Positions 1 through 64,000 of a stretch of 64,000 nucleotides of DNA are shown here, piece after piece. The DNA comes from Sphingomonadales bacterium. GTDB taxonomy: Bacteria; Pseudomonadota; Alphaproteobacteria; Sphingomonadales; Sphingomonadaceae. Made by a program: the position numbers and the translations under genes. Position 1 is the first letter of the stretch; each line of letters starts with the position of its first letter. The notes below the pieces were generated by a model that saw only the letters and a program-made list of their open reading frames with translations, ran no database searches and was not told where the DNA came from. The stretch spans positions 11,197 to 75,196 of the forward strand of contig JBIQKC010000009.1 of NCBI GenBank assembly GCA_044506885.1, written 5' to 3'.

Positions 1-90
1 CCGCTTCCCCGAATGCGGGGCTACCGCCACGGACGGCGTCTGAGCCAGCTCAGAAGCACCGACGATCCCGTTGATCGCCGTCGCGGCCGC

Positions 91-586
91 TCATATGCGC
101 GCGCCGCTGTCCGGGGTCGGCTGCGTGCCCTCGCCGGGCACGGAATCAAGCTGGATTGCGATCAGAACCGGCAGCTGCATGTCCTTGGGCGGCCCCCCGT
201 CGCCTGCGCCCGACGATCAGCGCGCGTAGGTCGGCATTCGGCTCCTCATGCGCGAAGGGCGTGAAATCGATCCGCGACACGGTTCCGTCGCCGGCGATCC
301 CCAGCTTCAGCACCAGCGGCGCCGTGCGCGCCGTCGGACTTGCACGGGTCGCATCGAGGTAGGCGCGCAGGCGGGCGGCACGTTCATCCTCGCCCTCGAG
401 CCAGGACCTGATCGTGACCGTCGCGCCCTCGGCATAGCGCACCCACTCGACGGGGCCTGCGACGGGGGTCTGCGACGGCGGCGTTTGTGCGGCGACCGAT
501 CCGGTCGATGCGGAACCGATGCCCGCGACCGCAGCGACGCGGCTCAAGAACCGCCCGAAGGCCGAGACCAGAACCCTGCTGTTCAT
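91..586 (-). pseudogene. Probable exported protein, apparently frameshifted near the C-terminus
   Basis: Signal-peptide-like N-terminus. The ORF turns low-complexity after ...LIVGRR at a G-run (~193-200), while the shifted frame reads a plausible GPPKDMQLPVLIAIQLD... ending at TGA 93-91. Confidence 0.45.
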
Positions 587-858
587 GACATTGCTCCCAT
601 GGCGAGCATCCAGACCATCGCCAAGCCGCAGAGCAGCACCCGCCAGAACCAGAGTTGAGCCTCGGTGACCGGCAGCGACCGCTTGAACGCCCGTCGCCGC
701 CTCGCGTCAGTCGACGCCGCTCGGTGACTTGCCGCCATCGCCGACCGCCAGGCGGCCAGCTCCCCGCGGAGGACTCTCAGCCGCCCCGTCAGGCCGGGTG
801 CGCGTCGCACGACCGGCACGCTCTCAATCATTGGCATGCCAAATCCCTTCACTGGCAC
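583..858 (-). CDS. Small hypothetical membrane protein
   Basis: C-terminal hydrophobic helix; ATGA overlap with the downstream gene; start uncertain. Confidence 0.45.
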   Translation of the reverse strand: MPVKGFGMPMIESVPVVRRAPGLTGRLRVLRGELAAWRSAMAASHRAASTDARRRRAFKRSLPVTEAQLWFWRVLLCGLAMVWMLAMGAMS

Positions 859-1021
859 TCGCCCGGGCGTCGGCGGGAAACGACCGCAGCGTGAACCCGT
901 CCATGCAGGAGTCGACCACGTGGGCCGCCTCGCGATAAAGAACGCCGATCACGAACAGCGCGATCAGCGTGGTGAGGAAGACGCCGAGGGCGAAGCAGAT
1001 CAATCCGACGATGACGACCAT
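824..1021 (-). CDS. Small hypothetical membrane protein
   Basis: N-terminal TM helix; AGGAGG RBS upstream of the ATG. Confidence 0.5.
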   Translation of the reverse strand: MVVIVGLICFALGVFLTTLIALFVIGVLYREAAHVVDSCMDGFTLRSFPADARASASEGIWHAND

Positions 1022-1048
1022 GACGCCGCCCTCCTTTCCATCGCAGCC

Positions 1049-1177
1049 TTATTGCCCGGCCGGTGCCGCGGCCGCATCCTGCGGCAGCCGCTCGCGCTCG
1101 AAGCTGATCGTCTGGATGCGGCCGTCGAGCGCGCGCACGTCGGCGGCCAGATCGTTCGCGAAATTACCGCCCAGCGC
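1049..1177 (-). pseudogene. 3' remnant of a 5'-truncated gene
   Basis: GC-rich coding-like frame (GNFANDLAADVRALDGRIQTISFERE) that switches to lower-GC sequence at ~1178. Confidence 0.3.
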
Positions 1178-1318
1178 TGAAGTGCGGTGGATTGCAATGG
1201 AGGCGCTAGAAAGCATATAAGTCTCTTGTGTCTGGAGACAGGCACACGACTCATCCATGGAGGGAACGGTCGGCTTGGATTGCGCTTTGGCGTGGTCGAG
1301 CTTTCGTTCCTTCAAGCG

Positions 1319-1349
1319 AAGCCGCCTCGCGAAAGCGTTGGCGGTTTTT
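1319..1349 (+). terminator. Intrinsic terminator-like hairpin upstream of the methyltransferase
   Basis: GCCGCC-TCGC-GAAA-GCG-TT-GGCGGT followed by a T run. Confidence 0.5.
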
Positions 1350-1365
1350 GTTTGGATGGGTCGAT

Positions 1366-2832
1366 ATGGGAACGAAGAGACGACTGGAACGAGACCAGGC
1401 TTTCAAGAGCCAGAAGCTGACGAAGACGGCGCAGCGGCGGCGTAAGTTCGAAGCTACACGAGAGATCTCCGAACGGGTTGGCACCAATCGCAGAAATGAC
1501 CTCCTGCCAGAATTGCGGTTGGAGCACGTTACCCTCTCAGGGCTGCGCTCGTCACCGCACCGCTCGCGGCGGTCGACGGCAGACCATGTCGGGCGGCTGA
1601 TGGCATCGATTTCCGATCTCGGATTTACCGTGCCAATCCTGGTACGCGATACCGAAATTGTTGACGGTCACGTCCGTGTCGAAGCTGCCACGCGCTTAGG
1701 CTTGGACCGCGTTCCTGCCATTGAGATCAGCCATCTCTCGCCTGCGGAAATCCGCAAGCTGAGGCTCACGCTCAATCGCACGGCGGAAATGGGCGAATGG
1801 GATCTGGATCAGTTGCGTGTCGAGGTTGCGGATCTGATCGACCTCGATGTCGACCTGTCCTCGACCGGTTTCAGTGTCCAGGAACTGGATATCATCCTGC
1901 TCGACGAGGACGATGGGGGCAGCGAAGAAGCCGGCGATCAGCTTCCCGAGGCCGACGGACCTCCGGTTACGCGCACGGGTGATCTGTGGCTGCTGGGCGA
2001 TCATCGGATCATCTGCGGCAACGCGCTGGATTCCGATGTTCATGCCATGTTGCTCGATGGACGAGCTGTCCATTTGGTCCTGACCGACCCGCCTTATAAC
2101 GTCTCCATCCCCGGCAATGTCAGCGGCCTTGGCAAGCAGAAGCATGCCGATTTCGCGATGGCATCAGGCGAGATGAACGATGCGGAATGGCAGGCCTTCC
2201 TTGACAGGGTCCTGATGCTGCTTGCGGCACCGCTCATCGAGGGCGGCATTATTTTCGCTTTCATGGATTGGCGATCGATCCACCGCCTCTACACGGCTGG
2301 TTTCGCGGCCGGGCTCAACCTCGTCAATCTGGTCGTCTGGTACAAGGAAGCCGGCGCCATGGGCGGCCTCTATCGTTCGGCGCACGAACTGATCGCGCTC
2401 TTCTGCAAGGGCAAGGTCCCCCGGACCAACAATGTCGAGCTTGGCCGGCATGGACGCAACCGCAACAATGTGTGGATTGCGCCAGGCGCCAACAGGCGTG
2501 GTTCCTCCGCCAACCAGATGCTGGAGTTCCATGCCACGCCCAAACCCGTGGAATTGTGCGTCGACGCCATTCTCGACGTCAGCCAGCGCGGGGACACTGT
2601 CCTTGATATCTTCCTCGGCAGCGGAACGACCCTGATCGCAGCGGAAAAGACAGGCCGCGCCTGCTGCGGCATCGAGATCGAACCGCGCTTCGTGGATGTC
2701 GTTATCCGTCGCTGGGAGCAACTGACCGGCCAGGAGGCGATTCTCGCGGAGACCGATGAGACATTCGCGCGGGTGAGTGAAGTCCGGAAACAGGCGGCCG
2801 CCGATCAGCGGGTGGAGGCCAGCCATGACTGA
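1366..2832 (+). CDS. ParB-like N-terminal domain plus N6-adenine/N4-cytosine DNA methyltransferase (beta class)
   Basis: GFTVPILV..IVDGHVRVEAA (ParB-like), TDPPY, HATPKP, VLDIFLGSGTTLIAAE; start placed at ATG 1366. Confidence 0.9.
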   Translation: MGTKRRLERDQAFKSQKLTKTAQRRRKFEATREISERVGTNRRNDLLPELRLEHVTLSGLRSSPHRSRRSTADHVGRLMASISDLGFTVPILVRDTEIVDGHVRVEAATRLGLDRVPAIEISHLSPAEIRKLRLTLNRTAEMGEWDLDQLRVEVADLIDLDVDLSSTGFSVQELDIILLDEDDGGSEEAGDQLPEADGPPVTRTGDLWLLGDHRIICGNALDSDVHAMLLDGRAVHLVLTDPPYNVSIPGNVSGLGKQKHADFAMASGEMNDAEWQAFLDRVLMLLAAPLIEGGIIFAFMDWRSIHRLYTAGFAAGLNLVNLVVWYKEAGAMGGLYRSAHELIALFCKGKVPRTNNVELGRHGRNRNNVWIAPGANRRGSSANQMLEFHATPKPVELCVDAILDVSQRGDTVLDIFLGSGTTLIAAEKTGRACCGIEIEPRFVDVVIRRWEQLTGQEAILAETDETFARVSEVRKQAAADQRVEASHD

Positions 2833-3235
2833 CGACGAATTCCCGCCCGATGCGGAGAACCAGGAGGCCTCTTATGAGGTAGGTTACCGCAAGCCTCCCA
2901 GGCACAGCCAGTTTAAAGCAGGCAACAGGCACGGGAAAGGACGGCCGCGCGGATCCCGGAACATGAAGTCCATCGTGCGCGATGTCCTCGAAGACAAGGT
3001 TCCGGTGAAAATCAACGGTAAAACCCGCAAGGTGTCGCCCGTCGAACTCGGCCTGCGGCAATTGGTCAGGAAGGCCAATGCGGGTGACCTTAAGGCCATC
3101 TCTCAGGTCCTGACGCTCGGTGAGCGCTACAGTCCCCCTGATGACGATGGGCCCATCCCCGAGGAGGAGACCGCCTACGACCTTGATACGATAAAACACT
3201 ATTTGCTGATGCAGGGGGATTTTGGCGATGAATGA
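2825..3235 (+). CDS. DUF5681 protein (terminase small subunit-like)
   Basis: YEVGYRKPP..SQFKAG..GRPRGSRN motif; sits between the methyltransferase and the terminase with overlapping junctions. Confidence 0.8.
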   Translation: MTDDEFPPDAENQEASYEVGYRKPPRHSQFKAGNRHGKGRPRGSRNMKSIVRDVLEDKVPVKINGKTRKVSPVELGLRQLVRKANAGDLKAISQVLTLGERYSPPDDDGPIPEEETAYDLDTIKHYLLMQGDFGDE

Positions 3236-4670
3236 TCAGACGCTCATGGCACTCGATCCCCGCCGGATCGCGGCCACTGCTCGTGCGCTGGCCCGCGAAG
3301 ATCTCAGCGTGTTCGTGCAGGGAGCGTTCCGTATCCTGCATAACGAAGAACTTCTTCGCAACTGGCACGTCGATGCCATATGTCATGAACTGATGCGGCT
3401 GGCTGAAGGCGACAACCGGCGCCTCCTCATTACGATGCCCCCACGCACAATGAAGAGCTTTATTAGCAGTGTGTGCTTTCCCGCATGGCTTTTGGGGCGT
3501 AATCCCGGGGAAAAGATCATCTGCGTGTCCTATGCGCATGATCTGTCCAAAGACTTCGCGGCCCAGACCCGCAAGTTGATGGAATCCGATTGGTATCGGC
3601 GCATCTTTCCAGACACCCATATCGATCGCAAACGGGCCAGTCTGGATAAGTTGACCACGACACGCGGGGGCTACCGCTATGCCACCTCCACAGGCGGAAC
3701 GCTGACAGGGCGAGGCGGCGCATTCATCATTATTGACGATCCCATAAAGGCCGCCGATGCCCATTCGGAAACGATGCGTGAAAACGCCGTCAAGTGGTTC
3801 AAAAGCACGGTCCTAAGTCGCCTCAACAACCCGAAGAAGGGCAAGATCGCGGTCATAGCCCAGCGTCTCCACATGGAAGACTTACCCGGTCAGCTGATTG
3901 CTCACGGTGGTTGGCATGAACTCCGCTTACCGCTCATCGCCGACAGGGATCTTGAAATCTCAGTGTCGCAGAGCGCCTACATCGATTTCTACGCCGGGCA
4001 GATCCTCCATGAAGCACGGTTTGACGAGGAAGAAATCGCCCAGCTTCGGGCACTCATGGGAGAGCGGGATTTCGAGGCTCAGTATAATCAGCGCCCGATG
4101 CCACCGGGTGGCGCCCTGTTCAAACTGCAGTGGCTCTCACGCTATGATGAGCGGCCACCGACGCACAAGGTGCAGGGCATATTCCAGTCCTAGGATACCG
4201 CCTATGATATTCAGGACAGCAACGATTACAGCGTGTGCACGACATGGGCGCTTTCGGGGAAGAATTGCTATCTTCTGGACGTCCATCGGGAGCGCCTGGA
4301 ATTTTATGCGCTCGAAAAAGCTGTCTACGCCCAGCGGGAAAAATGGAAAGCTGATCTCGTGATCGTGGAATGGGCCGGATCGGGGGTCAGCCTTTACCAG
4401 AACATACATAACAATGCCGGACATCGATGGATCGATCTGAAGAAACCGGTAGGCTCCAAGGAAGACAGGGCATCCCAGCAATCGCCGAAGTTCGAACGTG
4501 GAGAAATCTGGGTTCCCCGCGAAGCTCCCTGGCTCCAGACCTTCGAGGACGAACTTGCCAGCTTCCCGCATGGCAAGCACGACGATCAGGTCGATAGTGT
4601 GGTCCAGTTCCTGGCCGCTTTCGATACGGGTCAATTGCTCCGGCTGGCCAATCAGGCCCGGCGGCGCTGA
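3228..4670 (+). pseudogene. Phage terminase large subunit with an in-frame amber stop at 4191-4193
   Basis: ATPase motifs ITMPPRTMKS and IIIDDP; YNQRP; nuclease motif QS*DTA (W to stop); HDDQVD. ORFs 3222-4193 and 4233-4670 are in the same frame. Confidence 0.88.
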
Positions 4671-4685
4671 TATCCGGACGGATCA

Positions 4686-5786
4686 TTATCGGATATGATC
4701 CAGCACCCTCGCGATCCATTGCTCCACCGCCGCGGCAACGGATGGCTGGGCCAAAAGGGCGACGGAAAAGGCGGGATAGCCTTTCGTGTTCATCATCTTG
4801 AGAGGGCCGACGATTTCGACGAGCTGGTCGAGCAGGCCCATGCGGACACTCTCGTCCTGCAGCCCTTCACGCGCGTGGATGAAGCGCAGCGTGAACGAGA
4901 GATGGGCGTCTTTCCAGAGGTGGAACGGATAGAGAATCTTGCCGTCATCGCCCACGAAACTCGCGTAAATCGAGCCCTGCGAGGAATGGATGCCTACTGC
5001 GCCACCAAGGCGCTCGATCATGGACATGTAGACGTTCGCGCCCGAGATAACGTCGACCCCCATCGCGGCCAGATTCCTCTCCAGCCATTCCGGCGGCGAA
5101 ACCGGTTCCAGCGTTGCCGAAGCGCGTTTGGCAGCCGCCGCGCGTTCCGTTTCGCCGATCACCCTCGGGCTGAGCGTTATGGCGCCGTTGCCTCCCGCAA
5201 ACCATCGCAGTTCCACGGCCCGAACATCGGCGCGCATCTGATCATTGAGGAACTCGACGATCCGGGCAAGCTCCCGGGGTATCTGGTCGGCAACGAACAC
5301 GAGCTTGATGCGCCCCGCCTTGAAATTGGCATCGACCTGTTCCCAGAATCGATCGGGATCCTCGTCACCCAGAAATGCCCGCAAAAGTTCTTCCGGCTCC
5401 TGCTCCGCCTGCAGGGCCGTTTGCGCAAAGCTGTCGGCGATCCTGCCGGTTTGCCAATAGGCAGTGGCGTTGGCGGCATAATCCAGCATCTGACCTATGA
5501 CCTCCCGCCGCAGTCGCGTGTCGACCGCACGCTTGAGTTCGACGAGAACCGGCACGGCGTCGCGAGTGACGAAGAGGTGGTCCAGCGACCATCGGCCATA
5601 CCCCGTATCACTGTCCGTGATAGCCTGTTCGCGGCGGATCAGCAGGAGTTCCCCATCGCCATCGCTGATCAGATCAGGATATCGCGCGACCAGCATCTGC
5701 ATATGATCTTCGTTTTCCGGCGCGGATGGCCGCATGCGCTGGAGCTCGCCATCGGCGCCCACCATGTAGAGCGAGCTAGGCATCAT
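4686..5786 (-). CDS. PD-(D/E)xK (NucS/EndoMS-like) putative endonuclease
   Basis: ENEDHMQ...SLDHLFV...VLVELKR...REVIGQMLDYA pattern. Confidence 0.7.
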   Translation of the reverse strand: MMPSSLYMVGADGELQRMRPSAPENEDHMQMLVARYPDLISDGDGELLLIRREQAITDSDTGYGRWSLDHLFVTRDAVPVLVELKRAVDTRLRREVIGQMLDYAANATAYWQTGRIADSFAQTALQAEQEPEELLRAFLGDEDPDRFWEQVDANFKAGRIKLVFVADQIPRELARIVEFLNDQMRADVRAVELRWFAGGNGAITLSPRVIGETERAAAAKRASATLEPVSPPEWLERNLAAMGVDVISGANVYMSMIERLGGAVGIHSSQGSIYASFVGDDGKILYPFHLWKDAHLSFTLRFIHAREGLQDESVRMGLLDQLVEIVGPLKMMNTKGYPAFSVALLAQPSVAAAVEQWIARVLDHIR

Positions 5787-6637
5787 TCGGCCTGCCTCCA
5801 TTCCTCGCGATATTCGCCGACAACCCAGATGAAGCTCTGCAGATCGATATTGTCCCGGGGATTCAGCATCAGGGTGTTTCCGCGGGTTGTCTCCGTGAGA
5901 TCTAGCAGGCTCGAATAGACGGCAGGATCGAGCGCCGGCTGATAGTCATGGACGAACGGATGCCCGACGCGCGCGGCGAAATCACCGGTGACAACCGGTT
6001 TCAGGAACATGTGCTCTTCCGGACGCCAAAGGAACGGCAGATAGGTCACCACCGTCCATTTGGCGCAGTCATGCCGGGCCAGCACGGCGTTCATCGTTGC
6101 CAGCGCTTGTTCGATGTCACCTGTCGTGAACCGCGCCGCCGCCTGCACAAATATATCGGCATCAGGTCCGCGCAGCAGCGGTTGTAACCTGGTCTTCTCA
6201 TAAGGAGACAGGAGGTTTGTCCCCCGGAAGGCGGCCAGCACCGCCTCGCCATAGCCGGTTCCCGTCCGCGCCTTATCCAGCGGCGCCTGTTCATCGAGCC
6301 TGCGTTTGGCCTCAAGCTTGTAAGCGCGTTCGCTCTTGTCGAAATGCGCGGACTGGAAGCCATCGGGGAAGAAACTACGGAAGCGGGTCAGCGCCCCCTC
6401 AAACCCGAAGTAAGCGTCGCTGCTCTTGCCGACGAGCACTTTCAGCTCTCGCCATACCGCATCGGGATCCTCGCCATCGATACGCGCCTTCTGCTGGCCT
6501 GCCGTTATCAGCAGGCCAGCGAACGTCTTGCTGACGGCGACCAGCCGGAGGGTGTGCTTCCCGATTGTGTCGGTGCGAATGGTCCGGGGGACCCCGTCCG
6601 CAGATGCGACGGTCGCGCTATCATCATGTGCTGCCAT
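5783..6637 (-). CDS. Hypothetical protein translationally coupled to the nuclease gene
   Basis: 284 aa, globular; KWTVVTYLPFLW..HMFLKP and DNIDLQSFIW motifs; ATGA overlap. Confidence 0.75.
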   Translation of the reverse strand: MAAHDDSATVASADGVPRTIRTDTIGKHTLRLVAVSKTFAGLLITAGQQKARIDGEDPDAVWRELKVLVGKSSDAYFGFEGALTRFRSFFPDGFQSAHFDKSERAYKLEAKRRLDEQAPLDKARTGTGYGEAVLAAFRGTNLLSPYEKTRLQPLLRGPDADIFVQAAARFTTGDIEQALATMNAVLARHDCAKWTVVTYLPFLWRPEEHMFLKPVVTGDFAARVGHPFVHDYQPALDPAVYSSLLDLTETTRGNTLMLNPRDNIDLQSFIWVVGEYREEWRQAE

Positions 6638-6704
6638 ATTTACCTCGTGTCGACGAACAGTGACGGTGATTGACGCTTGTTCACCCCAGCGAAGTCAAGC
6701 ACGA

Positions 6705-6739
6705 ATGTCACTGATCGTCTGTAGATTGATCGTCGACAT
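6705..6739 (+). promoter_or_regulatory. C-box double operator
   Basis: ATGT-CACT-GAT-CGTC-TGTA-GATT-GAT-CGTC-GACAT, a 35-bp layout like the C.Esp1396I operator, 18 nt before the GTG. Confidence 0.75.
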
Positions 6740-6757
6740 GAGCGGCACCGTTTCGCC

Positions 6758-6961
6758 GTGGATGTCACGCAGCGCCTTGCCCGTAATCTTCGTCGCCTGC
6801 GCCAGCAGAAAGGCTGGTCGCAGGAGGAGTTTGCGTTCCGCGCGGATATTCATCGTACCTATGTCAGCGATCTGGAGCGCGGCGCGCGCAATCCCACGAT
6901 CACCGTCGTTGACAGGCTCGCGACGGCATTGGACGTCAGGCTGGGTGAACTTCTGGATTGA
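6758..6961 (+). CDS. RM controller (C) protein, XRE-family HTH
   Basis: SQEEFA..IHRTYVSDLERGARNPT; upstream C-box. Confidence 0.85.
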   Translation: MDVTQRLARNLRRLRQQKGWSQEEFAFRADIHRTYVSDLERGARNPTITVVDRLATALDVRLGELLD

Positions 6962-7063
6962 ACGCAGGAACTCCGGTTGTGCACCGGTAGAGAGGCCGTC
7001 GCGACTCGACTGCGAACAAAATGTGAACTACACCCGGATGAGCTCTTGCAGAAAGGGACGAAA

Positions 7064-7080
7064 TACGACACTGTGTCGTA
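7064..7080. promoter_or_regulatory. Perfect palindrome, putative methyltransferase autorepression operator
   Basis: TACGACAC-T-GTGTCGTA, 18 nt upstream of the ATG. Confidence 0.6.
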
Positions 7081-7098
7081 AATTGTCCTAGAGGGTAT

Positions 7099-8319
7099 AT
7101 GCTCAACGAATTTGCTGCTCTTCGTGTTCGCGCCGGCCTGTCCACAGAGGATCTGGCGCTAATGACCGGCTATAGTGTCCGGCAGGTGCAGCGCTGGGAA
7201 GCTGGTCATGGCACTCCACGGGAAGCCGCTGTCGCTTTACTGCGGTCGATGGCCCATGCCGTTCCCGGGGAGACAGGGGGGCGCTTCAATTTCATCGATC
7301 TGTTCGCCGGCATCGGGGGCATTCGCAAAGGTTTCGATGCGATTGGCGGGCACTGCGTTTTCACCTCTGAGTGGAATAAATTCGCCCAGCAGACGTATGC
7401 GGCTAATTTCCGTGACAATCATCCGCCGCACGGCGATATCACGACCATCGGCATAGATGAGATTCCGGATCATGATGTCCTGTTGGCCGGTTTCCCCTGC
7501 CAGCCTTTCTCAATTGCGGGCGTGTCCAAAAAGAACTCGCTGGGACGCAAGCATGGCTTCCTGGACGAGACCCAGGGAACGCTGTTCTTTGATGTCGCAC
7601 GCATATTGAAAGCGAAGCGGCCGGCGGCTTTTCTGCTGGAGAACGTCAAGAATTTGACCAGCCACGACAAGGGGCGCACCTTTCAGATCATATTGAAAAC
7701 ACTGACCGAAGAGCTTGGTTACAAGGTCTGGCACAAAGTAATCGACGCGCAGCATTTCGTGCCGCAGCACCGCGAACGGATTGTCATCGTCGGGTTTCGC
7801 GAGAATGTGCCGTTCAGCTGGGATGACCTGAAACTCCCGGCCAAAGGCAGTGTTCGGCTTAGAAGCGTCCTGCATCCCGAAAACGGATCCGAGACAGCGG
7901 AGGCGCCTTACACGCTCGGCCCTGATGCCGTCGTGAATGGCAAATACACGCTGACGGACAAACTCTGGCAATATCTTCAGGACTATGCCGACAAGCATAA
8001 GGCCGCCGGCAACGGGTTTGGCTTCGGTTTGGTCACGCCTAATGACGTCGCCCGCACATTGTCTGCCCGCTACTATAAGGACGGATCAGAAATCCTCGTC
8101 AGTCAGGGCAAAAAGCGTAATCCCCGTCGCCTGACGCCGCGCGAATGCGCGCGTCTGATGGGCTATGGCGATGACTTTCGTATCCCGGTCTCCGACACGC
8201 AGGCCTATAAGCAGTTCGGCAATTCAGTGGCCGTGCCTGTCTTTGAAGCGGTTGCCCGGATCATGCAGCCGCATATTCAGGCACTGACGGAGCCTGCGCG
8301 CCGACGCGAAGCTGCCTGA
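7099..8319 (+). CDS. dcm: DNA (cytosine-5)-methyltransferase, Dcm/M.EcoRII-like, with N-terminal HTH
   Basis: [47 protein letters not shown]. Confidence 0.95.
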
Positions 8320-8322
8320 GGT

Positions 8323-8775
8323 GTGGCAGACGTCCACGATACCGCGACCCGCAGCCGGAATATGGCTGCCATCAAAGGCAGCCATACAAAACCCGAACTG
8401 CTGATCCGCAGGGCTCTGCATGCTGCCGGTCTGCGCTATCGCCTGCATGCAAAGGATTTGCCGGGTAAGCCTGACCTCATCTTCCCGCGTCACAGGGCGG
8501 TAGTTTTTGTGCATGGCTGCTTTTGGCATCAGCATGACTGCCATCTGTTCAGATGGCCGGCGACGCGCACTGAGTTCTGGCGCGAGAAGATCGGCCGCAA
8601 TGTCGTCAATGATGAGCGTGCTGCCCAGTCATTGCTCGAAAACGGCTGGCGCGTCGCGCATGTCTGGGAATGCGCACTGAAAGGTCGGACCAGACTGAAC
8701 TTCGCTGACGCTATGCAACGTCTGGTCACCTGGATAGGATCGGACGAACTGACGATCACGATCAGGGGGGAATAG
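8323..8775 (+). CDS. vsr: Very short patch repair endonuclease
   Basis: RSRNMAAIK..TKPE..LPGKPD..FVHGCFWHQH..VWECAL. Confidence 0.95.
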   Translation: MADVHDTATRSRNMAAIKGSHTKPELLIRRALHAAGLRYRLHAKDLPGKPDLIFPRHRAVVFVHGCFWHQHDCHLFRWPATRTEFWREKIGRNVVNDERAAQSLLENGWRVAHVWECALKGRTRLNFADAMQRLVTWIGSDELTITIRGE

Positions 8776-10095
8776 TTGGTCGCTTCGCTTGGGCAGTTAT
8801 TGGATTTGATGCGTCATCATGGCGCGTCGCGTATCTATGCCAAAAAGCTGGCACCCAACGACAACTCCAAAAATCAGGTATATCTCGGCGGAGATTTTTC
8901 CGCGCTCAACATCATTCCCCAGGGCAATATTTATACCGATGATGCCGACGTGGCTGGCGCCTTGCGTGACCGGGCCAAGGCTGCTGTCGACTTTTACTGG
9001 ATCGATGAGGCGGGCCGTCACCATGCGCCCAATACCGGACTGATCCTCTATCCGAAATATCCGGAGGTCCGCATGTCCGGCTTCCTGCTCGGCTGCAGGG
9101 CAGCACCGGCGCATATCATGCGGGTTCGCGACGAAGGCCGCGTGCTCTTTCTCGGCATGACGCAGCAAGGTGAGGTGCTCGGCTATGCCACCACCGCTGA
9201 TGATCCCGTCACTACCCAGCTGAATTCGGGTGACTGGCCGACGGTTGGCGTCTTTCTCGAGCTGCCTCTTTCCCTGCAGCAGGCGCAAAGCCCGAAGGCG
9301 CAGTTGCTCGATGAGCTCCGCCGTATTTATCGATTGCAGTGGATCGCCTCTCAGAAACTGGCAGCCGATGGCACGAAAGCGCCTTATGCTGCCCGCAACG
9401 GCGGTGGTTACACGCTCGAGGCGGAGTTGGGCATTACCCCCAACGGTTACGCCGAGCCGGACTTCAGGGGGTGGGAGATCAAGCAATATGGCGTCAGCGA
9501 TTTTGTGAATTTCAGGCCGAGGTCACCGGTTACGCTGATGACACCGGAGCCGACCGGCGGCATTTATCGCACCGAAGGCGTCGCGGAATTTATGAGGCGC
9601 TTTGGCTATCCTGATCAGGCGGGTAGGCCTGATCGGTTCAATTTTGGTGGGCGCTATGATTGCCTGCGCTCGGCTAACCATCTGACCGGCCTCCGCATGA
9701 CGCTGACCGGTTTTGATGCGACGACCGGTAAGATCGCGGATATGGATGGTGGTCTTGCGCTGATCGATGCGGGCGAAGACATCGCCGCATCATGGACTTT
9801 CAAAGGCATGATGGCACACTGGAACCGTAAGCATGCGCAGGCTGCCTATGTGCCCTCACTGTTCCGGACACCTCCGCCGGAATATAGCTATGGCGCACAT
9901 GTGCTGCTGTGCGAACAGACCGACTTCCTGCTGTTCCTCAAAGCCTTTGCCGTCGGCGTCGTCTATTATGACCCGGCAGTGAAGATCGAAAATGCATCAT
10001 CCGACAGGCCGGTTATCAAACGGCGCAGTCAGTTCCGGGTCGCTCATGCGGAGCTGACGAGATTGTATCAGCGACATGAGGTCGTGCAGCTTTGA
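8776..10095 (+). CDS. MvaI/BcnI-family restriction endonuclease
   Basis: NDNSKNQVY, GYTLEAELGI.PNG..EPDF.GWEIKQ, TLMTPEP; lies in the dcm-vsr operon. Confidence 0.8.
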   Translation: MVASLGQLLDLMRHHGASRIYAKKLAPNDNSKNQVYLGGDFSALNIIPQGNIYTDDADVAGALRDRAKAAVDFYWIDEAGRHHAPNTGLILYPKYPEVRMSGFLLGCRAAPAHIMRVRDEGRVLFLGMTQQGEVLGYATTADDPVTTQLNSGDWPTVGVFLELPLSLQQAQSPKAQLLDELRRIYRLQWIASQKLAADGTKAPYAARNGGGYTLEAELGITPNGYAEPDFRGWEIKQYGVSDFVNFRPRSPVTLMTPEPTGGIYRTEGVAEFMRRFGYPDQAGRPDRFNFGGRYDCLRSANHLTGLRMTLTGFDATTGKIADMDGGLALIDAGEDIAASWTFKGMMAHWNRKHAQAAYVPSLFRTPPPEYSYGAHVLLCEQTDFLLFLKAFAVGVVYYDPAVKIENASSDRPVIKRRSQFRVAHAELTRLYQRHEVVQL

Positions 10096-10297
10096 ATGTG
10101 CGGGTTCGCCGACAGAGCTGCCCTTCGGACCTGAAATGGTGGACCTTGAAAGCGGTCGTCCGTTCGTACCGAGTGTCGCCTCCACGAGGGCATCTCGGTA
10201 GATCGCTCAAAGGTCATTACCACGGTAAAAGCCGGCGCGGCTTTCCCGAGGTCTCTTTGCTAGCCACCCCCCGCGAGAACGGCATCGCGAAACGCCC

Positions 10298-10840
10298 CTA
10301 CTTTACCGGTTCGGTCGTCAATTGTGTGCGCAGCGTCCGGGGAAGCTCGAGCTGAACACCCGCGCCGGTGGCGCAGCGGTTGCAGATATTTGCTGAGTCC
10401 CGCCCAGCGAGACTGCCTTGGACGACGACGACGGCGTCGAAGCCCGCTACCGTCAGCTCTGACACGATTTGGTCGCGGAGCGTCGTATCGAGTCCGCCTA
10501 CTTTCACCATCACCGGATCACCATCATCGGCACGGCCATGAATGGCGACAACCTTCTGCGCCTCGCCCACGAGCGCAAGAGCTTGCGGTTCGTCGAACCT
10601 CGCCGATGTGATGTGCAGACTACCGCGCTTTCCCGCGGCGCGGAGCGCCTCGAAAGCGTAGAATGACAGAGTGTCACCCGCAATCGTAGCAGCTATCTCA
10701 GATGCGCCCGGTTCGATGAGGCCGCCATGCGGAGCAATTATAGCAACGGGCGTACCCCGGTTCTCAACGCGAATTCGGTAATCGACCCCAGACCTCTCGT
10801 TCGCTGCAAGCTCCTCGAAATTCGAATATCTGTCCACCAT
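10298..10840 (-). CDS. Poly-gamma-glutamate hydrolase (PghP/DUF867) family protein, possibly C-terminally clipped
   Basis: APHGG.IEPG.SE, HITSARFDEP, AIHG, NICN, GVQLEL. Confidence 0.85.
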   Translation of the reverse strand: MVDRYSNFEELAANERSGVDYRIRVENRGTPVAIIAPHGGLIEPGASEIAATIAGDTLSFYAFEALRAAGKRGSLHITSARFDEPQALALVGEAQKVVAIHGRADDGDPVMVKVGGLDTTLRDQIVSELTVAGFDAVVVVQGSLAGRDSANICNRCATGAGVQLELPRTLRTQLTTEPVK

Positions 10841-10890
10841 GCTGCGGAGCAAGCTATGCAACTGAAGGAAATTTAGCGAGGGGAAATGCG

Positions 10891-11835
10891 ATGAGACAAG
10901 GTTTGAGGATCGACGCCAACTATACGGAAGACGTCGTCGGCTTCGCCTTGGAATCTTTTCTGACCTTGTTGAGCTTTCCGCGGCAGCGCTTTTCGATTGA
11001 GCCGTTTTCGAGAGGCAAGGAGCGCTGGCTCGGCGCGGATGCACGGCTTCACGGCAAGATCCGCGGATTTCGGCCCTTCTACATGCAGTTCAAGCGGCCA
11101 GCGGCCTATCCGGATTTCAGCACCTCGAAGATCGTCACCGACCGCCGCAAGGCGGGTCTGACCACAACGCCGCGCGCCCTCTACTTCCCGCTGCGCCAAA
11201 AGCGGGAGACGCATCGCGACTTTCAGCACAATGTCCTGTTCCGATTGCGTCAACGATTGCTCAATCGCGGGCTGGGCGATGCTGCTTATGTTTGCCCGCT
11301 GTTTCTGGATCGCTCGGCCTACCGGCTCAACCTGCATTGGTCGGGTCTCGCCCGGTGGGGGCGCTTCTGGCGCCATTATCCTTGGGAAATCGAGGAGGTT
11401 CTGCTCGAAGACCGGGGGCGTTGGATTCGATTCGACCGAATGCCGGTCTTCGCAGAACATATCTCCGTGCCGCCGCACGTTGCCGTCGCCACCGCGTCAC
11501 ATAAATACAGCTTCACCGAGAACGGGACTGACCTCTGTTTTCACTCGCCTGAGGCGCTGCCGGACGGCGCGATGAACCTCGCAACATTCCTCAGCAAAGT
11601 CTCTGCCGGGTTCCTTGATGGCGGCGAGAAACTGTCTCCCGATCAATCAGACGAGATGCTGGGCGAACTGATCGCCGGCGTTTATGGCGATCAGGAGAGC
11701 ACGGCACCGACATTCCGTACAGAGGGCGAGGATCCCATTGGGCGTTGGTTCTCTTGGGGCGATCATCTCCGCAGTGAATATGCGATCGAGCAATTCGCGC
11801 TGATTAAGTGGGAGACCGAAGCTGGCCTGTTCTAG
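10891..11835 (+). CDS. Hypothetical protein, putative restriction-endonuclease-like fold
   Basis: E13..ERWLGAD..FYMQFKR resembles the E/D/QxK variant of PD-(D/E)xK. Confidence 0.65.
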   Translation: MRQGLRIDANYTEDVVGFALESFLTLLSFPRQRFSIEPFSRGKERWLGADARLHGKIRGFRPFYMQFKRPAAYPDFSTSKIVTDRRKAGLTTTPRALYFPLRQKRETHRDFQHNVLFRLRQRLLNRGLGDAAYVCPLFLDRSAYRLNLHWSGLARWGRFWRHYPWEIEEVLLEDRGRWIRFDRMPVFAEHISVPPHVAVATASHKYSFTENGTDLCFHSPEALPDGAMNLATFLSKVSAGFLDGGEKLSPDQSDEMLGELIAGVYGDQESTAPTFRTEGEDPIGRWFSWGDHLRSEYAIEQFALIKWETEAGLF

Positions 11836-12039
11836 CGCAGGCGGATACTGCTCGTCGCGGTTCATGACCGTTGCCCAATATTCGCCACTTCATTCTTGAC
11901 ATGCAAGTCCGCATCTACCGATTGCCTCGATGAGCCAAGCGTTCTAAGTTCGTTCTCATGGGCGGTAACTACCGGATCGGCTTCAAATGATCTTCGGTCG
12001 CCGCTCCAGTGAGGCCGGGGGGAACCAAAACCGCTAATC

Positions 12040-15000
12040 ATGTCGATAGAGCCGTTCAGCGCAGCTGTGGGAAAGACCGCCCTCTCTGCCGCCGCAAAGC
12101 CGACGCTGGCGCTGTTGCGGCAGCAAATTGCGCGTCGTGGCGCGGCCTTCGCCGACCTTTCGCAGCTGTCGGGAACCGATCACGAGCTCGACGAGGCGAT
12201 TGCGGTGCTTCGCGGTACGGCAGAGAGCTTGCCGGCGAGCATCGTGCTGAAACTCAAGGGCCTCCTTTCGCAGCGGCCCGACAGCTTTGCCGATGCTGAC
12301 GCCCGACACTTCATTGATGACGATCGAGTCATCGCGCTCGTCAAATCCGGAGCCCGCAAGACCTTCGGCAATGTGGACATCGCGGACGAGCGAGCACAAG
12401 CGCGGGTCATCCATGCCGAATTGTTCGGGGAGGATGGAATTTTCGGCGAGAGGCTGATCGAGGATGCCGTTCAGTTCGCTGCCCTGACTCTGGTTGCCCA
12501 TCTCACCCCCGCTGATCGCATAGTTATTGAGTTCATTGCGGAAAAGCACGACGAGGTTCTCCAAGAGCTGCACCATATCTCCGGCCAGATTGCCGACCTA
12601 AGGCACTGGGATGGGCGCGGCTCGCCGGCCGTCGACACCAATGTGCTCGATCAAGCGCTGGCAGGCGAAGTCCGCAAGCTGCGGCGACAACGCTTCATTC
12701 ATGGCAATGAATTGGTCCCGCAAGCGCGGCAACTCGCGGCGCGTCTCGAGAACGGATTGCAGCTTGCCAGCGCCGCTGTGAGAGCCGCCGCCTATCGGGA
12801 AATCGCCATCGTCCACACCCGTGCCGACCTGCCCGACGCGGCCGAGCCGTGGATTGCGAAAGCCGAAGCGCTCGGAGCCGACGTCACGCGCGAGCGCGCC
12901 CGTGTCGCGCTCGCGCGCGGGCAGCTAGACGAAGCCATGCGGCTCGTGCGTGATCGGGATGATTCCCTCGCCAGGAGTCTTTTCATCGACGCGGTGCAGC
13001 GCCGCGATGGCGAGAGTGCCGCACTCGAATTTTACGAGCAGCAATTCGCCGGCACGGACCTGACCGGCCACGCGCTGCAATCGATGGCGGTGCGTCTGTC
13101 CAACGCCGGCCGGCCCCTCGACGCCGAAGCGCTGCTCGCCGGCGCTACATCCGAGCAGATCGACGACAACCCCGTCCTCCTTTATCTGCGGGCGCGCCTG
13201 CACATCGCTGGCGCCTTGCCCGACGATGTCGCCGAGCGTTTCCGCAAGACCGACGGCATCATCCCGCATCCTGGCGATGTGCGCGACGACGACGAAGGTC
13301 AAAGGCGGCTTGCCGCCGCGCGCGTCGACCTCCTCCAATTGAGCGAGGCGCTTTCGGACCTGGACGCCGCTGACCTCGTCAGCTTGGTCGACGTCAATCT
13401 GCTATTTCTGAACTTGAACCTCGGAACGGCGGCCGAGCGGACCCAAGCCCGAGAGCTATTGGTCGCAAGGCTTGCCGATCCGAACGAAGCGATCGAGCTC
13501 GCACCGATTGCCGCGATCTACGGCATCGATGTTGATTGGTCGGCGATCCGTGCGCGCCTCGCGCAAGCCGAGCAGCTGGGCGGCTATGATGACATGCAGT
13601 TGCGCGCCGCTTTCGCGCTCGTGATGAAGGGCGACTCCGCTAAGGAGATCGCCCACTTCATCCGCCAATATGGCGAGCGGTTGAAAGAGCAGCAGAGCCC
13701 CGAAACGATCGTGGCGATCGACATCGAGGCGCGATCGAAAAGCGGCGACATCGAAGGTGCGAAGGCCTTGCTGGCGAAAGAGCGCGCGGCGCTCGCTGAC
13801 GCCACGGCTGCCTTTCTCGACGCAACGATTGCGGAAGCCGAAGGCGCCGATTCGATCGGCCTGCGCCTGGTGCAGTATGAAGCGTCCGGCTCTACGCACG
13901 ACCTCCAGATTCTGGTGGCAGTGCTCGGCGAAGCCGGCGATGACCGTTTAGGCGACTATCTCATCGAACTCTGGCGGCGGCGCCATCAGATCGAGGATGC
14001 GCGGCGTGCCTGCGACGTGCTGGTGCGCACCGGCAAGGAACACACCGCCGAGGCTTTTCTCGAGGAGTTAGGGGATCTCGCGCGGCAGGATAGCCATTTG
14101 CACGCGCACTTGGCGTGGGGCCGCTTGCGGCAGGGGCAGCTCCTGGATGCCGTCGCCGAACTCAAGGCACTCGGCGACGCGGGGGTCGACAATCACAACA
14201 CGCGACAGCTGACTATCGTCCTGGCGATCGAGACCGGCCGCTGGTCCGAGTTGGAGCCGTTCCTTCAGAAAGAGCTGGCCGCGCAGGCTGATCGTTCGGG
14301 TGCCGAGCTCATGTCTCTCGCCCACATCGCGCAGGCGATCGACAGCCCGACGACCATGGCGCTCGTGCGCGCCGCCATCGCGAAGGCGCCCGACGATCCG
14401 GTGCTCAATATGAACGGTTACACCATTGCGGTGGAGGCAGGGTTCGAGCGCAACGCCGAAGTCAACGGATGGTTTGGCCGCGCGATCGCCGGATCGACCG
14501 AGGACGGTCCGATCTATTCGAAGGATTTCGATGACGTCATCGAGATGGTGAAGGATTCGCGCGCGCAATCCGAGCGCGTGAACGAGCTGGTGAACACGGC
14601 GGAGGTGCCCATCTTCCTGGCGCTCGGGCAGCTGCGAGGGGCCCAAAGCGCGCTGATGCTGCTGCAAATGCCGCAGAATGCCGAGGAAACCGACGGTCGA
14701 CGAAAGTCCGTCCTGCCGCTGTTTGCCGGCAATCGGCCTCAGGCCAGCGATGTCGTCCCAACATCCATCGCCTTTGACCCGCTTGCATTGCTGGTGCTCG
14801 ACTATCTCGGGCTGTTGCGATCTGCGATCGACGCATTCGACGAGGTGATCCTGCCGGCCGGAACGCTCCACAGCTTCTTCGAGGACCGCGGCCGATCGGG
14901 GCCGTCTCAACCGAGCCGGATCGACCAGGCCCGCGAAATCAAGGATCGCGCGGCTTCGGGAACGCTCACGGTGGAAGCGCTTCCCGTGGTGGACGCCGAT

Positions 15001-16311
15001 CTTGCCGCGCTGGTCGGGGAGGAGTTAGCGCGCCTCTATGCGGCCGCGGTCGAACGCGACGGCTATGTGATCGACACAGCCCCGCTTCATCCGCCCGGTA
15101 AGCTCCACGAGACGGTCAATCCCGCGCCCTTCGCCGCACGGCTGGTCAGCCCGGCCGGACTCGTTCAATCGCTCCTCGCCGCCGGGACGTTGAGCCAGTC
15201 GCGCGCGACAAGCGCGGTCGCGATGGTCGGCGGCAGCGGACCCGCCTGGCCGGATGAGGTCTCGCCGCTGGGCGGCAAGCCGATGTTCCTCACCGGCCTC
15301 GCCGTGCAATATCTCTCCGACGCCGGTCTGCTCCCGATCCTCAAGAACCACGGCGGCACGCTGACGGTGCTGCCTGACGTCATCGAGCTGGCCGATCGCG
15401 AGATCGCGGCCGGCCAGGCGTCGCAAAAGGTGCGTCAAGGGATCGAGCGCGTTCGCGAAACGCTTGCGGAGGCGATCACCCAGCGCCGGGTGCGGGTCGG
15501 TCCGACCCGCCTCCGACGCGACGAACTGGAAGGCGGCGAGGAGGATCAACCGCTTCGGCGCAACATGGGACCCGTGGTGAGCGCCCTTCGCGATTCCGGC
15601 GGCGTGGAAGCCTTCGTGTGCGACGATCGCGCCATGAACAAATATCTCCAGTTCACCGATCACCAAGGTCGGCAGGTGCCGTTCCTGACGACCCCGGACC
15701 TGCTGCGCATCCTGCACGACAAGGGCGTGATTGATACGCCCGCGCTGGCCGCTGCAAGGGAGAAGCTGAGGATCGCCGGTGCCGGCCTGATGCCGCTCGA
15801 CCCGCTCGAACTCGTCGAAGCGGCGCAGGCCAGCAACTGGGCCGTCGGTCCCAATGCCGAGCTGCGCGCGATCCGCGATTCCATCCATCTGCCGCTGGCG
15901 CGCAAGATCCTTCAGCTGCCGCAGGAACGGCCCTGGCTCAAGGCGATGTGCCTCGGCATCGCGTTCGCGATCCGCCGCGTCTGGCAGGAACTGGACGATC
16001 CGGTCATGGCCGAGCGCGCGGCGACCTATCTTCTCGACATGATCCCGGACGCGGAAGCCTGGAGCGCCGCGGATGAATCGCCCGACCGCGGCCTGTGGGT
16101 CCAGGACGTGTTCCGGCACACGCTGTGGGCGATCGCCTCCATCTTCGACCTGCCGGGCGAGCGTACCGACATTTTTCAGCGATGGTTCGACACCCAGGTC
16201 GCGCCGGACGCAGCACGACGCGATCCCGGCGCAATGGAAGCCATTGCCCGGACTCTGTTCGGCTTTTTGACCACCCCCCTTGCTGAGGACGCCGGCAATG
16301 ACGGCGAATGA
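12040..16311 (+). CDS. 1423 aa alpha-solenoid (TPR-like) protein with C-terminal PIN-like region
   Basis: Long helical Ala/Leu-rich body; IAFDPLALLVL..LGLL; FVCDDRAM..FLTTPDLL..L..KGVI. Confidence 0.75.
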   Translation: MSIEPFSAAVGKTALSAAAKPTLALLRQQIARRGAAFADLSQLSGTDHELDEAIAVLRGTAESLPASIVLKLKGLLSQRPDSFADADARHFIDDDRVIALVKSGARKTFGNVDIADERAQARVIHAELFGEDGIFGERLIEDAVQFAALTLVAHLTPADRIVIEFIAEKHDEVLQELHHISGQIADLRHWDGRGSPAVDTNVLDQALAGEVRKLRRQRFIHGNELVPQARQLAARLENGLQLASAAVRAAAYREIAIVHTRADLPDAAEPWIAKAEALGADVTRERARVALARGQLDEAMRLVRDRDDSLARSLFIDAVQRRDGESAALEFYEQQFAGTDLTGHALQSMAVRLSNAGRPLDAEALLAGATSEQIDDNPVLLYLRARLHIAGALPDDVAERFRKTDGIIPHPGDVRDDDEGQRRLAAARVDLLQLSEALSDLDAADLVSLVDVNLLFLNLNLGTAAERTQARELLVARLADPNEAIELAPIAAIYGIDVDWSAIRARLAQAEQLGGYDDMQLRAAFALVMKGDSAKEIAHFIRQYGERLKEQQSPETIVAIDIEARSKSGDIEGAKALLAKERAALADATAAFLDATIAEAEGADSIGLRLVQYEASGSTHDLQILVAVLGEAGDDRLGDYLIELWRRRHQIEDARRACDVLVRTGKEHTAEAFLEELGDLARQDSHLHAHLAWGRLRQGQLLDAVAELKALGDAGVDNHNTRQLTIVLAIETGRWSELEPFLQKELAAQADRSGAELMSLAHIAQAIDSPTTMALVRAAIAKAPDDPVLNMNGYTIAVEAGFERNAEVNGWFGRAIAGSTEDGPIYSKDFDDVIEMVKDSRAQSERVNELVNTAEVPIFLALGQLRGAQSALMLLQMPQNAEETDGRRKSVLPLFAGNRPQASDVVPTSIAFDPLALLVLDYLGLLRSAIDAFDEVILPAGTLHSFFEDRGRSGPSQPSRIDQAREIKDRAASGTLTVEALPVVDADLAALVGEELARLYAAAVERDGYVIDTAPLHPPGKLHETVNPAPFAARLVSPAGLVQSLLAAGTLSQSRATSAVAMVGGSGPAWPDEVSPLGGKPMFLTGLAVQYLSDAGLLPILKNHGGTLTVLPDVIELADREIAAGQASQKVRQGIERVRETLAEAITQRRVRVGPTRLRRDELEGGEEDQPLRRNMGPVVSALRDSGGVEAFVCDDRAMNKYLQFTDHQGRQVPFLTTPDLLRILHDKGVIDTPALAAAREKLRIAGAGLMPLDPLELVEAAQASNWAVGPNAELRAIRDSIHLPLARKILQLPQERPWLKAMCLGIAFAIRRVWQELDDPVMAERAATYLLDMIPDAEAWSAADESPDRGLWVQDVFRHTLWAIASIFDLPGERTDIFQRWFDTQVAPDAARRDPGAMEAIARTLFGFLTTPLAEDAGNDGE

Positions 16312-18280
16312 ATCGAACCTATCGCCCGAAGAGGAAGTACGCGCGTTGCTGGCCAGCACGATACCGAAGCTGCCTGAGGCGGTTCGCACGATCATGTTGG
16401 CCGATCCTGCGGTTTTGACCGCGCTTGGCCTGCCCACGGGCGATTTCGTCCGGATATGGAGTCGCCGGTTCAGCCGGTCCGAGCTTTTCGCATGTCTTCG
16501 CCACATCGCCAACGACGTCGCCGTGCCGCTCGTCTCGGCCGACGGCGAGATCGAGGTCGAAGAAGTCTGGCTGGACGAGGATGGCGCGGGTGTCCTGCGC
16601 AGCGGCAGCGAAGCAGCCCGTTTCGCCAATGTCGCCGTCCTGAGCGACGATTTCGCGCGCCGGTCATCGGCGATCGATGCCATCGTCGCCAGTGGCGAAA
16701 TGTCGTCGGAGCGCGAGGGCATTTGGCGCGCGGCGATCGCCATGGGGCCTCTCGACGACGCGCTTTACCTGGCGCTGGAAACCGAGCTCGGCGCCAGCCC
16801 CGAAACCGCCTTTCGTTCGATGGCGCACGACATCGGCGAGGGCAGTGCCAAATTCGATGATCTCGTTCCCGTCGATCTCAACCACTATGCGGGTCTGCTT
16901 GGCCTGTTTCCGCCACCGCAGACATTGGCGGAATTCAGAACGGCTTGGCTTGCTGCCGCTGAAGCGCTCGACGACACCCGCCTTCTTCGTCTCCTCAAGT
17001 TGAGCGGCCCGCTCTCACTCCTTTCCGGAGCTCTCGTCGCTCAAGCGAGCGACCGCCTTCCTGCGACCGATCGCGTGGCATTGGCACATTTTCTCGCGGC
17101 CGCTCCCGATCCCTTCAGCGTCATCGCGGCCTTTGAAGTTGCATGCCGCCACCGGGGCGATCCGGCGATGCAGGCAATCGGTGACGCGCTTGCGCCTCGC
17201 CTGCTGGATCGCTCGGACCCGCTGATCGAAGTTGCCAGCCCGGCGCTCAAGGCCACGCTTGCAATAACGACCGCGATCACCGCGCGTCATCGAACGCTCG
17301 CCGATTGGCCGCTCTACGCGAAGCGGTTGGTGCGGATCGTACACGCAAGCCATCTCCTGCGTCTCTTCCGGACGGCGAATGTCGATCCGGCGATTTTCGA
17401 GGATCAAGTCATGCGAGGCTTCGCACCGCAGGCCAGGCTGGCCGACCTCTGTGATGCTCGGGAGGCCCCGCTCTGGCAACCCAACCACTTCGTGCCGGCG
17501 GCGGTCCATGCCCTTTCCATGGCGCGCATGACGGCCGCAGCGTCGAAGCTTGATGAGAGCGATATTCCCCCGGCCTGGCTGACCGCGGGAGAAACCGCTC
17601 TTGCAGGCGATGTCGAAGCGGGTTGGGGCCTGTTCCTGTTTGCGCCGTCACCGCTCGACGAGCTGGACGGCCAGTGGACGGGACCAACGATCCTCACGCC
17701 CGAGAACGCGGAAGAAGCGTGCCAGGTACTCGAAGCCGGCGAGGATCCCGAACGCTGTTTGAGCGAGCTGATAAAGCTGTCGGTCGCATTCGAGGTGCCG
17801 CCCGATCGGCGTGACGTGCTTGGCGCGGCACTTCCCGCATTGCTCAAACGGCTTGACGGAGCGAACTTCATGAACGCCGGCGAAATCGCCCTGCAGCTCG
17901 CCGCCCGATGGCGCGACGAGGCGCTTTCCGACCGGATCGTCGACGTCCTCCTGGAGCGGGCGCGCGGCGATGGTCTTCCCGACGCTGCTGGTGCGCCGCG
18001 GCTAACGATGCTTGCCGCTGCCGCCGAGGAGGATCGAGCGCGTTGGCTGCAACGGGCCGGCAATGTGGCCCAGCATTTCGCCTATGTGCAGAAGAGCGGC
18101 TCAGCCTCGATCAATCTTCTGCGCGCGCTGGAGCTGCTCCGCGACTTCGAACCCGATCTCGGTCCCCAAATCGCTTCAGCTAAGGCGTACACTGTCCTGA
18201 CGTTCGATCGGCTTCCACGGGCTACGCCTGCGGACTCGTCAAGCATAGACGCTGATGATGCCGCGGGCGATCTGGACTGA
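16298..18280 (+). CDS. ~660 aa helical hypothetical protein, partner of the upstream gene
   Basis: GAGGA RBS and ATG overlapping the end of the upstream gene by 14 nt. Confidence 0.75.
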   Translation: MTANESNLSPEEEVRALLASTIPKLPEAVRTIMLADPAVLTALGLPTGDFVRIWSRRFSRSELFACLRHIANDVAVPLVSADGEIEVEEVWLDEDGAGVLRSGSEAARFANVAVLSDDFARRSSAIDAIVASGEMSSEREGIWRAAIAMGPLDDALYLALETELGASPETAFRSMAHDIGEGSAKFDDLVPVDLNHYAGLLGLFPPPQTLAEFRTAWLAAAEALDDTRLLRLLKLSGPLSLLSGALVAQASDRLPATDRVALAHFLAAAPDPFSVIAAFEVACRHRGDPAMQAIGDALAPRLLDRSDPLIEVASPALKATLAITTAITARHRTLADWPLYAKRLVRIVHASHLLRLFRTANVDPAIFEDQVMRGFAPQARLADLCDAREAPLWQPNHFVPAAVHALSMARMTAAASKLDESDIPPAWLTAGETALAGDVEAGWGLFLFAPSPLDELDGQWTGPTILTPENAEEACQVLEAGEDPERCLSELIKLSVAFEVPPDRRDVLGAALPALLKRLDGANFMNAGEIALQLAARWRDEALSDRIVDVLLERARGDGLPDAAGAPRLTMLAAAAEEDRARWLQRAGNVAQHFAYVQKSGSASINLLRALELLRDFEPDLGPQIASAKAYTVLTFDRLPRATPADSSSIDADDAAGDLD

Positions 18281-18822
18281 TTTGCGCCTTTGGTGCCGCG
18301 CCGCGGGCTGTTTTGGACAACTAGGTCTCAAGTCTTGCTTTGCGAAGGACGAAGTGTGACGGTGCATTCTTAATGCGTTGGTCGAGCGAGCACTCTCACC
18401 ACAAATCGGGGAGCGGTGGCCAGTCGATGAACATTCTGCGGCAGACAAAGGGTGCGAGCTCCGCGAGGGGAATGCACATGTTCGGCGCGATAGCTGCCGC
18501 TTGGTTGCGCGATTTCGGCATCGTGTAGCGTCATCGCACAGCTTGAATGTTGATCCTGTTGCTACAGACGCAGACATTCAAAGTGGGCTTCACAAGTAAC
18601 CCGCACGCGCGAGAAATTCCTTTACGTTTGGTTCCGGTGCGGCGGGAACACTTGCGATCGCAAGATTTCGCAAACTGACGCCGAGGTCACGATTTCTTGT
18701 CATGGGGGAGAAACGACGGTGACGAAGACTGGCAGAATCTCGAACGTCCGCTATCCCAGTGAGTGCTCCTGGAAGGCGACTTTCCGGACTGTCCAACTAA
18801 GCTGACGATTTATTTAGGCGGT

Positions 18823-19119
18823 CTAGCCACCTTGCCCGCCACGTTCGAGCAATTTCGTAATGGCCGACGAGAGGATTTCGATCCGCATGCCCAGCTCCCG
18901 GAGACTGGCTGCGGAAGCCATCGCGCAATCGGACGACAGCCTCTCCGACTGTCCCTCGGCCGCTCCTGCCGCCGCATCCTCGGCCGCGATAGTGATGAGA
19001 TAGAACAGTCGGCGGACAATATCGCGGCGGGCTTCGGCATCTTCGGACATGGCCCGACGAAGCCGCAGAGGCTCAGCCAAGTCCAGACCCAGCTTTTCCG
19101 GCGTATTCGCATATTCCAT
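18823..19119 (-). CDS. Small hypothetical helical protein
   Basis: Amphipathic helices; divergent from DUF3489. Confidence 0.5.
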   Translation of the reverse strand: MEYANTPEKLGLDLAEPLRLRRAMSEDAEARRDIVRRLFYLITIAAEDAAAGAAEGQSERLSSDCAMASAASLRELGMRIEILSSAITKLLERGGQGG

Positions 19120-19260
19120 TCGACTTCGCTGACGACGCAAGCATTGCTGTCGTCACTGAATCGCGGCCGGTCAGATCGGCCGCTACCCCGACCGGCGCGA
19201 CCGGCGGGGCTTCGGGTGGTGGGAGCGGCGCGCTGCCGCTCCGAAGCAGGAGCACCATCC

Positions 19261-19797
19261 ATGACCAAAACCCTACGCCTCAACGACCTTCAGCTCATCC
19301 TTCTTTCGACCGCCGCGCTGCGCGACGACGGCAGCCTGCTGCCGCCACCGGACAGCATCGGCGAACGTACACCCGTGGTCGACAAGGCCATCAAATCCCT
19401 CCTCCGGCGCGGTCTGGCGGCGGAACCCGATGCATCGAATGTCAGCGATCCTCTCCCAACAGATCGTGATCGTCTGGTCGGTGTTCGGATCACCGCCGCT
19501 GGCCGGGTCGCCATTGGCGCAGATCAGGACGAAGAAGAGGATCGGTCATCCGAAGATCCCGATGAGCAGTCGCGTCCCGAGGCAGAATCTTCATCCCGCC
19601 CGGTCAGCAAGATCGGCACGGTGCTGTCACTCCTTCGGCGCGATGAGGGCGCCACGCTCGACGAGATGGTCGCGGCCACTGGCTGGCTGCCACACACCAC
19701 CCGCGCCGCGCTGACCGGCCTGCGGAAGAAAGGCCATGCCGTCGTGAAGGACAAGCGCGGCGATACGACCTGCTATCGCATCACCATGGAGGCATGA
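19261..19797 (+). CDS. DUF3489 domain protein
   Basis: SKIGTVLSLLRRDEGATLDEMVAATGWLPHTTRAALTGLRKKG; AGGAG RBS. Confidence 0.88.
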   Translation: MTKTLRLNDLQLILLSTAALRDDGSLLPPPDSIGERTPVVDKAIKSLLRRGLAAEPDASNVSDPLPTDRDRLVGVRITAAGRVAIGADQDEEEDRSSEDPDEQSRPEAESSSRPVSKIGTVLSLLRRDEGATLDEMVAATGWLPHTTRAALTGLRKKGHAVVKDKRGDTTCYRITMEA

Positions 19798-20216
19798 TCG
19801 TGGCCGGGCTCGATCATGCGATGCGGGACATCGCGGGCATGTCCCGCACCGAGCTACAGGACCGGTGGGCAAAGCTCACCGGTCGCCCGGTGCCTCGACT
19901 CAGCGTTGCCATGCTGCGGCTCGCTCTGGGCTACGAGATACAGGCCCGGGCGAAGGGCGGCCTGTCGCGCGCTGCCCGGCACCAGCTGGACGGATCGGGT
20001 GATGCTCGCCCGCGTGCGATGCCGCTCACGCCCGGTCTGCGGCTGGTGCGCGAATGGCAGGGCAAAGTGCATGTCGTCACTGTCGATGACGCCGGCGCGA
20101 TCCACTGGAACGGGCAGCGCTGGAAAAGCCTCAGCGAGGTGGCGCGCGCCATCACCGGTACGCGCTGGTCAGGCCCCGCCTTCTTCGGCCTCAAACAGCG
20201 AAAGGCAGTGGCATGA
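19794..20216 (+). CDS. DUF2924 domain protein
   Basis: PGLRLVREWQG..SLSEVARAITGTRWSGPAFFGL. Confidence 0.9.
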   Translation: MIVAGLDHAMRDIAGMSRTELQDRWAKLTGRPVPRLSVAMLRLALGYEIQARAKGGLSRAARHQLDGSGDARPRAMPLTPGLRLVREWQGKVHVVTVDDAGAIHWNGQRWKSLSEVARAITGTRWSGPAFFGLKQRKAVA

Positions 20217-21874
20217 AGAAGGTCCGCTGCGCGATCTACACGCGCAAATCGAGTGAGGAAGGTCTCGAGCAGGACTTCAACTCGCTCCATGCCCAGCGTG
20301 AGGCCTGCGCCGCCTATATCCTCAGCCAGGCCTCCGAAGGCTGGACGCTGCTGCCAGACGAATATGATGACGGTGGATTGTCGGGTGGGACGCTGGAGCG
20401 ACCGGCGCTCCGGCGGCTGATGAGGGACATCGAGGCCGACAGGATCGACATCGTGGTCGTCTACAAGGTCGACCGGCTGAGCCGCTCGCTGCTCGACTTC
20501 GCGAAGCTGGTCGAGACCTTCGACAAGGCGAACGTATCCTTCGTCTCGGTGACCCAGTCCTTCAACACGACCAACAGCATGGGCCGGCTCACGCTCAACA
20601 TGCTGCTCTCCTTCGCCCAGTTCGAACGCGAGGTCACCGCCGAGCGCATCCGCGACAAGATCGCCGCATCCAAGGCTCGCGGCATGTGGATGGGCGGGAA
20701 CCCGCCGCTCGGCTACAAGCCCGATGGCAGGACGCTGGCGATCGTCGATGAGCATGCCGGGATCGTGCGACACATCTTCGCGCGCTACCTCGATCTGGGA
20801 AATGTTCGCCTGGTTGCCGGCGAGCTGGCCAGCGAGGGCATCCTCGCCCCGCAACGCACCGCCGCCACCGGGAGGATGACAGGTGGCCGTCCGTTCACCC
20901 GGGGGCAGATCTACAAGCTCCTCTCCAATCCCATCTACATCGGCGAGATCCATCACAAGGGGCAGGTCCATGCCGGAAAGCATGAGGCGATCATCGATCG
21001 TGCAAGCTGGGACAGCGTCCAGCGGATGCTTGCCGCCAATCTGCAGGGCGAGAGGTCAGGTAGCAGGGCACAGTCGCCCAGCCTGCTTGCGGGCCGCATC
21101 TTCGATCGGCACGGCGAGCCGTTGGTCGCCGTCCATGCCTGCAAAGGGAAAGTCCGCTATCGTTACTATGTGAGCCGGTCACTCCAGCATGACGCAGACC
21201 GGCAGGCCACTAATGGCCTGCGTATCCCAGCGCTGGAGATCGAGGCGGCCGTCAGCCAGCTTCTGGCGGAAGCGCTCGATGATCCGCTATCGCTGCTCGC
21301 GCAAGCAGGGATACCGCTCGAAAGCGATCGTCTGCGCATGATCCTCAAACAGGCCGAGCAGCTGGCAGCTTCCATCCGCGGCAGGCATCGCGATACGATC
21401 CGCAAGCTTGTGGCGAAGGTTAGTGTCCAGCCAGATGAGTTAGCACTCGAACTGTCAGTTATGGCGCTATGTACATCTTGGGCTGTCGAGGCCTCTGCAG
21501 GTACACAGACCTCGATCCTGCTTAACTCGCCGGTCCGTCTGACCCGCACCGGTCGGGCCATCCGGCTGGTCCAGCGCGATGGCCGACCGGCCTCACAGGG
21601 CAGGCCCGATCCCGGCCTCGTCGCGTTGCTGCGCAAGGGACACAGCTGGTGGCAACAGCTTCAGACCGGCATGATCGACATCGCCACCATCGCCCGCGAG
21701 GAAAAGGTCAACGACTCCTGGGTGTCGCGCCTCGTCCGACTGAACTTTCTCGCGCCCGCGATCGTCGAAGCCATCCTCGCCGGGACCCAGACCGCCTCGG
21801 TCAGCGTAACATCTCTACGCACCGCCAATCTGCCGATCGACTGGGACGAGCAGATCGTCCTGTTCGGAATGTGA
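20213..21874 (+). CDS. Large serine recombinase
   Basis: AIYTRKSS, SGG..ERP.L, VYKVDRLSRS, QFEREV..ERI, recombinase domain LSNPIYIG. Confidence 0.95.
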   Translation: MKKVRCAIYTRKSSEEGLEQDFNSLHAQREACAAYILSQASEGWTLLPDEYDDGGLSGGTLERPALRRLMRDIEADRIDIVVVYKVDRLSRSLLDFAKLVETFDKANVSFVSVTQSFNTTNSMGRLTLNMLLSFAQFEREVTAERIRDKIAASKARGMWMGGNPPLGYKPDGRTLAIVDEHAGIVRHIFARYLDLGNVRLVAGELASEGILAPQRTAATGRMTGGRPFTRGQIYKLLSNPIYIGEIHHKGQVHAGKHEAIIDRASWDSVQRMLAANLQGERSGSRAQSPSLLAGRIFDRHGEPLVAVHACKGKVRYRYYVSRSLQHDADRQATNGLRIPALEIEAAVSQLLAEALDDPLSLLAQAGIPLESDRLRMILKQAEQLAASIRGRHRDTIRKLVAKVSVQPDELALELSVMALCTSWAVEASAGTQTSILLNSPVRLTRTGRAIRLVQRDGRPASQGRPDPGLVALLRKGHSWWQQLQTGMIDIATIAREEKVNDSWVSRLVRLNFLAPAIVEAILAGTQTASVSVTSLRTANLPIDWDEQIVLFGM

Positions 21875-21960
21875 TGAATCACCGCGAGTCACGATACCTG
21901 CGGCGCTTCGGCGCCGCTTTGCGCTTCCGGACCAGCAGAAGCAGTCCATGCTGCAACCTC

Positions 21961-22146
21961 ACTCTGTACCGCCAAAATGGCCGACAGAGAAAAGGCCGTC
22001 GGAGCGACCAATTGTTGCTCCAGCTACGCTCTCCGCAGACCGTACCATCTCCGCAAGCGGCGCGGAACCACGCGCCTTTCGGCAAGAGGAAAAATAATTC
22101 TATATCGATGACTTATGTATGGCGGAGGGAAAGAGATTCGAAACTC
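21961..22146. repeat. Imperfect direct repeat copy A (att arm plus degenerate tRNA 3' end)
   Basis: Shares GAGCGACCAA.TGTTGCTCCAG.TACGCTCTCCGCAGACCG..CTCCGCAA.CGGCGCGGAAC and TGGCGGAG..GATTCGAA with copy B. Confidence 0.85.
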
Positions 22147-22352
22147 CAGACTGGAGTCGTGTAACCCACGGAAATCACGCGATAATATAGGCCTGCATCC
22201 GCCAATCCGGTCTGTGTCGCAGACCTCCTGCCAGGCAATAAGTCCGCACCGAGAGATTTCCGTGCTCTGCAACAGATCGGTTCCAGGATTACCATCTCTG
22301 GTGGATCGGAGCCCTCCCGCGATCGCGCGCATGATGCACCATCGCTCCGGCC

Positions 22353-22537
22353 ACTCCGTACTGCCGAAATGAGCGACGGAGAAAAAGCCGTTAGAGCGAC
22401 CAAATGTTGCTCCAGATACGCTCTCCGCAGACCGGAGCACCTCCGCAAACGGCGCGGAACTGCGCCACTTTTCGGAGCATTTTCCTTTTATATCAAAGAC
22501 TTAGATATATGTGGCGGAGAGGGTGGGATTCGAACCC
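22353..22537. repeat. Imperfect direct repeat copy B, running into the tRNA-Ser 3' end
   Basis: Aligned by eye with 21961-22146. Confidence 0.85.
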
Positions 22538-22601
22538 ACGTTACGGTTGCCCGTAAACCGCATTTCGAGTGCGGCGCATTCGACCTCTCTGCCACCTCTC
22601 C
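22512..22601 (-). tRNA. tRNA-Ser(CGA)
   Basis: 90 nt; GGAGAGG acceptor stem, CCGCA-CTCGAAA-TGCGG anticodon arm, long variable arm, GGTTCGAATCC, encoded CCA. Confidence 0.97.
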
Positions 22602-22805
22602 GCGAAGGGCGCGGGCGCGGTGGAGGCGCCCGGTCGGTCAGGAGCGCGGCGGTTAGCCGAAGGGCTGCGCCTTGCCAAGCCCGTCCGGAGCATTTGTCGA
22701 AGGCCCTGTTCCGAGCTTTTGTGGAGGGCTTCATCCTTCGGCCAATCGCGCCGCCCCGTGTCGTCGCCGAATTGGGGCCGAATTGGGGATTGCCCGGAAG
22801 GGAGC

Positions 22806-22834
22806 CTTGCCCGACGGCTCATGCATTCTTATTT
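22806..22834 (+). promoter_or_regulatory. RpoH (sigma32)-type promoter of hspQ
   Basis: CTTG-N18-CTTATTT matches the alphaproteobacterial CTTG-N17/18-CYTATNT consensus. Confidence 0.55.
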
Positions 22835-22841
22835 CAACGAC

Positions 22842-23222
22842 ATGGAACGATCGCAGTTCTACTCGCCGCAAGCCGGCCGCAGAATCGAGGCGCCCCGCCA
22901 TTCGGAAGCGCGCTTCGCGATTGGCGATGTGGTGCGCCATCGCTTGTTCGACTTTCGCGGGGTGGTATTCGATATCGATCCGGTCTTCGCCAACAGCGAG
23001 GAATGGTACGAAGCGATTCCCGAGGGCGTCCGGCCCGATCGCAACCAGCCGTTCTATCACCTGCTGGCCGAGAACGACGATGCCTCCTACGTCGCCTATT
23101 GCAGCCAGCAGAACCTGATGAACGACGGTGAGGGCGGGCCGATAGACCACCCCAGCTTGCAGCAGCTGTTCGACGGCTTTCGCGGCGGCCGCTATCGCCT
23201 GCGCCGCAGTCTGACGCACTGA
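22842..23222 (+). CDS. hspQ: Heat shock protein HspQ
   Basis: FAIGDVVRHRLFDFRGVVFDIDP..QPFYHLLAEN. Confidence 0.92.
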   Translation: MERSQFYSPQAGRRIEAPRHSEARFAIGDVVRHRLFDFRGVVFDIDPVFANSEEWYEAIPEGVRPDRNQPFYHLLAENDDASYVAYCSQQNLMNDGEGGPIDHPSLQQLFDGFRGGRYRLRRSLTH

Positions 23223-23250
23223 CACGCCGTGTTTCGGCGCCCGCCGCGCC

Positions 23251-24165
23251 TCAGCTCTTGATCTTCCATCCGCTTTTCAGAACGCGATAGGTCGCGAACC
23301 CGAGAGCCAGGTTGATCGCCCCGGCCCCGATCGCGGCGACGATCACCGCCTCGTTGGTGTTGCCGATGTCGCTCTGGCCGATAAAGCCGAAGCGGAAGCC
23401 CGAGATCATGTAGAAAAACGGGTTCAGCCGGCTGATCGCCTGAAACGCCGGCGACAGGTTGTGGATGACGTAGAAGGTGCCCGACAGCAGCGAGAGCGGC
23501 GCGACGACGAAATTGGTCACCGCCGCGGCGTGATCGAACTTTTCGGCCCACAGGCTGGTCAGCAACCCCATCAGCGCCAGCATTGTCGCGCCCATCAGCC
23601 CGAACCATGCGATCGCCCAGGGATGCGCCGCCATCATGTCGACGCCCGGCCACAGGGCCATCGCCAGCGCCACCGCGCCGCCGACCATGAGAGCGCGGGT
23701 AATGGCGGCGGCGACGATGCCGATCATCAGTTCGGCCTCGCTCAGCGGCGGCATCAGCAGGTCGATGATCGTCCCCTGGAGCTTGCCCGTCAGCAGCGAG
23801 AAGCTGGAATTGGCGAAGGCGTTTTGCATCATGCCCATCATGATCAGGCCCGGAGCGACGAAGGTGGCGAAGGACACGCCCAGTATCTCGCCGCCTGCGC
23901 GCCCCCCCGAACGGCCGAGGGCCACCGAGAAGATGATGAGGAACAGCAGCGTGGTGATGGCAGGCGCCCAGACAGTCTGCGTCTGGACCTTGAGAAACCG
24001 CCGCACCTCCTTCATATAGAGGCTCCACAGCCCGATCCGGTTAAAGCCGGTGATCTGGGGCTGCCCCTTGGGCGGAAACCTGCGCCCGGCACTTGCAGCG
24101 GGGTCGACGAATTCTCGCGCTTCTCCGGTGGAGTCCGGCGTGGCGACTGGGGCTTGATCGACCAT
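23251..24165 (-). CDS. ABC-2 transporter permease (YadH-like)
   Basis: KEVRRF..QT..P, FVAPGLIMMGMMQNAF, LNPFFYMISGFR. Confidence 0.9.
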   Translation of the reverse strand: MVDQAPVATPDSTGEAREFVDPAASAGRRFPPKGQPQITGFNRIGLWSLYMKEVRRFLKVQTQTVWAPAITTLLFLIIFSVALGRSGGRAGGEILGVSFATFVAPGLIMMGMMQNAFANSSFSLLTGKLQGTIIDLLMPPLSEAELMIGIVAAAITRALMVGGAVALAMALWPGVDMMAAHPWAIAWFGLMGATMLALMGLLTSLWAEKFDHAAAVTNFVVAPLSLLSGTFYVIHNLSPAFQAISRLNPFFYMISGFRFGFIGQSDIGNTNEAVIVAAIGAGAINLALGFATYRVLKSGWKIKS

Positions 24166-24243
24166 GCGGGGCGACTATCGGCCCCGGCTCGTGCTGGCAA
24201 GACGGCGCGCGGATTCGCCCCGCAGACGAATGATGGATACCGA

Positions 24244-24927
24244 ATGAGCTGGACCGACGAACGTATCGCCACGCTGACCAAGATGTGGGAAAGCGGCGCA
24301 ACCGCGAGCCAGATCGCCGACGAGCTCGGCGGCGTTTCGCGCAACGCCGTGATCGGCAAGGCGCACCGGCTCGGGCTCAAGGCGCGTCCGTCGCCGGTCA
24401 AGGCGAACGATGCCAAGCCCGCGCCCCGTGCGAAGGATGCCGATCCCAAGCCGGTCGCGGCCAAGCCAGCTGCGCCGCGTCCCGCGCCGAAGCCCGCCGC
24501 TCCGCGCGCCGAGAGCCAGGCCGAGGAACGCCGCACGTCGGCGGCCCCGGCAACGCCGAGCCAGCCGCTGCCCAACCCGACGCCCGAGCTTCCGCGCGTG
24601 GTCTCGGTCGGTCCCGGCGGTTTCCTGCGCCAGGGCCCCGGTGACCAGCAGGCCCCCATTCCGCCGGCGCCGCCGCGCCGCCTTGTGCCCGCCAAGCCGA
24701 GCCCGGAGATCGCCGACAAGACGAGCCTGCTCGACCTCAACGACCGCGTCTGCCGCTGGCCGATGGGCCACCCAGGCGAGCCGGACTTCCATTTCTGCGG
24801 CGCCAAGGTGAATCCCGGCTTCCCCTATTGCGTCGAGCACTGCGGCCGCGCCTATCAGGCGCAGTTGCCGCGCGGCGCCCGCCGCCCCCCGCCGCCGATG
24901 CCGTTCGGCGGGCCGCGCGTACGCTGA
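24244..24927 (+). CDS. gcrA: Cell cycle regulator GcrA
   Basis: MSWTDER..SRNAVIGKAHRLGL; CRWPMGHP..FHFCG..YCVEH. Confidence 0.95.
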   Translation: MSWTDERIATLTKMWESGATASQIADELGGVSRNAVIGKAHRLGLKARPSPVKANDAKPAPRAKDADPKPVAAKPAAPRPAPKPAAPRAESQAEERRTSAAPATPSQPLPNPTPELPRVVSVGPGGFLRQGPGDQQAPIPPAPPRRLVPAKPSPEIADKTSLLDLNDRVCRWPMGHPGEPDFHFCGAKVNPGFPYCVEHCGRAYQAQLPRGARRPPPPMPFGGPRVR

Positions 24928-24951
24928 CCGGCCGGCGAACGCCTGTTCCGA

Positions 24952-26289
24952 TCAACCCCGGCGCGTGACCCGGGGGACCGGACGGTCGACGATGATCGCG
25001 GCGGCGGAAATCAGCGCCGCCGCGACGACGAGCACGGAGAAGAACGGCAGCAGGCTGCCTCCTCCGAGATCTATCAGCCAGCCGCCGAACCCGGTCGCCG
25101 CAATCGCCCCGATGCGACCGACGAAAATGCCGAAACCGATCCCCGCCGAACGGCACGACGCCGGATAGGCGTGAGTCATCACGGCGTAGAAGCTCGCAAT
25201 CGAAGCGCTGAACAGCGCCGCCGACAGACCGTACAGCGAAACGACCGCCAGCTGTTCGCTGCTGCTGGGTGCGCTGCTCATGCCTTCGAGGACGAATGCG
25301 AAAACTACCAGCGTCGCCGCGAGACTGACGCTGAGGGAGCCGATCACCAGGCGTGAGCCGAGCTGCTGCACCAGCAGTCCGACCGCCACCGAAGCGATCA
25401 TCGAGGTTATGCCGCCGACCGCGACCGTGTACGATGCCTCGGCGAGCGAGAAGCCCTTCGCGGTAAGGAACGTCGTGCCCCAGTTGAGCATGCCGTAGGC
25501 GATCAGCGTCGCGGCCGCGAAGGCGATGCCGATGCCCAAGTTGAGCCGCCGGTTGCTGGCGTCGAGCACGCCGATGGACCCGGCGGCGGTGTCGGTCATA
25601 TGCCGCTCGGGAACCAGCTCCACGTCCTGATCGAGCAGCTTGCGCGCGACTGCGCGCGCCTGATCCGGCTTGCCCCGGCCAAGCAGGAACGAAGGACTGT
25701 CGCGGAGCACGGCCACGATCAGCACGACCACCACCAGGGTCGAGAGGCCGACCACGACGAACGTGCCTCGCCAGCCGTATATGTCGAGCAGCGTGGGCGC
25801 GAGCGCGGCCACGACGAGGCCGCCCGCCGGCGTGCCAACCGACAGCGTGGTGACGCCCACCGGCCGCCACTTGTCGGGCAACCATTCGCCGGCAAGCGCG
25901 ATGGCGTTGGCATAGGCCGATCCGAAGCCCAGTCCGCCGACCAGCCGCCAGGCGGCCATCTGCCACACGTCTGTCGACCAGCTCGCGCCAACCGTCGCCA
26001 GCGCGAACACCACCGTGGCCAGCGCCAGCGACCAGCGCCGGCCGATCGTGTCGCCGAGCCAGCCGCCCGCCCACGAGCCAATCCCGAACCCGACCAGCGC
26101 GGCGCCCATCGCCCAGCCGAACGTCGTTCGGTCGACCGCGAATTCCTCGATCACGATCGGCGCGACGATGCCGAGGAGTTGCGCGTCCATTCCATCCGCG
26201 ATCAGCACCAGCATGCAGACCACGAAGGTCGCGACCGAGAACGCCCGCAGCGGCTGACGCGAGATCGCCTCGCTGAATGAACTCGCCAA
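24952..26289 (-). CDS. MFS transporter, aromatic acid:H+ symporter-like
   Basis: DGMD in TM1, GWLGDTIGRR motif A; TTG start with GGAGG RBS. Confidence 0.88.
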   Translation of the reverse strand: MASSFSEAISRQPLRAFSVATFVVCMLVLIADGMDAQLLGIVAPIVIEEFAVDRTTFGWAMGAALVGFGIGSWAGGWLGDTIGRRWSLALATVVFALATVGASWSTDVWQMAAWRLVGGLGFGSAYANAIALAGEWLPDKWRPVGVTTLSVGTPAGGLVVAALAPTLLDIYGWRGTFVVVGLSTLVVVVLIVAVLRDSPSFLLGRGKPDQARAVARKLLDQDVELVPERHMTDTAAGSIGVLDASNRRLNLGIGIAFAAATLIAYGMLNWGTTFLTAKGFSLAEASYTVAVGGITSMIASVAVGLLVQQLGSRLVIGSLSVSLAATLVVFAFVLEGMSSAPSSSEQLAVVSLYGLSAALFSASIASFYAVMTHAYPASCRSAGIGFGIFVGRIGAIAATGFGGWLIDLGGGSLLPFFSVLVVAAALISAAAIIVDRPVPRVTRRG

Positions 26290-26646
26290 GCTGTCCTCCC
26301 CGTTTTGGTTTGCGGCAGGGATGCCATGCGCTCCCGCGGCTGGGAAGCCCGAATGACGCGGCCTCCGCGTCAGGCAGTGATTCGCGCCCAAAGCGTCATT
26401 CGACCGCACCCGACCGATCGTGGCAGCAATACGACCAGTTGCAGGAACACGCATGACCGTGTGCCGTTCAACCGAACAACGCCACAACTTGCCGTAGTTT
26501 ATTTGCGATTTCAGACAGGTACTCCAAATCTGACATCGAGAGAGATATTCAAATTGTAGAATCTCGTATCCCGGTACCTGCTTCCACTATTTTTATCATA
26601 TCTCATAATTTTAAGAAATTAACCTGTTCGTCTGAAATTCAGGAGA

Positions 26647-27141
26647 ATGATCATGAAAAAGTTTTCTATCCCCATCCTTGGCCTTACTCTGGCCGCGACG
26701 GCTGCCTATGCTCAGGACGTGCCCGGTGACGAACTGCCCCCGCCGGACAGCAGTGTGACGAGCCCGGCCGATCCCGCCGGACCGCCTCCCGCCGATCCGG
26801 CGGCGCCTCCGCCGGCCGACGCCCTGCCGCCCGAACCGGCTCCTGCCGATGCCCTGCCGCCCGAGCCGGGCGCGGAGGACCCCGGCGACGTCTCCGCCGG
26901 CGCGTTCACCGACGCGGAGATCGACAGCTTCGCCAAGGCGACCGTGGCGGTGCAGGAAATCGACGCCGATGCGACGCTCGACGTCCAGGCGAAGCAGGAG
27001 CAGATGGCCAGCGCCGTCACCGACGCCGGCCTCAATCCGGCCAAGTACAATGAAATCGGTCAGGCGCTTGCCACGGACACGGAACTGCGCGCCAAGGTGC
27101 AGACCGCGATGGCCCGCCACGCAACCCCCAGCGACGGCTAA
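26647..27141 (+). CDS. Secreted Pro-rich DUF4168-like protein
   Basis: Signal peptide, PADALPPEP twice, FTDAEIDSFAKA..GL...YNEI. Confidence 0.8.
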   Translation: MIMKKFSIPILGLTLAATAAYAQDVPGDELPPPDSSVTSPADPAGPPPADPAAPPPADALPPEPAPADALPPEPGAEDPGDVSAGAFTDAEIDSFAKATVAVQEIDADATLDVQAKQEQMASAVTDAGLNPAKYNEIGQALATDTELRAKVQTAMARHATPSDG

Positions 27142-27161
27142 GACCTAGTCGATCGCTAACC

Positions 27162-27202
27162 GAGAGACCGCGCGGCGGGGGACATCCCGCCGCGCGGTTC
27201 TC
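27162..27202. terminator. Hairpin terminator between convergent genes
   Basis: ACCGCGCGGCGGG / CCCGCCGCGCGGT stem. Confidence 0.75.
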
Positions 27203-27212
27203 TTGTGCAGGC

Positions 27213-28163
27213 TCACTGCCCTCCGGCCGGGCTCATCGAACCGAGATCGAGCGCGAATTCGCCCTCTTTCCTCTCCGGAACCGGGCGATTGCCGGGAGCC
27301 ATCAGGTTGCGGACCATTTCCGCGCGCATGGTTTCGAACTTGACCCGCCCTGGCGTGGGCTCATCGGCCGGGAAAGCATCCTCGATCTCGCGATGACGCT
27401 GCTTCACTTCGTCGAGGAACTCGCGGTTGGTGAAGATGTAGAAGCGGTTTTCCCTGATCGCTTCCGCCACCGCCTTGCCGGTGTCGTAGGGATCGATCGC
27501 CCCGCGCATCGCATCCCACAGGTCCTTCATGAACTGCGGCGCGCCTTCTTCCTTGATGTTTTCCGGATCGTCCTCAGGCAAGGGGACGATGGCGGTGCGC
27601 GTCGCGCCGGGGAACAGGCACGAAACGCCGATCCCTTCCTTGGCGAGCTGGATCCGCAGGCTCTCCGAAAAGCCGCGCACCGCATACTTGGCGGTCGAAT
27701 AGGCGGCGAGGCCCGGCAACGGCACGACGCCCGCCATGGAGCTGGTATTGACGATATGCCCGCCCTCGCCCTGCTTGCGGATGATCGGGGCGATGATCTT
27801 CGTCCCGTTGATCACGCCGCCGAGGTTGATTGCCATTACGCGGTCCCATTCGTCGAAGTTCTCGCTGGCCGCCGTGCCGCCGCCGTTCACGCCGGCGTTG
27901 TTGCACAGCACGTGGATCCTGCCGAACGCCTCCAGCGTTTCCTCGGCGGCATTGCGCAGGCTTTCGCGCGCGGCGACGTCTGTCTTGACGAAATGCACTG
28001 CGTTGCTGCCGGCCAGCTTTTCCTTCGCCTGCGCGATATGTTCGTCGCTCCAGTCGGCGAGGCTGACTTTCATGCCCTCGTCGAGGAACGCGCGCGCCAT
28101 GCCGAGGCCGATGCCGCTGGCCCCGCCGGTGATGAAGGCGACCTTGCCGGTCAGATGTTCCAT
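27213..28163 (-). CDS. Short-chain dehydrogenase (SDR)
   Basis: TGGASGIG, NNAG, YSTAK. Confidence 0.92.
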   Translation of the reverse strand: MEHLTGKVAFITGGASGIGLGMARAFLDEGMKVSLADWSDEHIAQAKEKLAGSNAVHFVKTDVAARESLRNAAEETLEAFGRIHVLCNNAGVNGGGTAASENFDEWDRVMAINLGGVINGTKIIAPIIRKQGEGGHIVNTSSMAGVVPLPGLAAYSTAKYAVRGFSESLRIQLAKEGIGVSCLFPGATRTAIVPLPEDDPENIKEEGAPQFMKDLWDAMRGAIDPYDTGKAVAEAIRENRFYIFTNREFLDEVKQRHREIEDAFPADEPTPGRVKFETMRAEMVRNLMAPGNRPVPERKEGEFALDLGSMSPAGGQ

Positions 28164-28207
28164 TCTCTTCCCTCTTGTTTCCCTTCTCCACGATCGGAGA
28201 AGAAGCG

Positions 28208-29077
28208 TCACTCGTCGCGGAACTGCCCGAAATCGGGCGCTTCCTCGACCGTATCGGGCGTTGCCGCCAGCACCGCCTCCGCCCGTGCGCGCATCGCGTC
28301 CTTATAGAACCCATGCGTCACGATGTAGGTCGTGTCGTCGAGGATGCCTTGGGCCACCAGTTCGCCCGCCTGCTCCGGCTCCATCCAGTTATCGCCGACG
28401 ATGCGGCGGCCGAGCCGCGCCTCGCTCGCCTTGTAGCCGCTGCCCTCCAGCAGGTGCGCCGGGCGGTTCTGCTGCGTCTCGTGAATGTTCGATTTGACCG
28501 GGCCCGGCAGCAGGATCGACACGCCGATGCCCTTCTCCGCCAGCGCCGGCTTCACCGCCTCGCAATAGTGGCACACGGCCGCCTTGCTCGCGGCATAGAT
28601 CGCCAGGTGCTCGGGCATCACGACTTCGGCGGCGAGGCTCGCAGTCGATACGATATGCCCGCCGCGCCCATGTGCGGCCATCTGCGGCAGGAACTCGACG
28701 AAGCCGTTGATCACTCCGCCGACATTGACGCCGAAGCCGAAGTCGTAATCGGCATAGGTCGCTTCGAGCACCGGCCCTTCGAGCCCGACGCCGGCGTTGT
28801 TGACCAGGATGTCGATCCCGCCGAATTGGTCCTGCATCCGCCCCGCCGCCTCGCGATAGGCTTCGCGGTTGGTGACGTCGAGTTGGAGCGCGGAAACCTG
28901 GTTCGACCCCCCGCCCCCGGCGAATTCCGCCAGCGCCGCGTCGATATGATCCTGCCGCAGATCCGCCAGCACCACTTGCGCCCCGCGTCCGGCAAGCGCC
29001 TTGGCGATGCCGAGCCCGATCCCGCTGGCGCCGCCGGTGATGAATGCGGTCTTTCCCTCGAATGTACTGATCGCCAT
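28208..29077 (-). CDS. SDR resembling the LigD/LigO-type Calpha-dehydrogenase family
   Basis: TGGASGIG, ADLRQDH, LDVTNREAY, YAASK. Confidence 0.88.
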   Translation of the reverse strand: MAISTFEGKTAFITGGASGIGLGIAKALAGRGAQVVLADLRQDHIDAALAEFAGGGGSNQVSALQLDVTNREAYREAAGRMQDQFGGIDILVNNAGVGLEGPVLEATYADYDFGFGVNVGGVINGFVEFLPQMAAHGRGGHIVSTASLAAEVVMPEHLAIYAASKAAVCHYCEAVKPALAEKGIGVSILLPGPVKSNIHETQQNRPAHLLEGSGYKASEARLGRRIVGDNWMEPEQAGELVAQGILDDTTYIVTHGFYKDAMRARAEAVLAATPDTVEEAPDFGQFRDE

Positions 29078-29088
29078 CGTCTCTCCAG

Positions 29089-29556
29089 TCACCCTCCAAC
29101 GTCGCGCAAGCCGGCCGCGGCGATTCCCGCCTTCGCACAGGCGACATCGTCCGCGCTTTCCGCTCCCGATACGCCGACGCCGCCCAGCGCCACGCCGTCT
29201 GCCCCGAAGATCGGCAAGCCGCCCTCCCAGGTCGCGAGGCCCGGCGGGCCCTCGCCCCAATTAGCCGTTTCGGCCGACGCGACATGCACGGTCGCGGCCG
29301 AGCGTCCTTTCCACTGCGCGAATCCGCCCACCGCGCTCGCCGCGCCGTCCATGTGCGCGAAAGCGAGCAAGGCCCCGCGTTCGTCGAATACCGCAACCGC
29401 TATCGTCAGGTCGCGCTCTCCGGCCCATGCCAGGCAGCCGTCGCGCACGGCCGCAGCGCTCGCATAGTCCAGCATCGGCCGAGGCGTCTGCGCCGCAGAC
29501 GGCGACGCTGTGAACGCCAGCACAAGCAGCACGGCGGCGGCGGCTGTCTCCTTCAT
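29089..29556 (-). CDS. Exported GlcG/HbpS heme-binding family protein
   Basis: Signal peptide; AVAVFD..G; GGLPI; GGVGVSG...DD. Confidence 0.85.
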   Translation of the reverse strand: MKETAAAAVLLVLAFTASPSAAQTPRPMLDYASAAAVRDGCLAWAGERDLTIAVAVFDERGALLAFAHMDGAASAVGGFAQWKGRSAATVHVASAETANWGEGPPGLATWEGGLPIFGADGVALGGVGVSGAESADDVACAKAGIAAAGLRDVGG

Positions 29557-29614
29557 CCTCTTCCCCTTCCTTGCCGGGGCATCGCCCAAAGGCCGGCAAA
29601 AGGAAAGAGGGTGG

Positions 29615-30565
29615 CTACCGCCCCGCGTAGCGCGCGCCCTGGATGTCGACGGTGCTGGGCGTGCGCGCGAACAGTTCGCTGAACGGATCGTCGCCGGTTT
29701 CCATCGTATGCGGCTCGGTGCCTTCGCGGACGGTGGTGCGGCGCATGTCGCGCTTGTACTTTGCATAATCGAAGTCGCCGCCGCGATGCATCGAGCACAG
29801 GTTGTCCCAGATCACCATATCGCCGACGTTCCATGTCACGCTGAACACGTATTGCGGCTGGGTGCAGTGCTCGATCAGGTCCGCGATCAGCTTGCGCCCT
29901 TCGGCCTTGTCCATGCCCTCCACGTCCATCGTGTGCGCAGCGATGAACAGCGCCTTGCGGCCGGAACCCTTGTGGGTGTGGACCAGTGGATGCCTGGCCT
30001 TCGGCCGGACGTCGATTTCCTCATCGGGAATGTCGGCTCCGGCCTGCTTGCGGCTCCACCACAGGCTGTTGACGCCGATCTTGTCCGACAGGAAGTCCTT
30101 CATGTCCTGCGGCAGATCGTCGTAAGCGCTGCGCGTGTCGGCGAAACTGGTCTGCCCGCCTTCGGGCGGAACCTCGTGCGCCAGCAGCAGCGAATAGCTG
30201 GTGCGCTTTTCCATGAACGCGCTGTCGGTGTGCCACAACCGGTCGCCCTTGCGGTACTGGATCGCGGCCGCATCCTGCGTGATTTCGCCATCGACGTTGA
30301 GGTTCGATGCATCGAACAGTTCGCGATGCGGCAAGCGGAACCGCGCGCCTTCGCGCTGCGGCACGCGCTCAAGGTAGCCGAAATTGCGGCTGAACGCGAC
30401 ATGCTGATCGTCGTTCATGCCGGTATTCCGCCAGATCGTGACGCCCCAGGCGTCCATGGCGTCGGTCACCTGCTTCACTTCCGCATCGCTCAACGGCCGG
30501 GTCAGGTCCAGGCCCGAGCATTCGGCGCCGAAGCGCGGCAGGATGGGTTCCACTTTCAGCGGCAT
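29615..30565 (-). CDS. TfdA-like Fe(II)/2-oxoglutarate dioxygenase (TauD family)
   Basis: LWHTDSAF, GGQTSFAD, WDNLCSMHRG. Confidence 0.92.
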   Translation of the reverse strand: MPLKVEPILPRFGAECSGLDLTRPLSDAEVKQVTDAMDAWGVTIWRNTGMNDDQHVAFSRNFGYLERVPQREGARFRLPHRELFDASNLNVDGEITQDAAAIQYRKGDRLWHTDSAFMEKRTSYSLLLAHEVPPEGGQTSFADTRSAYDDLPQDMKDFLSDKIGVNSLWWSRKQAGADIPDEEIDVRPKARHPLVHTHKGSGRKALFIAAHTMDVEGMDKAEGRKLIADLIEHCTQPQYVFSVTWNVGDMVIWDNLCSMHRGGDFDYAKYKRDMRRTTVREGTEPHTMETGDDPFSELFARTPSTVDIQGARYAGR

Positions 30566-30589
30566 TTGCCTCTCCGATTTATTAGCTAG

Positions 30590-31051
30590 CTAAGCATTAC
30601 CAGACGGGCGCTTGCGCTGCAACGAAGCGCGCTTGCAATGCGCCACCAGGTCGCCCTGCTGATTATAGGCCCGGTGGATGAAGGTTACGATACCCTGGTC
30701 CGGCCGGGATTTGCTTTCGCGCAAATCGAGCACTTCGGTTTCGATCCGCAGCGTATCGCCGACGAAGATCGGCGCGGGAAAGCGCACCTCGTCCCACCCC
30801 AGGTTGGCGACCGCCGTTCCCTGCGTGGTGTCGATAACCGAGATCCCCACCATCAGCCCCAGCGTGAAGCACGAATTGACCAGGATACGGCCATATTCGG
30901 TGCCTTTCATGTATTCGGCGTCGAGATGCAGCGGCGCCGGGTTGTGGGTTAATGCGCTGACCAGCAGGTTGTCGGTCTCGGTCACCGTGCGCCGCAACGG
31001 GTGGTCGAACACCCGCCCCACCTCGAACTCCTCGAACCACAAGCCTGCCAT
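30590..31051 (-). CDS. MaoC-family dehydratase
   Basis: RTVTETDN..NPAPLHLD..F.APIFVGDTL. Confidence 0.92.
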   Translation of the reverse strand: MAGLWFEEFEVGRVFDHPLRRTVTETDNLLVSALTHNPAPLHLDAEYMKGTEYGRILVNSCFTLGLMVGISVIDTTQGTAVANLGWDEVRFPAPIFVGDTLRIETEVLDLRESKSRPDQGIVTFIHRAYNQQGDLVAHCKRASLQRKRPSGNA

Positions 31052-31154
31052 AGCGTCCTCGCCTCGTCTTCCGCGCTTCTAGCCCCTCACGCCTCCGCAG
31101 GAAAGGAATGCCCGCCCGTTCGTTGTCCGGCGTGAAGGCAATCGAGGAGCCCAC

Positions 31155-31613
31155 ATGAAGCACATCTTCCTTCCCCTGTTGACGCTGGCGGCGCTGGCCG
31201 CGTGCGACAGCAACCCTCCGGAAACCGGCGACGCCACGGAAACCCCTGTTCCGGCGCCGGCAGAAGCCGTCGTACCCCCGATGCAATCGCCGGTCGCCGG
31301 CGCCATTCCCGCCGCTATTCAGGGCCGTTGGGGCATGGTCGCGGCGGATTGCGAGCCCGGTCGCTCCGACGCCAAGGGCCTGCTGACGATCACTGCCGAC
31401 AAGCTGGAATTCTACGAATCGGTCGGCACGCTCGACGAGATAGAGGAGATCGCCGACGCCCGTATCCGCGCGGAATTCGATTTCACCGGCGAAGGCATGA
31501 CCTGGAATCGCGACGTCGTGCTGGAGGTTCTGGACGGCGGCCGGACCCTGATCCGGCAGGAATACGGAGATGATGCGGTCCCCGATCCGTTCCGCTATAG
31601 CCGGTGCGAATAA
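31155..31613 (+). CDS. Lipoprotein of unknown function
   Basis: LAAC lipobox; IPAAIQGRWG. Confidence 0.8.
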   Translation: MKHIFLPLLTLAALAACDSNPPETGDATETPVPAPAEAVVPPMQSPVAGAIPAAIQGRWGMVAADCEPGRSDAKGLLTITADKLEFYESVGTLDEIEEIADARIRAEFDFTGEGMTWNRDVVLEVLDGGRTLIRQEYGDDAVPDPFRYSRCE

Positions 31614-31626
31614 CGAGGAGGATCGG

Positions 31627-31920
31627 ATGAAGGCACTGCCGCCAATCGTCGCATGTGCGAGCGCGCTGGCGCTCGCCGCCTGCGCCACCACAGGTGACGC
31701 TGCCGGCCCCGGTGGGGGCGTATGCAATGCCGAGGATGCGCAAGGGTTCGTCGGCCAGCAGGCGACGCCCGAAGCCGGAGCCGAGCTGCTGCGCCTCACC
31801 GGCGCGCGCCAGCTCCGCTGGGGCCCGCCGCGCACGCCGATGACGATGGACTTCCGGCAGGACCGGCTGACCGTGTCCTATGACGACGACATGGTGATAG
31901 AGCGGGTTTCCTGTGGCTGA
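31627..31920 (+). CDS. I78-family peptidase inhibitor lipoprotein
   Basis: LAAC; TMDFRQDRL; terminal CG. Confidence 0.88.
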   Translation: MKALPPIVACASALALAACATTGDAAGPGGGVCNAEDAQGFVGQQATPEAGAELLRLTGARQLRWGPPRTPMTMDFRQDRLTVSYDDDMVIERVSCG

Positions 31921-32317
31921 CCCGCAGGACGGGCGGCAACGCATCCCCGCCCTTTCGCCGTTCGAGGAGGAAATCGGCTTCACCCGCGCGCTGCGGGTGG
32001 GCGACCGCATCGTCGTTTCCGGCACCGTTGGGGGCGAGGAGGACGGATCGGTTGCCGAAGACGCTGGCCGACAGGCCGACCGCTGCTTCGAGCTGATCCG
32101 CCAGCATATCGAACAGCTCGGCGGGCGCATGGCCGACGTGGTCCGCGTGCGCATGTTCGCCACCGACATCAAGGACGCCAATGCGATCAGCGCCGCCTTC
32201 AGCCGCGCGCTCAAGCATGCCCGGCCGACCGGCACGCTGGTGGCCATCGCCGCGCTCTACGATCCACGCTGGAAGGTTGAGATCGAGGCGGAGGCGGTAA
32301 TCGGCGCGGGGCAGTGA
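31913..32317 (+). CDS. RidA/YjgF family protein
   Basis: IGFTRA.RVG..VSGT; KVEIEAEA. Confidence 0.88.
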   Translation: MADPQDGRQRIPALSPFEEEIGFTRALRVGDRIVVSGTVGGEEDGSVAEDAGRQADRCFELIRQHIEQLGGRMADVVRVRMFATDIKDANAISAAFSRALKHARPTGTLVAIAALYDPRWKVEIEAEAVIGAGQ

Positions 32318-33456
32318 ACCAGTTCTCCCTCACCGAAGACCAGCTTGCCATCCAGGACATGGCGCGGCGGTTTACCGCCGATGCCATCACGCCCCACGCC
32401 GCCGAATGGGACGAGCGGCACGTGTTCCCCAAGGACACGATCCGCGCCGCCGCCGAGGTAGGCTTCGCGGCGATCTACGTCTCCGAGGAAAGCGGCGGCA
32501 GCGGGCTCGGGCGTCTGGAGGCGGCGCTGGTGATGGAAGCGATGGCCTATGGCTGTCCCGCCACCAGCGCTTTCCTGTCGATCCACAATATGGCGAGTTG
32601 GATGATCGACCGGTTCGGCTCGGCGGAGGTGAAGGCGAAATACCTGCCGCGCGTCGTCGACATGGAATGGATGGCGAGCTATTGCCTGACCGAGCCCGGA
32701 TCCGGTTCCGACGCCGCCGCACTCAAGACCACGGCGACGCGCGATGGCGATGACTGGGTGGTCAGCGGGACCAAGCAGTTCATCAGCGGCGCGGGGGTAA
32801 ACGACCTTTACCTGACTATGGTCCGCACCGGCGAGGACGGACCCGGCGGCATTTCCTGCCTCGCCATCGAGAAGGACATGCCCGGCGTCAGCTTCGGCGC
32901 GCCCGAACGCAAGACCGGCTGGCACGCTCAGCCGACCGCCGCGCTGATCCTCGATAATGTGCGCGTGCCGGCGGAAAACATCGTCGGCGGCGAGGGAGAA
33001 GGCTTCCGCATCGCGATGATGGGGCTCGACGGCGGGCGGCTCAACATCGGCGCCTGCTCGCTCGGCGGGGCGCAGCGCTGCCTCGACGAGGCATTGCGTT
33101 ACACGAAGGAACGCAAGCAGTTCGGCAAGGCGATCGCGGATTTCCAGAACACGCAGTTCATGCTGGCCGACATGGCGACCGAGTTGGAGGCCGCCCGCGC
33201 CCTGCTCTACCTCGCCGCCGCCAAGGTGACCGCCAACGCGCCGGACAAGACCCGCTTCGCCGCGATGGCCAAACGACTGGCCACCGACACGGGCATCGCA
33301 GTGGCCGACCGGGCGTTGCAGCTTCACGGCGGCTACGGCTACCTGATGGACTATCCGGTGGAGCGCTTCTGGCGCGACTTGCGCGTGCATTCGATCCTCG
33401 AAGGCACCAACCAGATCATGCGGCTGATCGTCGGGCGGGACCTGCTGCGGCAGTGA
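32314..33456 (+). CDS. Acyl-CoA dehydrogenase (isobutyryl-CoA dehydrogenase-like)
   Basis: YCLTEPGSGSD, RKQFG, QLHGGYGY, ILEGTNQIM. Confidence 0.95.
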   Translation: MNQFSLTEDQLAIQDMARRFTADAITPHAAEWDERHVFPKDTIRAAAEVGFAAIYVSEESGGSGLGRLEAALVMEAMAYGCPATSAFLSIHNMASWMIDRFGSAEVKAKYLPRVVDMEWMASYCLTEPGSGSDAAALKTTATRDGDDWVVSGTKQFISGAGVNDLYLTMVRTGEDGPGGISCLAIEKDMPGVSFGAPERKTGWHAQPTAALILDNVRVPAENIVGGEGEGFRIAMMGLDGGRLNIGACSLGGAQRCLDEALRYTKERKQFGKAIADFQNTQFMLADMATELEAARALLYLAAAKVTANAPDKTRFAAMAKRLATDTGIAVADRALQLHGGYGYLMDYPVERFWRDLRVHSILEGTNQIMRLIVGRDLLRQ

Positions 33457-34502
33457 CCGGCGAAGTTCTCATTCACCGCGCCGATCCTGTCGGCCACATC
33501 TCGCTCAACCGCCCCCAGGCGCTCCACGCGCTGACGCACCCTATGTGCGAGTCCATATCCGCCGCCCTGCTCGAATGGCGGGACGACGACAGCATCGAGG
33601 CCGTGATCCTCGATCACGCCGAAGGACGCGGCTTTTGCGCCGGGGGCGATGTGGCGATGGTCCGCCGCTCGGCGCTGGAAGACGGCGGCGCGGCCGGGCG
33701 CGCGTTCTTCATGGCCGAATATCGGATGAACCACCTGCTGTTCACATATCCCAAGCCGGTGACCGCCTTCATGGACGGGGTGACGATGGGCGGCGGCGTG
33801 GGCCTCGCCCTCCCCTGCCTCTATCGCGTGGCGACGGAAAACACGCTGTTCGCCATGCCGGAAGGGGCGATCGGCCTGTTCCCCGATGTCGGCGCGGGCT
33901 GGTATCTCCCGCGGCTGCCGGGGCAGGTGGGCAAGTTCCTCGCCCTCACCGGCGCACGGCTCGACGGGGCGGAATGCCTGTGGGCTGGACTGGCGACCCA
34001 CTTCCTTCCCTCCGAGGCATTGGCTGACGCCAAGGCGCGCATCGCCGCCGATCCCGCCTCCGCCGAAGCCGTGCTGGCCGGGCTGGCGACAGAGCCTCTT
34101 CCCGCCCGCCTTGCCGGCAATGCCGAGCGCATCGACCGCCTGTTCGCTCCCGATACGCTGGAAGGCATCCTTGCCGCATTGGCCGCCGATCCCTCCGACT
34201 GGGCGGCCAAGGAATGGAACGCCGTCACCGCCAAGTGCCCCACCACCGCCAAGGTCGCCCTGCGCCAGTTCGCCGTCCACCGCGCCAGCTTCGCGGAGGA
34301 AATGGCGCTCGAATATCGCCTTGCCACGCGAATGATCGCGCGGCCCGATTTCGCGGAGGGCGTGCGCGCGGTGCTGGTAGACAAGGACAATGCGCCGCGC
34401 TGGAATCCCGCCGCGGCGGAGGGTGTCACGCAGGCTATGCTCAACGCGATCTTCGCGCCGCTGCCCGAGGGCGAGGAGTGGACTCCCACCCCAGAAACAT
34501 AA
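33453..34502 (+). CDS. 3-hydroxyisobutyryl-CoA hydrolase / crotonase family protein
   Basis: FCAGGD, MDGVTMGGG, AMPE..IGLFPDVG, DFAEGVRAVLVDKD. Confidence 0.92.
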   Translation: MTGEVLIHRADPVGHISLNRPQALHALTHPMCESISAALLEWRDDDSIEAVILDHAEGRGFCAGGDVAMVRRSALEDGGAAGRAFFMAEYRMNHLLFTYPKPVTAFMDGVTMGGGVGLALPCLYRVATENTLFAMPEGAIGLFPDVGAGWYLPRLPGQVGKFLALTGARLDGAECLWAGLATHFLPSEALADAKARIAADPASAEAVLAGLATEPLPARLAGNAERIDRLFAPDTLEGILAALAADPSDWAAKEWNAVTAKCPTTAKVALRQFAVHRASFAEEMALEYRLATRMIARPDFAEGVRAVLVDKDNAPRWNPAAAEGVTQAMLNAIFAPLPEGEEWTPTPET

Positions 34503-34512
34503 CCCCCTCTTC

Positions 34513-34585
34513 GTCATCCCTGCGAAAGCGGGGAAGTTACGTACGCACTCAAGAACCGACTGGGTTCCCGCTTTCGCGGAATGAC
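34513..34585. repeat. REP-like palindromic intergenic repeat
   Basis: GTCATCCCTGCGAAAGCGGGGAA ... TTCCCGCTTTCGCGGAATGAC. Confidence 0.7.
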
Positions 34586-34689
34586 AATAGGTTGGGTGCA
34601 CGGGTTCTCCGACCCAACTTAGCCGCCGCAAAGAATTTCTCCCCGCCGCGCGCCTTGCGAATACGCCCGCCAGGCTGCAATTGCCGCCC

Positions 34690-35592
34690 ATGCAACGGCT
34701 GACCCATCTCCAGCGCCTCGAGGCGGAGAGCATTCATATCATGCGCGAGGTTGTCGCCGAGGCGGACAACCCGGTGATGCTCTATTCGGTGGGCAAGGAC
34801 AGCGCGGTCATGCTGCACCTGGCGAAGAAGGCGTTCTATCCCGCCCCGCCGCCGTTTCCGCTGCTCCACGTGGATACCACATGGAAGTTCCGCGACATGT
34901 ACGCGCTGCGCGACAAGGCTGCGAAAGCGGCGGGGATGGAGCTGCTGATCCATCACAACCCGGAAGCGCTGGAACGGGGGATCAATCCGTTCGACCACGG
35001 TCCACTGCACACCGACATGTGGAAGACCGAAGGGCTCAAGCAGGCGCTCGACAAGTGGAAGTTCGACGCGGCCTTCGGCGGCGCGCGACGCGACGAGGAG
35101 AAGAGCCGGGCCAAGGAGCGCATCTTCAGCTTCCGCACCGCCAGCCACGGCTGGGACCCGAAGAACCAGCGCCCCGAGCTGTGGAACCTCTACAATGCGA
35201 GGAAGAACAAGGGGGAGAGCATCCGCGTCTTCCCGATCAGCAACTGGACCGAACTCGACATCTGGCAATACATCATGGCCGAGGGGATCGAGATCGTCCC
35301 CCTCTACATGGCCGCCCCGCGCCCGACGGTGGAGCGCGACGGCCTGCTGCTGATGGTGGATGACGAGCGCTTCCCGCTGCTGCCGGGCGAGGAGCCGGTG
35401 ATGCGCTCGATCCGCTTCCGCACGCTCGGCTGCTATCCGCTGACGGGCGCGGTGGAGAGCGAGGCGGCGACCCTGCCGCAAGTGGTGCAGGAGATGCTGC
35501 TGACCACCACCAGCGAACGCCAGGGCCGCGCCATCGACAAGGACGCCGGAGGCGCGGGCATGGAGAAGAAGAAGCAGGAGGGGTATTTCTGA
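34690..35592 (+). CDS. cysD: Sulfate adenylyltransferase subunit 2
   Basis: [41 protein letters not shown]. Confidence 0.97.
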
Positions 35593-37526
35593 TGACCGAT
35601 CCTGCATACGTGGCCGACGCCCTCATCGCCGAGGACATCGACGCCTACCTCGACTTGCACCAGAACAAGGGCCTGCTGCGGTTCATCACCTGCGGCAGCG
35701 TGGATGACGGCAAGTCCACGCTGATCGGCCGGCTGCTCTACGATTCGAAGATGATCTTCGAGGACCAGCTCGCCGCGCTCGAGGCCGACAGCGCGCGCGT
35801 CGGCACGCAAGGCAAGGCGATCGACTTCGCGCTGCTGGTGGACGGCCTTGCGGCCGAGCGCGAGCAGGGCATCACCATCGACGTCGCCTATCGCTTCTTC
35901 GCGACCGAGAAACGCAAGTTCATCGTCGCCGACACGCCGGGGCACGAACAGTACACCCGCAACATGGTCACCGGCGCCAGCACCGCCGACCTCGCGGTAA
36001 TCCTGGTCGATGCGCGCAAGGGCGTGCTGGTGCAGACGCGGCGCCATTCGTACCTCGCCCACCTGATCGGCATCCGCCATCTGGTGCTGGCGGTGAACAA
36101 GATGGACCTGGTCGATTACGCGCAAGACGTGTTCGACGGCATCGTCGCCGATTATGCCGCTTTCGCCAAGGACATCGGCATCGAAGCGTTTACGCCGATC
36201 CCGATTTCCGGCTTCAAGGGCGACAACATCGCGTCGACCCCGTCGCCCAACACCCCCTGGTACTCCGGCCCCAGCCTGATCGAGCATCTCGAAAGCGTCG
36301 AGATCGAAGGCATGGCCGCCCAGGCGCGCCCCTTCCGCATGCCGGTGCAATGGGTCAACCGCCCCAACCTCGATTTCCGCGGCTTCTCCGGGCTCATCGC
36401 CGGCGGCAGCGTGAAGCCGGGCGATCCGGTGCGGATCGTGCCCTCTGGCAAGACCAGCACGGTCAAGGCCGTGGTGACGATGGATGGCGAGCTGGAGCAG
36501 GCCGTCGCCGGGCAGTCGGTCACGCTGACGCTGGCCGACGAGGTCGATTGCAGCCGAGGCGACGTGATCGCCGCCGCCAGCGCCCCGCCACAGGCCGCCG
36601 ACCAATTTGAGGCGACCGTTGTCTGGATGAGCGACGAGGCGCTGATCCCCGGACGCGGCTACTGGCTCAAGCTGGCGACGCAGACGGTCGGCGCCACGGT
36701 GGCGCAGCCGAAGTACGAGGTGAACGTCAACGATCCGACCGGTTCGGGCTCACACCTCGCGGCCAGGACGCTCGATCTCAACGCCATCGGCGTATGCGAG
36801 GTGACCACCGACCGCCCGATCGTGTTCGAGCCCTATGCCGAAAGCCGCGCGCTGGGCGGGTTCATCCTGATCGACAAGCTGACCAACGCCACCGTGGCGG
36901 CGGGCATGATCCATTTCAGCCTGCGCCGGGCGCAGAACGTCCACTGGCAGGCGCTCGAAGTCGGGCGCGAGCAGCACGCGGCGCTGAAGGGACAGAAGCC
37001 GGCGGTGCTATGGTTCACCGGCCTGTCGGGCTCCGGCAAGTCGACCATCGCCAACATGGTCGAAAAGAAGCTCCACGCCGCGGGGCGGCATACCTTCCTG
37101 CTCGACGGCGACAACGTGCGCCATGGGCTCAACAAGGATCTCGGCTTCACCGAGGCCGACCGGGTGGAGAACATCCGCCGCGTGGGCGAAGTGGCGCGGC
37201 TGATGACCGATGCGGGCCTTATCGTCCTCACCGCCTTCATCAGCCCGTTCCGCGCCGAGCGCGAGCTGGCGCGCTCGATGCTGCCCGATGGCGAGTTCAT
37301 CGAGGTCTTCGTCGATACGCCGCTGGAAGTGGCGGAAAGCCGCGACGTGAAGGGCCTCTACCGCAAGGCGCGCGCCGGCGAGCTGAAGAACTTCACCGGC
37401 ATCGACAGCCCCTACGAACGGCCCGAAAGCCCCGAAATCCGCATCGACACCACCGTCACTTCGCCGGAAGACGCGGCGGAGCTGGTCGTTGCCCGCCTGC
37501 TTGGCGCATGGGCCCCCGACCTTTGA
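35592..37526 (+). CDS. cysNC: Bifunctional CysN/CysC
   Basis: GSVDDGKST GTPase domain plus [15 protein letters not shown] kinase domain. Confidence 0.97.
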
Positions 37527-38260
37527 CCGACGCGGAGCTCGCGGCGGAGCTGGCGGCCGAAGCCGGGCGAATGCTGGTCGCACTGCGCACGCTGCGGTTT
37601 CTCGATGGCAAGGCGCTGGCCGAGGAAGGGGACCGCGAGGCCAACCGCTTCCTGGTGGAACGCCTGCGCGCCGAACGGCCGGACGACGGCCTGCTTTCCG
37701 AAGAAAGCAAGGATACTGCCGAGCGCCTGGCCAAGTCGCGCGTGTGGATCGTCGATCCGCTCGACGGCAGCCGCGAGTTCGGGGAAGCGCGCGCGGACTG
37801 GGCGGTCCACGTCGGCCTGGCGATAGGCGGCGTGGCGGAGATCGGCGCGGTCGCGCTGCCCGGCCTCGACGGCGGCACCGTGCTGCGCAGCGACCGGCCG
37901 GTGACATGCCGCCCGCACGTCGGCCCGCCGCGCATGCTGGTCAGCCGCACCCGCCCCGCCACCGAAGCCGTCGCGGTGGCGGAAAAGCTTGGCTGCGACC
38001 TCGTGCCGATGGGCTCAGCCGGGGCCAAGGCGATGGCCGTGGCGCTGGGCCACGCGGAAATCTACCTCCATTCCGGCGGGCAATACGAATGGGACAGTTG
38101 CGCCCCCGTCGCCGTCGCCCGCGCCCACGGCCTGCACTGCTCGCGCATCGACGGCAGCCCGCTAGTGTACAACAACGCCGATACGTGGCTGCCGGACCTG
38201 CTGATCTGCCGGTCCGACTTCGCCGACGCCGCGCTGGAAACGGTCGCTACCCTCGGCTGA
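37523..38260 (+). CDS. cysQ: 3'(2'),5'-bisphosphate nucleotidase
   Basis: [19 protein letters not shown]. Confidence 0.9.
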
Positions 38261-38717
38261 ACCGCGAGGCGAGCGCGCGGGCAGCCTCGCTCACATCGCG
38301 CCAGGTCGTCTCGAACCCGGCTTCGTCGCCGTAATAGGGATCGGCCACCGGTTCCCCCTCACGACCCGGCACGCAATCCAGCAGCAGCGCGATCTCTGCC
38401 GTTGCATCTGCGGAGGCGCGGCTTTGCAGAACCGCCAAGTTGTCCTCGTCGAGCGCGAAGATGTGGGTGAAGCGGCGATAGTCGGCCGCCGTCACCTGCC
38501 GCGCGCGCAAGTGGTCTATCGGCGCCCCCATCGTTCTCGCCACCGCCCGCGCGCGCGGATCGGGCGCTTTGCCGGTGTGCCACGCTGCGGTTCCGGCGGA
38601 ATCGATCTCCACCTCCAGCCCCAGCATCTCCGCCTCGCGCCGGAACGCAGCTTCGGCCAGCGGCGAGCGGCAGATATTGCCGAGACAGACGAACAGGACC
38701 GAAACGCGCCCCGTCAC
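38247..38717 (-). CDS. Low-molecular-weight protein-tyrosine phosphatase
   Basis: CLGNICRSP, DPYY. Confidence 0.92.
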   Translation of the reverse strand: MTGRVSVLFVCLGNICRSPLAEAAFRREAEMLGLEVEIDSAGTAAWHTGKAPDPRARAVARTMGAPIDHLRARQVTAADYRRFTHIFALDEDNLAVLQSRASADATAEIALLLDCVPGREGEPVADPYYGDEAGFETTWRDVSEAARALASRFSRG

Positions 38718-40009
38718 GCCAGCCACGGTCCTGTGATCGCCAGCGTGCGCGTCGGGCTGAACACGTTGACGAACAGCGTACGGCCGTCGGGGGAGAAGCA
38801 CGCGCCGGCCAGCTCGGTATCCAGCCGGCACAGCGCGAAGGGATAGGTCGTCCCGTCCGGCCGCACGCCGCGCAAGTGGTTGGACACGTTCTCGGTGTAC
38901 TGGTCCTCGCACACGATCAGGTGGCCGTTGGGGGCCACGGTCAGGTTGTCGCCGAAGTTCAGCTCTTCCAGAGAGCGGCTTTCGAGGAACAGTTGCAGCC
39001 GGTCCGGCCCGCTCGCCTGCGGGCGCAGGCGGAATATCTGCCCCAACTTCGCCGCTCCGCCGCCGGTGCAGCAGAAGTAGAGCTCTCCATCGCCCATCCA
39101 CACGCCTTCGCCGCGATGGAACAGCGTCGCGCCCGCCGCTGCGCCGCGCTGGCGCAGGTCGTATGCGGGGGCCTCGACATCCTCCATGTCGATCCAGCGC
39201 ACAGCCTGCCAGCTGCCGGGTTCGAACGCCTGACCGTCGAAGTTGCGGCTGTCGGGCAGCCCGTCGATCGCCAGCGCCTGGAGCCGCCCGCCTTCGGCCA
39301 ACTTGCCTGGCGTGTCGGGGATGAAGCGGTAGAACAGGCCGTCACGCTTGTCTTCGGTCTGGTACACGATGCCGGTGGCCGGATCGACGGCCACTGCTTC
39401 GTGATCGAAGCGGCCCATCGCCTTCAGCGGCACGGGCTCCACAAGCCCGGTCGCGTTCGCGGGCACTTCGAACACATAGCCGTGATCGGGCAGCCGCGGC
39501 TGGAACACGTTCGGTTCCTCGCAGGTCAGCCAGCTTCCCCATGGCGTGATCCCGCCGGCGCAATTGCGGATCGTGCCGGCAAGCGAACGGAACTGCCGCT
39601 CTACCGCAAAGGTCGCGGCATCGAGCACGATAGTCGTCGTTCCGCCCGGCAGCACCTTGCCGTCCGCGTCGCGACCATATCCGGACGTCAGCTCCGCCCC
39701 CGCCGATTGGGTGAGATTGAGTTCGTGGTTGCGCACCAGCGCCCACTTGCCCTCGCCGAGATCGAAACAGCCCATCCCGTCCGCATGATCGGGCACCGTG
39801 CCGCCATCGGCCATCGCGTCGCCCAGTTTCGAAAGCACGCGATAGGTAAACCCTTCGGGCAGGTCGAGCAGCCCGTCGGGGTCGGCCACCAGCGGCCCGT
39901 ATCCCGTCATCTGCCGGCCGGAACCGACCCCGTGGGCGCACCCGCTCGCCGCCAGCGCGGCGAAGGCGCTGCCGGTGGCGCGCAGGAACTGGCGGCGGTC
40001 GGCAATCAT
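38714..40009 (-). CDS. phoX: PhoX-family (DUF839) Tat-exported alkaline phosphatase
   Basis: RRQFL Tat motif; NCAGG.TPWGSWLTCEE; MGRFDHEA; DN..CED. Confidence 0.88.
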   Translation of the reverse strand: MIADRRQFLRATGSAFAALAASGCAHGVGSGRQMTGYGPLVADPDGLLDLPEGFTYRVLSKLGDAMADGGTVPDHADGMGCFDLGEGKWALVRNHELNLTQSAGAELTSGYGRDADGKVLPGGTTTIVLDAATFAVERQFRSLAGTIRNCAGGITPWGSWLTCEEPNVFQPRLPDHGYVFEVPANATGLVEPVPLKAMGRFDHEAVAVDPATGIVYQTEDKRDGLFYRFIPDTPGKLAEGGRLQALAIDGLPDSRNFDGQAFEPGSWQAVRWIDMEDVEAPAYDLRQRGAAAGATLFHRGEGVWMGDGELYFCCTGGGAAKLGQIFRLRPQASGPDRLQLFLESRSLEELNFGDNLTVAPNGHLIVCEDQYTENVSNHLRGVRPDGTTYPFALCRLDTELAGACFSPDGRTLFVNVFSPTRTLAITGPWLA

Positions 40010-40151
40010 CGGATGTCCTCCCTTTCGAATCATCTCTTGCCGCCTGTTAGCCCGATGTGGCGGCTTCATGTCAGCACCCGGTAGCCCAATGGCGCGGATT
40101 GTGCTGATAATCGCGCGAGAGCGCTACCACGCGGCGCGGGAGGGGGAAACG

Positions 40152-42374
40152 ATGCGGACAATCGGGCGGACAATCGGAAAGCTGTGGCTGGCTGCGGCGC
40201 TGGCGATTCCCGCGGCGCCGCTCGGCGCGCAAGACGGCGGCGATGCGCCGGTGCTCGCCGCCGAAACGGCGGGCGCGCCCGCGGAGCGCGCGGCCCGGAT
40301 GCTGGAACAGATGACGCTGGATGAAAAGCTGACCCTGCTCAAAGGCTACTTCGCCACCGATTTTCCCGCCGGCAATTACAAGGCCCCGCCGGAGGCGCGC
40401 TACGGCTCGGCCGGCTATGTTCCCGGCATCCCCCGCCTCGGCATTCCCGCGCAGTGGCAGGCGGATGCGGGCATCGGCGTCGCCACGCAAGGCGGCGCGG
40501 AGGAGAAGCGCGGCCGCACCGCCCTCCCCTCCGGCCTCGCCCTCGCCGCCACGTGGGACCGCGAACTGGCCTTTGCCGGGGGCAGGATGATCGGCGCGGA
40601 AGCACGCGCGGACGGCTTCAACGTCCTCCTCGGCGGCAGCGTCAACCTGATCCGCGAGCCGCGCGGCGGGCGCAATTTCGAATACGCGGGCGAAGACCCG
40701 TTGCTCGCGGGCGTCATCGTCGGGGCGCAGATCGCCGGGGTTCAGTCGAACCACATCGTCTCCACCGCCAAGCACTATGCCGCCAACGCGCAGGAAACCG
40801 ATCGCGGGGCGAGCAACGCAGTGATCGAGGAAGGCGCGCTACGCATTTCCGACCTGCTGGCGTTCCAGATCGCGATCGAGCAGGGCAATCCCGGCTCGGT
40901 CATGTGCGCCTACAACCGCGTCAACGGCCCCTACGCCTGCGAGAACCCGTTCCTGCTGACCGAAGTGCTGCGCGACGAATGGGGCTGGCCCGGCTATGTC
41001 ATGTCGGACTGGGGCGCGGCGCATTCCACCGCCGCATCGGCCAATGCCGGGCTGGATCAGGAATCGGGCTTCGGTCTCCAGCGCGCCGACTGGTACAACG
41101 CGGACAAGCTGGAGGCAGCGCTCGCTTCGGGCGAGATCGCCCCGGAGCGCATCGACCTCATGGCCACTCGCGTGCTCCACGCGCTGTTCGAGCACGGTCT
41201 GGTCGACCACCCTGCCGTCCCGGACCAGCCGATCGACCACGCCGCCAACCACGCCGTCAGCCGCTCGGCCGCGGAGGCCGGCATCGTGCTGCTGAAGAAC
41301 GACGGCGGCCTCCTCCCCCTCGCCGCCGGCGGCGCCCGCATCGCCGTGATCGGCGGCCATGCGGACAAGGGCGTGCTTTCGGGCGGCGGGTCCAGCCAGG
41401 TCTATCCCGATGAAGGCAACGCCGTGCCGGGGCTGGAGCCGACCACCTGGCCCGGCCCGGTGGTCTATTACCCGTCGTCCCCGCTGGAGGAACTACGCAA
41501 GCTCCTCCCCGATGCGCGGATCGATTTCGCCAGCGGAGACGACCCGGCCGAAGCCGCCCGTCTCGCCGCGCAGGCGGACGTGGCCGTGGTCTTCGCCACC
41601 CAATGGGCCAGCGAGAGCATCGACGTGGCGCTGTCGCTCGACGGACGGCAGGACGCGCTGATCGCAGCCGTGGCCGTCGCCAACCCGCGCACCGTCGCGG
41701 TGCTCGAAACCGGCGGCCCGGTGCTGATGCCGTGGGCGGACAAGACGTCTGCGATCCTCGCCGCCTGGTACCCCGGCCGCGCGGGCGGCGCGGCGATCGC
41801 CAACGTGCTGACGGGCAGGGTGAACCCCTCGGGCCACCTGCCGGTCACCTTCCCCGCCTCGCTCGACCAGCTTCCCTTTCCCGGAGAGCCGCGCAGGGGC
41901 GAGATCGTCTACCGCGAAGGCGCCGCCGTCGGCTACAAGTGGTTCGACCTCCAGGGGCATGACCCGCTGTTCCCGTTCGGCCACGGGCTGAGCTACACCA
42001 CTTTCGCCTACGACCACCTCGTCGCCACGCGCGAGGGCGACGGGATCGTCGCCATGCTCGAAGTCACCAACACCGGCGATCGCGCGGGGGCGGACGTGGT
42101 CCAGCTCTACGTCGGCGGGCGCGGCTGGGAGGCTCCCCGCCGCCTCGGCGGCTTCGCCAGAGTGGAATTGCAGCCCGGCGAAACCAGACGCGTGGAAATC
42201 CACGTCGACCCGCGCCTCCTCGCCACCTGGTTCACCGCCCGCCCCGGCTGGACCCACCCGGCGGGTCTCTACGAGGTGAGCGCAGGCCATAGCGCGCGCG
42301 AGCTGACGGCCACCGTGACGGTGGAGCTGCCGCCGAGCTTCCTGCCGCCGGAGTGGCGGCCCACCGCGCAGTAG
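40152..42374 (+). CDS. Secreted GH3 beta-glucosidase
   Basis: RNFEYAGEDP, KHY, VMSDWG, PLFPFGHGLSYT. Confidence 0.95.
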   Translation: MRTIGRTIGKLWLAAALAIPAAPLGAQDGGDAPVLAAETAGAPAERAARMLEQMTLDEKLTLLKGYFATDFPAGNYKAPPEARYGSAGYVPGIPRLGIPAQWQADAGIGVATQGGAEEKRGRTALPSGLALAATWDRELAFAGGRMIGAEARADGFNVLLGGSVNLIREPRGGRNFEYAGEDPLLAGVIVGAQIAGVQSNHIVSTAKHYAANAQETDRGASNAVIEEGALRISDLLAFQIAIEQGNPGSVMCAYNRVNGPYACENPFLLTEVLRDEWGWPGYVMSDWGAAHSTAASANAGLDQESGFGLQRADWYNADKLEAALASGEIAPERIDLMATRVLHALFEHGLVDHPAVPDQPIDHAANHAVSRSAAEAGIVLLKNDGGLLPLAAGGARIAVIGGHADKGVLSGGGSSQVYPDEGNAVPGLEPTTWPGPVVYYPSSPLEELRKLLPDARIDFASGDDPAEAARLAAQADVAVVFATQWASESIDVALSLDGRQDALIAAVAVANPRTVAVLETGGPVLMPWADKTSAILAAWYPGRAGGAAIANVLTGRVNPSGHLPVTFPASLDQLPFPGEPRRGEIVYREGAAVGYKWFDLQGHDPLFPFGHGLSYTTFAYDHLVATREGDGIVAMLEVTNTGDRAGADVVQLYVGGRGWEAPRRLGGFARVELQPGETRRVEIHVDPRLLATWFTARPGWTHPAGLYEVSAGHSARELTATVTVELPPSFLPPEWRPTAQ

Positions 42375-42404
42375 GAGACTTCGCAGGCCTCGACGCGCAG
42401 ACAG

Positions 42405-42442
42405 AAAAAGGGCCGCGAGGAACAATCCTCGCGGCCCTTTTT
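42405..42442. terminator. Bidirectional intrinsic terminator
   Basis: AAAAAGGGCCGCGAGGA-ACAA-TCCTCGCGGCCCTTTTT. Confidence 0.9.
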
Positions 42443-42460
42443 CGTCAGGCTCGCCCTGCC

Positions 42461-44764
42461 TCAGTCGTCCTTGAGGAACGCCGGGATGTGGTCCGGGGCC
42501 GGGCCGCGATCGTCGTCGCGGCGGCCTTCGCTGCGCTCGCCACGGTCGCGGCGCGGGCCGCGATCGCGGTCGCCGCCGCGTCCGCCACGGTCGCCGTCCC
42601 TGCGCGGGCGACGGTCGACGCCACGGTCGCCGCGCGGCTCGCGCGGCTCACGCGGCGGGCGGGTGTCTTCCAGTTCCTCGCCGGTTTCCTGGTCGACCAC
42701 GCGCATCGACAGGCGGACCTTGCCGCGCTGGTCGATCTCGAGGACCTTGACCTTCACTTCCTGCCCTTCGGACACGACGTCGGTCGGCTTCTCCACGCGC
42801 TCGTTCTTCATTTCGCTGACGTGGACGAGGCCGTCCTTGCCGCCCATGAAGTTCACGAACGCGCCGAAATCGACGATGTTGACCACCTTGCCGGTGTAGA
42901 TCTTGCCGACTTCGGCTTCCTCGACGATGCCTTCGATCCACTTGCGGGCGGCTTCGATCTGGCTGAGGTCGCTGGACGAGATCTTGATCACGCCCTCGTC
43001 ATCGATGTCCACCTTGGCGCCGGTTTCGGCCACGATCTCGCGGATCACCTTGCCGCCGGTGCCGATCACGTCGCGGATCTTCGACTTGTCGATCTGCATC
43101 GTCTCGATACGCGGGGCATGAGCGCTGAGTTCGGTGCGGGCGGAGCCCAGCGCCTTGGTCATTTCGCCCAGAATGTGCGCGCGGCCGGCCTTCGCCTGCT
43201 CCAGCGCCTGGCCCATGATCTCCTTGGTGATGCCGGCGATCTTGATGTCCATCTGGAGCGAGGTGATGCCCGCTTCGGTGCCCGCGACCTTGAAGTCCAT
43301 GTCGCCGAGGTGATCCTCGTCGCCGAGAATGTCGCTGAGGACGGCGAAGTCCTTGCCCTCCAGGATCAGGCCCATGGCGATGCCCGAAACCGGGCGCGCG
43401 ATCGGCACGCCGGCGTCCATCATCGCCAGACACCCGCCGCAGACCGTCGCCATCGAGGAGGAGCCGTTGCTCTCCGTGATGTCGCTGAGAATGCGGATGG
43501 TATAGGGGAAGTCTTCCTTGCTCGGCAGCATCGGACGCAGCGCGCGCCAAGCCAGCTTGCCGTGGCCGACCTCACGCCGCCCCGGCGCGCCGAAGCGGCC
43601 CACTTCGCCGACCGAATAGGGCGGGAAGTTGTAGTGCAGCATGAAGCTTTCGTACGACAGGCCGCCGAGGCCGTCGATCATCTGCTCGGACTCCTTGGTG
43701 CCGAGCGTGGTGGTGCAGATCGCCTGCGTCTCGCCCCGCGTGAACAGCGCCGATCCGTGGGTGCGCGGCAGGAAGCCGACCGTGGCCTCGATCGGGCGGA
43801 CCTGATCGAGCTTGCGGCCGTCAATGCGCGCGCCGTCCTTGAGGATCGCGGTGCGGACCACGTCCGCCTCGATCTTCTTGGTCAGCTTGATCGCGGTCAT
43901 CACCGTCTGGCCGTCCTGGCCTTCGTAGTGCGCCTTGACCTTGTCGCGCGCGGCGTTGAGCGCATCGGAGCGGGCGGACTTGCTGGTGAGCTTGTAGGCG
44001 GCCGCGACATCGCTGCCGATCAGCTTCTTGATTTCGGCCTTCATCGCCGAATTGTCGGCGATGTCGAGTTCCCACGGGTCCTTGGCGGCCTGTTCGGCGA
44101 GGTCGACGATCGCCTTGACGACCTTCTTCGATTCCTCGTGCGCGAACATCACCGCGCCGAGCATCTCTTCCTCGGTCAGTTCCTTGGCTTCGGATTCGAC
44201 CATCATCACCGCGTCGTGCGTGGCCGCGACGACGAGGTCGAGACGGCCTTCGGCGACTTCGGCCATGCTCGGATTGAGCTGGTATTCGCCGTCCTTGAAG
44301 CCGACACGCGCGGCGCCGATCGGGCCCATGAAGGGAACGCCCGAAATCGTCAGCGCGGCCGACGCGGCAACCATCGCCACGATGTCGGCCTCGGTCTCGC
44401 CATCATAGGAAAGGACCTGCGCGATGACGTTGATTTCGTTATAGAACCCTTCCGGGAACAGCGGCCGGATCGGCCGGTCGATCAGGCGGCTGGTGAGCGT
44501 TTCCTTTTCGGTCGCCCCGCGCTCGCGCTTGAAGAAGCCGCCGGGGATGCGCCCGGCGGCGGAGAACTTTTCCTGGTAGTGGACGGTGAGCGGGAAGAAA
44601 TCCTGCCCGTCCTTGACGCTCTTTGCGGCGGTAACGGCGCAGAGAACGACGGTTTCGCCGTAAGTGGCGAGGACCGCCCCGTCGGCCTGACGGGCAATGC
44701 GGCCGGTTTCCAGAGTGAGGGTCTTTCCGCCCCACTCCAGCGATACGGTTTTCGTGTCGAACAT
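42461..44764 (-). CDS. pnp: Polyribonucleotide nucleotidyltransferase
   Basis: [24 protein letters not shown] and S1 domains. Confidence 0.98.
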
Positions 44765-44935
44765 GATGTTTCCTTCGTGAACCCGCAGCGCCGTATTGCG
44801 CGGCGGGGCCTCAATGCCGGGTATGCCGTCCCGGTCCGGTGCGGGGCCTTGTTCAGCCCCAGGCCCCTCCGCCGGATTGCGAAGGATGCCAAAAGCGAAA
44901 GGCGGCCCGCGATGGGGCCGCCTTCCATCAAACTC

Positions 44936-45205
44936 TTATTTCCGCAGACCCAGCTTCTGGATCAGGCTGTTGTAGCGCTCGACGTCCTTCTTCTTGAGGT
45001 AGGCGAGCAGACTGCGACGCTTGTTGACCATCATCAGCAGGCCGCGGCGCGAATGGTTGTCCTTGTGGTGGTCCTTGAAGTGTTCGGTCAGGTTGCGGAT
45101 ACGCTCGGTGAGGATCGCGACCTGCACTTCGGGGGAACCGGTATCGCCCTTGGACTGGGCGTTGTCCTTGATGATTTCCGTCTTCTTTTCGGCGGTAACC
45201 GACAT
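44936..45205 (-). CDS. rpsO: 30S ribosomal protein S15
   Basis: [20 protein letters not shown]. Confidence 0.98.
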
Positions 45206-45209
45206 TCTC

Positions 45210-46214
45210 TTACTCCGCGGTATCGGACAGGTTGAAGCCCCGGACGACTTTCGCCGCGCCGCCCGAAAGTTCGATCAGCGCCACGGGGACTGTGCCGGCC
45301 GTGGCGAGATAGAGCCCATCGGGATGGGGCATTCCGGAAAGGACCCGGCCCTGGCGGACCGCCCGCGCGCTTTCCGGATCGAGGGTCAGGGCCGGGATAC
45401 CGTCCAGCCCCGCCTCCAGCGGCAGGAGGTGGTCTTCAAGGCGCGCGCCGTTACCGATTTCCTCCAGAATGTCCAGTGAAATCGCCCGGCTTTCCGTGAA
45501 CGGACCGGCCTTGATGCGCCTCAGATAGGCGACGTGGCCCACGGTTCCAAGGGCATGGGCGATGTCGCGCGCCAGGCTGCGGATATAGGTGCCCTTGCTG
45601 ACTTCGGCGACGAGGGTGACGCTGTCGGCCAGTTCGAGCGGAGCGGCCGGATCGTAGGGGTCGGGACGGCCGGCGGTCGTGGCGAAGGCGGAATCGAGCG
45701 GAACTGCACCGCCGCCGTTCAACGGCGCCAGCGAATGAATAGTCACCCGCCGGGTCTTCAGTTCTACCTCCTCCCCTGCCCGCGCGCGATCGTAGGCCCG
45801 GCGGCCGTCGACCTTGAGCGCGGAGTAGGCGGGCGGAACCTGGTCGATTTCCCCGGTGAAGTGTTCGCAGATCGCCGCCACCGCCGCGAGCGGGGGCCGG
45901 TGCGCGCTGGTGGCGACGACCGCGCCTTCGGCATCCAGCGTGTCGGTCTCCTCTCCGAAGGCAATGGTGAAGGCGTAGACCTTCCTCGCATCGAGCATTC
46001 GCCCGGCAAGCTTCGTCGCCTCCCCCAATGCGATCGGCAACACGCCTTCGGCCAGCGGATCGAGCGTGCCGCCATGGCCGGACTTGACCTTGCCGTAGCC
46101 CGCGTTGCGCAGGACGCGCCTGACCGCGGCGACCGCCTGCGTCGACCCGAGCCCGCGCGGCTTGTCGAGGATCAGCCAGCCGTGCGCGTCGCGCCGTGTC
46201 GTCGCTTCGGTCAT
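45210..46214 (-). CDS. truB: tRNA pseudouridine(55) synthase
   Basis: [31 protein letters not shown]. Confidence 0.97.
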
Positions 46215-46702
46215 TCGGGAAACGCCAGCTTCCTGCCGTGATCGCGGATGTCGCGCGGCCAGTCGTAGCTGAAATGATCGTAGCCGACCTTGTTTCCGGC
46301 ATAGATCTCGCGGACCGCATCCTCGAACTTCGGCAGATCGCCCGCCATGGCATGCAGGAAACGATAGGCGGCGTCACGACACTGCTCGACGCTGCGGGCG
46401 CGTTTGCCGGCCTCGTCCACCAGTCTGCGAAGAGTGGCCGACGCCCCGCCCCGCTGCGCGTTCAGCCAGTCCCAGTGTCGCGGCAGCAGCGTCACCTCGC
46501 GCGCCTTGACGCCAAGCGAAGGGCGCCCGCGCGGCCTGTCTTCCGCGCGCAGATCGAGATCGATCTGCCGCCCGCTGTCGTCGTCGAAGACAAGCAGATC
46601 GGATGCGCGCTCAGGCCGATCGAGCCCGCGCAGTATCGGAATCACCTCGTCCACCGCGCCATTGGCGATGAGCGCGCCCTTGAGAAATGCAGTCACTGTC
46701 AT
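46211..46702 (-). CDS. DUF2239 family protein
   Basis: RGRPSLGVKAREVTLLPRHWDWL..Q.GGASATLRRLVDEA. Confidence 0.9.
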   Translation of the reverse strand: MTVTAFLKGALIANGAVDEVIPILRGLDRPERASDLLVFDDDSGRQIDLDLRAEDRPRGRPSLGVKAREVTLLPRHWDWLNAQRGGASATLRRLVDEAGKRARSVEQCRDAAYRFLHAMAGDLPKFEDAVREIYAGNKVGYDHFSYDWPRDIRDHGRKLAFPE

Positions 46703-46757
46703 GGGCGGGCGATTATCACCCGGACAAATTATGTCAAATATATCCGGGTAAAAATTT

Positions 46758-47438
46758 TCACACGCCGATCCATGAGACGATGGCCATGAACTGCGCCTCC
46801 ACCCACATGGCGGGCGGCAGCACGACCCGCTCGACAATGCCGAGCCCAGGGAACAGCCACGGGATAACGACGAGCAGCAACAGCAGCAGCGGAAAGCCGA
46901 ACGGGCGCAGCCGATCGTAAGCCGCAGCGGCGCGTTCCGGCAGCAGGCCCTCGACGATATGCGAGCCGTCGAAGGGCGGAATCGGCAACATGTTGAACAG
47001 CGCCAGAAAGATGTTGATCATGATGAAGTATTGCAGCGCCACCGCGGCGAAACCGCCAAGCGCGCCGGGATCGGGCAAGCCGCGCATCATCAGGCCGAGC
47101 ACAACCGCGCCGATGGTGGCGAGAACGATGTTCATGCCCGGCCCGGCGGCCGCCACGGCCATCATGCCGAAGCGCGGATTGCGCAGGCGCTCCCTGATCA
47201 CGGGCACGGGCTTGGCCCAACCAAACGCCGGCAGCCCCGCCAACAGCAATCCCCCCGGAACCAGCAAAGTGCCGACAGGGTCGACATGGCGGATGGGATT
47301 GAAACTCAGCCGCCGCTGTTCCTGGGCCGTAGGGTCACCGAGAGCGAGCGCTGTCCAGCCATGGGCAACCTCGTGAAACACGATAGCGATGACGAGCGCG
47401 GGAATCACCGCAAGCGCAATAAGCAGGGTTTCGTCCAT
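46758..47438 (-). CDS. Site-2 protease (M50) family protein
   Basis: HEVAH; FNMLPIPPFDG. Confidence 0.92.
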   Translation of the reverse strand: MDETLLIALAVIPALVIAIVFHEVAHGWTALALGDPTAQEQRRLSFNPIRHVDPVGTLLVPGGLLLAGLPAFGWAKPVPVIRERLRNPRFGMMAVAAAGPGMNIVLATIGAVVLGLMMRGLPDPGALGGFAAVALQYFIMINIFLALFNMLPIPPFDGSHIVEGLLPERAAAAYDRLRPFGFPLLLLLLVVIPWLFPGLGIVERVVLPPAMWVEAQFMAIVSWIGV

Positions 47439-47477
47439 GCAGCGCTAGGTAGGTGCGCCGGGGCGGCGTGTCACCTG

Positions 47478-47864
47478 TCAGTCGAGAGTGACCGGACTGC
47501 GCGAATTCACTTGCGGCGGCGCAGCCGAACGGCGGATGCTTTCGATCGAACAGTTCAGGCCTGTCCGCGGCTGGCTTACGCGCGTGAAGCGATCGATCCT
47601 GCCGCCGGGATTCCGGCTGTCGAACGACAGGGCATCGCTGGTCAGGCCGTTGTCCAGGCAGCCGTCGTTCAGTTCGATCCGGTACCAGCGGCCGGTCCGA
47701 TGGCGGACGAAGATCACATCGCCCTTGCCGCGATGATATTCCCGGATACCGCCCGAAGGAATATCGGTTTCCCCGTCGGACACGCCCGGCAACGCCGCCG
47801 GAGCCGCCGCCGCGAGAGCGCCGGGCAGCAGGACCGCGATGGATGCGATTGCGAGGTTTCTCAT
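47478..47864 (-). CDS. Secreted protein (DUF6491-like)
   Basis: Signal peptide, two Cys, WYRIEL...C. Confidence 0.7.
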   Translation of the reverse strand: MRNLAIASIAVLLPGALAAAAPAALPGVSDGETDIPSGGIREYHRGKGDVIFVRHRTGRWYRIELNDGCLDNGLTSDALSFDSRNPGGRIDRFTRVSQPRTGLNCSIESIRRSAAPPQVNSRSPVTLD

Positions 47865-47921
47865 AGAGCGGCTCCCAAGGTCAGGAGAACACCACGCGAG
47901 CGTTGAATTGGCGCTGAACCG

Positions 47922-48326
47922 TCAATCCTCGCCCAGTTCGCCGAGGTCGCGGGCGACGCGCGGGTCGTTGAGCAGCCGTTCGATGCGGTCGGCCTCGTCG
48001 AAGCTCTCGTCGGCGAGGAACTTGAGCTTCGGCGCGAACTTGAGGCCGAGCCGCTGGGCGACTTCGCGCTGGAGATAGGCGGTGTTCCGGCGCAGCGCGG
48101 CGACGACTTCCTGTTCGTCGCCGCCGAGCAGCGGCTTGGCATAGACGCGCGCCTGGCGCAGATCGGGCGACATCCGTACTTCGGTGACCGACACCGTATG
48201 CGCGCTCAGCGTATCGTCGTGGACCTGCTGGCGGGCGAGGATTTCGCTGAGCACGTGGCGGATGCGTTCGCCGACCTTGAGCAGGCGGACCGACTGGTCG
48301 GCGGCGGAGTGGGGCTGACGGGACAT
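47922..48326 (-). CDS. rbfA: Ribosome-binding factor A
   Basis: [26 protein letters not shown]. Confidence 0.96.
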
Positions 48327-48331
48327 GGCCC

Positions 48332-49036
48332 CTAGATGCGATCCCTGAGCCACAGTGCAAGCATCTCGCGCCCCGCTTCCGCCAGTGCGGCGCGGTAGCG
48401 CGCGCCGTCGGCCCTGATTTGCGCCACGTCGAAGCCCGCCTGCGCCAGCTCGGCGGCATGACCGACAAGCCAGTTTTCCAGCGTTCCGCAGTCGGTTTCG
48501 GCGTGGAATTGCAGGGCGAGCACGTTATCCCCGGCCGCGAACGCCTGATGCGGACATTGCGCGCTCGACGCCAGCAGCGTCGCCCCGGCGGGCAGGTCGA
48601 ACTGGTCGCCGTGCCAGTGGAGCACCGGCTTGCCTTCGAGCAGCGCCAGCGCGGACTTGCGGCCCGCGTCCGTCAGTGCGAGCGGCGAGAAGCCGATCTC
48701 CCTGGAGCTCATCGGCCCCACCCGCGCGCCGAGCGCGGTGGCGACGAGCTGCGCGCCGAGGCACACGCCTAGCAGCGGCTTTCCGGCGGCGATCCGCCGT
48801 TCGATCAGGCGTAGTTCGTCGGCGAGGAACGGATAGCGATCCTGCTGGTAAGCGCCGATCGGCCCGCCGAGGACGATCATCAAATCGCCGTCGAGCGGAT
48901 CGAGCGCGCCGAGATCCGCCACCGGCGCATCGACATAGTCGACGGTATAGCCGTTGGCGGCGAACCACGGCCCCCAGACGCCGAGATCCTCGAACAGGAC
49001 ATGGCGGATGGCGACGACGCTAGGGTCAGGACCCAT
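48332..49036 (-). CDS. Class I glutamine amidotransferase
   Basis: [23 protein letters not shown]; start codon supplied by the MITE end. Confidence 0.88.
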
Positions 49037-49180
49037 TAAATGCACGCTCGAGGTTTGAAGCGATTTTGTCCGGGGCGAGGAGGCAGGGTACGGGAATATG
49101 TCGATATTTCAAACCCTGCCGACGCTGCCCTGGGCAAAATCGGTCAAATCCCGCAGGGACGTCGAAATGGCTCCTGACCC
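49023..49180. mobile_element. 158-bp MITE with 15-bp TIRs and TA target duplication (IS5-family-like ends)
   Basis: TA-GGGTCAGGACCCATT ... AATGGCTCCTGACCC-TA; long internal palindrome. Confidence 0.8.
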
Positions 49181-49722
49181 TAGGCATCGGCATCCATTCT
49201 TTCGAGCATCCGCCCGATGGAGCGCACGTTGCGCGCGGTGGCGCGGCATTTGACGACCCCGGCCTTCTTCATCGCCGGATCGAGCATCGACCGCGCGACG
49301 CCGTCGACGAAATCGACGTAGAACTCGCGCTTGCCGGGCGCGAGGCGCTCGGGCCCGTCGTAGGTCCTGGCGAAAGCTTCGAACGCCTCGCGGTCAAGCT
49401 CGCCCGAAAGGAAGACAGTGTGGACGAACTTCGGTTCGCCGTCGGCCGCGAACGGGTTGTTCTCCACCGCCGCGGCAAGCTCCGCCCGGCTGCGCACGGC
49501 GGCGAAGCTGTCGATGCCGAAGCGGTTCTTCACGATGCCCGCGAGCCGCTGTTCCAGCCCGGCATCGGCCGCCGAAGGATGGTCGAACAGCACGTTGCCG
49601 CTGGCGACCACCGTGGCGACGTTGGCGAACCCCTCCGCCTCCAGCGCCGCCTTGAGATCGGCCATCTTCAGCCGGTTGCCGCCGACATTGATCGAGCCGA
49701 GCAAGGCGACGTAGCGGGGCAT
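49180..49722 (-). CDS. DUF1697 protein
   Basis: YVALL.SINVGG..KMADL..ASGNV; TARN. Confidence 0.9.
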   Translation of the reverse strand: MPRYVALLGSINVGGNRLKMADLKAALEAEGFANVATVVASGNVLFDHPSAADAGLEQRLAGIVKNRFGIDSFAAVRSRAELAAAVENNPFAADGEPKFVHTVFLSGELDREAFEAFARTYDGPERLAPGKREFYVDFVDGVARSMLDPAMKKAGVVKCRATARNVRSIGRMLERMDADA

Positions 49723-49725
49723 GGG

Positions 49726-52251
<2,526 letters not shown>

Positions 52252-52306
52252 ACGCTCTCAATAGTCCTTCAGAATGCAAACGTCGCCCGGCTTGTCCGAA
52301 CGGCCC

Positions 52307-53005
52307 TCAGGCCGCCCGATCCACCCCGGCGCTATTCGGGTGCCCCAGAAAGTTCAGCAGACGCCGCAGCGGGGAGGCGACCCGCTCGGCCGATGCGCGA
52401 TCGGCCAGCGCCAGATGGACGACATTGTCGCGGCCCAATGCCACAGACAGCGCCGCGCGGTCCAGTGGCAGGCGCAGGCCCGAAAGGCCACTGCCTTCCG
52501 CCTCGCTGCCGACGCGAAACGCCTGATCGAGCTTGCGGCTGCCGTCATCGCTGGCGTCGGCGGCGTGATAGAGCGCCGCGACCCTGCCCATCCGCGCCTC
52601 GCCCGCAATCCGGTCCGAACCCAAGATAAGGCGTCCGGTCCGCATTTCGAGCCCCAGCCGGTCGAGCAGCGCGCGCAGCAGGGCCTTTTCGGTCAGATCG
52701 GGCAGATCGTCGGGGATCGCCAGCGCGCCGGTCTTGAACGCGCGCGCCAGCGCCGCCTTCAGCTTGCCGTTCGCCAGCGCGCTTTCGAGCGCCGCGCGAT
52801 CGACGCCGATCCACGCGCCCCGCCCCGGCGCTTTCGCCAGCGCGTCGGGCAGCACCCTGCCGTCGGGCGCGAGCGCGAGGCGCACCAGCGCGTCGCGGCC
52901 GCCGGCGGCGCCGGTGAGCACGCACCGCCGCTCGCCCCCGTCGCCGGGTTCGCGTGGTTCGGCGCTGTCGAGGTCGACTAGCGGCTCATTGCGAGGATTC
53001 CGCAT
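52307..53005 (-). CDS. DUF448 (YlxR-like) RNA-binding protein with L7Ae-like domain
   Basis: ERRCVLT..PGRGAW; lies between nusA and infB. Confidence 0.9.
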   Translation of the reverse strand: MRNPRNEPLVDLDSAEPREPGDGGERRCVLTGAAGGRDALVRLALAPDGRVLPDALAKAPGRGAWIGVDRAALESALANGKLKAALARAFKTGALAIPDDLPDLTEKALLRALLDRLGLEMRTGRLILGSDRIAGEARMGRVAALYHAADASDDGSRKLDQAFRVGSEAEGSGLSGLRLPLDRAALSVALGRDNVVHLALADRASAERVASPLRRLLNFLGHPNSAGVDRAA

Positions 53006-54641
53006 CGGCGGCCTCCTCTACTGCGGGCGCTTCGGCCACCGGAGCGGCCTCTTCGTCCTCGAACCAGTGCGCGCGGGCGGCCATGATGACTTCGTTGCCC
53101 TGCTCTTCGGACAGGCCGAATTCGCCGAGCACCCCGCCCTTGTCCTCGGCGCGCTGCGGACGGCGCAGCGGCGGGCCGGCTTCGGGGTTGCGGCGGCGGG
53201 GCGCTTCGCGCTTCCTGGCGATCAGTTCGTCGGTGGCGAGATCGGCGAGGTCGTCGAGCGTCTTGATGCCCGCCTTGCCGAGCACCACCAGCATCTGTTC
53301 GGTCAGGTGCGGCATCTCCGCCAGCGCGTCCTCGACGCCCAGTTCGCGGCGTTCGGCGCGATGGGCCTCTTCCTGCCGGTCGAGCGCTTCCTGCGCGCGG
53401 CTTTGCAGCTCCTGCGCCAGATCCTCGTCGAAACCTTCGATCGAGGCCAGTTCCGCGAGGTCGACGTAAGCCACCTCCTCCAGCTCCGCGAACCCTTCGG
53501 CCACGAGCAGCTGGCTCAGCGTCTCGTCCACGTCCAGCTCTTCCTCGAACATCTTCGAGCGCTCGGCGAATTCGCGCTGACGCTTCTCCGAGGCTTCGTC
53601 CTCGGTCATGATGTCGATCTGGCTTTCGGTGAGCTGGCTGGCGAGGCGCACGTTCTGCCCCCGGCGGCCGATGGCGAGGCTGAGCTGGTCGTCGGGCACG
53701 ACGACCTCGATCCGCCCTTCCTCCTCGTCGAGCACGACGCGGCTGACCGTTGCCGGCTGCAACGCGTTGACGACGAAGGTCGCCGTGTCCTCGCTCCACG
53801 GGATGATGTCGATCTTCTCGCCCTGCAATTCCTGCACCACCGCCTGCACGCGGCTGCCCTTCATGCCGACGCAGGCGCCGACCGGGTCGATCGAGGAGTC
53901 GCGGCTGATCACGCCGATCTTGGCGCGGCTGCCCGGGTCGCGGGCGGCGGCCTTGATCTCGATGATGCCGTCGTAGATCTCGGGCACTTCCTGCGCGAAC
54001 AGCTTCTTCATGAACTCGGGATGCGCGCGGCTGAGGAAGATCTGCGGGCCGCGGTTGTTGCGCTCGACCTTCATGATCCAGGCGCGCACGCGCTCGCCGA
54101 CGCGGGCGACTTCGCGCGGGATCTGCTGGTCGCGGCGGATCACGCCCTCGGCGCGGCCGAGGTTGACGATCACGTGGCCGAATTCGACCGACTTGATGAC
54201 GCCGGTGATGATCTCTCCCGCGCGGTCCTTGAATTCCTCGAACTGGCGCTCGCGCTCCGCATCGCGGACCTTCTGGAAGATCACCTGCTTGGCGCTCTGC
54301 GCGTCGATGCGGCCGAGATCGACCGGCGGCAGCGGATCGACGATGAAATCGCCGATCGCCGCGCCCGGCTGGAGCTTTTCGGCCTGCTTGAGATCGACCT
54401 GCTTGAAGTAGTCCTCTACCTCCTCGACCACTTCGACCACGCGCCACAGGCGCAAGTCGCCGGTCACCGGATCGAGCTTGGCCCGGATGTCGTCCTCGGC
54501 GCCGTAGGGGCTACGCCCCGACTTCTGGATCGCCTCTTCCATCGCTTCGATGACGATCGCCTTGTCGATCATCTTCTCCGACGCGACGGAATTCGCGATC
54601 GCGAGCAATTCTGCCTTGTTGGCGGAAATCGGACTGGCCAT
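52986..54641 (-). CDS. nusA: Transcription termination factor NusA
   Basis: ARDPGSRAKI, DPVGACVG, AIGRRGQNVRLAS. Confidence 0.98.
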   Translation of the reverse strand: MASPISANKAELLAIANSVASEKMIDKAIVIEAMEEAIQKSGRSPYGAEDDIRAKLDPVTGDLRLWRVVEVVEEVEDYFKQVDLKQAEKLQPGAAIGDFIVDPLPPVDLGRIDAQSAKQVIFQKVRDAERERQFEEFKDRAGEIITGVIKSVEFGHVIVNLGRAEGVIRRDQQIPREVARVGERVRAWIMKVERNNRGPQIFLSRAHPEFMKKLFAQEVPEIYDGIIEIKAAARDPGSRAKIGVISRDSSIDPVGACVGMKGSRVQAVVQELQGEKIDIIPWSEDTATFVVNALQPATVSRVVLDEEEGRIEVVVPDDQLSLAIGRRGQNVRLASQLTESQIDIMTEDEASEKRQREFAERSKMFEEELDVDETLSQLLVAEGFAELEEVAYVDLAELASIEGFDEDLAQELQSRAQEALDRQEEAHRAERRELGVEDALAEMPHLTEQMLVVLGKAGIKTLDDLADLATDELIARKREAPRRRNPEAGPPLRRPQRAEDKGGVLGEFGLSEEQGNEVIMAARAHWFEDEEAAPVAEAPAVEEAADAESSQ

Positions 54642-55201
54642 CAGTCGTCTGCCTTCTCTTCCTCGAGTGTTTCTTCGATTTCTTCGACCCCGCTCGTATC
54701 GAGCGGGCGGGTGGCGGCGATGAGCCTGTCCGTCAGGACCAGCTTCGCCGAATGAATGTTCGCCAGCGGCACGTCCACGCGCCCGGCCTTGCGGTCCTCT
54801 ATGACGACGGTTTCGCCTTCGAGACCGCGCAGTTCGCCGCGCAGCTTGCGATGCTCTCCGACCGGCTCCTTGAGCGAGACATTGACGTCGTGCCCGGCCC
54901 AGTCGGCATAATCCTTTGCCCGCGTCAGCGGCCGGTCGATGCCGGGGGAGCTGACTTCGAGGTTGTAGGCCCCGCGCACCAGTTCCTCGCCCGCTTCCTC
55001 GATCGCGTCGATCCGGTCCGAGATGCGGCGCGAGAGCGCCATGCACTGGTCGACAACCAGTTGCCCGGTGGCCGGATCCTCCGCCATGACCTGCAACGTC
55101 CGCTCCTCGCCCGAACCGGAGAGCTTCACGCGCACCAGCTCGAAACCCAGGGCTTTCGCTTCGGGTTCGATCACTTCGGTCAAGCGCGCGATGTCGGCCA
55201 T
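54641..55201 (-). CDS. rimP: Ribosome maturation factor RimP
   Basis: YNLEVSSPGIDRPL. Confidence 0.96.
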   Translation of the reverse strand: MADIARLTEVIEPEAKALGFELVRVKLSGSGEERTLQVMAEDPATGQLVVDQCMALSRRISDRIDAIEEAGEELVRGAYNLEVSSPGIDRPLTRAKDYADWAGHDVNVSLKEPVGEHRKLRGELRGLEGETVVIEDRKAGRVDVPLANIHSAKLVLTDRLIAATRPLDTSGVEEIEETLEEEKADD

Positions 55202-55429
55202 GCACTTTCCATGTTGCGCCGCGCCAAAGCCGTTTCGGGCCGGCCCCCGAGGGCGCCAGCACCAGGCATTGTCACGACAATGTCGGGATGAAGCGCCAGA
55301 TAGGCGCGTCGCCGCGCGGATGCAACTCAAATTCTCCCTTTGCCGCGGTTCGGAATGCCAAGGCGCTGGACAACATCCACCGGCAGCGCCACCGTTCGCG
55401 GATCGCGCCGCGTCGGGAGGGGAGCGCTT

Positions 55430-56356
55430 TTGAGCAGGACGGTTTTTCGTTTCGACAAGGTCTCCAAGCGGTTCGGCGATTTCACCGCCGTCCGGGAATT
55501 GAGTTTCGCGGTCGAGGAAGGCGGCGTGTTCGGCTTCCTGGGCGGCAACGGCGCGGGCAAGACCACGTCGTTGCGCATGGCGCTCGACATCATCCGCCCG
55601 AGCGAAGGGCGGATCGAAGTCCTGGGCGCCACGCCGAGCCGCGAGAACGCGCATGCGATCGGCTTCCTGCCGGAAGAACGCGGGCTGTACCGCACGATGA
55701 AAGTGCTCGACACGGTGGTCTATTTCGCACGGCTCAAGGGCATGGATCCGGCGGCGGCGCGCAAGGCGAGCCTCGACCTGCTGGAGCGTTTCGGGCTGGC
55801 GGACTGGGCGAAGAGCCAGGTCGGCAAGCTGTCGAAAGGCATGGCGCAGAAAGTCCAGCTCGCCACCGCGCTGGTCAATTCGCCCCGGCTGCTGCTGCTC
55901 GATGAGCCGTTTTCGGGGCTCGACCCGGTCAACCAGGCGATCCTGGAAGAATCGATCGTCGAGGCCGCGGGACGCGGCGCGACGGTGATCTTTTCGACCC
56001 ATGTCATGCAGCATGCCGAGCGATTGTGCGACCGGCTGCTGCTGCTTGCCAGGGGCCGCAAGGTGTTCGACGGCACGCAGGAGGAAGCGCGGGCGACGCT
56101 GCCGAGCCGGCTGACGCTGACCGCGCAGGCTTCCCCCGCCGCCCTGCCCGGCGTGGCGAGCGCGACGCCGCGCGGAAGCGCGGATCGCGGCTGGCGGGAG
56201 TTCGAGGTCGAGCTTGCGCCCGGCGAAAGCACCGGGGCGCTGCTCGAAACCTGCACCCGGCAGGGCTTCGGCCTGCGCAGCTTCGACATCGCCCGCCCAT
56301 CGCTGCACGAGGTGTTCATCCATCTGGTCGGCGCGGATCAGGAGATCGCCCAATGA
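55430..56356 (+). CDS. ABC transporter ATP-binding protein (NatA-like)
   Basis: GGNGAGKT, LSKGM, LLLDEP. Confidence 0.92.
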   Translation: MSRTVFRFDKVSKRFGDFTAVRELSFAVEEGGVFGFLGGNGAGKTTSLRMALDIIRPSEGRIEVLGATPSRENAHAIGFLPEERGLYRTMKVLDTVVYFARLKGMDPAAARKASLDLLERFGLADWAKSQVGKLSKGMAQKVQLATALVNSPRLLLLDEPFSGLDPVNQAILEESIVEAAGRGATVIFSTHVMQHAERLCDRLLLLARGRKVFDGTQEEARATLPSRLTLTAQASPAALPGVASATPRGSADRGWREFEVELAPGESTGALLETCTRQGFGLRSFDIARPSLHEVFIHLVGADQEIAQ

Positions 56357-57870
56357 AAGACGTGCTCCTCGTCGCCGCGCGCGAGTTCCGCCAGATCGTC
56401 GCCACGCGGGGCTTCTGGATCATGCTGCTGATCGTGCCCGTGGCGATCGCGATCTCGATTTTCGCCACGCGGGCGCTGACGCCGAGTCCGGGCGCGGCCT
56501 ATACGATGGTCGACGCCTCGGGCCGCTACGGCGAACGGATCGAACAGCGGCTCGAGCGCGATTACCAGACACAAGTGTTGCAGGAGCTTTCGGCCTACGT
56601 CGAACGCTGGAAGCTCGCCGAGGCGGATCCCGCCGCGCCCTGGGCGCAGCGCGGAAGCTGGCTCGTTCCCGCCGAAGTCGACCGCTTCATCGCGCAAGGC
56701 GGCGGAGAACCGGCGCTGGAGCGCCTGACGCCGCACCTGCCGCCGGGAGCATCGGAATTCGAGTTCCCCGACCGCCTCCACCATCGCGTCGACGCCCCGG
56801 CCGGCGTCCGGACCGACGAGGGGTACGAAGCCTTCGGCGAGGCGATAGGCCCGGCGCTGAAAGGCGATGTCGAGACGGCGGACGGCAAGAAGCGGCTGGC
56901 GCTGGCGATCTACATTCCCGAAGACTTCGGCGCGCCCGGCGCGCCGGTGCGGGTGTGGACCAACGGCGGCTCCAACTGGGGGCTGCTGAACGTCGTGCGC
57001 GAGGAGCTGACGGCGGAGATCCGCCTCGCCGCGCTCGAAGACCGTGGGCTGTCCCCCGAAGCGGCCGTGCAGGCGCAGTCGCTTTCCGCGCCGCTGGCGG
57101 TGACCGAGCCGCCCGCCGGCGAGGAGCGGGGAGTGTTCTCCACCCGCTCGATCGTTCCGCTGGCGCTGGTCTATCTCCTGCTCATCACCGCCATGACCAC
57201 CGGGTCGATGATGTTGCAGGGACTGGTAGAGGAACGGTCGAACAAGCTGCTCGAATCGGTCCTCGCCTGCATCCGCCCCGCGGCGCTGATGCACGGCAAG
57301 CTGCTCGGCCTCGGCGGCGTGGGGCTGACCATCGTGCTGGTCTGGGCGGGCTGCGCGGTCGCGGCCGGACTCACCAGCACCGGCGCCTTCGCCGATGCGC
57401 TGCGCACCTCGCTGGAGAGCATCAGCGAGCCGTGGATGATCCCGGCGATGATCTTCTATTTCCTGAGCGGCTACGTGATCGTTTCGATGCTGTTCCTGGC
57501 GATCGGATCGGTCAGCGATTCGATGCAGGACGCGCAGGCCTTTCTGGCGCCGGTGCTGATCGTGCTGATGTTCCCGGTGATGTTCATGATGCAGGCCGCG
57601 CTGAGCGATCCCGGCAGCGTTCTGGTGCACGTGCTGTCGTGGATTCCGTTCTACACGCCGTTCGCGATGCTCGCCCGGCTCGGCGCCGGTGTGTCGATCG
57701 CCGAAGTGATCGGCACGGTGGCGCTGCTGTGCGGGTTCATCGCCCTGCAACTGATCTTCATCGGCCGGTTGTTCGAATCCAGCGTGCTGAGTTCCGGCAA
57801 GCCGGGATGGCGGGACCTGCTGGCCAAGATGAAGGCGCGCCCGGCGGGGGGTCAGGGAGCCGGGGGCTGA
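56353..57870 (+). CDS. ABC-2 permease (NatB-like)
   Basis: EERSNKLLE..GKLLG; ATGA overlap with the ATPase gene. Confidence 0.88.
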   Translation: MKDVLLVAAREFRQIVATRGFWIMLLIVPVAIAISIFATRALTPSPGAAYTMVDASGRYGERIEQRLERDYQTQVLQELSAYVERWKLAEADPAAPWAQRGSWLVPAEVDRFIAQGGGEPALERLTPHLPPGASEFEFPDRLHHRVDAPAGVRTDEGYEAFGEAIGPALKGDVETADGKKRLALAIYIPEDFGAPGAPVRVWTNGGSNWGLLNVVREELTAEIRLAALEDRGLSPEAAVQAQSLSAPLAVTEPPAGEERGVFSTRSIVPLALVYLLLITAMTTGSMMLQGLVEERSNKLLESVLACIRPAALMHGKLLGLGGVGLTIVLVWAGCAVAAGLTSTGAFADALRTSLESISEPWMIPAMIFYFLSGYVIVSMLFLAIGSVSDSMQDAQAFLAPVLIVLMFPVMFMMQAALSDPGSVLVHVLSWIPFYTPFAMLARLGAGVSIAEVIGTVALLCGFIALQLIFIGRLFESSVLSSGKPGWRDLLAKMKARPAGGQGAGG

Positions 57871-57877
57871 GGGGCGA

Positions 57878-58918
<1,041 letters not shown>

Positions 58919-58928
58919 ACCCAAGATA

Positions 58929-58963
58929 TAGCGAATATCGCCATGTGCTGGCAATATTCACCA
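58929..58963. promoter_or_regulatory. Paired PspF upstream activating sites
   Basis: TAGCGAATATCGCCA and TGGCAATATTCACCA, imperfect palindromes 20 bp apart. Confidence 0.65.
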
Positions 58964-59018
58964 TGTCGCTCTGACCATGCCGCCGTGGCGGTGGCGCTTT
59001 TCCGGCATTTCCGCGATT

Positions 59019-59034
59019 TGGCACGCCCCTTGCT
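59019..59034 (+). promoter_or_regulatory. Sigma54 -24/-12 promoter
   Basis: TGGCAC-GCCCC-TTGCT. Confidence 0.9.
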
Positions 59035-59079
59035 ATTCAGGGGTCATCACATCGGGTTCACGCCAAGAGGACAACGACC

Positions 59080-59235
59080 ATGTACGACCGCGAGTTCTTT
59101 ACCAGCAAGCTCGGCATCGCCGCGCTGGTGAGCATCGGCGCGATGGTGACCTTCAACATCGTCGCGCTGACGCACCAAGCCGAGATGTCGGCGGAAACCG
59201 CGGCTGTGACCGCGCCGCTGGTCGAGCTGGCATGA
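59080..59235 (+). CDS. 51 aa single-TM protein, first gene of the psp operon (not in the ORF track)
   Basis: GAGGA RBS; MYDREFFTSKLGIAALVSIGAMVTFNIVAL...; stop overlaps ATG 59232. Confidence 0.7.
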   Translation: MYDREFFTSKLGIAALVSIGAMVTFNIVALTHQAEMSAETAAVTAPLVELA

Positions 59236-60077
59236 GCCACCAGGACAGCGATCCGCTGAGCCCGATCGGCAAGGGGCTGAAGCAGGTCGGCTCGCGCATC
59301 GACCGCGAGATCGAGCGCCTGCGCACCAGCCCCACCCCGACGCAGACATCGTCCACCAGCTATTTCACATCCGGAGTACCCTTGATGGGCATCTTTTCCC
59401 GCACCCGTGACATCATCGCCGCCAATTTCAACGAGCTGCTCGACCAGGCCGACGACCCGGCCAAGATGATCCGCATGATCATCCTCGAAATGGAGGAAAC
59501 GCTGGTCGAGGTCCGGGCCAGCGCGGCGCGCACGATCGCGGACCAGAAGGAGATGCACCGCCACACGGTGAAGCTGGCCAAGCTCCAGGCCGACTGGGGC
59601 GAGAAGGCGCAGCTGGCGCTGAGCAAGGACCGCGAGGACCTGGCCCGCGCGGCGCTGGTGGAAAAGAAGCGCGCGGTCGACATGGCCGACCAGCTCAAGC
59701 AGGAGATCGCGGTGCTCGACGATGCGCTGCGCGCCTACGAGCAGGATATCGCCAAGTTGCAGAACCGCCTGCGCGAGGCGCGCAGCCGGCAGACGCAGAT
59801 CGCCGCGCGGCTCGAAAGCGCGGAGAACCGCGTCAAGCTGCGCAGCCTGATGACCAACGAACGGGTGGACGAGGCGCTGACCCGCTTCGACCAGCTCGAA
59901 CGCCGGGTCGATTACGCCGAAGGGCGCGCCGATGCGCTGTCGATCGCCGACGGCGCCGGCAAGCCGAGCCTCGCCGACGAGATCGCCGCGCTCGAGGGTG
60001 CGGACAAGATCGACGAGGAACTGGAACAGATGAAGCGCGCTCTGGGCAAGGGCGGCGACGAGAGCCAGGAGGGCTAA
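59232..60077 (+). CDS. pspA: Phage shock protein A (alternative start at 59385)
   Basis: MGIFSRTRDII..DPAKMIRMII.EMEETLVEVR. Confidence 0.95.
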   Translation: MSHQDSDPLSPIGKGLKQVGSRIDREIERLRTSPTPTQTSSTSYFTSGVPLMGIFSRTRDIIAANFNELLDQADDPAKMIRMIILEMEETLVEVRASAARTIADQKEMHRHTVKLAKLQADWGEKAQLALSKDREDLARAALVEKKRAVDMADQLKQEIAVLDDALRAYEQDIAKLQNRLREARSRQTQIAARLESAENRVKLRSLMTNERVDEALTRFDQLERRVDYAEGRADALSIADGAGKPSLADEIAALEGADKIDEELEQMKRALGKGGDESQEG

Positions 60078-60080
60078 ACC

Positions 60081-60377
60081 GTGGAAGACGCACTGCCATT
60101 CATCATCATCTTCCTCGGGCTGCCCTGGATCATCATGCACTACATCACGAAGTGGAAGACCGCCGCGACGATCACGAGTGACGACGAGCATTTGCTGGAA
60201 GAACTGTACCAGCTCGCCAAACGGCTCGACGAGCGGATGGATACGGTCGAGCGGCTGGTGGCCTCCGACAACGCCGATTTCAAGCCCGCCCGTATCCGGC
60301 ACGATCAGGAGATCGACAACGAACCGCTGCGCGAACTCGACCGCCTGCTGGCCGAGAAGAAAGGAGCCCGCAAGTGA
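60081..60377 (+). CDS. pspB: Phage shock protein B
   Basis: PWIIMHY..L.ERMDTVERL. Confidence 0.9.
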   Translation: MEDALPFIIIFLGLPWIIMHYITKWKTAATITSDDEHLLEELYQLAKRLDERMDTVERLVASDNADFKPARIRHDQEIDNEPLRELDRLLAEKKGARK

Positions 60378-60751
60378 ACACCCCTCACACCACCCTCTAT
60401 CGCGACAAGCAAAACGGCAAACTGATGGGCGTGTGCGCAGGTATCGCGGACTACACCGGGGTCAACACGCTCTGGGTCCGGCTGGGGTTCCTGATGCTGA
60501 TCGGCATGACCAGTGGTGCCATCCTGCCATTCTATTTCCTGGCCGGCCTGCTGCTAAACAAGAAGCCCGCCCATCTCTACGTCGACCAGGACGAGCAGAA
60601 GTACTGGCAGCGGGTGCGCCAGTCGCCCAAGCGCACCGCGCGCGAAATCCGCGCCCGCTTCCGCGACATCGACCGCCGGCTGGCCGAGGTCGAGAGCTTC
60701 TACGTCACCAGCAATCCGCGCCTTTCGGCCGAAATCGAACGGCTGCGCTGA
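60374..60751 (+). CDS. pspC: Phage shock protein C
   Basis: LYRD...KLMGVCAGIADY. Confidence 0.93.
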   Translation: MNTPHTTLYRDKQNGKLMGVCAGIADYTGVNTLWVRLGFLMLIGMTSGAILPFYFLAGLLLNKKPAHLYVDQDEQKYWQRVRQSPKRTAREIRARFRDIDRRLAEVESFYVTSNPRLSAEIERLR

Positions 60752-60774
60752 GCGCCGCAAGGGGGACACGCCAC

Positions 60775-61062
60775 ATGGGTAACATCGTCTTTCTGATACC
60801 GATCCTGGGCATCCTGCTCGGTTTCTTCGGAGTGTGGACGAGCCACAAGCAGAAGCTGGCCAAGTTCGAGATGCAGGCGCGCACGCAGCGGACCGACGAC
60901 GGCCAGGCCGCGCGCATCGAGGAACTGGAAGACCGGATGCGGGTGCTCGAGCGGATCGTCACCGACGGCGGTTACGACCTGGCGCACAAGATCGAGGCGC
61001 TGCGCGACGAGCGCGACCTCGATGCCCGGCTCGCCACCCCGGCTGCGCGAGGGAGAGTCTGA
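60775..61062 (+). CDS. PspB-like TM/coiled-coil paralogue 1
   Basis: TM helix plus RMRVLERIVTDGGYDLAHKIEALR. Confidence 0.8.
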   Translation: MGNIVFLIPILGILLGFFGVWTSHKQKLAKFEMQARTQRTDDGQAARIEELEDRMRVLERIVTDGGYDLAHKIEALRDERDLDARLATPAARGRV

Positions 61063-61349
61063 TGGGCGAACTGATCGGCCTCGCGGCGGTCATCGGAGTG
61101 TTCGGCATTCCGATCGTGGCTATCTGGACCAGCCACCAGCGCAAGGTGCTCGAAACCCAGGCCAGGCTCGCGGCCGAGAAGGCGGCGCAGTACGCCGCCG
61201 GCCATTCCGAACTGGAAGAGCGCGTCCGGGTGCTGGAACGCATCGTCACCGACAAGGGATACGACGTCGCCACCCAGATCGAGGCGTTGCGCGACCAGCG
61301 GCGGGTCGAGGATCTGCTGGAATCTTCCGCGAGCGAGAGGAGCAACTGA
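61062..61349 (+). CDS. PspB-like paralogue 2
   Basis: TM helix plus RVRVLERIVTDKGYDVATQIEALR. Confidence 0.8.
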   Translation: MGELIGLAAVIGVFGIPIVAIWTSHQRKVLETQARLAAEKAAQYAAGHSELEERVRVLERIVTDKGYDVATQIEALRDQRRVEDLLESSASERSN

Positions 61350-61720
61350 TGGAGGTGCTGAACCAGATACTGCCGTATGTCGGCTGGCTGATCGCCGGCG
61401 TGGTGGCGATCTCGGGCGCGGGCATCCTCGCCAGCGTCCATAACACCCGGCTCAAGATCAAGAACGGCTATCCGATCGAGGGCATGTGGGGCCAGTCGCT
61501 GAAGCCCGAGATGACCAGCGAGGCGATGGAGCGGGTCAAGCTGATGACGCAGGAAAACGCCGCGCTGCGCGCCGAGTTGGCCTCGGTCAAGGACCGGCTG
61601 GCGGTGGTGGAGCGGATCGTGACCGACAAGGGCTTCGACGTCGCGCACCAGATCGACCGGCTGCGGGATAACGACAGCGGCGTCGCGCTCGCCTTCGATC
61701 GCGACAGGACCGCGGGCTGA
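61349..61720 (+). CDS. PspB-like paralogue 3
   Basis: TM helix plus KIKNGY and RLAVVERIVTDKGFDVAHQIDRLR. Confidence 0.8.
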   Translation: MEVLNQILPYVGWLIAGVVAISGAGILASVHNTRLKIKNGYPIEGMWGQSLKPEMTSEAMERVKLMTQENAALRAELASVKDRLAVVERIVTDKGFDVAHQIDRLRDNDSGVALAFDRDRTAG

Positions 61721-61743
61721 GCGAGGCAGGCAGGAGAACGGAC

Positions 61744-62079
61744 ATGAGCTTCGGAGGCCCGATCTTCGTCATCGCCATCATCACGGTGTGCACCGTCGGA
61801 TGGCTGGTGAACAACTGGATCCGCGCGAAGCACGGCTATGCGCTGGAAGACGAATGGGGCGGCAAGACCGAGCGCGCCGACGATGCCGCGAACGCCCGGT
61901 TGATCGAGGAAAACCGCCGCCTGATCGACCGGCTGGAAGCGAGCGAGGACCGGCTGGCGGTGCTGGAACGCATCGTCACCGACAGCGGCTATCGCCTGAG
62001 CCACGAGATCGACGCGCTGCGCGAAGGGCGCGTGGAGAGAGGGCGCGAAGGGCGCGATGAGAAAGGGAAAGTGCAATGA
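61744..62079 (+). CDS. PspB-like paralogue 4
   Basis: TM helix plus RAKHGY and RLAVLERIVTDSGYRLSHEIDALR. Confidence 0.8.
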   Translation: MSFGGPIFVIAIITVCTVGWLVNNWIRAKHGYALEDEWGGKTERADDAANARLIEENRRLIDRLEASEDRLAVLERIVTDSGYRLSHEIDALREGRVERGREGRDEKGKVQ

Positions 62080-62348
62080 GCTTCTGGACGGCCGTGGTCG
62101 TGATCGTCGCCATCGTCGCGGTGGCGGAAGTGATGAAGGCCAGGCACCGCGCATCGAACGGGATCACCAAGGACTGGCTGGGCAACGAAGCGCCCACCGA
62201 CCGCCCTGCCCTGCCCGCGCGCGACGAGGAATTGCAGAAGGAAGTCGAGCAGTTGCGCGAGCGGATCAAGGTGCTCGAACGCATCGCCACCGAAGATCGT
62301 GAAACGAAGCGGCTCTCGGAAGAGATCGAGAACCTGCGGGAAAAATGA
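62076..62348 (+). CDS. PspB-like paralogue 5
   Basis: TM helix plus RIKVLERIATE..RLSEEIENLR. Confidence 0.8.
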   Translation: MSFWTAVVVIVAIVAVAEVMKARHRASNGITKDWLGNEAPTDRPALPARDEELQKEVEQLRERIKVLERIATEDRETKRLSEEIENLREK

Positions 62349-62375
62349 GCCCCGGAAAAAGGGAGACATGCGACA

Positions 62376-62612
62376 ATGAGCCAGGAATTGCTGATCGCCG
62401 CCAGCGTTCTCGCGGGGTTGCTGGTCGTGGCGGGGGCCATGCTCAAGGGCTGGCAGGACTGGCTGGCGCTGAAATCGCGCGAGCTGGAAGCGGGCCGCAA
62501 GCCGGCGGAAATCGAAGGCGGCGCGCGCGAAGGCGCGGCGCGGATCGAGATCGCCGACCTCAAGGAACGCATCCGCAAGCTGGAAGCCATCGCCAGCGGG
62601 GTGGACCTCTAA
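62376..62612 (+). CDS. PspB-like paralogue 6 (divergent)
   Basis: TM helix plus LKERIRKLEAIASG. Confidence 0.75.
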   Translation: MSQELLIAASVLAGLLVVAGAMLKGWQDWLALKSRELEAGRKPAEIEGGAREGAARIEIADLKERIRKLEAIASGVDL

Positions 62613-62635
62613 CACCAGTGCGTTAGAGGGCGGCC

Positions 62636-63043
62636 ATGCGCAGCCTCCCCGACATCCTCGAAGAATACGAGTTCCTCGACGCCGACGAGCGCTATCGCCT
62701 GCTGATCGAGCTCGGGCGCGAGCTGGACGAGATGCCGCTGGCGCTGAAGACCGACGCCACGCTCGTGCGCGGGTGCTCGGCGGCGGTATGGGTCTATCCG
62801 ACCGAGGCGGACGGACGCCTGCATTTCCTCGCCGACAGCAATGCCGCGATCACCAAGGGCATCGTCGCGCTGGTGCTGAGCGCGGTGCAGGACAAGCCGG
62901 CGGCCGACGTGGCGGCGATGGACATTGCCGCCGCGCTCGCGCCGTTCGACCTGAAAAACCAGCTCAGCTCCAACCGCACCCAGGGCGTGCCGAACATGAT
63001 CGCGCTGGTGAAGGAACACGCGGCGCGGATCGCTGCGGGGTGA
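62636..63043 (+). CDS. sufE: SufE family sulfur acceptor
   Basis: RYRLLIELG, VRGC, ADS.A.ITKG, LSSNRTQG. Confidence 0.93.
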   Translation: MRSLPDILEEYEFLDADERYRLLIELGRELDEMPLALKTDATLVRGCSAAVWVYPTEADGRLHFLADSNAAITKGIVALVLSAVQDKPAADVAAMDIAAALAPFDLKNQLSSNRTQGVPNMIALVKEHAARIAAG

Positions 63044-63044
63044 G

Positions 63045-63395
63045 ATGAAGCGGCCGCTGCTCCTCGCGGCCGGACTCGCCAGCCTCGGCCTGGGGATCGT
63101 CGGCGCTTTCCTGCCCGGCCTGCCCACGGTGCCGTTCCTGCTGCTGGCCGCGTTCTGCTTCGCCCGGAGCAACCCGGCGTGGGAGCGCTGGCTGCTGGAG
63201 CATCCGCGCTGGGGCCCGCCGATCCACGACTGGCGCGAGCGGCGGGCGATCTCGCGCAAGGCCAAGCTGGGCGCATTCATGACGCTGGCGGCGAGCGCCA
63301 TCCTGGCGCTGGCCATGATGAGCTGGCCGTGGGTGCTGTTCCCGCTGCTGGCGATGGCCGGCTCCGCCACCTGGATCGCCACGCGCGCCGAATAG
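63045..63395 (+). CDS. YbaN (DUF454) membrane protein
   Basis: LPGLPTVPFLLLAAFCFARS. Confidence 0.9.
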   Translation: MKRPLLLAAGLASLGLGIVGAFLPGLPTVPFLLLAAFCFARSNPAWERWLLEHPRWGPPIHDWRERRAISRKAKLGAFMTLAASAILALAMMSWPWVLFPLLAMAGSATWIATRAE

Positions 63396-63460
63396 CGCCG
63401 CTTCACGGCCGCGAAGCCGGCGCGGCTTGAAATGTGGCGCGGCGCGCGTAAGTGCCGGGC

Positions 63461-64000
63461 ATGGCCAGCAAACCGCGCACCCTCTACGAGAAGATCTGGG
63501 ACGAGCACGTCATCGAGCGGCGCGAGGACGGCACCTGCCTGATCTTCATCGACCGCCACCTGGTCCACGAAGTGACCAGCCCGCAGGCGTTCGAATCGCT
63601 GCGGATGAACGGCCGCAAGGTCCGCCATCCGGAGCTGACACTGGCGGTGCCGGATCACAACCTGCCGACCACGCCGCGCCTCGACGCCGAGGGCAACCGG
63701 GTGCCGATCGCCGACCGGGAAAGCCGCGAGCAGCTGGCGGCGCTGGAGCGCAACGCGCCCGAATTCGGCGTGCGCTATTTCGGGGCCACCGCGCGCGAGC
63801 AGGGCATCGTCCACGTGATCGGGCCGGAACAGGGCTTCACCCTGCCCGGCGCGACGCTGGTATGCGGCGACAGCCACACCGCCGCGCACGGCGCGCTGGG
63901 CGCGCTGGCCTTCGGCATCGGCACCAGCGAAGTCGAACACGTGCTGGCGACGCAGACGCTGCTGCTGCGGCCGTGGAAGACGATGGAAGTGCGCGTGGAG
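63461..64000 (+). CDS. leuC: 3-isopropylmalate dehydratase large subunit (runs off the window)
   Basis: [25 protein letters not shown]. Confidence 0.96.

What the first reader, a model, noticed from the sequence alone, without database searches (positions are those of the whole stretch)
12040..18280. Candidate undescribed anti-phage system: giant helical-repeat/tandem-PIN-like protein plus coupled ~660 aa partner
Seen: a 1423 aa gene whose first ~870 aa look alpha-solenoid with no Walker A motif. Two PIN-like openings follow (SIAFDPLALLVLDYLGLL..EVILP and MFLTGLAVQYLSDAGLL..LTVLP), then a PIN-like closing (FVCDDRAM..FLTTPDLLRIL..KGVI). It overlaps a second all-helical gene with no recognisable motif, and both sit among RM and nuclease cargo. 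Known: TPR sensors coupled to PIN RNases occur in predicted conflict systems. Inference: an NTPase-independent sensor-RNase with a regulatory partner. I cannot match the pair to a named system, but cannot exclude one without a search.
Basis: partly seen in the sequence, partly recalled or inferred. Interest (0 to 1): 0.76.

Follow-up and report, generated by a model that had tools for sequence, protein, structure and literature searches.

The report
Split double-PIN TGP-like antiphage system
Two overlapping genes in a mobile defence island are the two halves of one large, likely anti-phage protein (repeat scaffold, a predicted RNA-cutting site built from two PIN domains, and a predicted RNA-polymerase-binding domain); it is an apparently untested sister of the known TPR-GreA/B-C-PIN defence family rather than a new kind of system.

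Summary
The genes and motifs are real. The "partner" is not an unrelated regulator. It is the C-terminal third of a ~2,050-aa protein that is fused in other bacteria and split at the same point here. It is also not all-helical: its N-terminus carries a permuted GreA/B-C domain (Pfam PF24388 above cut-off in homologues, sub-threshold here).

The pair reads: swappable N-terminal effector, TPR, HTH (PF24407 "upstream of double PIN"), two PINs, helical domain // permuted GreA/B-C, alpha-solenoid. This is a rearranged sister of the TPR-GreA/B-C-PIN (TGP) systems, whose member Bab/Agp is validated against phage. Both Pfam names show the class was already spotted computationally. I found no experimental test in the library searched.

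Added here:
(1) The AlphaFold model, residue conservation and weak covariation suggest the PINs are nested, giving one composite active site (D913 + D1195/D1196/N1200).
(2) Split and fused forms are interspersed across the family tree.
(3) Homologues swap HNH, restriction-nuclease, TIR, PNP, lipase and Schlafen domains into the N-terminal slot, which here holds a helical domain with a MEPIS-like start.

Verdict: new variant of a known kind, likely anti-phage.

The parts
12040..16311 (+). ORF1, 1423 aa: N-terminal effector slot + TPR + HTH + nested double PIN + helical domain
   Evidence: 73 homologues, about 50 of them ~1,420 aa long
12040..12609 (+). ORF1 aa 1-190: N-terminal domain of no Pfam family in the swappable effector slot; starts with a MEPIS-like motif (Bell/Hell/NNH-like, lead only)
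   Evidence: other effectors at this position; NNH2 0.87, lead, on homologue P0010; motif in 28 of 55 vs 0 of 114
12637..14526 (+). ORF1 aa ~200-829: TPR-like alpha-solenoid, predicted sensor/scaffold
   Evidence: TPR/PPR PDB hits; Pfam TPR in homologues
14527..14736 (+). HTH_upst_double_PIN (PF24407), aa 830-899
   Evidence: 62.2 bits vs cut-off 27
14755..14979 (+). PIN first half N1 (aa ~906-980) with D913 (14776-14778) and D949
   Evidence: position 913 acidic in 100% (D 92, E 8) of 214 weighted sequences
15007..15180 (+). degenerate PIN second half Cx (aa ~990-1047), lacks the DD motif
   Evidence: positions 1012-1013 mostly R/P in the family
15277..15504 (+). second PIN first half N2 (aa ~1080-1155); T1085 where 85% of the family has Asp
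15565..15774 (+). PIN second half Cy (aa ~1176-1245) with D1195, D1196, R1197, N1200; predicted to pair with N1 as the single complete active site
   Evidence: (95, 98, 100, 97% conserved)
16298..18280 (+). ORF2, 660 aa (666 from TTG 16280): split-off C-terminal third of the fused ~2,050-aa form; overlaps the ORF1 stop by 14 nt
16445..16624 (+). beta-rich permuted GreA/B-C-like domain (PF24388; direct match 16463-16549, sub-threshold)
16652..18205 (+). ORF2 helical and HEAT-like alpha-solenoid region of no named family
7099..10095 (+). neighbouring type II RM cassette: HTH-Dcm, Vsr, MvaI/BcnI endonuclease (island context, not part of the system)
19794..21874 (+). DUF2924 + large serine recombinase of the carrying element
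22512..22601 (-). tRNA-Ser(CGA), likely integration site bounding the lower-GC island (61.8% over 1-22000 vs 67.2% genome)

Best explanation
The two genes are the split halves of one protein family (variable effector - TPR - HTH - double PIN - helical // permuted GreA/B-C - solenoid) that likely re-assemble into an anti-phage sensor-effector complex working like the TGP systems.

Shown: the architecture, the fused and split forms, effector swapping, and island location.

Predicted from models: the two PINs are nested, so N1 (D913, D949) and Cy (D1195, D1196, N1200) form one complete RNase site. The inner Cx+N2 unit is degenerate and would act as a built-in dimer partner or RNA-binding surface. 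ORF1 and ORF2 are predicted to bind each other.

Inferred by analogy with Bab/Agp and the Kaur model: the complex stays quiet until the TPR solenoid and/or the GreA/B-C domain on ORF2 detects a phage protein or phage-hijacked RNA polymerase. It would then cleave RNA with the composite PIN and/or release the N-terminal effector, here probably a membrane-acting helical domain, causing abortive infection.
For: Fusion: ORF2 matches aa 1427-2061 of the 2,062-aa P0021 at 49% identity. An ORF2 profile matches 31 of 43 long-tailed family members.
Pairing: an ORF2 homologue lies directly downstream in 15 of 16 GTDB loci; the 16th ends at a contig edge. It is also downstream in 3 further split loci.
GreA/B-C: PF24388 is above its 27-bit cut-off in L029 (39.6), L030 (31.7) and P0129 (28.4). 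HHalign maps that stretch onto window ORF2. The only PF24388 match at E<=10 in the whole own genome falls in ORF2 (E 0.037).
PIN fold: best hit SMG6 PIN 2dok, Z 9.0, rmsd 3.2, 131 aligned. All 7 top-50 rows titled PIN/VapC start at model residue 124-129 and end at 438-487, so they join N1 to Cy.
Composite site: D913 and DDRxxN are near-invariant, while Cx lacks DD and this clade has lost the N2 Asp. Strand covariation z is 4.8/3.5 for swapped vs 2.0/3.2 for unswapped pairings (positive controls 4.4-6.1, negative 1.6-3.1).
Effector slot: Pfam TIR, PNP, SMEK, DUF4365, Schlafen, DUF676 lipase and bDLD3, plus sub-threshold HNH and Mrr.
Context: clear defence genes in 9 of 23 other loci (IetAS, Shango, CBASS E1-E2/CapP, EcoRII, Hma, type I RM, PDC-M65, MksE, SIR2/HsdR).
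Patchy: 0 of 100 relatives, 5 of 400 phylum genomes.
Complex: weak support, 0.56 vs best control 0.00; runs agree in at least 91% of contacts; partner pLDDT at least 79. The mark was reached by 116 of 157 solved and 2 of 215 mismatched pairs, but at 0.60 or under by only 18 solved and both passing mismatches.
Precedent: GreA/B-C and PIN mutants of Agp lose T5 defence (passages).
Against: No experiment exists for this class in what I could search. PF24388 and PF20698 are below cut-off in the window's own proteins, so GreA/B-C function may be degenerate. I did not test RNA polymerase binding, and a permuted domain need not keep that surface. PIN Z 9.0 is only slightly above the 7-8 typical of chance best hits, and Foldseek found nothing at E<=0.001. 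I saw only aligned ranges, not coordinates, so nesting is read indirectly. Covariation is shallow (Neff ~180), and two of its top eight pairs are N2-Cy or N1-Cx (1087-1221, 945-1038). Nine of 23 loci show no defence hit and 5 show only TA-like or weak hits. Only hand-picked ORFs were scanned and there is no background control. In Bab/Agp the authors found no Bab-independent activity of Agp, and the PIN mutant was destabilised, so RNase activity as the killing step is not established even there.
Confidence: 0.62

Rival explanations
1. The double PIN is a non-cutting sensor or scaffold, and defence comes only from the swappable N-terminal effector. The constant core detects infection and oligomerises, much as Agp triggers Bab.
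For: The effector slot is highly diverse. Agp showed no Bab-independent activity (passages). The inner PIN is degenerate.
Against: Acidic residues D913, D1195, D1196, plus R1197 and N1200, are 95-100% conserved across 214 sequences, which is hard to explain without catalysis or metal binding. Many members appear to have little or no effector ahead of the TPR (PIN profile starting at aa ~660).
Confidence: 0.17
2. A toxin-antitoxin-like addiction module: ORF1 is a PIN toxin held in check by ORF2, stabilising the integrated element rather than blocking phage.
For: Two translationally coupled genes, a PIN domain, frequent location on ICEs, plasmids and integrated elements.
Against: ORF2 is fused to ORF1 in 43 of 217 family proteins, which is incompatible with a labile antitoxin. 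The size, the TPRs and the swapped immune effectors (TIR, bDLD3, PNP) point to immunity.
Confidence: 0.08
3. The two PINs fold as ordinary tandem domains (N1+Cx, N2+Cy). In this Sphingomonadales clade both would lack a full catalytic set, so the local copy is RNase-dead.
For: By sequence, Pfam PF20698 aligns N2+Cy as one domain in many homologues. T1085 replaces the family Asp here. Covariation has some N2-Cy and N1-Cx pairs.
Against: No top-50 structural row is confined to model residues 127-290 or 301-460. D913 stays acidic family-wide although its unswapped partner half lacks DD.
Confidence: 0.1
4. The split is a frameshifted pseudogene or an assembly error of a single gene.
For: A C6 run sits just upstream of the junction, and the ORF2 frame is open across it. 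A close relative (P0021) is fused.
Against: The same split occurs in about 50 homologues at 42-97% identity. ORF2 has an ATG/GTG within 26 nt before the ORF1 stop in 17 of 18 other loci. The C run is not conserved.
Confidence: 0.03

Closest known systems
TPR-GreA/B-C-PIN (TGP) conflict systems, Kaur et al. 2021, PMC8195603 (passages and supplement searches read)
   Same: Variable N-terminal effector (REase, HNH, PNPase, TIR among those listed) on a constant TPR core with a GreA/B-C domain and the same PIN family (PF20698 above cut-off in many homologues); no NTPase.
   Different: Here there are two PINs preceded by an HTH. The GreA/B-C is permuted and lies after the PINs. About 650 extra residues follow, and the protein is commonly split into two genes. 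The supplement search for PIN+PIN gave only one row (MBI4846278.1, 2,304 aa); file 13 was not searched.
Bab/Agp of E. coli ECOR25 (bioRxiv 10.1101/2024.11.07.622273; section 4 and passages read)
   Same: Validated TGP-type abortive-infection system; needs GreA/B-C and PIN integrity; effector is a Bell-type helical domain whose N-terminal motif (MEPIS) resembles the start of ORF1.
   Different: Bab is a separate 109-aa gene activated through an amyloid motif. Here the helical domain is fused to the sensor. Agp is 1,094 aa with one PIN. No amyloid motif was looked for here.
Pfam PF24407 HTH_upst_double_PIN and PF24388 Permuted_GreAB-C
   Same: These models match ORF1 directly and ORF2 homologues, so the family was already recognised computationally.
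   Different: Domain models only. I recall (unverified) that this Pfam batch comes from Nicastro et al. 2023 NAR, which the library does not hold. What it says about nesting, splitting or function is unknown to me.
GAPS6 (bioRxiv 10.1101/2023.03.28.534373; passages read)
   Same: Validated two-gene system with a TPR + PINc protein.
   Different: There the TPR-PIN protein is the second gene; here it is first and followed by the GreA/B-C-solenoid gene. Sequences could not be compared.
DS-3 (PMC13092281; passages read) and the SMG5-SMG6 composite PIN site (PMC13182599; search listing only)
   Same: Precedents for a PIN split in sequence that defends against phage, and for a catalytic site shared between two PIN domains.
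   Different: DS-3 is a one-protein system; SMG5/6 are eukaryotic and act in trans. Analogy only; no homology tested beyond the PIN fold.

Membership tests
TGP (TPR-GreA/B-C-PIN) | TPR repeats in the constant core | tested here: met
   (E 7e-7 to 1e-3); Pfam TPR in homologues
TGP (TPR-GreA/B-C-PIN) | PIN of the PF20698 family | tested here: met
   sub-threshold in the window (20.1 vs 27.8 bits), above cut-off in homologues (up to 54.9 bits); PIN fold in model
TGP (TPR-GreA/B-C-PIN) | canonical GreA/B-C domain between TPR and a single C-terminal PIN | tested here: not met
   No GreA_GreB Pfam hit in ORF1; an HTH sits there instead. A permuted GreA/B-C lies after two PINs, on ORF2.
TGP (TPR-GreA/B-C-PIN) | variable N-terminal effector | tested here: met
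TGP (TPR-GreA/B-C-PIN) | RNA polymerase binding and phage defence | not testable with these tools
   needs experiment
double-PIN / permuted-GreAB-C family (PF24407 + PF24388) | PF24407 upstream of two PIN units | tested here: met
double-PIN / permuted-GreAB-C family (PF24407 + PF24388) | PF24388 downstream of the PINs | tested here: met
   Met through homology: above cut-off in aligned homologues. The window copy itself scores 15.8 vs 27 bits at the equivalent place.
GAPS6 | sequence homology to GAPS6a/6b | not testable with these tools
   reference sequences not retrievable; no model in the libraries held
GAPS6 | TPR-PINc protein is the second gene | tested here: not met
   paper passage vs gene order here
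STAND NTPase systems (Avs, bNACHT) | P-loop NTPase module | tested here: not met
   no Walker A pattern; no NTPase hit in Pfam, PADLOC or NCBIfam
Bell/Hell/NNH N-terminal helical effectors | MEPIS-like N-terminal motif and helical bundle | tested here: inconclusive
   Motif in 28 of 55 intact members vs 0 of 114 others, but kin are not independent. Atlas NNH2 0.87 with 144 shared features is a lead only. No Pfam hit; the domain was not folded.

The most novel reading that the evidence does not exclude
A widespread (about 1,500 clusters at 50% identity) NTPase-free immune receptor. A separately encoded subunit with a permuted GreA/B-C domain monitors RNA polymerase and switches on a composite RNase site built by domain-swapping two PINs inside one chain, plus a fused Bell-like membrane effector. 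This would make it a single-chain bacterial counterpart of the two-PIN composite site of SMG5-SMG6 and a direct way to test whether bacteria sense phage take-over of RNA polymerase.
Probability: 0.22. Interest if true: 0.75.

Novelty: new variant of a known kind. Interest (0 to 1): 0.5.

Why it matters
TGP systems are the main candidates for sensing hijacked host RNA polymerase, and their trigger is still open even in the validated Bab/Agp case. This sister class moves the GreA/B-C domain onto a separable gene. Sensing, RNase and effector can therefore be deleted independently in a natural arrangement. It is large (1,474 clusters at E<=1e-10) and has no model in PADLOC 2.0 or NCBIfam, so it is missed in defence inventories built on them. 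A nested double PIN with one composite site would be an unusual RNase architecture.

Tried and rejected
- PADLOC and NCBIfam: no hit for either gene at E<=0.1.
- Foldseek PDB: nothing at E<=0.001 for either model.
- VIA-align of ORF2 gave only generic HEAT/designed repeats (Z<=10.5), and its N-terminal domain was barely tested. The GreA/B-C fold is therefore not structurally confirmed.
- Atlas on ORF2 homologue P0082: only hits <=0.82 (DUF6138, ZorC EH), not used.
- PDB sequence search with the ORF2 alignment was dominated by the TPR parts of fused rows.
- Phage collection: no match.
- Programmed +1 frameshift: ORF2 is in the +1 frame in 18 of 19 loci, but the C6 run is unique to the window, so rejected as a conserved mechanism. 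The shared phase does make one-base fusions easy.
- Fusion/fission count: 20 changes on a 168-tip FastTree vs shuffled mean 31, minimum 26. Many nodes are weakly supported and 'split' was assigned from protein length, so no direction or exact number is claimed.
- The upstream 314-aa gene is not found in other loci, so it is not part of the system.
- Promoter scan: 0 sites; terminator-like sites at chance level.
- Sequencing runs: only contigs. The one RNA run holds scattered pieces at ~98% identity and shows nothing on expression. No independent listed contig bridges the junction.
- Earlier scan findings: none.
- Literature: searches listed no paper on a double-PIN or permuted-GreA system (listings capped at 15-30 rows). 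Burroughs and Aravind 2020 and Nicastro 2023 are not held and may describe it.
Full report
OBSERVATION. ORF1 (12040-16311, 1423 aa) and ORF2 (to 18280) exist as described. All quoted motifs are in place and neither protein has a Walker A pattern. ORF2 most likely starts at ATG 16298, overlapping the ORF1 stop by 14 nt. The pair lies in a lower-GC island (61.8% vs 67.2% for the genome). The island holds a ParB-methylase/terminase block, a Dcm-Vsr-MvaI/BcnI cassette, DUF3489, DUF2924 and a serine recombinase, and ends at tRNA-Ser 22512-22601. The closest named homologues are from Sphingomonadales.

ONE PROTEIN IN TWO GENES. A search with ORF1 aa 780-1423 returned 73 proteins among 7,995 scored candidates; about 50 are ~1,420 aa and others ~2,000-2,080 aa. 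ORF2 aligns to the tail of the long forms, for example P0021 aa 1427-2061 at 49% identity. Among 236 fetched proteins, 217 carried the PIN region: 168 of split length, 43 with a long tail and 6 other. An ORF2 profile matched 31 of the 43; the 12 misses are one distant group. An ORF2 homologue follows ORF1 directly in 15 of 16 GTDB loci, and the last one ends at a contig edge. It also follows in L024, L029 and L030. Fused forms are scattered over the tree (20 changes vs 31 for shuffled labels, with weak node support). ORF2 sits in the +1 frame in 18 of 19 loci, so one-base changes could interconvert the forms. No slippery site is conserved. The split is therefore natural, not a pseudogene. Complex prediction of ORF1 aa 900-1415 with most of ORF2 gave weak support: 0.56 vs best control 0.00, at least 91% contact agreement, partner pLDDT at least 79. 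The mark was reached by 116 of 157 solved and 2 of 215 mismatched pairs, but at 0.60 or under by only 18 solved and both passing mismatches. The guess was likely beforehand because of the fusions.

DOMAINS. ORF1 has TPR/PPR-like repeats, PF24407 HTH_upst_double_PIN at aa 830-899 (E 5.7e-17) and a weak PF20698 PIN-TPR-GreABC hit; PF20698 passes its cut-off in many homologues. The ORF2 model (pLDDT 89.3) has a beta-rich unit at aa 56-115 before a long helical region. Homologues of that unit pass the cut-off of PF24388 Permuted_GreAB-C. Ten of 24 members of the ORF2 alignment hit it at E<=1, best 0.0023. HHalign puts the L029 stretch in register with window ORF2. The single PF24388 match in the whole own genome is inside ORF2, though sub-threshold. 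The GreA/B-C name rests on Pfam; I did not confirm that fold structurally.

THE DOUBLE PIN. The model of ORF1 aa 780-1423 is confident (pLDDT 89.6, pTM 0.84). Foldseek found nothing. VIA-align ranks PIN domains first (2dok Z 9.0, rmsd 3.2, 131 aligned), which is only modestly above background. All 7 rows titled PIN or VapC, and 11 more that I recognise from my own knowledge as PIN-fold chains, span model residues ~121-129 to 438-487. That joins the first opening half (N1) to the last closing half (Cy); no row is confined to either tandem unit. Conservation over 214 sequences fits this. Position 913 is always acidic, D1195/D1196/R1197/N1200 are 95-100% conserved, the first closing half lacks DD, and the second opening Asp (85% in the family) is Thr here. 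Without swapping, both PINs in this clade would be incomplete. Covariation leans the same way for the central strands (4.8 and 3.5 vs 2.0 and 3.2) but is shallow, has contrary pairs and is not independent of the model's inputs. Nesting is thus predicted, not shown.

EFFECTOR SLOT AND CONTEXT. The N-terminal ~200-300 residues vary. Pfam TIR, PNP, SMEK, DUF4365, Schlafen, DUF676 lipase and bDLD3 pass cut-off, and HNH and Mrr hit below it (a chosen subset of proteins). In L028 a PNP-bDLD3 gene precedes a bDLD3-headed fused protein, the adaptor logic described by Kaur et al. Here the slot holds a domain of no Pfam family. It begins with a [DE]P-hydrophobic-[ST] motif in 28 of 55 intact members against 0 of 114 other family members. 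This is like the MEPIS motif of Bell-type membrane effectors, and the Atlas gives NNH2 as a lead. Of 23 other loci, 9 have clear defence neighbours, 5 only TA-like or weak hits and 9 none; several of those 9 carry conjugation or mobilisation genes. Only hand-picked ORFs were scanned and no background was computed. Distribution is patchy: 0 of 100 relatives with ORF2 as query, 5 of 400 phylum genomes and 0 of 14 controls with PF24407, 3 plasmids, no phage. The profile search finds 1,955, 1,474 and 822 clusters at E<=1e-3, 1e-10 and 1e-30; the weakest may include canonical TGP PINs.

MECHANISM. Most likely (0.62) the halves assemble into an NTPase-free receptor. TPR and/or GreA/B-C would sense infection, the composite PIN would cut RNA and the N-terminal domain would add abortive death. 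Architecture, pairing and context are shown. Nesting and binding are predicted. Sensing, RNase activity and defence are inferred from TGP precedent. Kaur et al. proposed that GreA/B-C engages RNA polymerase and PIN cleaves the transcript (PMC8195603, passages). In Bab/Agp, GreA/B-C and PIN mutants lose T5 resistance, although the PIN mutant was unstable and Agp alone was inactive. The rivals are a non-catalytic sensor (0.17), unswapped dead PINs (0.10), an addiction module (0.08) and a pseudogene (0.03).

NOVELTY. It works like a TGP system but fails the canonical domain order, so I do not file it as one. It is a member of the family that Pfam PF24407/PF24388 already describe. The Kaur supplement search shows one PIN+PIN row; file 13 was not searched. 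Ten literature searches listed no study of this class. Two Aravind-group papers that may describe it were unavailable, and bioRxiv supplements were not seen. PMC12803255 and PMC12419801 (term searches) do not mention PIN or GreA; the bNACHT preprint passages only define NNH. Verdict: new variant of a known kind, probably untested, interest 0.5.

Noticed in passing
window 10891-11835 (+): 314-aa gene just upstream of ORF1 with no Pfam, PADLOC or NCBIfam hit. By eye it has a PD-(D/E)xK-like spacing (E..., GADA, MQFK). Not found in the other loci.
   Followed up: partly
window 10298-11044 (-): Poly-gamma-glutamate hydrolase (PF05908, E 5e-54), a family I recall as phage-associated, lying antisense inside the defence island.
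   Followed up: no
window 4686-5801 and 5783-6637 (-): Two-gene unit: a 371-aa protein hitting PADLOC candidate PDC-S11 (E 4e-15) and a 284-aa protein with no hit.
   Followed up: partly
window 1228-4670 (+): ParB-DNA methylase, DUF5681 and a terminase large subunit split into two ORFs (3222-4193, 4233-4670): prophage-remnant block of the tRNA-Ser element.
   Followed up: no
window ~21960-22080 and 22351-22470: Imperfect 120-bp direct repeat (84% identity) between the recombinase and tRNA-Ser.
   Followed up: no
L028:561-1703 and 1729-7512: PNP-bDLD3 gene upstream of a bDLD3-headed fused homologue: a death-like-domain-coupled version of this system.
   Followed up: partly
L003:2140-9628 (+): Three co-oriented genes (813 aa with weak HSDR_N, 347 aa, 1,347 aa with no hit) directly upstream of a homologue; possible unnamed defence operon.
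   Followed up: no
L009:4287-8747 (-): 1,487-aa ORF with no Pfam or PADLOC hit near a homologue.
   Followed up: no
L012:9137-13493: ORF1 homologue broken into 406-aa and 1,048-aa frames near a run of A; a frameshift or assembly error in that genome.
   Followed up: no
L029:3961-9547 (+): Four-gene MksE-containing condensin-like cassette with a WYL regulator directly upstream of a split homologue; no PADLOC hit.
   Followed up: no
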